DNA of 52,856 nt, the filler included, from Catajapyx aquilonaris (Eukaryota): assembly GCA_000934665.2 (NCBI GenBank). It is 2 parts of 2 records of this genome, joined end to end, with 100 filler letters (N's around TTAATTAATTAA, not from the genome) between each part and the next. Parts side by side here need not be neighbours in the genome. Positions count along the whole stretch, not along the records: positions 1 to 26,393 come from KZ539308.1; 1 more part is not named here. One strand, written 5' to 3'. The translations under genes and the position numbers were made by a program. The notes beneath the pieces were generated by a model that worked only from the letters and a program-made list of their open reading frames with translations, was not told where the DNA came from and made no database searches. Below are positions 1 to 52,856 of the stretch, one piece after another; within the stretch, counting starts at the first letter, position 1; each line of letters opens with the position of its first letter.

Positions 1-986
1 AGTCAAACAACACTCCCACCATACTGCACCATCAACATGTAGTGAGACATCACTTCAGACCTGCCTACTTCTCTCTTTATGGTGAATAGGCACATGAAGA
101 TCTGCAATTACGGCCATCAATGTAGCCATTCCACACCTACCCCACTCTGACAGGCCTATTTCTCCTCAAGGTGGAAAACGAAAGGTCTGATGTAGTGCAG
201 TGCAATTTTACATGATTAGTTTGTTGCACAAAACTCATCTTCATTTTGAAATACCTGTCAATGTTCAGCTCATGCCACGCATTTCATAATTTAGCTCATA
301 TCCGTATTGGCAGAAACGTTGCATATGACCCAAGCCCTGTTGGAGGAGACCTATGGGAGGTACGGGGAATTGCAAATGGGGATTCACCTTTGCTTCTTCT
401 CACCAGTTCAAATGCCCAGTGCACTTGAGATCAGGAGTACCAAATTCATGCAGGAATGTCTGTGACATAACAACTGATATGGTATCGCCACTGTGGCCGA
501 TGTGGTCCAGGTGCAATACACATATGAGGGGGTTGTGCACATGAATGGACTAACCACCAAAATCGTCGATTTTGAGTGAACAGCAGTTTCAAACGTAGGA
601 AAAAAATCCTCTATTTTATGCACTAATTTTCAATGTGATAACTCAACTCCTTCCTGTCTATTTAATTAGAACGCCAACAATTTACATTATGACATATAGG
701 GTATTTGTAACTTTAGGTTCTCCATTCTCCATTCGCACCTCTCGGCGCTTAGTCCATTCGTGCACTCAACCCCTCATACATGATGGCATAAGTTGACAAC
801 AGTTTGTTACTGCAGGTTACAGATCAAGGGCTGCCTGGAAACTCCTCCGTGGTGTGGCCCCACAGCCCCTTACATAAGGCACAAACAGTGCTAGCCTATG
901 GGTGTGGGGCGTGACAATGGGCATGAGCTAAATTATGAAACACATAGGATCAAGTATTTATATTTACCCTCCAATTGACACAATAC

Positions 987-2597
987 CTTTCATACTGCAT
1001 AAACACTAGGTTCCAGATCTCAACCACATCTGCTCTGCCTGCATTTACTCCATCAGCAGCACACTTCCGTCCGTCAAAATGATCGAAATGTATCTCAGTG
1101 CAGGGACCACAAGGGCCAGTGGGTCCCATCTCCCAGAAATTGTCAGCAGCTCCAAAGGGAAGGATGCGTTCCACAGGGACCCTAATCCAAAATAATTGTA
1201 AATGAAAGTGTTACATTCATCTGTAGGGACACTCTGCTCTTCTACAGGCAGTTACACACAAATGATTTTGTAGCAAAATGCATGCTCAGCTCATCATTCC
1301 CACTGAATGCTGGACCCTTTCACATGTGGTGTAACTTCAGCACAAAGAATTTGTCTTGTTATGACATGGCTGGAGCAATTGTAAGAAGAGAATTTTTGCA
1401 TGCATGTGCGTGTGGATTTAGCCCAGGGCTCCTTTCTCTTCTATAGCAAGAACTGCAGTACACGTAGGGTGTTGTAATTATGGTTAGAGTACTTCGGGGA
1501 GTGCCAAGACCAACAATATAGTATTGTATATGTATATCGATAGACCCCCACCACAAGACACTAGGAAAAGCAAAAGAGCATTTACTGTAGTCTTTGGACT
1601 CACAATCAGAAGTGTGGCAGCAATGTGCTTATGCTTAGATTATGCTGTTATTTTCCAATTTTTCATAAAAAAATTAATTCAAAAATTTTCACATGTAATT
1701 TTCAAACATGCATTAATGTGAAATGGCATAAAATGGGTACTTTCTGTAGGCTCATAAGCTCATAAGCTCTCATGCGATCCTTATGTTTAGGCTACACAAC
1801 ATGCAGTGTAAACCACATGCCAAGTAGCATGCATTGCACTACAAAAACATTCACGTGTAAACAGCTGTAGGGTCTAAAAGGAAAAACATGGATCCACTCA
1901 GCCTGAGAGCATAATTTAATTAACGTTTCCAAAATAATATCATCAGGGGAGAGCATCAAGATTGTCAGTAAATCAAGTGAATTCCATGAATTCCTCCTAC
2001 CCTTCCCTGATTTTCCCATTCACACTACCTGAAATTGAGCTAGTGAAATGCTGTATAGCTAAGTAACTGTTACCCTATCTCTGCCCAAATCTCCTTCGTT
2101 TCCAAGTCAGCTTCCATCCTTTGCTTGGCATCTCCTCCAAAATAGGTCACATACAGTCTGTTTGCATCCATCCCAAACTCTTTGGTGAGTAGTTCCCATG
2201 CAAACTTGCATGCCTCCTTTTTAAAGTAGTCACCAAAGGACCAACTTCCCAGCATCTCAAAGAAGGTGTGATGAGTGCCATCTTTCCCCACTGCATCCAG
2301 GTCATTATGTTTACCCCCAACTCGAATGCACTTCTGTGAGTTGGCAGCCCTAGGAGGTTCAGGGCAAGGACTCAAACCCAGAAACACTGGCTTAAATTGG
2401 TTCATGCCTGCATTAACAAATGGCAAGGTAGGATCTTCACGAGGAAGGACTGGGCTTGAGCGAATGTGTTGGTGGCCACGAGACTGAAAAAAGTCCAGGA
2501 AGATTCGCCGCAATTCTGATGAGCTGTGTTTGGTGTAGCTCATGGAGCGAATTAGTACCCAAGCTGGCCTCCATCTTTGCAGTCTCAGCAGCAACAT
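987..2597 (-). CDS. AARS2: Alanyl-tRNA synthetase, probably mitochondrial; first two coding exons (2597-2074, 1181-987), gene continues leftward (no further exon recognised in the window)
   Basis: Conserved AlaRS N-terminal motifs ([82 protein letters not shown]). A GT-AG phase-2 intron joins [11 protein letters not shown]. The Arg/Leu-rich N-terminus ([11 protein letters not shown]) resembles a mitochondrial presequence. A splice acceptor lies just before the ATG, implying an upstream non-coding exon. Confidence 0.93.
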
Positions 2598-2720
2598 ACT
2601 GGAAAAAAGAGTTTTGTGTGTTTGAACTAGATTTTTTTTTAAACTACTTTCTGGGAAGGAACCCTGACACAAGTATCATACCAAACATTTCAGTGAAACA
2701 ATGGATCTTCGAAACTGACA

Positions 2721-3140
2721 TCTATAATATTAAAATCCTTGCGGAAGTTGGCTGAGCCCTCTGATTGGTCCGCCGCATATTGTTACCGCCACCTCCCCAT
2801 TGGCCAGCGTTCTACTCCTGCGCCATGGGGTGTAAACAATGTTGGGTTGCCGGGGAAACTGTCCATTCCTTTCTCTATATTGTTGCCCAGTTGGCACTAC
2901 TGTGAAGTTGCTTACAGAGTCAGGTCCCTTTATGGAATGACAGACCAGGCAGACATGTTCTCGCTTCTCACTAATCGGGCTGTTCGAAGACTGCTGGAGG
3001 GCTAATGTTACACCCTCCCCCAGTGATATGGTGCGCCGAATAGTTACCCCAGGCCGCAGGCCGAGAAAAGAGTGAGCGAAGCGAGTGATTTTCTAGGCCT
3101 GCACCCTAGGAAAATGCGAGCGGAGCGAGGGTTTTCCTAG
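2721..3140 (+). mobile_element. Non-autonomous Helitron, family A, copy 1
   Basis: Starts TC (TCTATAATATTAAAA), ends CTAG, lies between A and T with no TSD, has a subterminal GAGCGAAGCGAG-type motif; second copy at 27022-27243. Confidence 0.85.
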
Positions 3141-3433
3141 TTTTGCATTTAAAATGCTTGTAATCCATTATCGTCATTATATAAAAGTTCATGGATATAA
3201 GGCCCATGTATAGGTGTAGATAAAATTTTCTCTGTCGTGCAACAATTATTGTATTCCAATTAGGCAAAACATGGCATCATGTAACACCTATATTGGACAC
3301 AACCTATGGGAAAAAATTGTGAATAAAACTCTTAAGATTGGCTGAAATAATCCAGAACGAATGCAGCAGTCACAAACCTGGAACCTGCTCTCCTGAAGTT
3401 GGGTCCATCCACTCATTTGTATAACTTAATGTA

Positions 3434-4100
3434 CGAGGGCTGTACCAAATTGATTACAATTTTTTTTTTGCCGAAAATACAGGGACCATGCAGGTCGGCA
3501 AATAGGCACACACTATTGACAGAACCCTCCCGGAGCCGAATGCACAGGAGTCATGGGTGTGGCAACCTCTCCAGGCCCCCCAGGAACCACTTTTTGGAGG
3601 TGCGACACACCTACTATCGGACAACAACTGCTCACCGTCAGTCAGCAATTATCAACAATGTCCTTAAAATGGTTTTGGCGAAGGAATTTTTCCATTGATC
3701 TAGCTTTGAGTGCTTCCACACTCACTGTACTCCCCTGGCCTGGCCTTCAGTGACTTTGTTTGTTTGTTTGTTTGTTTGTTTGTTTGTTTGTAATACCCCG
3801 TGACCGTGGGCCACCATGCCCCCCGCCTCCAGTGACTTTCATCTGTTCTGATATATTTAAAAATTCTCTTCGCCGATGCCATTTCGAGGACATAGTTGAC
3901 TGTGAAGAGTTGTCCGGGTGTCAGGGCACCGCACCACCAAAAAGTGGTTCCTGGAGGGTCTGGAGAGGTTTACCAGTGCCAGTGCCAGTGAATTCTGCTC
4001 CGGGAGAATTCTATCTATAATGTGTGCCTATTTTGCGACCTGCATGGGCGTTGTGTCAGTGGAAAAAAACATATTGTAAAAAATTTTGGTACCGCCCTCG
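3434..4100. mobile_element. Mariner-type foldback MITE
   Basis: TA|CGAGGG...CCCTCG|TA termini with TA duplication; imperfect inverted arms of about 260 bp; (TTTG)n near the centre. Confidence 0.85.
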
Positions 4101-4186
4101 TAATTGAAGACCTTGGGGGACGAATGATCAAGGTCCACTTTTTGTCAAAAATGAGTTACATATCTCAGAAGATAGTTTCACTAGTG

Positions 4187-4475
4187 CAGCGGTTCTCAAA
4201 CTGTGTTCTGCGGAACCCTAGGGTTCCGTGACACCAGCGTAGGGGTTCCGCAAAAGATTTGGAAAATATAAAAAATAAAATTTTGTACCTAAAAAACAAT
4301 TGCATCATTGCCTTGAAAAAAAAATATTTAACATAACCTTGCCCTACCATTTAACAACAAAAATACTTATAGGTATTCCTAGCATAAATTATGAGTTAAG
4401 ATAAGTGTTCAGGGTTCCGCGAAAGAATTATGAGGTAAATAGGGTTCCGCGGAACAAAAAGTTTGAGAACCGCTG
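4187..4475. mobile_element. hAT (Charlie/Buster-like) MITE
   Basis: TIRs CAGCGGTTCTCAAAC / GTTTGAGAACCGCTG; perfect 8-bp TSD CACTAGTG (4179-4186, 4476-4483); internal GGGTTCCGC repeats. Confidence 0.92.
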
Positions 4476-4674
4476 CACTAGTGTATAATATGATGGTTTG
4501 GTTGTGGTTGGGGAGTAATGATCATAGGTCACAATGGAAGGCCCTGAAAGTGGGATTTATAAGGAACCTCATGGGCCTTCAAAATTTAGAATTGGAATAT
4601 CTCCGTTTCACGTGAGGTGGACCTTAATCGTTATTCACCCGAGGTCTTCAATTAGCCTCAGAATATGACTGACA

Positions 4675-4992
4675 TCTATATAAATAAAGCCGTTTGTGAG
4701 TCTGTCTGTCTCTCTGTCTGTCTGTCCGCCTGCCAACTGACATTTGCCTGCCATCTGTGCTCCACCCCCAGGCCGGGAGAGTATGGAGGTGTTGGGGGGT
4801 TGACTACAGATGGCAGGCAAATGACGGTTGCCATTATACAGGTGGGAGAGGTGGAAGGTGTTGGAGTAGCAGGACCACAGATGGCATTGGTGGGCGGACA
4901 CACAGAAAGACAGACAGTTGACGGGGGTACTGGCTGGCAGGTGTTTTCCCTTCATTCATTTCTTCCTGGGCAACGCCGGGTGCCGCAGCTAG
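4675..4992 (+). mobile_element. Non-autonomous Helitron, family B (Lep1-like architecture)
   Basis: A|TCTATATAAATAAA start, (CTGT)n near the 5' end, subterminal hairpin CCTGGGCAACGCCGGG, CTAG|T end. Confidence 0.88.
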
Positions 4993-5935
4993 TAATAGAT
5001 AACAATGACTGTGAACCAGCCCCCTGCAACTCCTACCCCAGGTTTATGGACACAGCTGTGAGCTTAGTGCCTTTATGGTCCCCAAGGCAGATGCGGGCAG
5101 AAGCCTTTCGAACGAACCCAAACTGTCCTTTCTAATGCAGCTGAGACCAGACCCCATTCGCATGGTCCTCCACAATCCGCCTGAATCCAACTTGGGTACC
5201 TGGAGTGCCAGCAGTGCCAAAAATCCAAGGTAGTGGAGACTCATTTAGCTCATGCAAAAGGAGAGGAAGTTGGGAGGGGGGGGGGGGGGTGCTATGAACC
5301 ATGCCCATGATGTTTGGAAAGGCCAGTACTACTCCAATAGTCCGTTCCCATTATTAGACGTTTGAACAAACACACTTTCATTTCTTGAGAGATAAGAAAT
5401 ACTTGTGGCCCCTTTTCTACCTCAGATAGACCTCAAATTACAAACCCGCAACCAATAATGGACCGTAATGGACAAACACACCTTTTAGCCAAGCCACAGA
5501 AGTTCATCTGATAAAAGTGTTGCCTCATGGAACGCGAGGGACACAGCTGTTCCGTATAAGGTGTGTGGCAGCAGGTTACTACCCAGTGTACACTGCAATA
5601 CTTCAGTGAAGGGGAATCAGTATGCCAGTGTCTGAACCGGTACAGTACAACAACGTAAAGATGAAACACGACACTTGGTGCTTGCTTCGCTCCTCGGCGC
5701 TCCGCGGTTTTGGCGCGTTGTTATCTTCACTTGTTTTGTTTTGTAAATAGCTTCTCTCCAGAGCGAAGTCGTTCAACAGTTCTAACAACTAACAAGGCGG
5801 CTCGCGGCTGTGACGCTGTGTCAGCTCCGGTCAGCTCCATGGTCACTTGGTCAGCTCCACGGTGGTCAGCTGCTCTATGGCAGATTGGCAGGGTTGAACC
5901 GGGTTGAACCATGGGTTGAACAGAGTACCAAGGTT

Positions 5936-8900
5936 CTACGCTTGGTACGATTCCCCAGCTGCCACATCGTCTGTTAGACTCTGCATAATGCTAAAGATAT
6001 GTCCTTCCTGGAGATTCAGCGAGGTAGGGGTGTCCATCGGATCCACGTGGCGGCCTTCGCACATCAAGTGTATCAGGGAGTCATGCACCTCCTGGAAATA
6101 ATTTTCATCATGTAAAGAAACCATTAGAATTCTGCGCAGTGATCATCACACTAAATACTACAACATTATAATGTAGCATGCAGGTAAATCCAGTGTATGC
6201 AGAATATCTTGGTAAAAATATAGACTATTGATCAATCAGGAAATCTCTTATCTACCATACCATAGTTTAGTATGAAGGTTTGGACATCCTAATAAAAACG
6301 TAAGACACTGACCATGATTCACCCGAGCTACCATTCAGCACGAGTAGGATTCATCCAGTATTAACATATTTGTATTCACCCCCTTGGTTTAGCAATATTT
6401 TCAAAGGTCATTTTTAGCTCATTTATCATCATCATCATCACAACATTTCCCTATAAGGGATAGTCAGCGATGAAGGGAGACGCAAGCTAACCTAACATAT
6501 GAACTAAATTAAAACTTGTAAAAATAAACATATAAACAACCAGTCCACCCCCCACCCCTGCCCATCTCAGACGACAGACACAGAATATTAAATTAAAATA
6601 TTACACTCTGCAACACGGTAATTTGCCAATTCAAGTCCTCCGCCCTTCGCCACCAGCCACTACTCCGGACGCCCTGGCCACGCCAACGTGTATGGCACCA
6701 CCCTTGCACCTCATCGACCCCGCCAAGGACGTCCCCTCTACCGCCGGAGCGAAGGAAACCTTATCCTCAGACCTATTTACCTATTTACCCATTAATTAAC
6801 CTACGCCATTTACACCTATCCAATCAAACAACCTTAGCCTCAGCCACGTCCATGGTCCTATTGGTTAAGACACTGACCCACCTGGTCCAACAATGTCTTC
6901 CTAGGGTAGCTCATTTAGCTCAAGTAATAATTGCCCAATCTAGTAGCAATCACCTGTCCAAATTATCTTAAATGACATAAGTTCATCTTCACTAAAGTGT
7001 GAAAGAACTCTGCAGTAAATCCTAACAGCCTCCATAATTAGTTGCTCAGTTCAGAAGCATGTGCTTGACCAATTCTGAAAATAATTGAGGGCTTTCTCGG
7101 AAAAACCCCATATGTCATCAAATTTGAAAAAAATTAGTTAAGGGTAGTATTACATACTTTCGGAAGCCCTCCATGCATTGCTTCTCTCCAATTTCTGAAA
7201 AAATTTCTGTTGTTGAAGATATTGAAGGGAAAAATCAGCCGCTTCCAACATTTTCCTACAAAACCCCACATGTCAAGTGTGATTTCCCGGAACAATCCCA
7301 CATGTCAGGGGTGACATGTGAGGTTTTTCATGGAATGATAGAATTAGATGGCTTCAGGAGTATCTGGGAAAACATAGTATGTCCCCAAGATGATCTAAGC
7401 ACTACCCCAGCATAATCCCTGCCAATGTCGTTGAGCCAATCATGAAACATATGGTAAGTCCTTCAAGGCTCTAGAGTCTCCCTACTCGTGGAGGAAAAAT
7501 TGACATATGTACATATTACCTTCCTGAAAAGCTTTCCGTCAGCCTCATGCACAAAATGTTATATGACGAAAATAAGCCACAACTTCATGTCATTTAGAAT
7601 GTTTACAGGAATATTTTCATTCAGAATTACACGAAAGTTTGGCATGCCTGGAAGAGACACATGAGACTATTCTGTATACAGGATTGCAGAGTGTGTCGAA
7701 GAAATTGAAAATTCCAAGCTCATGCAGGAAAAAGGAACTGCATCTTGCTAAAGCTGAAAATTTTATCAGTTGTCCAGTTCCTCTACAATCTACATGACGG
7801 TGCACTGCAATAACCCATGTGTATCCGATAAGAGGACTTATTTTACTCTCAAATGATCAGGAAATTGGTGTGATCAATGAATCTATGCATAAGAGGTGAT
7901 ATAATTATGTAGGCCTACATATTTCCATGAAAATAAGGTAGTTTTTGTGATAATTCTGGAAAAACCTCATATGTCACAAATTTCAAATTAAGATTATGAT
8001 CATTTTAAATAACATTGTAGTGTGTAATTTGCATAGTTGAATACAGATGTATGTCATCCACACTACAATAAAAAAACAGACTGGCTAAGGCAATTAGTAC
8101 GACCCATGGGCAGTTTTTTTGTTTCCTGAAAAATTGTTGTCCCTTGACATGTGGGTTTCTTCCAAGAAACCCCTAAATTGCAACTTGAAATAAGAGAAAA
8201 TTGGATATACTAACAGCACGGTTAGCATAAGCCTGGATCACTTTGCTGAACTTTGTGTTCCACTTCAGCTTGAGTTGAAATTCCATACCATCCTCCTCCC
8301 GTTCAATGTTTATGGCTAAATATCCGTCATCACGGTTATAGATAACCACATAGCCCTGCACATAGAAATGGAAGAAAGAACAATGTTAGCATCACCTGAT
8401 GGGAGGGGGTTGCTTGATGATTTTGGGAGTAATATTGGTAGCTGCACATATGCTTTTCACTTGTAACTATACATGGCAACGGGAAAAATGATTCACATTT
8501 TCTCAAATTTGCTGTGTCACAGATAGTGTTGTGTAGGCCAGAAAAACTGGCTTGGTTTTTGGGCTGTTCAGGTTTTTTGCAAGTCTCGTAATACAGTAAC
8601 AGGAAAGGTTGGTTGTTTTTTTTAATTTTAATAATACAAGACTGCATATATGAACTGTTTCGTTTTTAAACAGGATTGATTTTAACCGTTATAAACAGCA
8701 TGTCACTGTCTTATCTCTTTTTCATTTGCAACATCTAGGCATATATAATTGGAAATAGCATAGCATGTGTATGTGACAGGTGAAAACAGTTTTGTACTCT
8801 TCAAAGGGTCTAATGGTAACTGTTTTAACAATTATGTTGAGTATTTTTTTATTATTTATCATACCCCGTGCTAGAGCCTTTGGCTCTCTTAGGGGGGTGG

Positions 8901-9785
8901 ATTACCACCATTGGATGGGACCAGGGATAGGGAAGGAAGGAAGCGGCTGTGGCCTATTTTTACGGAAACTACCCCGGAATTGTCCTGGGGGGACCATGGG
9001 AAACTACAGAAAACCATGGTCAGGGTCGCCGGCCCCGGGATTCGAACCCAGGACCTCCCGATTAGCAGGCCGGCTCCTTATCCCCTACACCAACCTGCTT
9101 CGGTCCAATTATGTTGAGTAATTTTGATGGTAATTTTCAAAAAGTTGTTGTAATATTTGCCGGAATGCTACACTTGGTCTCTGCTGATCCTATTACTATC
9201 CTCACAAAACCTTTTCCATTACAATAAGTAGGCTCCCTTGTACTGTACATTTGGGGATGCCTAATGAGAGCAGAAATGATGGGGATTCATTGGGTGGAAT
9301 ATTCCCCTTTTTGTCAACAGTGACTTAGCAGTGAACTTTGCAGCCATCATTCCAAGACAAGTCTATTTTGGGCCATATTGGTTATGGGAAAGGTCAATGA
9401 CCTTTCATAGAAGGGTAAATGGAGGGTTCCTCTCACATCAGCCGTGTTTCTCGCCTTATTAGCAGAATGTTAGAGAGACCCGAGGTCCTCTCTAACACAC
9501 TGCTTCATAGCAGTAACTGTGCTTAGCAGTGAAACAAAAATTCCATAAATGCCACTGGAAATATATTGTGGGTGGAGCTTCTTAGCAATAGCTAGCAGCA
9601 TGTTAGCAGTAATAAGGCAATTTCTTGAACAGACAATGGTTCCAGAGATGAATTCTAGGATGACTATTGACTCTACAGTCTACATGTTTGTCCGATTCAT
9701 AAATTAACACACCCTGCATACTCACCATGGCTACTTCCTGGAAGTTGTTTCGAACCAGGAAGCACTCGTCCCTCAACTCGTCCAT
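5936..9785 (-). CDS. Divergent SUMO-like (ubiquitin-fold) protein, 118 aa, 3 exons (9785-9726, 8355-8215, 6091-5936), no C-terminal GG
   Basis: Three GT-AG phase-0 exons give MDELRDECFLVRNNFQEVAM|GYVVIYNRDDGYLAINIEREEDGMEFQLKLKWNTKFSKVIQAYANRA|EVHDSLIHLMCEGRHVDPMDTPTSLNLQEGHIFSIMQSLTDDVAAGESYQA*. By eye this follows the SUMO pattern (F.lK..T...K...AY..R / G..v...DTP..L...EG..I). Confidence 0.75.
6426..6906 (-). mobile_element. 5'-truncated RTE-like LINE 3' end
   Basis: Minus strand encodes a decayed RTE-type C-terminus (PRKTLLDQV...MDVAEAKVV*LDRCKWRRL); (GAT)n tail; 11-bp TSD TAGCTCATTTA (6415-6425, 6907-6917). Confidence 0.75.
7089..8173. mobile_element. PIF/Harbinger-like MITE
   Basis: Imperfect TIRs of about 28 bp (GGGCTTTCTCGGAAAAACCCCATATGTCA / TGACATGTGGGTTTCTTCCAAGAAACCCC), TGA/TAA flanks, internal repeats of the AAACCCCACATGTCA motif. 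Confidence 0.6.
8844..9105 (-). mobile_element. tRNA-derived SINE, family 1
   Basis: Homologous to 19540-19871; pol III box B on the minus strand; perfect 15-bp TSD CAATTATGTTGAGTA (8829-8843, 9106-9120). Confidence 0.9.
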
Positions 9786-11689
9786 TCTTGTTTACAGCGG
9801 TTTACAGGCTGTGCTCTCAAAGTATATGAGTGTGGTTGTTCAAAAACACCTTAACTACTACTCCGGAAAAAACCTATCTCTTCTTAGAACAAAAATTAAT
9901 ATTTGTTTCCAGAGGAACCTTGCAGATCCGATTGGAATTCTTTTCGGAACCAAAATTCCAGGGTTGCCAGGTCGGAAAATTGCAACATGCCATTGTTGAA
10001 ATAATTGTCCTTTGGCAAATGAATGAAGGATTGGCCGAATGCAATGAGAAGTTTTAAAAAGAGATTGAAAAGAAGGCTTCGGAGGTAATTGTGCAATAAC
10101 TAGCGGTGTTGCCACAATAGCGGGAATTTCAAAATGACAGTTTTTCCATAGCTGCAGAAATGAAGGGTTTTAACTTATGTCACTTTCCCTAAATGGGCTT
10201 CACTGGGATTTCTATTACTTCAAGACAGGTGCAGCATGCATGTAAAAAAATTAAATCTACTTGAAGACGCAGTCAAAAATGGGAACTTGGAGTTTGCCGC
10301 ATTTTACAAGTTGACCTCTGCCCCCCTCAAAATGTGATCACAGGGTCATTTTGAGCAGGTAACTTTAGGTGCGACTCTCATCCCTTGGGGTGGGCTACCA
10401 ATGCACCGAATTTCAAGAAAATCGGTGAGTGGCACTTGGAATATAAAGTGTCTCTTGTTAGTGCAGATGACAATTTTGTAGTGCAATTTGCACTTTTGTA
10501 TCCGAGTATTTCGACTGCTGGAATCAATATATGGGCATACCACCTGAGCTTAGCATGGAGAAGTACAGTATTTTAAATAAATGCAGATGGAAGCATGATT
10601 TTTCGGAAAACCTCATACATTGGTAAGCCCTCTGAAAGGTGTCTTGAACCTGCCAGATTCGCTCGTTTACCAGTGTGCATATTCTTGTAATATGGCCGAT
10701 GGAGAGAGAGACAGTGACACTTTTTGAATATGTGACTTCAAATGTGCTTAAGATAGTGGGGAACGAAAAGAAAAATATCAACCAAGCCGTGGCCCATTTT
10801 AGTCTATAAATTATGTTGCATATACAGTACCAGTACATTGTAATGTGTGTTAAGATATATCTTAAATTAAAATTATTATTTTCCGATAATAATGACAAAA
10901 ATTCAATATTCAAAAATTTTAAATGCATATAACTCAAAAACCGTTTCCTCGAGAAATATTTAGCAAATACATGTGAGATCAGAGCAGAAAAAAATCGTTA
11001 AGAACCACCCTATAAACTCATTGGGATCTTGGAGATTTAAAAGATATCACTCGGCAAAAAATGTAAGTTATCTTTTAAATCTTTTAAATCTCCAAAATCC
11101 CACTCTAAAACACGCACCATTTGTCCTGTGACACATTCCAAAGGTTTATTTTTATACAGTTGACTCCGGAGATAACAGCCCTGGCTATAACAGACTCGAA
11201 ATAATTGGGGAACTAACTGTAAGTTCTTCCGCGCATTTAAACAAACACACATGATGTAAGTGGATTGTTTGAGCAACATCTTTATGCTGTAAATAAGCCA
11301 TGTTCCTCAGGGGTCCGAAATACATACAAATCCGACTTATGGACATTTTCAGAAACGTAACCCCATTCGTAGACTGGGGACTTCGCGTATTTTAATATGT
11401 TCACACAATCACACTATAAAATACAGTTTTACGCAAATGTGTGTGTGTGGGAGGGGTCACAGGTTACTTGGTTATTATAAAAGGGGGTCACGACTGGAGA
11501 AAGGTTGGGAACTACTGGGTTTTTATAACCACATACTTGGACAGGGGTAGTGGCCACAGACGTCAGACGTGAAGAATATGCCAGTTTATTTCATGTAAAA
11601 CATGGCAGGTTTGAGTTTCAAACTTGTACTTGAAAGAATAAGCTCTTTGTACCTAATAGTACATATAATTAAGGAAATATTGGTATTTA

Positions 11690-11995
11690 ATAATAATATT
11701 ATAATAATAATTCATACCCCGTTATCAGCTGGCGGCTCTTTAGCAGGGGAGTTCATCCCAATTTTGTTTTGACTGGAACTCTTTGCTTTCATTTACTTTG
11801 CTTTTTGGGATAGGATAGGGACGGAAGGACGAAGCGGCTGTGGAATATTATTTAGGGAGCAATCCCGGAATTCTCCTGGGGGGACCGTGGGAAACCACAG
11901 AAAGCCACGGTTAGGATAGCCGGCCCCGGGACTCGAACCCAGGACCCCCCGTTTAGCAGTCGAACACCTTATCTACGCCACCAAACTGCTTTGGT
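11690..11995 (-). mobile_element. tRNA-derived SINE, family 1 (older copy)
   Basis: Same body (GAAGCGGCTGTGG...CCCGGAATT.TCCTGGGGGGACC...TCGAACCCAGGACC), (ATT)n tail, degraded TSD. Confidence 0.85.
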
Positions 11996-12067
11996 GAAAA
12001 TATCGATATTTATTGTACTGCTTACCTACATTTACCAGGCGCCATGCACATGATGCTTCACTTAATG

Positions 12068-12361
12068 CAGTGGTTCCCAACCTTTTTCCATTGTGATCCT
12101 ATCTACAACCTTTCCTTGACCCGGCGACCCACATGACCTGCCCCTCCCCCCAGCCCAATCTCGTTTTCCCCCCAAATTTTTAATTACCAAAATGTTTCAA
12201 CCAGCTACAGTACAACACTTATGTAGATTTGAGTTGAACTTACCCCCACAATTCCCTTATTTTCCTTATTTAAAAAAAAGTTATGTAAATTACTTTTTCC
12301 TAGACTACACCGTGACCCTTAAAAACATGTTGGCAACCCAATTTTGGGTTGGGAACCACTG
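12068..12361. mobile_element. hAT (Charlie-like) MITE
   Basis: TIRs CAGTGGTTCCCAACC / GGTTGGGAACCACTG; TSD ACTTAATG / ACTTAATC (7 of 8 match). Confidence 0.85.
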
Positions 12362-12728
12362 ACTTAATCTGACTTTCAGAGCAGCAGAATATATGCATTC
12401 AAGCCCCTCCCACCATTCAAGCCCTGGATCTAGCTAGGACAGTGTGTTGTAGCCTAGCTATGAAAGAGGGGGCCTGTGGCCTGAGTACAGTGTAATTCAA
12501 AATTTTATTGGGATGCATTCTCATACTAAAATCATCCCTAAAATAAATTGTGCCAGGGATGTGTCACCTTTATGAAGTCACAGAAAAACTATTTTCTTCT
12601 TTATTCAGTAGCACCATATGACTGTTCGATATTATACACTTGTGCACATTTCAAAATATTGAATCACCATCTTCCATTTGGGAATAATGGGAATGTACTC
12701 AATATATTATTACTGTGAGTCAAGATGG

Positions 12729-13731
12729 CTATTCAGGTTTTCCCTTTATCACAGGCTCCTTCACATAGCCGTCATATGCCACAGAGAGGTCCTCCAGCAT
12801 GCTCTGCATAACCTGGAAAGGTACAACATCAGGAAGTGTAGTAGGTAATAATGTTAACAGCTTGCAGAGAAGATTATGTGGTTAACTTGTTAATCACTTT
12901 CTGGAGCATGTCACTGTTTTAAGTGACCCATCAGCATATATTTATTTGTTTAATAATTAATAACTATTAAGTCAATATATTTCTCGGGTGCCTTTTGGTC
13001 ACCTGTCTCCATCAGAGTGCATCATTTTCACTAGCGACTAACACCTAAATATATGTGTGTGTGGATATCCAGTAAGTAACTTTACCTCGCTGGGATCATC
13101 CAGTGCCTGGAGGCTGCAAGCATACAGCATCGCAATTTCCATCGTCTTCTCCATTGACGCTGACTTGCTTATTGGCTTATCTCCGGCCTTGTACTGCTCC
13201 TTCTCAACCTTCTTCTTGGCACCTGCCTCCACTTCCACTTCTTCATTAAATAAAGATGAGGCACCAGCGCCCAGACCTATCTGCTTGGCCTGCTTTTCGG
13301 GAGGGTTCAGGATCTGCATCAGGTACCGGGTGTCTTCCAGCACATCCTTCTGCTGGACAAGTCCCTGCTTCCTGTACCGGGATGCCCTTCTGCATTTCTC
13401 CTGATCCTGGTCCGGTGCCAGGACTGGTTCCTTTCCATTCGCCCAGTACCCGACATACTCCGTCATGAGAGGTTCATACGCATTCTCCTTCACCCGGTTT
13501 GTCCTCACTTTGGGACGGACTGAGGCCTTCCTCTGCCGCTAAAAGGGAATGTGACAATATAATATGGCTCTCTTAGGCTGCAAAATGCGCCCTAATTACC
13601 TCCCATTCAACCCATGCGGCGTCCTTTTCCTGGTGTTCTGTTGGGGTCACAGATTTGGTCAGGAGAGCCGCTGATGCCTCTTCATTCTTCACGCTACCAG
13701 ACCACCAGCTCATCCCTTCTCCTCCGGCCAT
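12729..13731 (-). CDS. Putative orphan protein, about 222 aa, 3 exons (13731-13600, 13538-13086, 12812-12729)
   Basis: Two GT-AG phase-0 introns join MAGGEGMSWWSG...AAWVEWE|RQRKASVRPKVRTNRVKE...LDDPSE|VMQSMLEDL...KGKPE* without stops; no family recognised. Confidence 0.55.
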
Positions 13732-14322
13732 TTTGTTCACCTATGATGCCTGTGATGTTGCCAGATGAGATAACAGGACGCGGAGTGGGCAATGGCAGGG
13801 TTGCCAAATGTCTTGTTTCCCAAAATGGCCGAAGGAGGGCGCTTTTGGAGGCGCCAATAAAATTCAAAGTGTGCGAACAGGGTGGTGGGATGTGGACCTC
13901 TCTGTCATGGTAATTTTTCCCCATCTTTGGCCTTGTGTGAAGGTACAAAACAATATACGGTACTATGGTTGAACGAAATTTTAGTGCGAAGAGTTTTCTC
14001 TCATGCTGTCCATAATTCGTTCTGTTATTTGCAAGTATGGCGGCTCATGAGGTATTGTGGAGAGCCACGTGGTGAGCCCTGCTGGTCGCATCTCTTGCCC
14101 CTTCTCTGCCCTGCCCCCGGGGCGGGGGATCGGAGGAAGTGGGGCCCCCATCGGCCCCCATTCTTGCCCCACCAGCCAGGCTCATCTTCACAAGGACAGG
14201 TACGGGGAAGTATCTAAAAAATATCGTCGCCTGACCACACTTTTTTCTTTCTTGAAAGTTGACAGCTCTTGATGGTGGTGGATTCCTTTACAGTATGTGT
14301 TCCTATGTTTCAATCCTAATAT

Positions 14323-14920
14323 ATAGATGGAAGGGTTGACTGGGTGTGCAACCAACAGGGGTTGCGGTGGTCTAAGTCGATGTCCAAGGGCAGCATCTTT
14401 GAAAACTGCAGTATTGGTGCTACCAATGTTCTATATTTTATGCTAAACTTCTCAAGAGGGCACTTGGACTATGGCTTCCTGGATTCTGAATTGGGCGAAG
14501 GACAGGCTGTATAGCTTCTCCAGTTGCTAAAAATTTCCAATTCCCATCGTTGGAGGATATGACTGTATGAGGAAGAAGGGAGAATTTATTGGAGGTCCTG
14601 GACATGTAGAAGTTGTCGAAATCGACAAAGCGAAAATTGCTAATGTTTGCTCTCTTTACTTTTTCAGATGCTTTAATTTTTTTCCTACAATCCCATGTGT
14701 CTTTCTTCTTCAGGAAAGTGGAAGTATCACAAGGGCATGCAGGAGTGTTGATGGGAATTGCTATGGATAGTGATGGCCATTGAAGAGGATTGGAGAAGTC
14801 CAACATTCTGGGTACGTAGGAGGAAGGTTCTGCATTTTTATATTCCCTGACAACAGGAGAGAGGGGCCAACTCTAATAAATTATTGGCATCATTTAAAAA
14901 ACACTGTTGAGCCAGGAACA
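14323..14920 (+). mobile_element. Decayed Merlin (IS1595/IS1016-like) transposase relic
   Basis: Fragments IDGRVDWVC, SKGSIFEN, IGGPGHVEVVEIDKAKIG|KWKYHKG, RSVDGN and PTL...LKNTVEPGT match the Merlin order (IGGPG.iVEIDESKFGKRKY.RG...lPGT); frameshifts and stops present; termini not identified. Confidence 0.75.
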
Positions 14921-17900
14921 TGGGACATATCCTAATGCTGTTTCACAAATTCGGAGGTTTAATCCAACAAGCCAGTTATTTGTTAATTTGTCAGAGAAGT
15001 GCTAAAAGGTAATTTGAACGAGTTAATTAAATGCAACCTTTTTTACATATATTATTTATAACACATTTAAATAATAACCGTGTTTTGAATTGTATTTATT
15101 GCGATTGGTCCGTTCGAATCTGTTCGAATTTTAACGGCCGAAAGGAGTTGGAAATAAAGTTGTTTATTTTTTGGACACCCACCCTGCTTGTGACGTCACA
15201 ATATTGCTAGTCTCTGATTGGCCGGCTGGTAGACATCCAACCGCATCCAACCAATTACCGCACCGAATTAGCTCTGAATATATTAACTTAATTTAATTTG
15301 CCAACATTTCATAATATTATTTAATTCATTTAATTATTAATTTCAGTAGATCTGTGTGTTCCACATAGCTTGGATATAGTGCCAACCCTGGAAATTCGAA
15401 CCGAACATAACATAACTGGCCCCTTATTTCTAACCCTCTGATACATCCGGGTTTATTCCCCCCCCCCCCCCCCCCNTTCACCCCGTCCGTCCCCCAGTTC
15501 ATTTTCTGGGCATCGTGCATGGTGGGCAGGTGAGAATCCTCTTCAATCCTTCTGTTACTTGCCTCAGATCCATTGTTAGTACATGGGCAATGGATGCTCC
15601 TAATCATGCAGCACTATTTATATACCATGTGCAATAGGAATAGGCCAGTACAGTACAGGACGGGTGTGTAGGGAAGTGTTCTAGAACGTCTTAGATACTA
15701 GAGGAAGGGAAAGGAGAAAAGGAATTACGGTACCTAATAATAATCAGCTTACATGTTTATAGTGCCATTTAGCCATTTAGCCACATATAACGAGTAATAG
15801 AACAATGTTTTTATATTTCCTTTTGATGGAGAAGCAATTTCTGCNNNNNNNNNNNNNNCCCCCCATTTTTCTCGCCCAATTTATGACCTCCTATGGAAGA
15901 AGTTACATAACAAGAATTCAAAACATGTAGCATAGTAATTAACCACTTTGGTAGCACTTCCTATCCTTATTTAACAACCTGTAGTGAGGTGAAGGTCAGT
16001 GGTGATTAGATTGTCAAGTGCTGCACAGCCATGCAGTGCTGAAATATGGGGTGAGGAGTGACAACTCGTATATTCCGTTAAGAGCAGTTTCGTTTCGAAA
16101 GTTTTTACACGTTTATTTTAAAATGGGGAAAGTTTGAAGGTTACAATTAGTAATTGAAGATGTCCTTTTCCTCTTGTGAATGTTTGTTCTAATCATACCG
16201 ATGCATTTAAATAGTTAGTGTGGGCAAGAGTGTGGGTGTCAGAAATTGGGTACTGAAATCTGTCATATTTAGAAATAGTGTTTATTTACATTCGAATTGT
16301 TACATTTACAATCGTATTGTAATAGTTTTACGATTATGAAAAGGATCTAAAAGGAACATTCGATGAATAGCCTTTTCAGTCGTTTACGCTGATAGGATCC
16401 AATATATTAATGACACCCTCTGTCATAAGTAAGATGTTAGGCTGTCAGGATTTGGTATTTCATGCGTTTTCGAGACATACTGACATTTTTTTGGACTTTT
16501 ATTTCTAACTTAACTTTTTGCCGATGCCCGGATAATCCGCAACATGGATAATAGGGAGTGCAATGTATACATACTCTTCAAAGCATAAAATCATCAGTGA
16601 TAGAGTGCGCCAGACTCAGACAAAATCCAGAACCGCCATCATACCGGAAAAACTGGTTTTAACAATTAAAATTAAAAAATTCAAAAAGAAAAAAAGGGTG
16701 TCATAAAATGGGCAAAAACAGGTGTCACAAATTGGGTTGAGGGTGTCACAAAAGGGTCGAAATGCAGCATGATAGCAAAATTCACTTTGTGTGGTAATCA
16801 GTATACATTAAGGAAAGTAAAATACACATACAGGTAGAGCACGGACTATCCAGATATGTCTGTAACATTCTTTTTTTTCTATGGGTGTTACGTGCAGAAC
16901 CCAAAATCCGTATTTTTTTCCTTAAGATGGTATTCTATCGCATTCTGTGTCTAAGAAGAGACAAGAGTGATAGGACATGATAGGAGTAGAAAAGACCATT
17001 TATTGCTTCTTATCACTGCTGATAATTACAAACTTGTCAGTGCCAAATAACTGCTGAAAAATTACAAAACACAATAATAACCATCTGACAATGACTTTCT
17101 TGATCACACAAGTGAGAATGCATCCAAAATCAAATGAAGGGCTTGGCAAAATGGCTGTAAGTTCCAAAAACAAAAAAAATTGAGTTATGTGTGCAAAAGT
17201 GATGTACTCGTATATGTCATGCTTAATAAGGTCAGAATGGATGCAGGTATGTATTTATTAAAATATAGTTATTAATTATTATCAATGGGGAATATAATTG
17301 CTGAATATTATTCAATACTCCAATGTGGGGGGTAGGAGGGGAAGAATGATCTTGGGAGGAGGACGAGGAGCCACATCTTGAGAGGGGACCAAAAGCACCA
17401 GGGTATAGGTACTATCGGGTTCAAATACTTTTGGCCAGTTCAACCTGGTCTTGAAGCAACCCTTCACACACACACATACTTGTAAAACCCAATAGTACAG
17501 CATACTCATGGCACTTACATCTTTTTAGATTCAGCTGGTGGGCACTTTCAGCTTTCTTACCCTTGGCACTTACATCATTTTAGATTGGCGATCTGTACAT
17601 ATTTTTTGCAGGTGATCTTTTGCAGTTATGCAGATGCGTTGCTTGTTAACATATGACATTTATGTGGTCTGTAATTGGTAGACTTTTCGGATGTGTGATG
17701 TTAACAGTACCTTCCTCAAACACATTTGGTTGATTTCCCATCTTCTTCTTGGCACTTACAGCCATTTTGACTTAAGGCCTTCAAATGTTTATTAGCATTT
17801 TGGTTTACTTTATAATTATTAAAGCACACGTTACGTATGAAATAGGTCATTTGAGGAATACCAAGTTTAGGGCAATTAGCATTTTAAGGTCACTTTTTTC

Positions 17901-18094
17901 TTAGCTAATTTGAGGATATGAGGGCTCAAAAATAGGCCCACACCATGGTTTCAGGGCAAATTGCATGATTAAAATTAGGCTTGAGGTTTCTAATTACTAG
18001 TTAACTGATGACCTACTCTTTTAATTTTCATGTTTGGCACACTCTGTCAAAATCGTCCGTCAATAATTTGCATACCTCACTTTACCGTCCTCAG

Positions 18095-19814
18095 CCAGGG
18101 GAAAAACTTCCTACGCTGAAGCCATTGTTGGCAGAGATGATGGAAGATGGCTTTTGCACTATCAGTGCAGGAGATGTAACGTTCAATGTAGCAGATGTCC
18201 TGAATAATGATATTTCTGATGTGAGCACCAGGCCAAGAGGGGGAGCTAGGTTGGCTATTGACCAGCATGTTACCAACAGACCCGGACGTTTGGCTGACAA
18301 TACTGGTCAAAATGACCAGGCAGTGGAATCGTTCAAGTGCCCCTACTGCAAAGTCACGTGCATAACTTCCTCCGACTTGGATGACCACAAGACTAGCACA
18401 GTACACCTTGTGAACTGCATGCTGTTTTGGTACCGGACTCGCCGCCAGCAATTGATGTTAGATAAGCATGGCGTTAAGATACGTTCTGGTCACCTAGAGT
18501 CAATTGAATCAGGTGTCGTGGACCTTGTGTGCTCAGCAGGCACCACTCAAGACAATGAGATGATGCTGAATGTCTTCAATACTGGGCGCAAGCCAATCAC
18601 CGTGGACCGTGCAGAATGGGTAGTGAAGCCACCAGGCATGTTCCTTGCATTGTCTGACAAACATGACATGATCCGATGCAAATCTAAGGTCAAGATCATG
18701 CCTGACAACCAGTATGCGATCAAAGTAACATACAGGGCAGTTAACAGAGTGACACAGATAGCAGTGCTGGGCTTTCAGATGAAGGCAGACGACACAGCCC
18801 TACCTTTTCATATAGTGAGGGAGATGGTGTTCCATGTGTCTGGGAATTTGGATGACATTACATTTCTCCAACCCTCACGCCCATATAAGCCACCACCCAG
18901 GGTTGCGCTTGAGCATCCCTCACGAGACATCGTCCCAGCACCTAAACCAATAAGGTTAGCACCAATTCCAGTGTTTTTATTATGTTGTGCTTGTCTCACC
19001 TGGAAAATGGGAAATCTCTTCACCATTTATTTGAACCCTTTCAAGGACTTCTCTATGATCTCATTCACTCCATTTATAGAAGAGTAGAAAGCTAGGGTGG
19101 AATTTTCATCCAACTGATAGTTACTGCTAACTTGGCAATAGGGCCTACCAGTGTTGGCCATGGTGCTCCTAACTGTCCTAAGTTAGTGTCAGTAACTAGA
19201 GCAGTAGGACGAAACTCCCCCCCCCCCNTATATTTTTCTGAACATATACGGAGTACATGGCTCTGTGATTATCTGGAAAGTGCAACATTTGGACTGATAA
19301 ATTAGAGAGGCATGCTGATCTCAGTGAGATAGCTTAATTTTGATTTCTCCTGGGGAATAGAGATTAATTTTGCCTTTCAAGTAAATTACATTTCAAGGAG
19401 TTTAATCCGACCTCAGTGTGTTGACAGCCGGTGTGACCAAAAATTTTCACAGAAGTAAAGGATATGCCGGTATTTGACAGAAATGGTTCATGGATGGGAA
19501 TGGCTGTCAGTGACACTAAATGCAAATTTTGTATAAGCACCGAAGCAGGTTGGCATAGTGGATAAGGCGTCCGACTGCTAATCGGGAGGTCCTGGGTTCG
19601 AATCCCGGGGCCGGCAACTCTGACCGTGGTTTTCTGTGGTTTCCCACGGTCCTTCCAGGAAAATTCCGGAGTTGCTTCCGTAATTTACAGGCCACAGCCG
19701 CTTCCTTCCGTCCCTATCCCATCCCAAAAAGTGCAGTAAAATGAAAGCAAAGAGTTCCAGGCAAAAGAAAACTTCCCCCCTAAAGAGCCGAAAAAGGCTG
19801 ATAACGGGGTATGA

Positions 19815-19874
<60 letters not shown>

Positions 19875-21218
19875 TTTGTATAAGCAACTCTCTAACACTA
19901 GTTTTTATTCTGTCTGTACTCTGTACATCATTTTCATGGAGTAAGAAATGTATCAAGTTCAATGTGTAAATCATCATTCACTGATAGAATATATTGTACG
20001 AATTGATTGCAGGGTTTTGAATAAGGGATATCAAACTCTGAAATTTCAGGGGGTGACCCAGGAGCTGAATATTTTGTCTTTCTAAATCTTGGTAGATTTA
20101 ACTCTCCAATCAAAAATAGGGCACTACATGAGACATCATTATCGTCAATTTTTACATGCCATTTTCATTTGGGTATTGTACCGTATATCTTGTCTGGTCG
20201 TTCTGGGCAGTGGGAGCTCCACTCCTTTCTTCCCACCAGCCAATCTATCAATATCATGCACACTTGCATACATGATTGAATGTTGGGAAGCCATAGGTGA
20301 GGCTTCCATTGTAATCAGGGAGCACGTTCCTTTTGCAGAAAATAAATAAGTTCTTTTATTTTCCAGTTCAGGATGTGCGGCACTGTATGAACTGGCGTTG
20401 AGTTTCTACAACACTCCTCCCCAGCTGGTAAAGATAATCAACCATGGCATGAATCCCTTTAAGGGCATGACATCTGAGGTTCAGCAGTACTTGGCTCCTA
20501 TTCAGTAAGTAATGTGAAGATAAGTTAGATGGCTGCAGGGGTGCTTGATAAAGCAATTTTTCTCCCAGGAGTGCCTTTTCTGAGGGCCTGAAGCCAGACA
20601 ACTACCAGTTGTACTTCTCAACACTGCTATATATTGAGGAGCAGCAGATGATGGTCGACATTCGCCAGTTTGATATGTGGGAGGTTGAAATTAAAAGGCA
20701 GAGAGGACATTACATATTGGAGGTACTGTGGAGTTTAAATAAAGTTAAACATCAAGGAATTACAAGGGCAGTATGCCCCTAGCTGTGCATTTGGGAAATG
20801 TATACAGGTTAACAATCACTTATTCAAAACTGAAAATTGATAAGCTCAGAATACCAAAAATAATAATTATTTTTGGTATTCTGAGCTTATCAATTTTCAG
20901 TTATGAAATGCCACCATGAAATTATTTCATGGTGGCATTTCATTCCAGGCAACATGATATTGATGTACCTCTTCTCTGTGATCCTCAATCTAAGAGTAAT
21001 GCGCCAAGTCTGCATTGTAGATGTATGTGTACAGGCATTGAAAGTTAGGAGGTTGACCTATTCTTGGAATATATGAGGCTATATGGCATACTGTAACACC
21101 ATTCTGAAATCCAAGAAATTCTAAATTCTGAAAGGTGCCTGGTTTTGAGGGTTTTGGATAATAGATTGTGAACTTGTATGATGCAATTGGCTGCCTCAGA
21201 AGCCAATGTTGTTGTTGC

Positions 21219-21259
<41 letters not shown>

Positions 21260-24200
21260 TGCATTACCCCATTGGGATTTACCACATCCTTTAGTGGGGG
21301 GGNGGGGGGTGGATTACCACCATCGGAAATTGGAGCCATATAAGAAGATCTTAATTAATTACTCCAGGGTAGGTAGGAGGGGATGTGCAAAGTGCATGTG
21401 CGCTAGTGGTCATTTTGTGAACTCCCCCGGGTAAGATTAGTTTTTAGGAAATTTCCACCCGAAATGAAGCCAGAGATAGAAGCCAATGTTTTTAAGACAG
21501 TATAATTATGCTAATTGCATGCAAATGGAAGGAGCAATGCTGCATTTTGAGATGACACCTGCACAGCTGTCATGGGGGCACAATGTGACTGGCTTAAGTT
21601 GGTAAGCACTTGAGAAATATCCTTGGCTACCAAGCAGTATGGGTGATCTCAGTGCCCACTAATCCTGTGACATGTGAGCAGAACATTAGCTGCTCAAGTG
21701 TATTTCCCAACCAGAACTCAGAGATTGAGCAGTTCTGCTCGAGCTAGCCTTTAATCACATTGTAAATGAAAATTGTGTTAATATAATTTATTTCAATAGG
21801 TCTTGGGCTTAGCTGAGAACCGACCTTCAGTTCTCCGTGGAGACTGCATCTATGTTCGTGAGCGCAATAAGACCCAGGTTGGTGCAAAGGAGTATGAGGG
21901 CCGTGTGATTGAAACCAGGGAAGTGGAGCTAGTGGTCGATTTCCATCAAAAGTAAGTAGTTACAGGCCATTGAAAAATTATAAAGTTTGTTTTTGGTACC
22001 AAAAGTTACTCATGAAGTAATATTTGATTTGTTTGGTTTTGCTTACTTCACATTCAGCCAGAATTGTAGGATACTGTCCACCAGCATGTGTGTGAGACCA
22101 CAACTGATTTATTTTAAACCTCAGTGCTTGAAAATTTGAAGACATTGTTGTTGTAGTGTAGCTGCTGTAGCTTACAACTAGGGGAGGAGAGCTTTCCCCA
22201 GGGAAGTTGTGACAGGTTCATACTTATAGCAGTCATCCTATTTTACATTGCAACTTATCTTATTCTGGAAAACACAACCTTCACTTTTTTAACATTAAAA
22301 ATGAATTTTTCTTCTTGTTGCATGCTGCATACTTCTTGTTACATGCTGCCTCCCCAACCATTTGTTACATTTCTGCTTACTGGGAAAAGGCTAGAAAGTT
22401 GATATTCTGTAAGCATTTTTTCTTAGTTCATACTGTATACTTGGGGAAAAAGAACTTTTTTCATTCTTAGCACACTTTGAAAATTAACTGTGCAGTATGA
22501 GAAGCTTTACGTATGTTATATGAAATGCATTCTTAACTTTTACAGTTTCTCACAGATCTACATGGACAAGATGAAGTTCAATGTGCGGTTTTCGTTCAAC
22601 CGATACCCCCTACGGATTATGCATCATGCTCTCGAGATATCAGCTGATCTTGGCCTGACCCGGGTACTATTTCCGGCAGCCATTGATGCAGGACGCCTTC
22701 CCATTGCATTATGGGGACCTTCCCATTTGATTCTTTTCAACCGTTTGTTGGAACACAATACGGCGCAGATGCAGGCCATCCGTAGCATAGTGTCTAGAAC
22801 TTCTCGTCCAGCTCCATACCTGGTGTTTGGGCCTCCAGGAACTGGGAAGACTGTCACGCTTGTGGAAGCCATAAAGCAAGTATGGAAGAGGTCCCCTGGT
22901 GCGCACATTCTGGCGTGTACACCATCCAATGCAACAGCTGATTTGCTAGCAGCATTGGTCTTGGAAATGGGCGGCATGGTGGTCTAACGGTTACGCCGTT
23001 GGCCAGCCAAGCGGGAGGCCGGGGTTCAAATCCCGTCCCCGTCACCTCTGCTTGGCCGGGTCTTTTTCCGCTTTTCACCCGACATGCCGGGGCAGAATTG
23101 CACTCCCTATCTGCCCGGGGCCAGTAGAAAAGGCCTGGTGTATTTTCATAAGTCAGAAATGACTAAAAATTTCAGCGCCCTCCCTAGGGAACCACCCCCT
23201 TCCCCCCTAAGAGAGCCCCTGGCTCTATCACGGGGTTAAAAAAAAAAAAAAAAAAAAAGCATTGGTCTTGGAACATGTGCCAAAGAGTCAAATTCTCCGC
23301 ATGCATGCACCATCTCGTCCGTGGATCCAGGTACTCAACATGAAATGTACTTCCATAGGTTGATTCATGCATGGCCCAGGCAACAAGTACCATTTTCCAT
23401 GATTTAAGTTATGTTTATCGCAAATTTTAATCAACAACACTTCATGAAGGGGAGGAATAGCAACCTGTGGTAATGCTAGGGAAATCTAATGTGTGTCATT
23501 ATGTGGTGTCTGTGAATGCAGTAGTCATTAGCCACTTGTATCACATCCATTGAAAAAAGCCATCCACCGTAGTATCATTTAAGTATGCATCCATTTATTG
23601 GCTGTTTATTGCTTGCTTGACCTACGTACGTGCGCCTGCTTGTTCCAGATTTTAAGTCTTAATACGTTACGGAATGGTCATGAATAGAAATAGCACACAA
23701 CTACTGGTGCCTGTGAATAATTACCCTTACATTGCATTTGGCAATATGTGAATTGGTCCAATGAAAACTTTCACAATCTGCTAGTTTTTGAGGGGAATGT
23801 CTTGCTATTAATCAGCACAATTTACCTGCAAATAACGTTACAGGTTCCAGAGAAGGTGAGGGCTGCCAGCAACAGGAAAGGACACGATTATTACTTCCCC
23901 GATAAGGAAACTATGATGAAATATCGTGTGGTGGTCACCACCTTGATGACAGCTGGGCGCATTGCCGGGATGAACTTCCCTCGTGACCACTTCACTCATG
24001 TGTTCGTGGATGAGGGTGGCCAGGCTCTTGAGCCAGAATTGTTGGTGGCTGTTGCTGGCATACTCAATGTCGCTCACGGTGGCCAGTTGGTCATTGCTGG
24101 TGACCCTCGTCAGCTTGGACCCATTCTGAGGTCACCGATCGTGGTGAACCGCGGCCTTGATAAGTCATATCTAGAGCGTCTGATGACTACCTCAGAGCTG

Positions 24201-25728
24201 TATGCACGGAAGGAAGTTGGGTATGACTTGCGTGTCATGACCAAACTTGTACAAAACTTCCGGTCTCACCCAGACATCTTGCATGTGCCAAACCTTCTGT
24301 TTTATGAATGCGAGCTAGAAGCTTGTGGTGATATGGCAGTGTCACAGTCTCTATGCGGCTGGGACATGCTCCCTACTAAAGGTTTCCCGATCATATTTCA
24401 TAATGTGATTGGTACAGATCTGCGTGAGGGTTCAAGGCCTAGCTTTTTCAACATGGAGGAGGTGATCCAAGTAGTGGAGTATGTCCAGAGAGTATTGGAA
24501 TACAGGATGTGCAAGGTGAAACCAGCAGAGATTGGGATTATCTCACCATACCGACAACAGGTGAAGAAGATTCGCACATTACTGAATAGAAAGCTGAAGA
24601 AAGAGGGAGGGAACGAGGTAACAGTGGGGACCACAGAGGAATTCCAGGGTCAAGAGAGGAAGGTAGTGATCATCTCCACTGTCAGGAGCAGCCCTGAGTT
24701 CCTGATTCAAGACACAAAGCATGCTCTCGGGTTCCTAAGCAATCCAAAGGCAAGTGTCAATGAGTAGTTCGTTAAGGCCCATTAGTTAGTAAATACAGTG
24801 AAACCTTTGAATCGCTGAATCACACAGGACCCGAAACCATTTTCATAATGGACTCGGGGTCTGCTCCGGACAGGTTTCACTGGACCATTCTACAAGGATT
24901 TAGCATTTAGTAAGGAGCACGGATTGTTTACTCTAGCAATCAGTTTAAACCCATTTATGCCTAAGGTTGAAATTTTTGAATATATTGTGTATGAAATTCA
25001 TATAGGTTACCCAGAAATATTCAAAGGAAGTGGGATATAAATTACTCGCACGTGACTGCCATTCATGCGGTACAGCAGTTTAATATAAAAGTCTCCGCCA
25101 GATCTGGGTTTTGGCGCTGGTGCCCCCCCCACAGGAATCGACTGCTGCTAGCCACCTGAATCCTAATCTGCAAACGTCCTCCGAGGAAAGAACAGTTTGC
25201 ATTGGTTCCGAAGGCGGCCAACCCAAAGTGACCCCCCAGTAGATTTCTGTGGTGGGGGGGGGGGGGGGGGGGGGGGTTTTTGAAGGATTTAAAAANGCGC
25301 AGCCGCCAAATTCCCCGCCTGGCGGAGACTTTCATATTAAACTACCGTCAACACGGGGTTAGGCTGGAAGAGACAGGGGACTGGTATTGACAGATGGTCC
25401 TTTGGAATCTTTTGCATATATGTAATAAATCAGTTTTTTTCTCTTCCATTAGCGAATGAATGTGGCTCTTACTCGAAGCAAGGCCCTTCTGATTGTGGTG
25501 GGCAATGCCAACATCCTTGGCCGTGACCCCAACTGGCGAGCATTTCTGGAGCATGTGCAGCGGAAGGGAGGATACCTTGGGGAACCTTACCAGGGGCCCA
25601 GAGCAGGCGATGTGTTGGACAACTCAGGGCAGGACTGGAACGACATGCTGAGTAAATTTGAGACCCTGGGACTGGGTCCAAGTGACAGGGAGCTCATACA
25701 AGGCCCTCAATGGAACATGCAACTTTAA
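18095..25728 (+). CDS. MOV10: MOV10-like (UPF1-family SF1) RNA helicase; exons 18095-18954, 20367-20504, 20569-20722, 21800-21951, 22546-23330 (interrupted by a SINE), 23844-24749, 25453-25728; candidate first coding exon 17091-17156
   Basis: MOV10 hallmarks NY...F.TLL.IEE.QM..DIR.FDM, GLAENRPSVLRGD, F.FNRYPLR, APYLVFGPPGTGKT, CTPSNATAD, FVDEGGQALEPE, AGDPRQLGP, NFRSHP, IISPYRQQV, EEFQGQE, NPK|RMNVALTR; intron phases are consistent. As assembled, the SINE introduces a stop at 22985-22987. Confidence 0.9.
19540..19871 (+). mobile_element. tRNA-derived SINE, family 1, full length (MOV10 intron)
   Basis: Box A TGGCATAGTGG, box B GGTTCGAATCC, Arg/Ser-like tRNA head, long (ATT)n tail, perfect 15-bp TSD AATTTTGTATAAGCA (19525-19539, 19872-19886). 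Confidence 0.93.
20805..21176. mobile_element. Degenerate pogo/Tigger-like MITE containing two perfect palindromes
   Basis: TA|CAGGTTAACAATC...GATTGTGAACTTG|TA termini. Confidence 0.55.
21211..21477 (-). mobile_element. 5'-truncated retroposon 3' end with (CAA)n tail
   Basis: 13-bp TSD AGAAGCCAATGTT (21198-21210, 21478-21490); shares GGGGTGGATTACCACCAT with SINE family 1 but has a different upstream body. Confidence 0.7.
22967..23257 (+). mobile_element. tRNA-Gly-derived SINE, family 2, full length, inserted in a MOV10 coding exon
   Basis: Head resembles tRNA-Gly(GCC) (GCATGGTGGT...GCCAAGCGGGAGGCCGGGGTTCAAATCCC); about 20-nt poly(A); perfect 16-bp TSD AGCATTGGTCTTGGAA (22951-22966, 23258-23273); second copy at 28453. 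Confidence 0.93.
25077..25343. mobile_element. MITE in the last MOV10 intron
   Basis: 25-bp near-perfect TIRs AGTTTAATATAAAAGTCTCCGCCAG / CTGGCGGAGACTTTCATATTAAACT; superfamily not determined. Confidence 0.6.
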
Positions 25729-26393
25729 AGGAGTAGCATGGGCAAGATGGAAGAGAACAATCACTGTCATTGTGTTCATATTATTCAGAACAGGTAGTTC
25801 AAGGAATAAGGCAACTTTGGAAGTTAGTGGGGACAATAGTGCATCTCTCTTTTGCAGGAGAAATTATGACCAGGGTGGTGATGATGATTCACCCTCCCTA
25901 CTACTTTCATGACTGGTATTGATAGGGTTTCTAGGGCATGTTATCAAATGATGTTTGCTGATGCATCTCAGTTTACCTGCAGGCCATGTCAAAGCAAGTA
26001 ATTGGCCCCGACATGTTCTAGGAAAACTGAAATGAACTGCCGTATTCATTGAACAACCTTATATGAGAGCAGCTGCAGATCAAGTATATACAGGGTGGTC
26101 CAACTTTTTTGTCTGAACAGCTATTGACAAATTCGGCCTAAGCTGCTTATGTTGTAGTGCGTTACCTGGCAACCCTGTCCGGCGGGCCAATTCAAACAGC
26201 GTATTCCTTAACCCTACCTCGGCTCAACTGGCGCGTCCGAATGCGCATCACCGCTCTCCCGCCGTGACGTCACAGGCGGGTGTTGGACGCGCTCTAGGAC
26301 ACGATTCAGGCAGCGGGAGCCGAACTTTTTTTTTTGCGCTAGTCCCTGCTGCTACGGGTGCTTCAGTAGAGTCACAGCTAATGAATGATGCAA

Positions 26394-26493
26394 NNNNNNN
26401 NNNNNNNNNNNNNNNNNNNNNNNNNNNNNNNNNNNNNTTAATTAATTAANNNNNNNNNNNNNNNNNNNNNNNNNNNNNNNNNNNNNNNNNNNN
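26394..26493. other. Artificial scaffold gap spacer
   Basis: Exactly 44 N + TTAATTAATTAA (stops in all six frames) + 44 N = 100 bp. Confidence 0.92.
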
Positions 26494-27021
26494 GGGGGGG
26501 GTCATAGGGGGTGGGGTCCTTTTCTGCGGCGTTTGCTGCACCTCTGAAATCCACTTTGTCCGCCACTGCATTTGAACGATGTACTGCAAGGGTGGACAAC
26601 CTTTTTTTATCCATACTCCGTGGCCCACATATATTTGTAAAAAAAATTTGAGAGGCCACATCTAACAAAATAAATTTTTCATCGTATAAAAATGTTTATA
26701 ATATTTATTATATATCCATCGTTTTAAATGAACTTCCATTAAGTTCTCAGAAAATCGATAAAATTAGCTAAATATATCAATGAAAATGGCCTCTATAAAT
26801 AAATAAAAAACAGTGTACAGTTTTGCAATTTTCATTTTTTCAAAAAATTTCAGGAATTCCGAAATTTTTGCGCGGGCCGTAGGTTGCCCATCCCTGATGT
26901 ACTGTCTACAAGTCAGTACTCGTAGACGGTACTGGTTGATCACGAAGTACCACCTCCAAGTCGGTACATGATTTAGAGTGTAGCGTCCTATGGATAGAAC
27001 ACTTTGATTAATTTTTTCTCA

Positions 27022-27243
27022 TCTATAATATTAAAATCCTTGCGGGAGTTGGCCGAGCCCTCTGATTGGTCCGCCGCATATTGTTACCGCCACCTCCCCA
27101 TTGGCCCGCGTTCTACTCATGCGCAATGGGGGTGTAAACAACTCCTGTTGGGTTGCCGGGGAAACTGTCCATTCCCCGGCGATATGGTGCGCCGAATAGG
27201 TACCCCAGGCCGCAGGCCTAGAAAAGAGCGAGCGTTTTCCTAG
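27022..27243 (+). mobile_element. Non-autonomous Helitron, family A, copy 2 (shorter)
   Basis: A|TCTATAATATTAAAATCC...TTTTCCTAG|T; first ~150 bp and 3' end nearly identical to 2721-3140. Confidence 0.85.
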
Positions 27244-27941
27244 TAAAATATTTAAAAATTTAACAAATAAATCAAACAATTTATTTGGCTTATGTCTTAT
27301 CAAAAGGCGCCACTGTGGCCAACCCTTCAACTACATTGAAAAAAAAAACCACTTGTGCTTGCAGCAATGTTGCCAATCCAGTGTTGTTATTGACAAGGGC
27401 TGGTTGCACGCGTACTACCGACTGTTCGCACCCACGTCCCCAAATGGCAAGCCGTTGTTTGTGCTACAAGCCATGATGCGTGAGTGTATGTTGAAAATGG
27501 GTGTTCATTGGTCGGCGGCACATGTGGGCAGTGAAAGGCAGCGAAATGATTCCCGCCGGCGCCTATTATTAACTTGCCAAAAACCTGATCTCCCATTTGA
27601 AAATCACGGCCCACTTGACGGACTAATAGCCACATCACTCACTTGGTACCCTCAGAGCTTGTTTCTTGCATCATATAAGGTGAGCTGCTATACCAGGTTA
27701 GGTGTGGGGGATAATAAGGAGTGGCTGTTGATGATGGTGGTGGCCATGCGGTTATGTAGAAGCAGATGGTACGACGATGGGGGAGGGTAAACGAAGTGTC
27801 GTACGAGTGATGGATCGGAGGTTGTTCCGGGGGCAAGCAGGGATTAGGGTGATGTCACAGGGGAAATCCGGGGATATAAGTCAGTTATCCGGAAAAGCTG
27901 ATGAAGAAGCATAAAACTAGTTGTAGGACAAAATTAGTCCG

Positions 27942-28439
27942 TTCAGGCCACCACACGACTATATACAAACAGGTAGCTTCGATTCAAGCCATCACACGAC
28001 TGTATACAAACAGGTAGCCTCGATTCAGGCCATCGCACGACTGTATACAAACAGGTAGCCTCGATTCAAGCCATCACACGACTGTATACGAGCAGGTAGC
28101 CTCAATTCAGCCCATCGCACGACTGTATACAAACAGGTAGCCTCGATTCAAGCAATCGCACGACTGTATACAAACAGGTAGCCTCGATTCAGGCCATCGC
28201 ACGACTGTGTACAAACAGCTAGGTAGCTTCTATTCAGGCCATCGCACGTCTGTGTACAAACAGGTAGCTTCGATTCAAGCCATCACACGACTGTATACAA
28301 ACAGGTAGCTTCGATTCAAGCCATCACACGACTGTGTACAAACAGGTAGCTTCGATTCAAGCTATCGCACGACTGTATACAAACAGGTAGCTTCGATTCA
28401 GGCCATCGAACGATTGAATACAGTCAAGTAGCCTCGATT
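27942..28439. repeat. 41-bp minisatellite, about 12 copies
   Basis: Head-to-tail unit TTCARGCCATCRCACGACTGTRTACAAACAGGTAGCYTCGA with no spacers. Confidence 0.92.
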
Positions 28440-28452
28440 AGGGGAGGCAAGG

Positions 28453-28628
28453 CAGCATTGGTGGTCTAGTGGTTACGCCACTGGCCAGCCAAGCGGGAGG
28501 CTGGGGTTCAAATCCCGTCCCCGTCACCTATATGCTGCTTGGCCGGGTCTTTTTCCGCTTTTCACCCGACATGCCGGGGCAGAATTGCACTCCCTACTCT
28601 GTCCAGGGCCAGGAGAAAAGGCCTGGTG
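28453..28628 (+). mobile_element. tRNA-Gly-derived SINE, family 2, 3'-truncated copy
   Basis: High identity to 22974-23139; tail and poly(A) absent. Confidence 0.85.
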
Positions 28629-28752
28629 CTTAAAGTATGTAAGGGGGCCTGGGAGGAGGCTACCTGCTTGGTATCACCCACTCCAACTTTTGGCTACACC
28701 CCTCAACTATAGCTCGTTTAAAAAATGTGTTCCATGCATCGTTATACAACTA

Positions 28753-29462
28753 CAATTGACTCCGAATATAACAGCCTTGGTTATAACGAACTTTCGGTTA
28801 CAACAGGCTCGAAATGTCGGTCCCGCCAGACTTACATAAGGTCCTGTGTATTCTTACTCCTGATATAACATACTCATTTTCACATCACCTCGGCTATAAA
28901 AGACCTTTTTTTTGCCGCCTCGGCGGGAAAATATGCCGTTTTTTTATTATTCAACTTCCTTTCCCATGCGTAGAAGGTAGAAAGGCAGATAATACTGAAG
29001 GGGGGTGATTTTCGCATCTGTCACTGATCTACATTACTCAAAATCATACCTTTTCTGATATATTTGGCAACAAGGAGACGCCAAAAGAAAATTACGGGTT
29101 CTTTTAGGTCCTGCCTAATTTAATGGTGGGATAATTTTGCATTTTTGTGGATAGTTTCATTAATAAATACAGTACTGCGCATTATAATAAGCCAATATGG
29201 TATATAATAACTTTGAAATTCAGACTTTGAGCGCCTCTAGCGACCAAACGGCACGGTAGATTTTTTTCGGCCTTCAGAACAATTGACACTGAGGTCAAAG
29301 TCTATTAACTGACCAAGTTTCAGCCAAATCCAACTGGGGTCACTTTTCCCATAAGATATGTCCCTTGTGTATTCATTGAAAAAGTGGCGATTTGTCTATA
29401 ACAGATCATTTAACATACTTTTTCCGCGGTCTCTTGAAGTCTGTTATATCCGGAGTCAACTG
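28753..29462. mobile_element. pogo/Tigger-like MITE
   Basis: TA|CAATTGACTCCGAATATAACAG...CTGTTATATCCGGAGTCAACTG|TA. Confidence 0.8.
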
Positions 29463-32194
29463 TATTAATAATTTTAATAGCAAAATCGATCTATGCATCT
29501 TGAACCCTCTGCGTATGCACTTCCATATAGTTTGTTATCACGATAATTCACATGCCCATGGACATTCATGTCAGGAATCATTAATTTGGACGGAGCCAAA
29601 GATTATAAACGTGGAGGGGGCTAATTTTGGCCACTTGAAACCACTCTCGGTTAATTAGGTTATCTTAATAGCTGGCCCTGGATGGCTCACCGTGTTATGG
29701 GCGTGACGTCAATATTGTTCGACGAAATTAAGCCCCATAAATCTCAGCTAGGCCCTCGTTTTTTGGTTTAAAAATATAATTTTTAGTGTGTTTTAGAGGG
29801 GGGGGGAAGTGGGTCATAGTGATAGGTATCGGGGTTATTCCGGGTGCTAGTTATAGTGGCGTGGTTATCTGAGAGGTCATTGAAATTCCGGTTTGAGTTA
29901 GTGACCCAGTCATATGTGGCCTTCATAGTGTTTATTGCCTTAGAAAATGGGAGGAATATTGACTGTGTATTAAAGCAAGTGCATGACGTATAGGGTGAGT
30001 TAAAATGATGGTCGAATTCTTGTAAAACTGCTGGATTTTAACGAATATTGAATATGACTTATGGAATATGAGGCGAATATTTTTTGCGATTTACTCTGCA
30101 CAGAATGATTTTTGTTTCGGTCCAATTCTGTCGTAATTCAAAAATTTTGAGACATAATATTCCTCTTGCAATAAAATCAATACAAATTTTAAACACAATA
30201 TGGACGGTGTTATGCAATAATGAGTCAACCCATGTCAATGTCAAAATTGGCGCCTTTCTAATATCCCGCGAATGACAATGCAGCATCACGTGTTGCGAAT
30301 GACGTAGAACACATTCACATGATATACGATAGTACAAATATCCGCAATTCTAACTGCTAGCTGATAGCATCTAAGCCTATGAGTAAGGGTTTATGGCATG
30401 CTTTACGGTCTTATATAATACTAAATAGCTATTATTCAGCCCTTCATTCCTCATTTCGCAATGGCTTTTACACATGCTATTGTTGTTGCTGCATATTAGG
30501 CGCCTTTAATGGGCAATGTTTTGCTTCCCACATGCTGCTTGCAATAATATGCTATAGACATGGTAAAATTAAATTAAGTGTTAATCTTTGTCGGTTTATT
30601 ATTCGCTGATTGACTTTCAGCAGAAATAACTTGTTCATCCCACTGCTATAGTTACTACTAACTTAGCAGTACCAGTGTTGGAACGGGTACTAATAAGTTA
30701 GCAGTATCAGGGACGAAAAGACACATCGTTTGTGATCGACAACCGTCTACAAGTAGGCAGTATTTGACGTCCAAGTTGGTACATGAATCGGGGTGCTGTA
30801 CTATTTTCAAGTCAGTACATCTAAACGATATATCATAATTATGATCCTGTCCCATCAGACACGTGCAATATAATTCTTGTCCCGAATCGTGTCCAGGAAA
30901 GGGCCTGTTTGAACCAGCCCCACCCTCTGGACTCCAATTGGGTCCCATCAGACATCCCTTTCCGCCCCACGTTGGCCCTTTCCCCCCATTGGTCTCCACC
31001 AAGCACCTCCCTCCCATCAAAAAAAAAAAAAAAAGCCTAAGCAACACCTTCCAAACATCGCAAAAAAGTGAAAGGAATATAACGTGTGTGAGTGTGTTAT
31101 GCCCCCTTCAGCACGGGGCTCTAATTTCCTTTGCTGCATGCAACGTTCTGCGAAACCCTTGGCGAAACCCCAACGGGGGGGAAAAAGATTTTCAATATGA
31201 TAACCCACAAGGGCAGCCAAAATGGCGGCCGATACTATTTTAATAACAAAAATTGATATTTAGATGTTTATATTAAATTAAATTATTATATATAAAAAAA
31301 TTTGAGTTGGCAACCCTGCAAGATGGCTGCGCCCTGTGTGACGTTATGGCTGCTCATTTCGTGGAATAAATGGATTGGGGGCAATTAATAAGTCAGTACA
31401 GGACAACAACGTGGTCAATAGACACAGGAGTACTATAAGACTAATGGGAAATGCATGATGTAGGACTATGCTTGAGTCACCCCCTTGCCTGTATGAATTT
31501 TGGCAAATATTTGACTCCGTGGTCAATTTATTGATGATCTATGCATTATTATTCAAGGTCTTACTCCTAGAGTAAGGAACAAGAAATTGATATCAAATGT
31601 TATTTATTTATTTATTTAGTTATTTATTTCATGCCCCCCCTACCATGGTCAATTTATTGATGATCTATATGTATTACAATTCAACTGCACCGGAGAGTGA
31701 AGAAAAAAAGTTGCAAAAAACACTAGAAAACTGATGGTGGTATGCCACCCCCCTATAACGGCTTACAGCTGTATCACCACGGGGTAAAATAAATTTAAAA
31801 AAATGACAATTCAAAGTCTTCCTAGAGTAAGGAACAAGAAATTGACACCAAATGTTATTTATTTATGTATTTATTTCATGCCCCCCCCCCCTCCCCCCAT
31901 GGAACGTCAGTTCCCCTTAGGGGGAGTAGGCCTATATACCTATCGATATATTTTATTTTATTTCATGCTGCGCACTGCAATTGCACCATGTTATGCAATA
32001 ATGAGTTAACCCACATGAGACCAATTTTGAGAAAAATGGCATACCCGTGAAATTAATTCAGTGTTATTTTCGGTCATTTATGTCAGAAGTATGCAGATTT
32101 TACCAGAGTGATACGATCCTTTGGGTTCCTGGGCTTAGCTCAATTTTGACATTTTTGTGGGTTAACACATTATTGCATTAACACTGTCCAATTC

Positions 32195-33170
32195 ATGTAC
32201 CGACTTGAAAGTGGTATTTTGTGATCACCAAGTACCGTCTGTTAGTATTTGATGTCCAAGTAAGTACATGAATCGGTACCGGTACATCATGATGTACCAT
32301 TTTTAAATCAGTATATCTGAACGATGGGCTGTCTACAAGTCGGTATATTCGATATTTGTTTATCACAAAATACCATCGCCGGAATCGGTACATTAATTAC
32401 AGTGCAGCCCATTGTACTGACATACAGATAGTACGTACATTATGTCAACTTCGATGTCAAATACGGTCTGAAGTACTGACTTGTATACGCTATTTGTTGA
32501 TCACAAAATACCTCCTCCAAGTCGGTACATGAATCAGTACCCTACATGAATAACTGTGTGGAAGTGTTCCAGTGTACCTTAGGGAAAATGCAGAGAGATG
32601 TACTGTCTTAACCATAATTAAGAAGAGGTTCTTATGCGATTTGCACGCGAGTTTCTTGGCGAATATCCTGCTACATGAACCGCTATTAATGCATTCTGTT
32701 CTCTGACCGGAGCGGAAAAACTGCAACAAAAGCATTAATTCATAGACTACCAATATATTGTTGTAGAAAAACGTTATGTATAGTACAACCTCGGTAATAT
32801 ATAAAACATTAGCGCAAAACATATAGCCTAATCACTCCATCACTGTAATTCAGGTACTGATTCTGGTGGTATTTTGTGATCAATACCGTCTACGGTACTG
32901 ACTTGTAGACGGCACATTATCCATACGTATACTGACTTGAAAATAGTAGGCTATATCACAACGTACAGTTTCATGTATCGATTTGGACGTCATCAGATAC
33001 CTTCTATATACAGTACTGACTAATCTTGTAGACAGTATTTGTTGCTCACAAAATACCACGTCCAAGTCGCTACATGAATGGTTCTCAACGTCAAATACTG
33101 TCTACAGTACTGTCTAGACGGTACAATCACAAAATACTACCTCCAAGTCGGTACATGAGTCGGTACATGA
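32195..33170. repeat. Dispersed modular repeat (CCAAGTCGGTACATGA / TACAAGTCAGTAC modules) in both orientations
   Basis: Multiple copies here and related copies near 26899-26970 and 30730-30830; probably a decayed DNA transposon. Confidence 0.55.
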
Positions 33171-33294
33171 ATAATTACAGTATAATTCATTGAAAATTGG
33201 TTCGCAACTTCTTCATTTTAAAAAATCCATCATTTTTATTGCACGCTTTATATTAGCTTCACCGTCACGGATGTGTCGTGAGTGCGCCTGCAAC

Positions 33295-33470
33295 AAGTTC
33301 GCAACTTTCACACCATCTACAGTAGCGGTAGGTAGGCTAGTCACGTTAGGGGGTGAGTTCGCAACTTCCACACCATCTAGCTGTAGGTAGTCACGCTGGG
33401 GGTGAGTTCGCAACTTCCACACCATCTAACGGGAGGTAGTAACGTGAATGGGTAAGTTCGCAACCTCCAA
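33295..33470. repeat. Four imperfect direct repeats (AGTTCGCAACTTCCACACCATCTA), period about 50-60 bp
   Basis: Visible directly; the intervening segments are themselves related (AGGTAG..ACG..GGG). Confidence 0.75.
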
Positions 33471-33719
33471 GCCAGACGAAGGAGTGAGAGGCTTTCAGAA
33501 TCGAGTTCGCTACCTCATAAAGTGTGTTCTTTACAATGTTTTTTTTTTTTAAATTACAGAATTATCACCAATACCTTCGAAATTTAAACATTCTGTACAC
33601 TGTACATTTGTGGTAGCCATACCAATTTTTATGTATTTTCCCTGTAGTCTATTATTAAATAATAATGTTTTCTCCATTATTCAAAAAATTTACCGTCTGT
33701 TCATATTGTTGTCTTTTTC

Positions 33720-33935
33720 ATACGGTCCTTCATATAATTTTGGTCCTTCGTGTGGTCCTTTGTCTGGTCCTTCGTGTGGTCTTTTGTATGGTCCTACGTG
33801 TGGTCTTTTGTATGGTCCTACGTGTGGTCTTTTGTATGGTCCTTCATATAATTATGGTCCTTCGTGTGGTCCTTGTATGGTCCTCCATATAATTATGGTT
33901 CTTCATATACGGTCTTTCATTCGGTCTTTCATATA
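33720..33935. repeat. Degenerate 12/24-bp tandem repeat (TGGTCCTTCGTGTGGTCTTTTGTA)
   Basis: Visible tandem periodicity. Confidence 0.8.
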
Positions 33936-35182
33936 TGGATATGGGCAACCCTTCCTTCACATTTCTAACCCTGCTGTGTTATAGCATGCTGATTGAAAGA
34001 CAGGTACGTCTTGCTTGTTGGTTTACCACATTCATCACTATCTCACTTTTCTGCCAACATAATTCCTCAAGCTGTTGTCTGGTCTGATGAGAGCCTCTCG
34101 TTTACCCTTTAATCTGTTAGATGCATCTTGGTACCTACACGGTTTTCTGATGTACATGCATCATCCTTCTGGGCATCACCAACCACCAGTTGGCGTGAAC
34201 GTGAACAGTTGACAGTGGGACGAAAGGCATCGCATGGGGGCCGCTTAATGAGGCTAATTGAAAAGCGAAAGAACACCCTAGTTTGCGGGCTTGAGGAACT
34301 AATTGCAGGTTGCGGGATTGACGAGATAGAGATGCGTGCCGTGGTTCGGTGGGAACTCGGCCTGAGAGCAGCTGCTAGCCCATACACGTATACATATCAT
34401 ATGTATATAAGGGATATGTGTGCGGGGGCAAGCCGGATTGATGCTTATCTAGACTGCAATTGAGTGAATTAGATGCGTAACGGCAGGTCTGGAGGGCGCG
34501 ATGGGGGCAGGCCAGACAAGGCCTGGAATTTGGGTTCTCGTTTGGTGGTCACGTCAACGGTTGCTCTAGGCGGATCTGATATGACGTGTCGCCACACATG
34601 CGTGATGTGTGATGCTGCGGGTCTACTGGCGGAATTACAAGCTGCTCAACATTTTTTTAACTATTAAAAAAAATTATTAGTGGCGCAATGTGGCCAGAAT
34701 TTGACCGAATATATTTGTGGCCAATCAGTGACACCCAGCAACTAGCCCTATGGTGACACCTATGAATTTTAATTATTAAAAAATTACTTAATCATTTGCC
34801 CTAATTTATAATAAAATAATGTAATAGCGCGATATCCGGGCTTAATTTTTAAATTTAAATAATCCGCCAACGATACCTAGCGCCTCTGTCGGCCAAGTGG
34901 TACAAACGTTCAGTGGCGCCAGATGTCTCACAAGAAGCATCGTTTATACATCATCTTGGTTTCGGGAGCCTGGTGCGCGGCAGGCATTGCTTTGGCTTGT
35001 TCTGCTGCAGGGGGCGGCCCAGGGGCAGGACTAGGGGCCTGCAGCTACACGGTGTGTGCTGTGCTTGTGCCTTGTGGTGAGAGCAGGTATGTTGCTGTTT
35101 CTGTTGTAGAGTCTGTACGGCCAGTGCACTGAACGACATCTCTCCTTTTCCAGAAGTGGTCCGTCGAGGAGTGAACAAGAGG

Positions 35183-38100
35183 ATGGAGGACCAGGCGTGC
35201 CCCCGATGCAAGACCACAAAGTACCGCAATCCCAATCTGGTCTTGATGGTCAACGTCTGCGGCCACCAACTGTGCTCCAGCTGCGTTGAGCTCCTCTTCA
35301 TCAGGGGTGGGTCAGGCCAAATGACATGAAGGGTGATCCGAACAAAGAAGGAACAGGGCTTTAGTTGATTTCCAATTAGTAGATGTGCAGGATAAAATAA
35401 ATGTCGGCCACCGATTTTTCTGGCTGATGCGATGATCATCACATCGATTAGAAATCAGATTAACCCTTAACTACGTAGGTGGAGCCTGAGAGGCTCCAAC
35501 CACTATTTAAACGCATGTAACTTTCTAATTAAATGTTTTTTGCCCCTGTCCTTCCGTGACTTTGTCACAAAAACCTTCTTAAGCATGAAAAGAAGAAAAA
35601 AAAATTTTTTTAATCGCCGTCCTTTGGCTGGAAAAAATTTGTAACGAGGAACAGGTCTCACATTGGAGCCGCTCAGGCTCCACCTACGTAGTAAAGGGTG
35701 CTGTCGTTTTCCCTATCTCTGTGGAGAGCGTCTGAATAGGGAAAACGACAGCACCCTTTACTACGTAGGTGGAGCCTGAGCGGCTCCAAGGTGGGACCTG
35801 TTCCTCGTTACAAATTTTTTTCTGTTGAAATATGCCTACTCAGCGTGTGATTTTCACGTTTTCGGAAGCCTAATTATCTAAACTGCACTTTCTGAATGTG
35901 AAAAGTTCAATATAACAATTGAGCTGATAAGCAGAGATTTAAATATACTGTTGGAGCCTCTCAGGCTCCACCTACCTAGTTAAAGGTGTTTTGGCCACCT
36001 ACATAGTTAAAAGTTAATGAGCTACATTTTTGTAAGCAGGCTGTACAGCTTTTGACTATACCTTGGGTATGTCTTACTAGTATGGTAAATGGCAGTCAGC
36101 GTATTTATTGGCCCCAAAGTCGAAAATGTATAGGGGATCAATGTTGAGGGAGCAACTGTTTGACCGTGTCAATGATGATGGAGATTTACATGCCACTGAC
36201 ACAAATGCGTTCATTCATCCAACATCTTTTCTGTGGGGATACCCTATCTTCAATTTAGTTTGCCCAGATTTTCAGTCTGCATGGGATGAACCAGCCCCCG
36301 GACACTTCCCCTACAATCTTATCTTATCGCCTGCCCGGGCGTTTTGCATGAGGTGCTCACCTGAGAGCGCCATGAGACCTTTCACGGAGCTATTATGTGG
36401 CGACCCTACCGGACTACGCTGAACTTTATAGGTACAAAAGGGAAGCGCTACATGTGGGCCCAACATGGCCGCCGGCGACCATGTTGGGTCCCCCAATGTA
36501 GCGCTTCCCTTTTGTACCTATAAAGTTCAGCGTAGTCCGGTAGGGTCGCCACATAATAGCTCCGTGAAAGGTCTCATAGCGTTCTCAGGTGAGCACCTCA
36601 TGCAAAACTTCCCCGGTAAGTGGGAATGTCTAGACCTAAGTATTCTAAGACCATGGGATGAACTGATGGGATCGGATGCTGTCGCCTCCTTGCCCAAGTC
36701 AATCAATATCAGGATCACATCCTGATACTTAGACTACCACTGCATGTACGGGAGTGTAGCAATGTGCTGAATTCTCCACAGAAAATCTGTTGGGTGGGTG
36801 GATGCAAGGGGGTAACCACTCCCCAAAAAAGGGTACACCAGTTCCTGGAACCAGGTGGTTTCAAGCCGGTTCCAGAGGGACCTTGTACACCGTTTCCACA
36901 AAGTGGTTACTCCCTCAGGTGGATGTGTTTCTCTCAGGGACACGCAAATCTCCACCATTAGCTACATCGTCAGTGCCCACTTCCTCGACGTTTCTCCCCC
37001 CTACATTTTTGACGAGTTTTTGATTAAGTAATGCATTGCAACTAGACAACATGCTTGTAAGAAACACCCTGTACATACAAAGTTAGCAATCGATTATTAT
37101 ATGAAGCTCCCTTGACTTTCCTACACCCACCTCATGCACAGTGTGACGAAGTAATGTTCTTCTAATTTGATATTTAATATTTGTAAGGTTCTGGATCATG
37201 CCCGGAATGCAACATTCCCCTGCGCCGCCAGAATTACCGGGTGCAGCTTCTAGAGGATGGGAAGGTTGAGCGGGAGGTGGACATCCGAAGGCAGGTCCTG
37301 AAGGCGTATAATAGGCAAGAGAGGGACTTTGACAACCTTGAAGACTACAATGACTACCTGGAAGAGATTGAGGAGACCATTCAGAGGATGTTGAAGAACC
37401 AGGACATGACCCAGGTGTTTATCAGTATTTGATCAGATTAATTTGTGGGCCAAGAGCCCCAGGGGTCCGTGGATCTGTCCACAATATTCCTCATCTTTTG
37501 GTGGTCACTAGACCATGTATAGAAAACATTTGGTTTACTTCTAGTTTCACAAGGAGATGGAACAGTACAAAAGGGAACACAAAGATGCCATTCAGAGGAA
37601 TAAAGCTCGGTATGTAACTACTTGGGTTACTAGTGAAACCAAAACTAATGTTAAATTGCATGAACAGACCCAGTGAGGCTGAATTGGAGCTCGAAGAGAT
37701 CCTAGAGCAGGAGCGCCTTATTGCGAAGAACAGGACAGAGGAGCGGGAGCGGGAGACGAAGGAGGAAGCGCTGAGGAAGATACGGTCCAAAGAGGCCCTC
37801 CTTGATGACCTCATGTTCTCAGAGGGTGATGCCAAGTCAATAGTCCAGCAGCACGCATCTGATGCACAGAAAGTCCAGCAGCAGTCCCAGCCCACAACCT
37901 CTAAATTGACCACAACTCGTTTCTCCTCTGGGATTGGCATACATTCTGAGAGGGGGTCCTTCCTGCCTGTGCCAAAGAAGGTGGAGGAATCAGGAGAAAT
38001 CTTTCGGTACTGTTATTTGTCCTGAAATTAGGATGTCCTGGAGAATTTCTCTTTCAAAACATTGCATTGTTAATGGATCTCCATGCATCAGTAATACACC

Positions 38101-38346
38101 AAAAATTTCTCAACTAGGTACGAGGCCCCACAGCTTGTATTTCAAGGTCCGACACCACCTGACAAACCAGAAGTGGAGACTGGGGGATACCTGGCACACA
38201 TCAAGGCAGCCACCACTCAGGACAAGGCTGGGGGGTACCACTCTTCCATTGCTTGCTTGCGGGCACTGCAAGAGGCAATGTCAGGGCTGTACTTTGTTTA
38301 CGATGAGACTGATGAGAACGAAATGGAAGTGGATTCTGGGAGCTGA
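35183..38346 (+). CDS. MNAT1: CDK-activating kinase assembly factor MAT1; exons 35183-35306, 37188-37414, 37545-37609, 37668-38006, 38118-38346
   Basis: [53 protein letters not shown] finger, [34 protein letters not shown]...AGGY....AC.RALQEA.SGL; consistent GT-AG phases. Confidence 0.96.
35464..36013. mobile_element. piggyBac-like foldback MITE in MAT1 intron 1
   Basis: TTAA|CCCTTAACTACGTAGGTGGAGCC left end; matching right TIR near 35950-35986 plus a partial duplicate ending in TTAA; TIR-like motif repeated in the internal palindrome 35632-35820. Confidence 0.65.
36341..36608. repeat. 268-bp near-perfect palindrome in MAT1 intron 1
   Basis: GTTTTGCATGAGGTGCTCACC...GGTGAGCACCTCATGCAAAAC; arms of about 130 bp with few mismatches; centre near 36474. 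Confidence 0.92.
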
Positions 38347-39246
38347 GTACAGCTTTCATGCATGGAGCGAAATGTCGGAGGTAATAAAACAGATATTCTT
38401 ACACACTTTGTTCTTTATTTCTTATCCTGAATTGTGGCATAATATTTGAAAATGTGAGTTATGGAGTGGTAAACACATGGTTCCAACACGTAATCAAACA
38501 GGGCGGGAAGGGCCAGGTACCGACTAGATTTGCCATTATGCGCCCGCCTCCTCCATTGCATGGCCAATCACACGCTGGATGTATTTCTGCTGCTCGATGG
38601 TTTTTGTTGCTATGCCAAAGTTTTCTGTAATAGTAAATATCTGATGGTATCAATGAGAGGTTTTTCCCCTCTGAGATGGGGGATGCTGCTGGATAGGATG
38701 GAGGAGGAGGTGTGGACAAGGAGGTGGGACAGGGGCGGGGAGGGGGAAGAGGGGGGCATAAGACGAGTCAAATAACACTTGCAGCTGTCGAGCTGGCTGA
38801 GCTAGGGCGTTGTCTACATGGCTGACTCTCAACGTAGCAGGCTGTTGAAGAGCTTCACTCGCTTCGTGATGGAGTCCACCGCAGCACGTGATGCCACTCG
38901 GCAGGTAGGGACTGATGTGTGCTTGTTGGAGGTCACTGTAGTGGGGTAGATGCTGAAAGGTGTGTGCCTCAAAGTATTTGTGCTTGAATTGTGTGGGAAT
39001 GGCTAATTTATTATTGTATTTTCCTCCTATGTGTGCCAATAGAACCTACCTCGCAGACACAACCTGATGCAGATTTTCGCCAGAGTCGGTGAGCAGAATG
39101 CTGCCAGCAGGTTACAGCGCATTATGACGATCTTCTTGTTGACACTTATCTTCATGGGCTTGTATATGCTCTTCCAAGGCATCAAGGTAGGTCATAAGAC
39201 GTGCAGGAGTCATCCCCGCCATTCCCTGCCCTTTCCTGGGATTGTA

Positions 39247-39406
39247 CAGTATTGGTCATATATCGAGGCAACCGCCAGCGACATTTTCCGAAGCGGCCGA
39301 AGAAGGAATCTTGCTCGCCCGGCTTGTAGGATGCTTAACTTCGATTCCTTCTTCTGCTGCTTCGGAAAATGTAGCTGGCAGTTGCCTCGATTTATGACCA
39401 ATACTG
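39247..39406. mobile_element. Tc1/mariner-type hairpin MITE
   Basis: TA|CAGTATTGGTCATA...TATGACCAATACTG|TA with inverted arms of about 60 bp. Confidence 0.85.
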
Positions 39407-40030
39407 TACTACCGGCACAGAAATGGTCCGGACACTTTTGGGGGTATGCTGACCATTGACAAGTGTCCGGACCTTTTCCATCCCAATAGTACTTGTGGCT
39501 GATTGGTACATTAAGACTAGCATGAGCCTAACTCGGATGCACTGATTAGCTTCTGTGCGAAATGGTGGCAACATGCCTGGATTGAGCAAAAATCTGACTG
39601 TAACAGAATATTTGATCAGTCCTGGCAGAGGATTTTCAAGTTATTTTTGTTGTAAATGATGGAAACCAGCTCAAACCAGAAAAAATTTCTTGGAGCCAGG
39701 TGCCGCAGTATTACGCAACATGCCATTGTTCTAGTACATCTGATCCTCCTTCCTGCTGAGTCAGCAGCATTCATGATGGCACCAGTGTGGCATGCCGGGA
39801 ATGTAGGGAACATTATGGAATTCTTATGAAGGGGTTGTGGAGAATCCAGGCTTCGTGCAGAAGCAATGCAGCTCTCACATTCCTGATCATGAATGTCCGA
39901 GATATAATGAAAGTCACCTTGGAACCTGAGATAACATGTTGCCACTTGGACAGCTGTTACCATGGTTGACATTTTGCAACACCGGAAGGAGTCCCATTAA
40001 TTTCTATTAATACTCTTTGACCTGTTTCAG

Positions 40031-41607
40031 ATCATGTTGTCACTTGATGAGTGCGAGGAAAAAATCAACCCCCGACTTTATGAATCTGACCCCAGATGCC
40101 GTCTGCTGGACAATTGCCCAGGTTTGTGTTGGTTCATGACTTGCAAATAAGAGAAGGTTTTTCGGATACCTTAATTTTCATTCAGATGCCATCTTAAACT
40201 TTTCCACCGAGCTCATCGACCCTGATACAGCAATGCTTGAGTTTGTTCTTGCACCACATGTTGACAAGAAGGGCACCTACTTGAACATTGAAATGAAGAC
40301 GGTTTTGGATGAGGTTTCATTCGTGGGAAGTATACTGGACAAGATTTGCAATGGAACCAACTGTCATTTTGCTGTTACTCAGGAGAACATCATGCAGCCT
40401 TGCTTGACAGTAAATTTTACTATAAACCTGATCTATGCAGATGGTTCCTCAAGCAACTCGATCAGCAACCAAGTGAGAATGATGGAAGCAGGTTAGTATG
40501 TTACAACAATGTTCACATTTGTGTGCTGCTCTGACAATTTTGTTTTTGTTTTCAGTTCCAGGTGCTCCTGTGAACTTGGAGATGGAGGTTTTGTCCACTC
40601 ACCTGGTGGTCTCGTGTGAATTACCTGAGAGTAACTGGTCATGCATCACTAGCTATAAAACATCATGCCAACCCAGCCACAGCCATGAGGTATTAAGACA
40701 CTACAGCCCAGTAGAATTTGGAGAGAAGAAAACCGAGTGGACCATCCATGAAGGAATAGAACCATGTTCCACTTACATCATCACAGTGGCAGGTGTGACC
40801 CGTAGTGGACATTACGGTGATTCTGCAAAGTCTGTGCAAATAACCACCGAAGAAGCTGGTTAGTTTATTCATCTTTTAAACGTAACAGACTGATCTTGCA
40901 ATAGTTGTGACGTACGTAATTATGATGCATTTTCTTTTTCGGTACATCATCTTTACGTAATTACCTAGCACCATGGTGTTATGTGTAATTTTTGTGCATT
41001 TTCTACTTAACTTAACTTAGTTCCTGGTCCTGTCCAAGATGTGAAGATAACTCTGGAAGAAGAACAGCCTTTCTCAGCCTATATCGAGTGGAATGTTCCA
41101 ACAACAGGCTACCAGTGCGTTTTGCACTACGCTATTGTGGTACTTAGTGATGATAAGGAGCTCTCACATGACCACACAGGCAATCTCAACTTCGTTGCAA
41201 CAAGCTTAAAAGGTGGTCAACTCTACCAGGTGAAGGTAGCTGCAGTTTCGCCGACACATGCAGTGAGCCCATACACTGTCAAGAATTTTACCACCTTTGA
41301 TCAACCAGGGCATTCTTCTTCACGCAACAGTAAGTATCTTACAATATACAGTATACGTTTTTAAAACCGAAGCATGGGTCGATGCAACATCAGAGTAATG
41401 TCACTCACTGAAAAATTATCAGTTAATGACATTACTCTGATGTTGTTATGTTGTACAGTGTAACACACCTTCACTGGATTTTTCTCTTTTGCAGGAGCTT
41501 CTGGGACTCCTCAGAATATGAACCCAAATTCTGTGACCCCAATTTTTTTGCTGATGTCTCTCTTGATGATGGCATCAATTTACCTGCCTGAATTATGCAA
41601 ATTGTAA
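40031..41607 (+). CDS. Fibronectin type III repeat protein, probably GPI- or membrane-anchored; exons about 40031-40121, 40186-40491, 40555-40858, 41021-41329, 41495-41607; 5' end unresolved
   Basis: Phase-1 exons of about 100 aa beginning VPGAPVNL and VPGPVQDV with FN3 W/Y pattern (EW..P...Y, L.PC..Y.I.V.G, L..G..Y.VKV.A); hydrophobic C-terminus IFLLMSLLMMASIYL. Confidence 0.72.
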
Positions 41608-41893
41608 AGCATACACATGTATTGGTGGTGTCCAAACCCTGGTTCACCACCAATGCAAGAAGTGCTGGGAAAGTCTCAGAAGTTTATTTTAAAAAGTGAG
41701 ACCTTGACCCACAATCATTTGTGTCCTGTGTGAATTTTTGATCAAAGAAACATGTACAACCCCAAACATGGAGGAATGTAATGAAATGTTTCTACAATAA
41801 ATCTGATGTTTAAAAAATATATATTTCTCAAGTCTAGTCAATAAAACCCTTCAATGAGTAAAAAGGAGGTATGAATTTTATTATCTATCTTTT

Positions 41894-44415
41894 TCATCCT
41901 CTATTAAAACACATTGAGGCCGAGCTGGTGGTGAAAGTTGTTGTGCTCGGTTTCATATGCGCATCTGCTATCTGATCTAACTCCTTCTCAAATACGCTCC
42001 AGTCATGGCTGTCTGAAGAAGTCACGCTCAAGTCACTCTCATCATTCCTCCTCACTCCTTCCAACTTGACGGTGGTTGGCTGTCCATCAACAATGGATCT
42101 TGCATATACCGAACCAGCTGTGTCCGCAACCCCCAGGTACTTGCAATACTGGAGCGCTTCTACTGAGGAGTCAACAACACTATCTTCACTCTGGTATGCT
42201 TTGGAGTCCACTCGAATAATCTGAACTGAATCGACGTAAAAGACGAACAGGTGTGGCTTCCGATACGCTGTGAGAAAAAGAATACCATCAGTGCCAATAA
42301 TCTGGTGTTGGATTCCCATTGTCCACCCACCTAACTGTTGAAGCTCTCCTCTCCATTTGACGTCCTTATCCCTACTTCTCCTTCCACTCAGAGAATTCAC
42401 GAAGATTCCAACCTTCCTGAAGGCAACCATCATCTCTCCTCCAATTTGCACCACAGCCAGAGGATGCCCCACTGATGAGGGTGTCAGTGAAGGATCAGAG
42501 GTATCCAGGGAATCATATGTGGGGAGTGTGTCTGAGGACACATCAATCTCTATCAACCGATTGCAGGCCAGTAAGACAAATGAGCTGTTTGTGAAGAGCA
42601 AGGAAGTGCAGGGCTCTTCTCCAGGTATGTTGAAGGTGGCACGTAGCACGTACATTTTTTCTTCTGTAGGAAATTCCCACCGGAAGAGGCTAGAGAGACA
42701 CAAGAACACTGATAAGCATTTTGGTATGCCAAAAATGTTTTGGACACACGATATTGTTTCATGATCCACTCAACTCATAGTGGGACAGATTTACCTTAGT
42801 TTCCTCCTAGTGGCCACACACAAATAGTAACTCCCAACGTCAAACTTGACACATCCCTGTGGCTGTCCTTTCAATAGCTTAGCTTCTACTGCAGGCTTTG
42901 CGACCTTGTGTGCTTTTGCTGCTATTATTAAAACCTCTTTCCATAGATACATCAGTGCATCACCAACTTGAAGGAGAACCACACCTGGCAGTTCAGCCAC
43001 TCTAATTGCTGTCACCTCCCCAGTGACTCCAGCAATGGGGACAACCGCACCACTGTCCAAATGTAAGGAGTGCAATCCATCAGTTGTCCCCAGGATGACA
43101 ATGTCCTGAGGTAATTGCACGGAGCAATTGACATACAATCCACTTGTTTGTAGAAATGGTGTTATGCTTATAAGACTAGTCGCTTCCAGTTCGGGGGATG
43201 ATGATGGTAAAGTGGTGGAGGACTGAAATAGACAAATATGTAATCATCCATTCATGTTACAGTGACAAGGACTCACCGTCTTGGCAGAGGTCACACTAGG
43301 TCGACTTGCAGTCCTGTGAGGTGATGCCCTATCCTGTTGCTGGACCATCTCATCCGACTTGTTCTTCTGGATCTCACTGTTGCGACTTATCCTCTCCTTT
43401 GATGTCTCTTCATTCAAAAAGGCCACCTGTGTTGATGATTCTGGTTTCAGGTACGCAATATCCTTTCTTGACCAGTGACACTCGACCTGATCGTTGTCTA
43501 CCCTATCCTGAAGTTGAAACGACACCTGAATCACAAAGATGATCATTAATTTTTGGGATCTTTTGAGAGAACAGGTGTGCATTCTGGTGTCTCTTGCCTG
43601 CTTTGCTCGGTTCTCCAATCCTCGACTATTGTTCCCTGATAATCGCTTGGCTTCTTTCACCAGCTGTTCATACTTCTTCCTCAAAGTGTAGCTGAAAATA
43701 TTGTCATGTAATGTCTCTTATTTGCATAAGATTCATAACCTGGCTCGAATTAACTCACTTTTCTTTCACAACTTTGGCCATACCCTCGTCGTACTGATTC
43801 ACCAGCATCTTGTAGCGCTCCAGGTTATTATTCATCATTGTGCAAACCTCCTTCAGCTCTTTGTTCTCCTGAAATCATTTTTATATCCGTAAGTAATTTC
43901 TATAGGGACTGTTTTGTATTGCCCACCTGTAGCAGTAAGGCCTCAAACTTTCCATTGTCTTCTCCTTTGTCCTCTTCAGATTCCTTTCGATTGTTGGCCA
44001 TGAAATCTGCTGCCTTGCCTGAACCCTTCTTTAGAACCGGCTCTCCTTTACCTCCAGTCTCTGTTATCAGGAGGTCACTGACAATGTCCACATAATAAGA
44101 CTCCTTATGCCTCTTGGTCTCTGGTCCCTGCGACAGAGTCTCAACACTTTCCTGCTCTTGCAGTTCCCCTTTCTGCAATAATGTTCCAACTCTATTGATT
44201 GTTGACTCAACAATGATAAAAAATTACGATCATTCTGCCCCAGATTAAACTCATAACAATGGTTTTAATGTCCACCAAAACTGGACAATGATATTGTCAA
44301 GAACTCATACTTGGTTGAGAACCTGGCTCATGTCCTCAGGGATATCCTCCAACACCGTGTTCTTCTCAACTGTCCCCACATCAACCTTCTGGGGCTGGCT
44401 GCAAGATATCTCCAT
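41894..44415 (-). CDS. Coiled-coil + CNH (citron homology) domain protein without a kinase domain
   Basis: Exons about 44415-44311, 44172-43927, 43868-43759, 43691-43277, 43222-42795, 42689-42331, 42267-41894 splice in frame. C-terminal half has CNH motifs ILGTTDGL, LCVA, LDTSDPSL, PLAVVQI..EMMVAF...GIFVN..GRRSR..DVKW, AYRKPHLFVF...SVQI. Confidence 0.78.
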
Positions 44416-44977
44416 TCAGGAGAACTTTACCAGACTACTCTTGATCTATCAATTTGAATTCGACGTTCATTACCCTAGTGTAGATCTCTTCTCTATTTGT
44501 GTCACCTGTGTCATAAAGAACACGGCTAATTTAAAAGTGTGTGTAGGTATTGCCAGTTTCCATGGCGACAGTCAACTGCAATCAACAACAATGTGTCGTC
44601 CCTGAATGTAATTTAAAAAATATGAAGTACATTAGTTTGCATGCCATTAGTGTGACATGTTGTGATTGTTGTTTACCACAATTTATGTTGTCGTTTAATC
44701 CTTACATGACTTCTCACGAGGAAGTGTCAACCTTTACACACCTACGTGATAATTACGATTAGATTAAGCATGTGTCAACGATATAAAAAATAATATCAAA
44801 GACTATCTCCTGCACAATTTTACCAGTTGTGAAATGTCTTGACCAATTCAGTGAAGAATAATCATGGTGCCTGTCAAATTGTGATGGATCACCTGCCATT
44901 ACTAAGATAGTGGACTTGTCCGATATTACTTAGGTAAGAGTGTGTCTGTTAGTGTTTCAGCAAGAACTGCGACGAAG

Positions 44978-46245
44978 ATGACTGCAATTAACCTACTGCT
45001 GATTTCCCTTCTAGCAGGTATGTTTGCTCTTAAACTAAAGTGTTCTGATACGTATACTAACAAAAAGTATGACTTTCAGGTCCTCTAACAGTCAGTTCTG
45101 TAAAGGACGACTGTTCTTCAGACTCATTGTACGACAGACTTTCTCAACAGTTGCAACAAGATCTGGCTCCTAACTGGCAGTTTCCTACACACAGTTATGA
45201 ACTTACCAGTATATGCCAGTAAGTGCGCAGGGGTCAGCTGGGGATAAGCATATCAAGTAACATTTTGTACCTTCAGAAAACAAGTGGTTTACGATACCCT
45301 CACAATCCTGGAGGAGTGTTACAATGACCAGGCTGCCATTGGATTCTTATCATCTATTTTGTACCCGGGAGAAAAATTAACAAAAGAATATGTATGCAGT
45401 AATCACATAAATGGTGAGTATAGAGAGTTTGAATATTAGGATGAGGCTAAACGAATTTTATTGTCATAGAATTTTTGGAAAATAGTCACTACTTGAATGA
45501 TATTTTGCCCTACTTACACCGATGCGTCGAGAGACTTCCAATGCAGTTCAACCACCTGATGGTGGATTTCTCCATCCCATTCACATGCTGGTAAGACCAG
45601 TTCATACGTAAGCAACACATGTCATTATATTCACTTATGTATTATAAGCCTATGGAAAGAGGTGACCAATTGTGCCATTGGAGTGGCGGCTACTACCTGG
45701 GGATGGAGGGCTGAAAAGCCATTAGCAAACTCATTGATATATCCTTTTGAGAACACAACTGCATATCGGGTAAGGCTGACTTCAAAGGTCAAAGAGAAAA
45801 TAAACAACTGGTTTTTCTACAGGTTTACTGCGAGCCGGTAGACTGCAGTGGAATGATATCACCCATACCAAGTCCGGAATCTTGGACCACTCCAAAACAC
45901 ACGACACCGCCGCCATACACCACAAAAGAACCCACCACACCGTACCCCACAGAAGGACCCACGACACCGTACCCCACAAAAGAACCCACCACACCGTACC
46001 CCACAGAAGGACCCACGACACCATACCCCACAAAAGAACCCACAACACAGTACCCCACAACAAAACCTACAACAAAAGAACCCACAACGCTGTACCCCAC
46101 AACAGAACCTACAACGCAGTACCCCACAACAGAACCGACTTCTGAACCAACTACTACTACCCATGATGACATCAAGAAGGAAATAGACATTTCTATCGAG
46201 ATAGACACGCGTATCCATTTCCATGAGGTTGAACGAGACAACTGA
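44978..46245 (+). CDS. Secreted protein: signal peptide, Cys-containing N-terminal domain, mucin-like PTTPYPT(K/E) repeats; 6 exons
   Basis: MTAINLLLISLLAG start; five GT-AG introns of about 55-65 bp splice in frame; 27/30-bp coding repeats at about 45900-46160. Confidence 0.8.
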
Positions 46246-46425
46246 GGTGTCAACAGCTAGTCAACAGACTACCAGAAATCAAAAGGCAATATAATTTTAT
46301 CAATATAAATTTATTTCCTTTAAAAGGCATGTTGTAAATCACTTCTTTTACACTACAAACAATAAAATTTTCCTGATATCAAAATGGTAAAGCGCCTGTC
46401 GATCAGTCTTCTTTTTTTACCTTTC

Positions 46426-48191
46426 TTAAAACTCCTCGCCTGGGTATGCTTCCTCATCCAGGTAGATGTCCCCAATCTCCAAGGAGAGAGCGGCCTCGAG
46501 CTCCTCCACTTCGAATGAGGGAAGTTGGTCTGCGTGGTCACCACCTCCCTCCCCAAGAAGGAAGTCCTCCTCATCCTCAACCACCTCTCCTCCTTCCTCC
46601 TCTTCGCTCTTCCTCACCCTCAACATCTTCGTCTTCCTCCTCCTCTTCCTCAACACCTTCTTCTTCGCCTTCTGCTCCTTTTTCCTCTACATCTTCCTCA
46701 GAGACAAGGTTGTCCTCATCCAGTCTATCAGTGTCCTCACCCTCAACATCTTCTTCCAGTATTCTTCGCCTTCTGCTCCTTCTTCCTCAACATCTTCCCC
46801 AGAGAGACGGTTGTCCTCATCCAGTCTATCAGTGTCCTCACCCTCAACATCTCCTTCTTCGCCTTCTGCTCCTGCTTCCTCAACTTCTTCCCCGGAGAGA
46901 AGGTTGTCCATCCGACTATCAGTGTCCTCATCCTGTGAGATGGGGGCATTTTCTGCCTCCAGGTGGTCATCGTCCTCTTGGCTTGGTATGGTATCAAGAC
47001 TTATTGTATCGCGTAAGTCGACTTCGTACCTTGCTGATGACTCCATATCCGTGTGCAGGTCATCGGACGCAGTGTCCTCCAGGTCTGCTGCTGGGATGAC
47101 ACCGACGTCTGCCTCCTCTGCCGATGGAGTCTCATCCACTGCTTCCTCCGCCTCTATGTTGTCCAATTCTGGGTTGGTGGTGGCTGCAGCTGAAGATGAC
47201 CCACCTGGGTCAGCCTCAAAGGTTTTCTGGGTCGTCGGGTTGTCTTCCGGAGTGGTCTTCACACCCCGTGTGCGAAGGATCATGGTCAACGGGGGAAGGT
47301 CTGTGAATCGCTTTGTCCTGCGCCTCTTGGGAGGTACATCACTCGGGGTCGGGTCACTCCTGGCCCTCAACTTGCTCCAGTCCCGTGGTGGTCGTACGTC
47401 CAACTTGGTGGGATTACTGGTGCCCTTCTTCGACATCTTGACATGCACCTTCCTGGGGGGAGCCCTCCCGACTGCCTTTGACTTCTTCCCTCCTCTCTGG
47501 TGGTCATCAGGCACCCTGTGACGTTTCCTCATTACCTCAGGTTCTACCTGAAACCTCACCTTCGCTGGGGAGACATCCAGCCAGTCAAACGCCCCTTCGC
47601 TGCACAGTTGCTGGTACAGTACCTGGCAGGCGAAATGCAGTTCAGCATTGTCTCTCACTGCACACAACACTCAAGTGACACATACCCCAGATTGACCTGT
47701 TGGAACCGCGAAGTACTTCGGATGCTTACTGGCAACGTTCTTGTACCTCTGGGCAGTCTCCGAAGGGATCTTGTCCCACCTGACCTGGGCCACAGCCAAC
47801 CACTCCTCCGAGTTGTTGTTCGTGGTCTGGGACACGATGCTCTGAATTCACATGGGACTGTACATTAGACAATTGGGACGCCAAATGGGACAGGTGAGAT
47901 TACCTCCCGGACATGGGCGTAGAAGAGCACGAATGCCTTCTGGTCGAGGGTGGTCATATCCTTTACCCCGATGACCCTGCTGGCCTCCCAGACTGCCCTC
48001 TGCGTCCTCCCCTCCTCCACCCTCCTCCTGGCCTCCCCCTCCCACCTCCTCCTCCCACCCTCCCCCAGCTTCATCCACCTTTCCCTCACCACCTCCTCCT
48101 TCTTCCTCAGCAGATCGGAAGAGAACACGCGTAAATGCTCCAACACCATCTGCTCCTTCTCATTAGACCGAAAGAGAGTGAACCCGTCCAT
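46426..48191 (-). pseudogene. Dual HMG-box protein, copy A; exons 48191-47904, 47841-47686, 47622 onward; acidic tail disrupted (stop at 46687-46689)
   Basis: Paralogous to copy B with the same intron positions. An out-of-frame repeat block (about 46610-46760) introduces TAG before the conserved C-terminus, which resumes in the original frame. Could instead be a truncated functional gene or an assembly error. Confidence 0.6.
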
Positions 48192-48566
48192 CTTCGTCTG
48201 TCCTCAATGGACTCTCGCCAATCGCAGGGTTGGTCAAATGTGGTCTTCTGCATGGAACTGCGAGTCAGACGTGTGTGAATAGGCAAGCGGAGTTCGAATG
48301 TAGTTAGTGTCAACAAATAGGTGTTGCTTGGTTGGATGGGTGTTGTCAGTGGCAACAATGTGTTTACAGGTTTCCTCTGATTGTTCCAAACCGAAGAAAA
48401 TAATTACCTTGCAGAAATCTAACGGCAATGCAATTTTATCAATATAAATTTATTACCTTCAAAAGGCATGTTGTAAATCACTTCTTGTACACCACAAACA
48501 ATAAAATTTTCTTACGAGTATCAAATGATAAAGAGCTTCTCGACCAGTCTTCTTTTTTTACATTTC

Positions 48567-50129
48567 TTACAACCCCTCACCTGGGTATCCTTCCTCATCC
48601 ATGTGGATGTCTCCAATCTCCAAAGAGAGAGCGGCCTCGAATTCCCCTTCGAATGAGGGAAGTTGGTCTCCGTGGTCACCACTTCCTCCCTCCCCAAGGA
48701 GGAGGTCCTCTTCATCCTCAACCTCACCTTCTTCCTCCTCTTCCTCAACCACACCGTCTTCCTCCTCTTCCTCACCCTCACCGTCTTCTTCGCCTTCTGC
48801 TCCTTCTTCCTCAACTTCTTCCCCGGAGAGAAGGTTGTCCTCATGCAGCAGACTATCCTGTGAGGTGGGGTAATCTTCTGTCTCCAAGTGGTCATCGTCC
48901 TCTAGGCTTGGTATGGCATCACTTGCATCGTGTGCCTCGTTCCCTGCTGCTGACTCCATATTCACCTGCAGGTCATCGGAAACAGTGTCCTCCAGGTCAG
49001 CTGCTGGGTCTGGCTCTTCTGCCGATGGAGTTTCATCCACTACTTCCTCCACCTCCATGTTGTCCAATTCTGGGTTGGTGGTGGCTGGAGTTGAAGATGA
49101 CCCTTCTGGGTCAGCCTCAATGGTCTCCTGAGTCGTCGGGTTGTCTTCATGAGTGGTCTTCCCACGGCGTGGGCGAAGGATCATGGTCATCGGGGGAAGG
49201 TCGGCGAATCGCTTTGTCCTGCGCCTCTTGGGAGGGACATCACTTGGGGTCGGGTCAGTCCTGGCCCTCGACTTGTTCCTGTCCTGTGGTAGTACCTTCC
49301 TGTCACTACTGGTGCCCTTCTTCGACTTCCTGACAGGCACCTTCCTGTCACTACTGGTGCCCCTCTTCGACATCTTGACAGGCACCTTCCTGGGAGGAGC
49401 CCTCCCGACTGCCTTTGACTTCTTCCCTCCTCTCTGGTGGTCATCAGGCACCCTATGCCGCTTCCTCATCACCTCAGGTTCTACCTGAAACCTCACCTTC
49501 GCTGGGGAGACATCCAGCCAGTCAAACGCCCCTTCGCTGCACAGTTGCTGGTACAGCACCTGCAGGCGAAATGCGTCAGTATTGTCTCTCACTACATAAC
49601 ACTCACGAGACACGTACCCCAGATTGACCTACTGGAACCGCGAAGTACTTCGGATGCTTCCTGGCAACTTTCTTGTACCTCTTGGCAGTCTCCGAAGGGA
49701 GCTTGTCCCATCTGACCCGGGCCACAGCCAACCACTCCTCCGGGTTGTTGTTCGTGGTCTCGGAAGCGATACTCTGAATTCACATGGGACAGTACATTAG
49801 ACAATTGGGACGCCAAATGGGACAATTTAGCTTACCTCCCGGACATGGGCGTAGAAGAGCACGAAGGCCCTCTGGTCGAGGGTGGTCATCCCATTTTCTC
49901 CGACGACCCTGCTGAACTCCCAGACTGCCCTCTGCCTCCTCGCCTCCTCCACCCTCACCCTGGCCTCCCCCTCCCACCTCCTCCTCCCACTCTCCCCCAG
50001 CTTCATCCACCGTTTCCTCACCACCTCCTCTGTCTCCTTCTTCTTCCTCATCTCGCAAGAGGACCGACGGAAATCATCCAGCGCCATCTGCTCCTTCTCA
50101 TGAGACCGAAAGAAACTGAAGCCGTCCAT
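48567..50129 (-). CDS. Divergent dual HMG-box protein with basic region and long acidic tail, copy B, 480 aa; exons 50129-49836, 49773-49618, 49559-48567
   Basis: Box 1-like DGFSFF...RKRWMKLGESGRRRWEGEA; box 2-like RAFVLFYAHVRE|SIASE...ARVRWDKLPSETAKRYKKVA; K/R-rich middle; E/D-rich C-terminus; GT-AG phase-0 introns; downstream AATAAA on the minus strand. Confidence 0.75.
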
Positions 50130-50671
50130 CTTCGTCTGTCCTCAATAGTCTGTCGCGAAGCACAGGGTTGGTCAAATGTGGTCTTCTGCAAGGGACTGCG
50201 AGTCAGACGTGTGTGAAGCAAGCGGTGTTCGAACGTAGAATGAGTGTCAACAAAGGTGTTGCCTGGATGGATGGGCGTTGTCACTGGCAACACCTTTGTT
50301 GACACCAGAGACCAGAGAATCAAATATTCATCCGGACAATGCCAATCCCACCAAAAAACCTTTCTGTAAAAAAAGGCCAAGTTCTCCTGACTGCTTGGCC
50401 GTCAAAAGTGGTGAGATCTGAATCCGGACAATGCCAATTGAAACACGAAATTGACAAACTGGTGTCAATAACGTCACAACAAATGGCTTGAATGACCTGA
50501 ACCATGACAGTGCTTCAGAAGAACGCCTTTTCACCCATAATTACCGGTATGAAATAATAATTCGTACGATGTCAGCAACAACGCTATGAAATATTCGCAT
50601 GATTTCGCCACTGACAAGTGAGTGTTCATATGTCAAAGGTGAAGGTGACTTGTCCAATGTCAAGATGATTA

Positions 50672-51483
50672 TTATTTATTTATTTTAGCTTCACCACTTT
50701 AGAGGGAACAGAGCCCTTTTAGGGGGGTGGATTACCACCATTTTTTCTTATGAAATGTCCACATTTTTCTCTCTCCGGTGCAAGGGTCAGGATATGGATT
50801 TGTGAGGGGGGGGGGGATACGGGTACAAGTGCGATGTCTGAAATTTGGGGGTCGTGTGCAGTCCCCCAGGGAGCCAAGCTACAAGACACCCCGCTAAGTG
50901 CGGGTCAGAATCTCCCACAGACACCGCACCTCCTCATGGACGGGACAAGGATAGGAAAGGAAGGAAGCGGCTGTGGCCTATTATTTAGGAAACAATCCAA
51001 GGAATCCAGGAAGAAGCCAAAGCAACTATGGCTATCTGGCTGTAAGAAGAAGCAAAGGTGGGACAGATGGAGAGAGAAACGAAGAGGAAAAAGAAGAGAA
51101 AGACTGGCATCTCTCTTAGTCTGTCTCCTATCCCAAAGACCTGTCCGGCTTGGGGGGGGGNGGGGGGGGCTACCAGTAGACGAAGCTACCGCCGGCATAG
51201 CTCTTGGGGTCACGGGAGAAACGCAAACTCTACCACCACGATAAGGTGGAGATACCAGTACCCCCCGATGGTATCTCCACCTTATCGTGGTGGTGGGGTT
51301 TGCGTTTCTCCCGTGACCCCAAGAGCTATGCCGGGGGTAGCTTCGTCTACTGGTAGGGCCACCCAAGCCGGACAGATCTTTGGGATAGGAGACAGACTAA
51401 GAGAGATGCCAGTCTTTCCTCTCTTCTTTTCTCCTGGGGGGACCGTGGGAAACCACAGAAAACCACCAAACTGCTTCGGTCAC
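50672..51483 (-). mobile_element. SINE family 1 copy split by two nested insertions
   Basis: SINE segments at about 50672-50741, 50935-50998 and 51431-51483, bounded by the 14-bp TSD TGTCAAGATGATTA (50658-50671, 51484-51497). Confidence 0.75.
51087..51431. repeat. About 345-bp near-perfect palindrome nested in a SINE
   Basis: Arms AAAGACTGGCATCTCTCTTAG...GGTGGAGATACCA / TGGTATCTCCACC...CTAAGAGAGATGCCAGTCTTT. Confidence 0.9.
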
Positions 51484-51678
51484 TGTCAAGATGATTACTG
51501 ATTTATTTAATTGATTTATTTTTATACAACAAGGAACAGTAAGACAAGTTATTGAGTGCAATAATGTTGTGGAGAATTAATAGACATTTACTGACATTGC
51601 AAAATACATTATACAATACACAATACAATTTTTTTTTATAATTATTAGGCCAGGAATGGATATTTTCTTGATCTGTGC

Positions 51679-52856
51679 TTACCAAGGGTGCTTACAAAGG
51701 ACAATAAGTTCGTAAGTGAAGGCTACGAAAGCCAAACATATCCCACAGCAAAAGACTATAAAGTGACCTTGAAGCCTGTCCAGGGTGAACACCACCCTTC
51801 CTCCCTCATCAACATTGTCCCTTCTATTTCTCTGTGCAGCTGACAGCAATGTTATGTGTTCATTCAACCGATCACGCTTGACATTCAATCCGATGCTGTA
51901 GAAGATGTGACTCCAATAGTTCCACTTCTCATAATAGACATTTCCTTTAAAAAGAGCAGTGGAGTAATACACCAGAGCAAGATCATCATCAGATATGAAG
52001 GCAGTGCCTTGACCTTCCTCATCTAACCTTTCCATATAATACTCTAACGTTGACTTAGAATCAATGCACACATTGTCTCCACTGACAACACTACGATAAC
52101 AATCCATCCACTCTTCAACTGTCTCTATTCTATCATACATCGGCTTGTAAGGGTCATTGTCTTCTACAACTAGGCTAGCAGTGAACATAGCATGAAACTG
52201 TTTATTTGTTTTAATAGAAAATGTAGAATAGGCAAGTTCATTAAAAGTGTCTGGGATGTTCTCCATTGGAGGAATAGTGAGAAAAATGTATAGTTTGGCG
52301 CAGTACACTGTGGTAATGACCATTGAAAAATATATCCAAGTCATTGATACAACTTTTGAAATAGAGGGACGAGGAAATGGGGTGCTTTCTTCTAAGAAGA
52401 CTTTCACTAGGTAAATCATATGAGCAGTGAACGACGTAGTCTGACTGAAATTGTCATTATTTTGTACTCTGGTAATCATCACTAAAGTTACATTTGAAAC
52501 GAGCAGTGAAGCAACAATCATACACCAAGTGCAAAGGGTGAATGGATAGAGAATGATGCGTCCGCTGATCTTGTCCTCTCTTGGAGTCCGTACAAGGAAG
52601 GTAATCTTGCTGTTCTCATACGGCGCCGTCAGGTCTGCCACCATGTACGTTAATTCTATTACTGGAGCTCGGACATGAAAGTTCAATTTTTCACTCAGAA
52701 TGTCTTCAACAATTTTTGCTATTGCAGTCATATTACCAAGGATGTCAGTATCAAAGGCGGAGATATGCCATGTAAAGTTCAGAGCTTTTTCGAAAAAGCA
52801 CAGTTTATTGTACCACCTTTCGTCTTCACAGTCCGAGGAACTTGAGTCGTAACCGC
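51679..52856 (-). CDS. Divergent ionotropic receptor (chemosensory IR), intronless, 5' end beyond the window
   Basis: IR pattern KLNF...PY....ITFLV, PFT..TW (M1), pore region FLEES, W..F.MVI.TVY.AKL..FLT.P (M2), IPDTFNEL, M3 TLDRLQG.F.....G..LAF..F..E; the frame is open from 52731 to the window edge. Confidence 0.88.
   Translation of the reverse strand, partial: GYDSSSSDCEDERWYNKLCFFEKALNFTWHISAFDTDILGNMTAIAKIVEDILSEKLNFHVRAPVIELTYMVADLTAPYENSKITFLVRTPREDKISGRIILYPFTLCTWCMIVASLLVSNVTLVMITRVQNNDNFSQTTSFTAHMIYLVKVFLEESTPFPRPSISKVVSMTWIYFSMVITTVYCAKLYIFLTIPPMENIPDTFNELAYSTFSIKTNKQFHAMFTASLVVEDNDPYKPMYDRIETVEEWMDCYRSVVSGDNVCIDSKSTLEYYMERLDEEGQGTAFISDDDLALVYYSTALFKGNVYYEKWNYWSHIFYSIGLNVKRDRLNEHITLLSAAQRNRRDNVDEGGRVVFTLDRLQGHFIVFCCGICLAFVAFTYELIVLCKHPW

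Follow-up and report, generated by a model that had tools for sequence, protein, structure and literature searches.

On the minus strand of the window, by which we mean the whole 52.8-kb stretch of Catajapyx aquilonaris DNA analysed here, lies a SUMO-like gene of three exons (Table 1). The exons were read directly from the sequence and are separated by two GT-AG introns, both of phase 0. Splicing them by script yields a coding sequence of 357 nt, that is 118 amino acids plus a stop, which reproduces the clean three-exon, 118-residue ORF proposed in a first-pass annotation of this DNA. The junction of exons 2 and 3 falls exactly at YANRA|EVH, where that annotation had placed an intron. In alignment intron 2 corresponds to Q|G after YCER of SUMO2, and a phase-0 intron after the Q of YCERQ|G is what we take to be the arrangement in animal SUMO genes. 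The passages on exon structure in PMC9911741 give no junction residues. The flanking genes encode an alanyl-tRNA synthetase and a MOV10-like helicase.

Table 1. Features of the SUMO-like gene, with positions counted along the window.
Feature	Positions	Strand	Details
Exon 1	9726..9785	-	20 codons; start ATG 9785-9783; donor GTGAGT
Intron 1	8356..9725	-	1370 nt; GT..AG; phase 0; GC 0.41
Exon 2	8215..8355	-	47 codons; pyrimidine-rich acceptor ending cag; donor GTTAGT
Codons 22-30, YVVIYNRDD	8326..8352	-	hydrophobic strand-like stretch, then acidic residues, directly before strand 1
Intron 2	6092..8214	-	2123 nt; GT..AG; phase 0
Exon 3	5936..6091	-	51 codons plus TAG (5938-5936); acceptor ccag; strands 3-5 and C-terminal tail
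Codons D108 D109, GAC GAT	5966..5971	-	in place of the conjugation Gly-Gly

The ATG of exon 1 stands in a strong context, with A at -3 and G at +4, and is preceded by an in-frame TAA 9 nt upstream. Moreover, on the same strand between positions 8356 and 16000, no other phase-0 open frame of 5 or more codons begins with ATG and ends at a GTRAGT donor. No homology to anything was found for exon 1, and it is the least certain piece of the gene model. A SINE-like repeat lies within intron 1 (8940-9112). Inspection by eye of the 940 nt past the stop revealed no canonical AATAAA. What stands here is a well-formed model of a putative gene.

Codon usage and GC content by codon position look coding. 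Codon log-odds were positive, with frame 0 the best, in all three exons, and came to 0.23 per codon overall, compared with 0.13-0.28 per codon in the Pfam-supported exons of the window. For exon 1 the log-odds of +6.5 was the best of the three frames and was reached by 2.9% of 3000 stop-free null stretches. The corresponding null fractions for codon usage were 0.029, 0.051 and 0.17, the last of these, for exon 3, being a weak signal. The coding sequence has a GC content of 0.49 and a GC3 of 0.61, against a GC of 0.39-0.41 in the introns, and GC2 is the lowest of the codon positions, as in neighbouring coding exons. In exon 1 GC3 is 0.80. Open frames of exon or CDS length are not rare in the window, the chance of finding one being 16% at 47 codons, 14% at 51 and 3% at 118. 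A chance ORF was rejected because two exons match SUMO colinearly, and a retrocopy because the gene has two introns.

Exons 2 and 3 both have SUMO as their best match in PDB, and the matches are colinear, at the same residue offset and gapless across the junction. Exon 2 covers the end of an N-terminal extension and then the SIM-groove half of the SUMO-like fold, made up of strands 1 and 2 and helix 1. Among the matches listed for it, 30 of 34 chains are named SUMO or SMT3, the best being a tandem SUMO2 (E 1.3e-4); the exon shares 11 of 27 aligned residues with SUMO2. Exon 3, searched with HMMER, returned two chains among the matches listed: fly SUMO chain 2k1f (E 0.062, 11 of 34 residues identical, the motif DTPTSL included) and SUMO2 (E 0.33).

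An HMM search for Rad60-SLD, which the first-pass annotation had suggested as a check, gave a divided outcome. With the Pfam model (PF11976), exon 2 alone reached 13.9 bits (E 0.047), under the cut-off of 23.8, and exon 3 alone gave no match, whereas the spliced product matched a SUMO profile of our own, made of 14 Pfam-confirmed SUMO-like units from three proteins with strong PF11976 matches. Against this profile the product scored 47.5 bits (E 6e-17 for one sequence) in a single alignment over residues 36-104, although the share of exon 3 in this score is partly circular because the profile units came from exon 3 matches; the best of 1000 shuffled controls reached 5.9 bits on the same profile. 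By profile, then, the spliced product matches the SUMO/Rad60-SLD superfamily (PF11976) over the whole predicted beta-grasp domain. A six-frame scan of the 52.8-kb window (2187 pieces) matched the SUMO profile only in the two exon-bearing pieces (E 2.7e-6 for the exon 3 piece and 7.4e-4 for that of exon 2; next best E 1.3), which lie on one strand, in phase and colinear. Therefore, the window holds neither another SUMO-like domain nor a tandem array, and the gene has the stand-alone single domain that had been proposed for it. Taken together, the PDB matches of both exons and the profile score uphold the earlier alignment to SUMO by eye and support the view that the ORF is SUMO-derived.

The C-terminus of the product reads MQSLTDD followed by nine further residues. 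In the HMMER alignment QSLT of exon 3 lies on QQQT of 2k1f (residues 83-86 of 88), directly ahead of its last two residues, and in a MAFFT alignment T107-D108-D109 fall in columns where 7 of the 14 SUMO-like units have x-G-G. Both placements confirm that TDD occupies the position of TGG. The claim that the C-terminus lacks GG extends to the whole 118-residue product, whose six glycines are all isolated; the C-terminal Gly-Gly that follows Q-x-x-T in a conjugatable SUMO is absent. The codons in its place, GAC and GAT, are each one G-to-A step at the second codon position from the glycine codons GGC and GGT. Gly-Gly is required for SUMO maturation and for E1 adenylation, as set out in the relevant passages of PMC12687455. 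Because it is missing here, we infer a loss of conjugation, and the gene product can probably act only by binding partners.

The two halves of the domain are unequally kept. The SIM-groove half (strand 2 plus helix 1) is identical to SUMO2 at 11 of 27 residues, the other half at 7 of 33. Features of the groove include QLKLK for QFKIK, T-x-x-SK and AY-x-x-R; at the positions altered in the QFI mutant described in part of PMC12077520 the product reads Q/L/L, and at those of the IKR mutant L/K/W. These residues are compatible with a SIM-binding groove. Of the five acidic residues in the fly SUMO stretch EMEEGDTIE only one is kept, and the acidic surface that SUMO turns to its enzymes is mostly lost. 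The first-pass annotation had named SIM proteins, Ubc9 and SENP proteases alike as possible partners of a decoy or adaptor. A SIM-directed role is the better supported part of that proposal, and a role towards Ubc9 or SENP the less supported, because the groove half is better kept and the acidic residues are mostly gone.

Searches for relatives returned little. With exon 2, a search for longer homologous proteins gave one candidate and none that scored, and the 70-codon stop-to-stop piece around this exon gave no candidate among proteins of 38-123 aa. An exhaustive phmmer search of exon 3 against 1.84 billion representatives yielded six matches at E <=0.001. Three of these belong to multi-SLD proteins, whose repeats add up in the score, and no close single-domain relative is among the six. 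The remaining three, regarded as spurious, are matches to repeat proteins: one VWA, one ankyrin, and one ligand-gated channel carrying a low-complexity insert. This absence of close relatives in protein searches fits a lineage-specific gene, and it is on this point, together with the SUMO derivation, that the earlier suggestion of a lineage-specific paralogue is supported. In the open-access literature, a non-exhaustive keyword search found no animal stand-alone SUMO-like proteins without GG. Insects are described with one or two SUMO genes in part of PMC4866545, and the terms SUMO-like, di-glycine, pseudogene and intron occur nowhere in that paper.

Our preferred reading, to which we give a probability of roughly 0.55, is that the gene is a lineage-specific, non-conjugatable SUMO paralogue that binds partners non-covalently, its better-kept SIM groove being the most likely site of contact. 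The product would consist of an N-terminal extension of ~31 residues, one SUMO-type beta-grasp domain (~32-104) and a 14-residue tail bearing Asp-Asp. Without Gly-Gly it would undergo neither maturation by SUMO proteases nor adenylation by E1, and would not be attached to targets; with that pair missing, the product, if made, must work as a free protein by non-covalent contacts. It could occupy or bridge SUMO-interaction motifs, and a decoy or adaptor for SIM proteins is the most likely form of such action because the groove half is kept about twice as well and most of the enzyme-facing acidic surface has gone. Binding to Ubc9 or to proteases would be less likely. We infer transcription, folding and SIM binding of the product. 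If expressed, the gene would provide an animal with a genetically encoded, unattachable protein that competes for SUMO readers or serves them as an adaptor. Plant SUMO-v, and human SUMO4 in the non-covalent role proposed for it, would be comparable cases.

A more elaborate form of this proposal, which we regard as improbable, is that the gene is an expressed animal counterpart of SUMO-v in which YVVIYNRDD serves as a built-in SIM, capping its own groove or binding the groove of the next molecule. In the self-capping version the product would be auto-inhibited until YVVIYNRDD is displaced. In the chain version, proteins with several SIMs, SUMO-targeted ubiquitin ligases for example, might be recruited or sequestered by non-covalent poly-SUMO-like chains. 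The stretch can be called SIM-like by eye only, because such patterns are common in beta strands.

The main rival to a functional non-conjugatable paralogue is that the gene is a duplicate of SUMO origin, silent or in decay, in which two G-to-A changes removed Gly-Gly and which is not expressed or has escaped selection. We consider this possible though rather unlikely. Close relatives were not found in protein searches, each Asp codon is one transition from a Gly codon, the acidic enzyme-contact surface is eroded, and open frames of this size arise by chance at 3-16% in the window, all of which such a duplicate would account for. However, identity to any of the 14 SUMO-like units is 14.5-30%, and despite this divergence neither the ORF nor the start context nor any of the four splice sites is damaged. 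Moreover, the core pattern still scores 47.5 bits, and codon-position composition and codon usage are coding-like in all exons, the non-homologous exon 1 included. If the gene had been copied recently from a SUMO-like gene that was already divergent, the intact ORF would say little about selection.

We think it quite unlikely that the exons make up the 3′-terminal part of a longer gene, such as one of the Rad60/Esc2/NIP45 type (RENi) or another encoding a multi-domain protein. RENi proteins do end in a non-conjugated SUMO-like domain, as described in part of PMC549199, and the C-terminus of a longer NIP45-type gene had been named beforehand as what would speak against a stand-alone paralogue. 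However, the profile scan found no second SUMO-like piece on either strand of the 52.8-kb window, though a very divergent first domain, or one lying beyond the window, would have escaped it, and the domain resembles SUMO itself, with DTPTSL as in fly SUMO. Between the upstream TAA and the ATG, 1 nt ahead of the latter, there is an AG that could join exon 1 to upstream exons, but its context is purine-rich and poor for an acceptor. The reading frame is closed by the stop 9 nt upstream, the start codon has a strong context, and under the strict donor rule there is one candidate first exon. Further upstream on the same strand is an open frame of 166 codons (13038-13538) that might supply such an exon; it matches no Pfam family, none of 14 candidates proved to be a homologue, and the next upstream gene, the MOV10-like helicase, is on the other strand.

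Least probable of all is that the product is still a modifier by way of its lone glycine 5 residues ahead of the stop, where cleavage after Gly113 (VAAG|ESYQA) would expose Ala-Gly on a tail 4 residues longer than that of SUMO; no dedicated enzymes are known for such a modifier, none were seen nearby, and the surface that SUMO turns to E1 and E2 is eroded. Maturation and E1 adenylation, moreover, use a Gly-Gly directly after Q-x-T according to the passages of PMC12687455 on these steps, and DD stands there.

Returning to the non-conjugatable paralogue, we compared its predicted product with known systems. Canonical SUMO (fly Smt3, human SUMO2/3) likewise has one beta-grasp domain, to which the product is colinear and gapless from strand 1 to Q-x-x-T. 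DTPTSL is identical to 2k1f, SIM-groove residues are largely kept, and both are acidic overall (21 D+E vs 10 K+R here). However, the product has DD for GG, only 21-41% of aligned residues are identical, and little is left of the acidic patch that follows DTPTSL. The N-terminal tail of canonical SUMO is short and disordered, whereas here there is a lysine-free extension of ~31 residues that includes a hydrophobic strand-like stretch.

The RENi proteins (Rad60, Esc2, NIP45/NFATC2IP) resemble the proposed product in that their SUMO-like domains are never conjugated and bind non-covalently in the SUMO pathway. Esc2 binds Ubc9, as stated in part of PMC13645794, and SUMO chain formation by UBC9 is limited by NFATC2IP, according to passages of PMC12077520. 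These proteins are long and hold two SUMO-like domains in one chain, whereas the product here has 118 residues and one domain, with no second in the 52.8-kb window, and it keeps little of the surface that would be expected to contact Ubc9. The grass DSUL concatemers (PMC6680281, and in part PMC11371177) are multi-domain, in contrast to the one domain here, and the window holds no tandem array.

Plant SUMO-v (Augustine et al. 2016, as described in part of PMC11371177) has an N-terminal extension, a SUMO beta-grasp and no C-terminal GG, which, judged by that description, is the same layout as that of the gene here. SUMO-v is reported in the same passages to be conserved throughout the land plants, whereas the present gene is without detectable relatives, and common descent of the two appears unlikely. 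Human SUMO4 is thought to act non-covalently, in the account given in part of PMC12687455, and a non-covalent action enhancing SENP1 has been proposed for it (PMC12687455; bioRxiv 10.1101/2022.03.23.485504, each on the passages concerned). Like the product described here, this SUMO paralogue probably escapes conjugation. However, SUMO4 keeps GG, is 85-88% identical to SUMO2/3 and is hindered in maturation by a nearby proline, whereas in the present product the GG has been lost outright and the sequence has diverged strongly.

The sequence of the three-exon ORF is, with near certainty, derived from SUMO. When Pfam was run on individual exons, exon 2 matched Rad60-SLD, the SUMO-like domain family, with an E-value of 0.047 (13.9 bits, under the 23.8-bit cut-off), while exons 1 and 3, each run alone, matched no family. 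Against the PDB, exon 2 recovered 34 chains at E ≤10, 30 of them named SUMO or SMT3. The top match was a tandem SUMO2 (E 1.3e-4), single SUMO2/3 chains followed at E 0.39–0.73, and 11/27 aligned residues were identical to SUMO2. Exon 3 recovered just two chains, the fly SUMO 2k1f (E 0.062; 11/34 identical, DTPTSL included) and the tandem SUMO2 (E 0.33; 7/33 identical). Exons 2 and 3 align to SUMO2 with an equal residue offset and thus are colinear, with a gapless junction. Exon 1 is without homology support.

When exon 3 was searched exhaustively with phmmer against a set of 1.84 billion representatives, six matches came up at E ≤0.001. Three are proteins in which Pfam finds 3, 4 and 7 Rad60-SLD stretches; the others (repeat-bearing proteins of the VWA, ankyrin and channel types) were taken as spurious. 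From the three multi-domain proteins we cut 14 SUMO-like units and built a SUMO profile. The spliced product scored 47.5 bits in a single alignment (residues 36–104) compared with a best of 5.9 bits in 1000 shuffles, the exon 3 half of this score being partly circular, as the units derive from exon 3's own matches, and the exon 2 half independent. Moreover, when the whole window was translated in six frames, giving 2187 stop-free pieces, just the two that contain exons 3 and 2 matched the profile (E 2.7e-6 and 7.4e-4, respectively); the best of the rest reached E 1.3.

Coordinates of the SUMO-like exons and of other features in the window
Feature	Position	Strand	Remarks
Exon 1	9785-9726	-	60 nt; ATG with A at -3 and G at +4; donor GTGAGT
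Exon 2	8355-8215	-	141 nt; preceded by a long pyrimidine tract and cag; donor GTTAGT
Exon 3	6091-5936	-	153 nt plus TAG; preceded by ccag
Alanyl-tRNA synthetase gene, first coding exons	2675-2070, 1210-950	-	downstream of SUMO-like gene; Pfam tRNA-synt_2c, E 1.8e-65 and 1e-18
166-codon open frame	13038-13538	-	upstream of SUMO-like gene, same strand
MOV10-like RNA helicase gene	18005-24767	+	~8 kb upstream of SUMO-like gene; at least 3 large exons
SINE-like repeat copies	8940-9112, 11831-12003, ~19364-19684		pair 80% identical; one within SUMO-like intron 1
Tandem array	27878-28521		41-nt unit; at least 15 copies by spacing
CNH-domain exon	41894-43243	-	
Pro/Thr-rich open frame	45751-46245	+	PTTPYPT-type repeats, mucin-like
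Tandem duplication	46273-48279, 48412-50217		~2-kb unit; blocks 80-94% identical
Lig_chan exon	51679-52854	-	extends beyond window end

Joining the three exons by script gave a CDS of 357 nt encoding 118 residues, the length proposed in the first-pass annotation. Both introns (1370 and 2123 nt) are in phase 0. The exon 2/3 junction (YANRA|EVH) aligns with YCERQ|G, the site where the first-pass annotation places an intron of animal SUMO genes. If an ATG start, phase 0, a length of at least 5 codons and a strict GTRAGT donor are all required, exon 1 is the sole candidate that this strand offers between 8356 and 16000.

For codon log-odds, the 1160 training codons were taken from exons in the window that have Pfam support. 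The scores were +6.5, +14.8 and +5.3 for exons 1, 2 and 3, with frame 0 best in each; the three together average 0.23 per codon, compared with 0.13–0.28 in the training exons. Such scores were attained by 2.9%, 5.1% and 16.9% of null stretches, respectively (3000 stop-free stretches per length). The CDS has a GC content of 0.49 and a GC3 of 0.61, its introns 0.41 and 0.39, and GC is lowest at the second codon position, as in the neighbouring coding exons. Counting against a gene, random window positions yield an open frame of 47 codons in 16% of cases, of 51 codons in 14% and of 118 codons in 3%, and no canonical AATAAA was seen by eye across the 940 nt past the stop. We consider an expressed, functional, non-conjugatable paralogue the leading reading, at a probability of roughly 0.55. 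That the gene is instead a silent or decaying duplicate is possible, though we hold it to be clearly less likely.

It is improbable that the three exons form the 3′ end of a longer gene. An in-frame TAA lies 9 nt upstream of the exon 1 ATG. The six-frame profile scan found no second SUMO-like domain within the window, which argues against both a two-domain gene of the Rad60/Esc2/NIP45 type and a tandem array at this locus. Protein searches returned no close relatives, either for exon 2 against longer proteins or for a 70-codon piece around it against proteins of 38–123 aa, and the exhaustive search with exon 3 returned no single-domain relative. One public-library match, P0003 (613 aa), carries three SUMO-like domains with the tails ADTGE, AETGE and TSDS, none with a terminal GG; it is another instance of concatenated non-conjugatable SUMO-like units.

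The first-pass annotation had also claimed that the conjugation di-glycine is replaced, and this is borne out by two alignments. HMMER places QSLT of exon 3 on QQQT of the fly chain 2k1f (residues 83–86 of 88), and MAFFT places T107-D108-D109 in the columns that hold x-G-G in 7 of the 14 SUMO-like units, the other seven likewise lacking GG. The product ends in MQSLTDD plus nine residues and contains six isolated glycines and no GG. Either Asp codon (GAC or GAT, at 5971-5966) could arise from a glycine codon by a single G-to-A change. SUMO proteases expose the Gly-Gly, and E1 adenylates it (PMC12687455); with Asp-Asp at this site both maturation and conjugation would be expected to fail. A modifier using the lone Gly113 instead is very unlikely.

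If expressed, the putatively non-conjugatable paralogue would most likely act as a free SUMO mimic engaging proteins with SUMO-interaction motifs (SIMs), as a decoy or adaptor. Identity to SUMO2 is roughly twice as high in the half that corresponds to the SIM groove (11/27) as in the other half (7/33). At the positions of the published QFI groove mutant the product has Q, L, L, and at those of the IKR mutant L, K, W (PMC12077520). The fly stretch EMEEGDTIE, onto which we presume the SUMO1 acidic patch maps, corresponds to NLQEGHIFS, with 1/5 acidic residues kept. This patch (positions 67, 83–86 and 89) is described as lying on the side used by enzymes (PMC12687455). Because the groove half is better kept and the acidic stretch mostly lost, a SIM-directed role would be favoured over binding of Ubc9 or SENP proteases. 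The N-terminal extension has a SIM-like YVVIYNRDD just ahead of strand 1, with acidic residues after; such patterns are frequent in beta strands, and therefore this is only a lead.

We file the product among the non-conjugatable SUMO-like proteins, a kind already known. Precedents are plant SUMO-v, described with an N-terminal extension and without GG (PMC11371177), human SUMO4, for which a non-covalent role is proposed (PMC12687455), and the SUMO-like domains found in Esc2 and NIP45, which are not conjugated (PMC12077520 for NIP45). The gene would be of moderate interest, given that no more than one or two SUMO genes are described for insects (PMC4866545).

Among the neighbours, the alanyl-tRNA synthetase profile aligns to the first open frame from residue 54 onwards, suggesting a possible N-terminal extension, e.g. 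a targeting peptide. The MOV10-like gene, oriented divergently from the SUMO-like gene, encodes a JAZ-type zinc finger, a MOV-10 Ig-like domain, then AAA_11/AAA_12. The 166-codon frame matched no Pfam family, and a homologue search brought up 14 candidates of which none scored. The SINE-like element is probably tRNA-derived, since ARAGORN calls a tRNA-Ser(gct)-like structure in the copy near 19545-19616. The Lig_chan exon (ligand-gated ion channel of the ionotropic glutamate-receptor type) and the CNH-domain exon are ordinary neighbouring genes. The Pro/Thr-rich frame may be coding or repeat only. Each ~2-kb duplicated unit holds a long open frame on the minus strand, of 327 codons in one copy and 353 in the other, with acidic and Ser/Pro-rich stretches and no Pfam family.

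Follow-up and report, generated by a model that had tools for sequence, protein, structure and literature searches.

MOV10 is a UPF1-like SF1 helicase related to plant SDE3 and fly Armitage, and in the available text of PMC3475670 the human protein restricts L1, Alu and SVA elements, an activity lost on mutation of most of its helicase motifs. The same text counts disease-causing L1, Alu and SVA insertions and reports that no positive selection on MOV10 was found in primates. A review agrees, in the part available, with this picture of MOV10 restriction (PMC8535693). In mouse, Mov10 knockout is embryonic lethal and heterozygotes contain ~2x brain L1 DNA, as given for one study in the available text of PMC5492891. 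MOV10 occurs in oysters, termites and lampreys (PMC8161014, available text), and RNAi genes are frequently duplicated in flies (PMC6505081, available text). A literature search, with subscription papers and supplements outside its scope, returned no described case of a retrotransposon inserted into MOV10 and, within the article text available, no data on MOV10 function in the lineage studied here. The anti-LINE/SINE role invoked in an earlier, sequence-only reading of this locus is documented for mammalian cells and mice (available text of PMC3475670 and PMC5492891) but is not extended here to this organism.

Exonic SINE alleles are a well-known class, and the case described below is an ordinary event with an appealing target. 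Mouse germ-line retrotransposon insertions are reportedly the subject of a review. The window, a stretch of 52,856 nt (52.9 kb) from Catajapyx aquilonaris assembly GCA_000934665.2 in which two parts are joined, contains a MOV10 gene with a SINE in a coding exon. As in other exonic SINE and retrotransposon alleles, a short retroposon of full length, ending in poly(A) and flanked by a TSD, introduces a premature stop while an intact version occurs in the species. Unlike the disease and mouse insertion alleles, it has an invertebrate host, a tRNA-headed element and a target related to a restriction factor. One broken and one working copy are predicted here, as in the heterozygous Mov10 gene-trap mouse; that animal is engineered and mammalian with measured dosage effects, whereas the window allele is known from sequence alone. 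The locus is best explained, with reasonable though not strong confidence, as a heterozygous SINE allele, probably a null, whose MOV10 haplotype is divergent and whose intact counterpart is transcribed.

The gene model was obtained by aligning 12 homologues on the window and combining the alignments with splice sites, resulting in seven coding exons from 18137 to 25728 on the + strand. Helicase motifs were located with sequence patterns. The resulting features were as follows.

18137-18954, + strand: exon A, counted from the earliest ATG in frame; carries a C2H2 zinc finger and the MOV-10 Ig-like domain
20367-20504, + strand: exon B, without a tblastn hit; positioned from the reading frame and its AG/GT splice borders
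20569-20722, + strand: exon C, coding
21800-21951, + strand: exon D, joined to 22546 in RNA contig 25
22546-22966, + strand: exon E, 5′ part, before the SINE
22757, + strand: Q-motif-like NxxQ, in exon E
22829-22852, + strand: Walker A, in exon E
22922-22942, + strand: motif Ia, in exon E
23274-23330, + strand: exon E, 3′ part; joined to the next exon in RNA contig 26 from a GT donor at 23331
23844-24749, + strand: exon F, with motifs Ib-V and, at 24750, a GC donor
25453-25728, + strand: last coding exon, motif VI and TAA

All UPF1-like core motifs I-VI were located in the model, and Pfam domains were MOV-10 Ig-like, AAA_11 and AAA_12 (PF21633, PF13086, PF13087). The start is uncertain, as there is an acceptor-like site at 18094 and RNA contig 25 reaches ~266 nt farther upstream than the model. 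The intron following exon F is of the GC-AG type (donor AAG/GCAAGT), the match of RNA contig 26 ending at 24749. At 26394-26493, 0.7 kb past the MOV10 stop, the sequence is broken (two 44-N runs with a 12-nt palindromic spacer), and the 3′ flank is discontinuous.

Identity of the gene as a MOV10-like helicase, proposed earlier, was borne out. Besides the MOV-10 Ig-like domain and the AAA_11/AAA_12 core, which agree with this identity, the exon F protein has 50-57% identity to animal MOV10, and the named best matches were mostly MOV10. In a 40-row exon F tree the window protein was placed inside a 28-row MOV10 clade with support 97/94, MOV10L1 being separate with support 100/100. Position within the MOV10 clade was unresolved in this tree, whose rows include no labelled Armitage. 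Unlike known MOV10 proteins, it is without a close database relative: protein database searches returned no same-species or closely related sequence, with maxima of 57% (exon F) and 64% (a short exon E match). A search with the N-terminal protein gave no match among 902 candidates, and no chain named MOV10 was present among solved-structure matches (14 and 18 sequences). No second MOV10 copy was found within the window.

Other features of the window were recorded by Pfam as follows.

2073-2675, - strand: alanyl-tRNA synthetase
37618-38022, + strand: MAT1
40483-41361, + strand: fibronectin type III domains
41897-42769, - strand: CNH domain
51682-52854, - strand: ligand-gated ion channel

At 45886-46143 (+ strand) a 27-nt repeat encodes a Thr/Pro-rich mucin-like stretch. 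A tandem duplication of ~1.9-2.1 kb, with blocks 85-94% identical, extends over 46270-50220 and holds long acidic open frames at 46690-47670 and 48570-49628 (- strand) that gave no Pfam match. Near-perfect long inverted repeats with 42-118-nt arms at 20823-20907, 35463-36608, 39244-39409 and 51088-51466 are probably MITEs or foldback elements.

The insertion in exon E had been described earlier as a 291-bp SINE with poly(A) and a perfect 16-bp TSD, and the sequence agrees with this description.

22951-22966, + strand: TSD, left copy, exact repeat
22967-23257, + strand (gene sense): SINE, with tRNA-like head, body of a many-copy family, two-tier tail hairpin and poly(A)
22980-22990, + strand: SINE box A, promoter pattern
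22985-22987, + strand: premature TAA, in frame, within the SINE head
23023-23033, + strand: SINE box B, promoter pattern
23203-23235, + strand: two-tier hairpin of the SINE tail
23238-23257, + strand: poly(A) of the SINE, A20
23258-23273, + strand: TSD, right copy, exact repeat

Both TSD copies are identical (22951-22966 = 23258-23273, 16/16 nt), and the 16-mer occurs twice in the whole window and no more; such an exact repeat pair at 100-500 nt spacing is expected by chance ~0.005 times per window. As its first base is an A that adjoins the poly(A), TSD length is 15 or 16 nt. Between the copies lie 291 nt (22967-23257), and the insert together with one TSD amounts to 307 nt, which is not divisible by 3. 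Homologues align onward across the SINE/exon junction. The hallmarks of retroposition are thus present in the poly(A), the TSD and an empty site with a single TSD copy.

The in-frame TAA was found where it had been claimed, six codons into the insert and ~1250 nt (1252) upstream of the last exon junction, and the model ends after 567 aa. The stop comes after Walker A and motif Ia but before motifs Ib-VI, and the later helicase motifs are removed as proposed. Following removal of the SINE and one TSD, a 973-aa ORF without internal stop was restored, the junction residues corresponding to those given earlier. The mRNA of the SINE allele is likely a target of nonsense-mediated decay. Precise splicing-out of the 307 nt was rejected, as 0/17 registers are GT-AG, GC-AG or AT-AC. 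Reading the insert as an introner or new intron was similarly set aside, given these 0/17 precise registers and the presence of only weak cryptic pairs.

In the tRNA-like head, box A at 22980 and box B at 23023, identified with consensus patterns, constitute a Pol III internal promoter. The earlier assignment to tRNA-Gly is in line with GCC at the anticodon position when the head is aligned to a tRNA-Ser-like SINE head of the window. The label is nevertheless weak: no tRNA was called by ARAGORN on the insert's head, the Rfam tRNA model gave 14.3 bits (E 4.5) against a gathering score of 29, and the predicted fold contained no cloverleaf. tRNA-derived SINEs may carry a LINE-type 3′ stem-loop. 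The insert resembles such elements in having box A and box B, a body, a two-tier 3′ hairpin and a 15-16-nt TSD, and this hairpin is common to the insert and to the SINEs at 8844-9105 and 19540-19871. A second family, with a tRNA-Ser-like head, was found at three places.

8829-9120, - strand: SINE of the tRNA-Ser-like family
~11650-12000, - strand: SINE of the tRNA-Ser-like family
19525-19886, + strand: SINE of the tRNA-Ser-like family, head called by ARAGORN at 19545-19616

The tail of the 9-kb copy is nearly the same as that of the MOV10 insert, though head and body differ; by sequence comparison, SINE families appear to exchange tails. The insert is 91% like a 178-nt copy at 28451-28628, which represents the 5′ two thirds of the family, has another 3′ end and no TSD found, and directly follows a 41-nt tandem array (27878-28521). 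The family is abundant, body depth being ~1e5 compared with ~30 per MOV10 type, where depth does not equal copy number. More than 1100 contigs per DNA run matched a 3.9-kb stretch with the SINE, and the insert's tail variant is minor (depth ~1400-4000 vs ~1e5 for the body). The insertion had also been called very recent, a dating that the sequence does not establish: the 16/16 TSD match bounds divergence only to < ~17%, and the two window SINEs at ~8.8-9.1 kb and ~19.5-19.9 kb each have perfect 15-nt TSDs as well. A TSD was absent in 2/4 other SINE copies examined.

Five public runs contain the MOV10 stretch, four from sample S1 and one (X5) from sample S2. Contigs of X1, X2 and X4 (S1) and of X5 (S2), not raw reads, were compared with 21330-25240. 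X5 was treated as RNA since its contigs skip two introns, although no listed run is recorded as RNA. S1 probably supplied the DNA of the assembly itself, and so is not independent; it may also be a pool of animals. In X5 contig 26, record positions 62-249 correspond to 22772-22959 and positions 311-1219 to 23841-24749; between them is a 61-nt piece whose end lies at 23327. This contig is without exactly 307 nt, equal to the SINE plus one TSD, the joint being placed from coordinates, and also skips a GT..AG intron. The shortfall of 307 nt is not splicing, because no register has spliceosomal ends. Splicing-out of the SINE had been suggested as something to look for in RNA junctions; the X5 contig is of the empty type and holds no spliced SINE.

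In 3/3 S1 runs compared, contigs of equal depth (42/42, 42.2/42.2 and 40.8/40.8) depart from the window letters to the left of the SINE, at 22919, and to its right, at 23309/23315. From coordinates and depths, these appear to be one contig across an empty site. Window letters over 23309/23315 were found on another contig in 2/3 runs, at depths of 13.7 and 19.9; at 22919 the empty-type contig was the only one seen, and run X4 is without a window-type contig at 23309. An empty-site version, the search for which the earlier reading had recommended, thus exists in RNA (X5) and, as it appears, in DNA (S1). Its suggestion of a possible polymorphism is supported to this extent, the empty copy being a probable allele but possibly a duplicate. 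A joint on opposite strands at 22965-23031 in X4 was set aside as probably derived from other SINE copies. X5 was not used as evidence of decay, since contigs drop rare variants and X5 may be from a non-carrier; it has no window-type contig at 22611-22771, and depth was accounted for by single contigs in five bins. The two X5 contigs break at 22611-22710, with depth 8.4 upstream vs 17.7 downstream, a twofold step that may reflect bias towards the 3′ end or another divergent variant upstream.

S1 DNA contains two sequence types, the window type and a second one. Among the 24 S1 pieces listed, 14 equal the window exactly (from all three runs) and 7 belong to the second type; the remaining 3 are exon F paths in which the types merge, and these vary between runs with 1, 7 and 9 differences. 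By sequence, the second S1 type corresponds to the X5 RNA type: 15 of the 17 listed exonic differences (from 40 of 89 rows) are common to X5 and at least one S1 run, and 2 were seen in X5 only. The depth ratio of window to other type was 0.81 (95% CI 0.66-0.99, nine pairs, all within 21330-25240), with p 0.04 vs 1:1 and p 0.0007 vs 1:2. Exon F depth was 49, compared with 51-54 expected for two collapsed copies. No internal variation of the window type was found in the 14 window-type pieces listed from three runs, as a single chromosome would show.

Divergence between the types is uneven. Four pieces upstream of 23.6 kb differ at 17/320, 12/190, 9/188 and 20/244 nt, which pooled is 58/942 against 8/909 nt for exon F (p 1e-10). 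For introns alone the contrast is 20/244 vs at least 2/228 nt, and divergence was 5.3%, 6.3% and 8.2% in three mostly intronic pieces. One segment is particularly divergent.

22611-22771, + strand: segment <90% alike between window and empty copy, from contig comparison

Within it, 9/18 nt differ at 22754-22771 (P ~2e-5 at 10% background), a patch that reads HNTAQM in the window and SNPEQL in the RNA contig (a loose end, translated by hand) and retains the invariant N and Q. Divergence steps from 5-8% in 21500-23600 (locally 5-30%) to ~1% in 23700-24980, which takes in exon F and the beginning of the following intron. Such a mosaic would agree with an old haplotype block, with a conversion tract or with a duplicate homogenised in part, and a block of 5-30% divergence beside one of ~1% is the more unusual side result of the analysis.

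Nine of the 17 listed exonic differences are synonymous and 8 change a residue; six more replacements were read by hand from a loose end and a joint. R778 (24435-24437) of the window copy is Ser in the RNA copy, and Ser occurs in 106/106 close and 79/100 distant homologues. A494 is Glu in the RNA copy, with Glu in 95/106 close homologues and Ala in 4/145 distant ones. T546 is Ala in the RNA copy and in 99/106 close homologues; as a lesion it was weakened by Thr in 23/143 distant relatives. Among the listed differences, three departures from conserved columns are on the window copy and none on the RNA copy (one-sided p 0.125, by hand), an excess on the SINE copy that is suggestive only. The earlier statement that no other lesion is present therefore stands for stops and frameshifts, of which no others were found, but not for R778, A494 and T546, which depart from conserved residues. 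These changes weaken the description of the insertion as very recent and of the gene as otherwise intact: the SINE copy either had time to decay or was divergent already.

One chromosome per type is favoured by the depth ratio, by the exon F depth of two merged copies and by the uniformity of the window type, and alleles were preferred to a duplicate on these grounds. Divergence that is high for alleles (5-8%, <90% at ~22624-22772, and the 9/18 patch) would also fit a duplicate with gene conversion. Under such an explanation, which we hold to be unlikely, the window would carry a recent MOV10 duplicate, part-homogenised by conversion and either killed by the SINE or hit while decaying, the working copy lying elsewhere. 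The contrast between upstream pieces and exon F, which extends to the introns, argues for it, as do the invariant N and Q in the dense patch, which a tract from a functional relative would keep, and the location of the extra missense changes at conserved sites on the window copy; RNAi-pathway genes are, moreover, often duplicated (PMC6505081, available text). A diploid duplicate should, however, show heterozygous sites of its own, and the listed window-type pieces contain none; the empty type itself varies between S1 and X5, at 2/17 listed exonic sites, and the one MOV10 copy of the window is the broken one. If a duplicate were nevertheless involved, the locus would represent ordinary birth-and-death in an RNA-silencing gene family.

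Three further explanations were weighed. Cryptic splicing could rescue the SINE allele and yield a near full-length helicase, as an incipient intron: there are 20 donor/acceptor pairs that stay in frame without a stop, of which 22979 (donor) to 23285 (acceptor) keeps the exact length and swaps four residues while others add 6-25 residues, and a strong pyrimidine run precedes TAAG at 23211 in the SINE tail. Usable donors are poor, however, with 2-5 of 9 consensus matches and none with AG before the cut, and neither of the two GT donors within the SINE is in frame with the strong acceptor at 23211; the RNA contig, being of the empty type, retains 23267-23285 and carries other letters. Rescue is for these reasons very improbable. 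Misjoining of a repeat into the exon during assembly would be in keeping with the lack of SINE-exon junction contigs among the listed pieces, with 23228-23266 lying outside the contig comparison, and with the missing window-type contigs at 22919 and, in X4, 23309. An exact TSD, a poly(A) and both element ends are not products of misjoining, the window-letter contigs over 23309/23315 look as if leading into the SINE tail, and run X1 contains 0.89 of sampled words, so that an artefact is hardly credible. Finally, the allele could be a natural mutator, common in the population, whose half dose of MOV10 raises LINE/SINE activity and whose haplotype is split by balancing selection. Heterozygous mice with ~2x L1 DNA in brain (PMC5492891, available text), the need for intact helicase motifs in restriction of L1, Alu and SVA (PMC3475670, available text) and the abundance of the SINE family point this way, whereas the second sample shows only the empty type; we consider a mutator of this kind highly improbable. 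The broader proposition, a SINE-null MOV10 allele at appreciable frequency on an old diverged haplotype with higher LINE/SINE activity in carriers, seems improbable also.

For the preferred explanation, a heterozygous SINE allele with an intact counterpart, the following course is proposed. A Pol III-type tRNA-headed SINE would have been copied into exon E by the machinery of a partner LINE through target-primed reverse transcription, a process that leaves a poly(A) and a 15-16-nt TSD, and would have hit the MOV10 copy of one chromosome. With a stop six codons into the insert and a frame shift, this allele is predicted to encode no more than 567 aa, with most of the helicase core missing, its mRNA presumably going to nonsense-mediated decay. 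The other chromosome would carry the intact empty allele, of the type transcribed in the second sample. Near the insertion the haplotypes are taken to have diverged deeply, by old polymorphism or through a conversion tract, and the broken one would bear the further missense changes. Most likely, then, the insertion is a recessive or mildly dosage-sensitive null, probably without a phenotype in carriers, of the kind captured by chance in draft genomes of outbred animals.

As exonic SINE alleles are well known and the SINE family is very abundant, a hit in a defence gene needs no special mechanism, and the broken MOV10 looks like an ordinary damaged allele and not like loss of a defence gene. 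The earlier reading had cautioned that an intact copy would remove the functional significance; an unbroken, transcribed version does exist, which cuts that significance to dosage at most. Should the allele be common with raised activity in carriers, a retrotransposon in a wild population would have put its own suppressor out of action; MOV10 dosage could then be studied as a natural experiment outside mammals, and MOV10 would offer a first example of variation that is balanced or driven by conversion. A common allele would in any case provide a PCR marker for relating MOV10 dosage to retrotransposition in an invertebrate, a question so far addressed in mammals only (available text of PMC3475670 and PMC5492891). 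For the species itself, the reference shows a broken MOV10 though an intact one is present and transcribed, and gene-loss calls made from the assembly would mislead.
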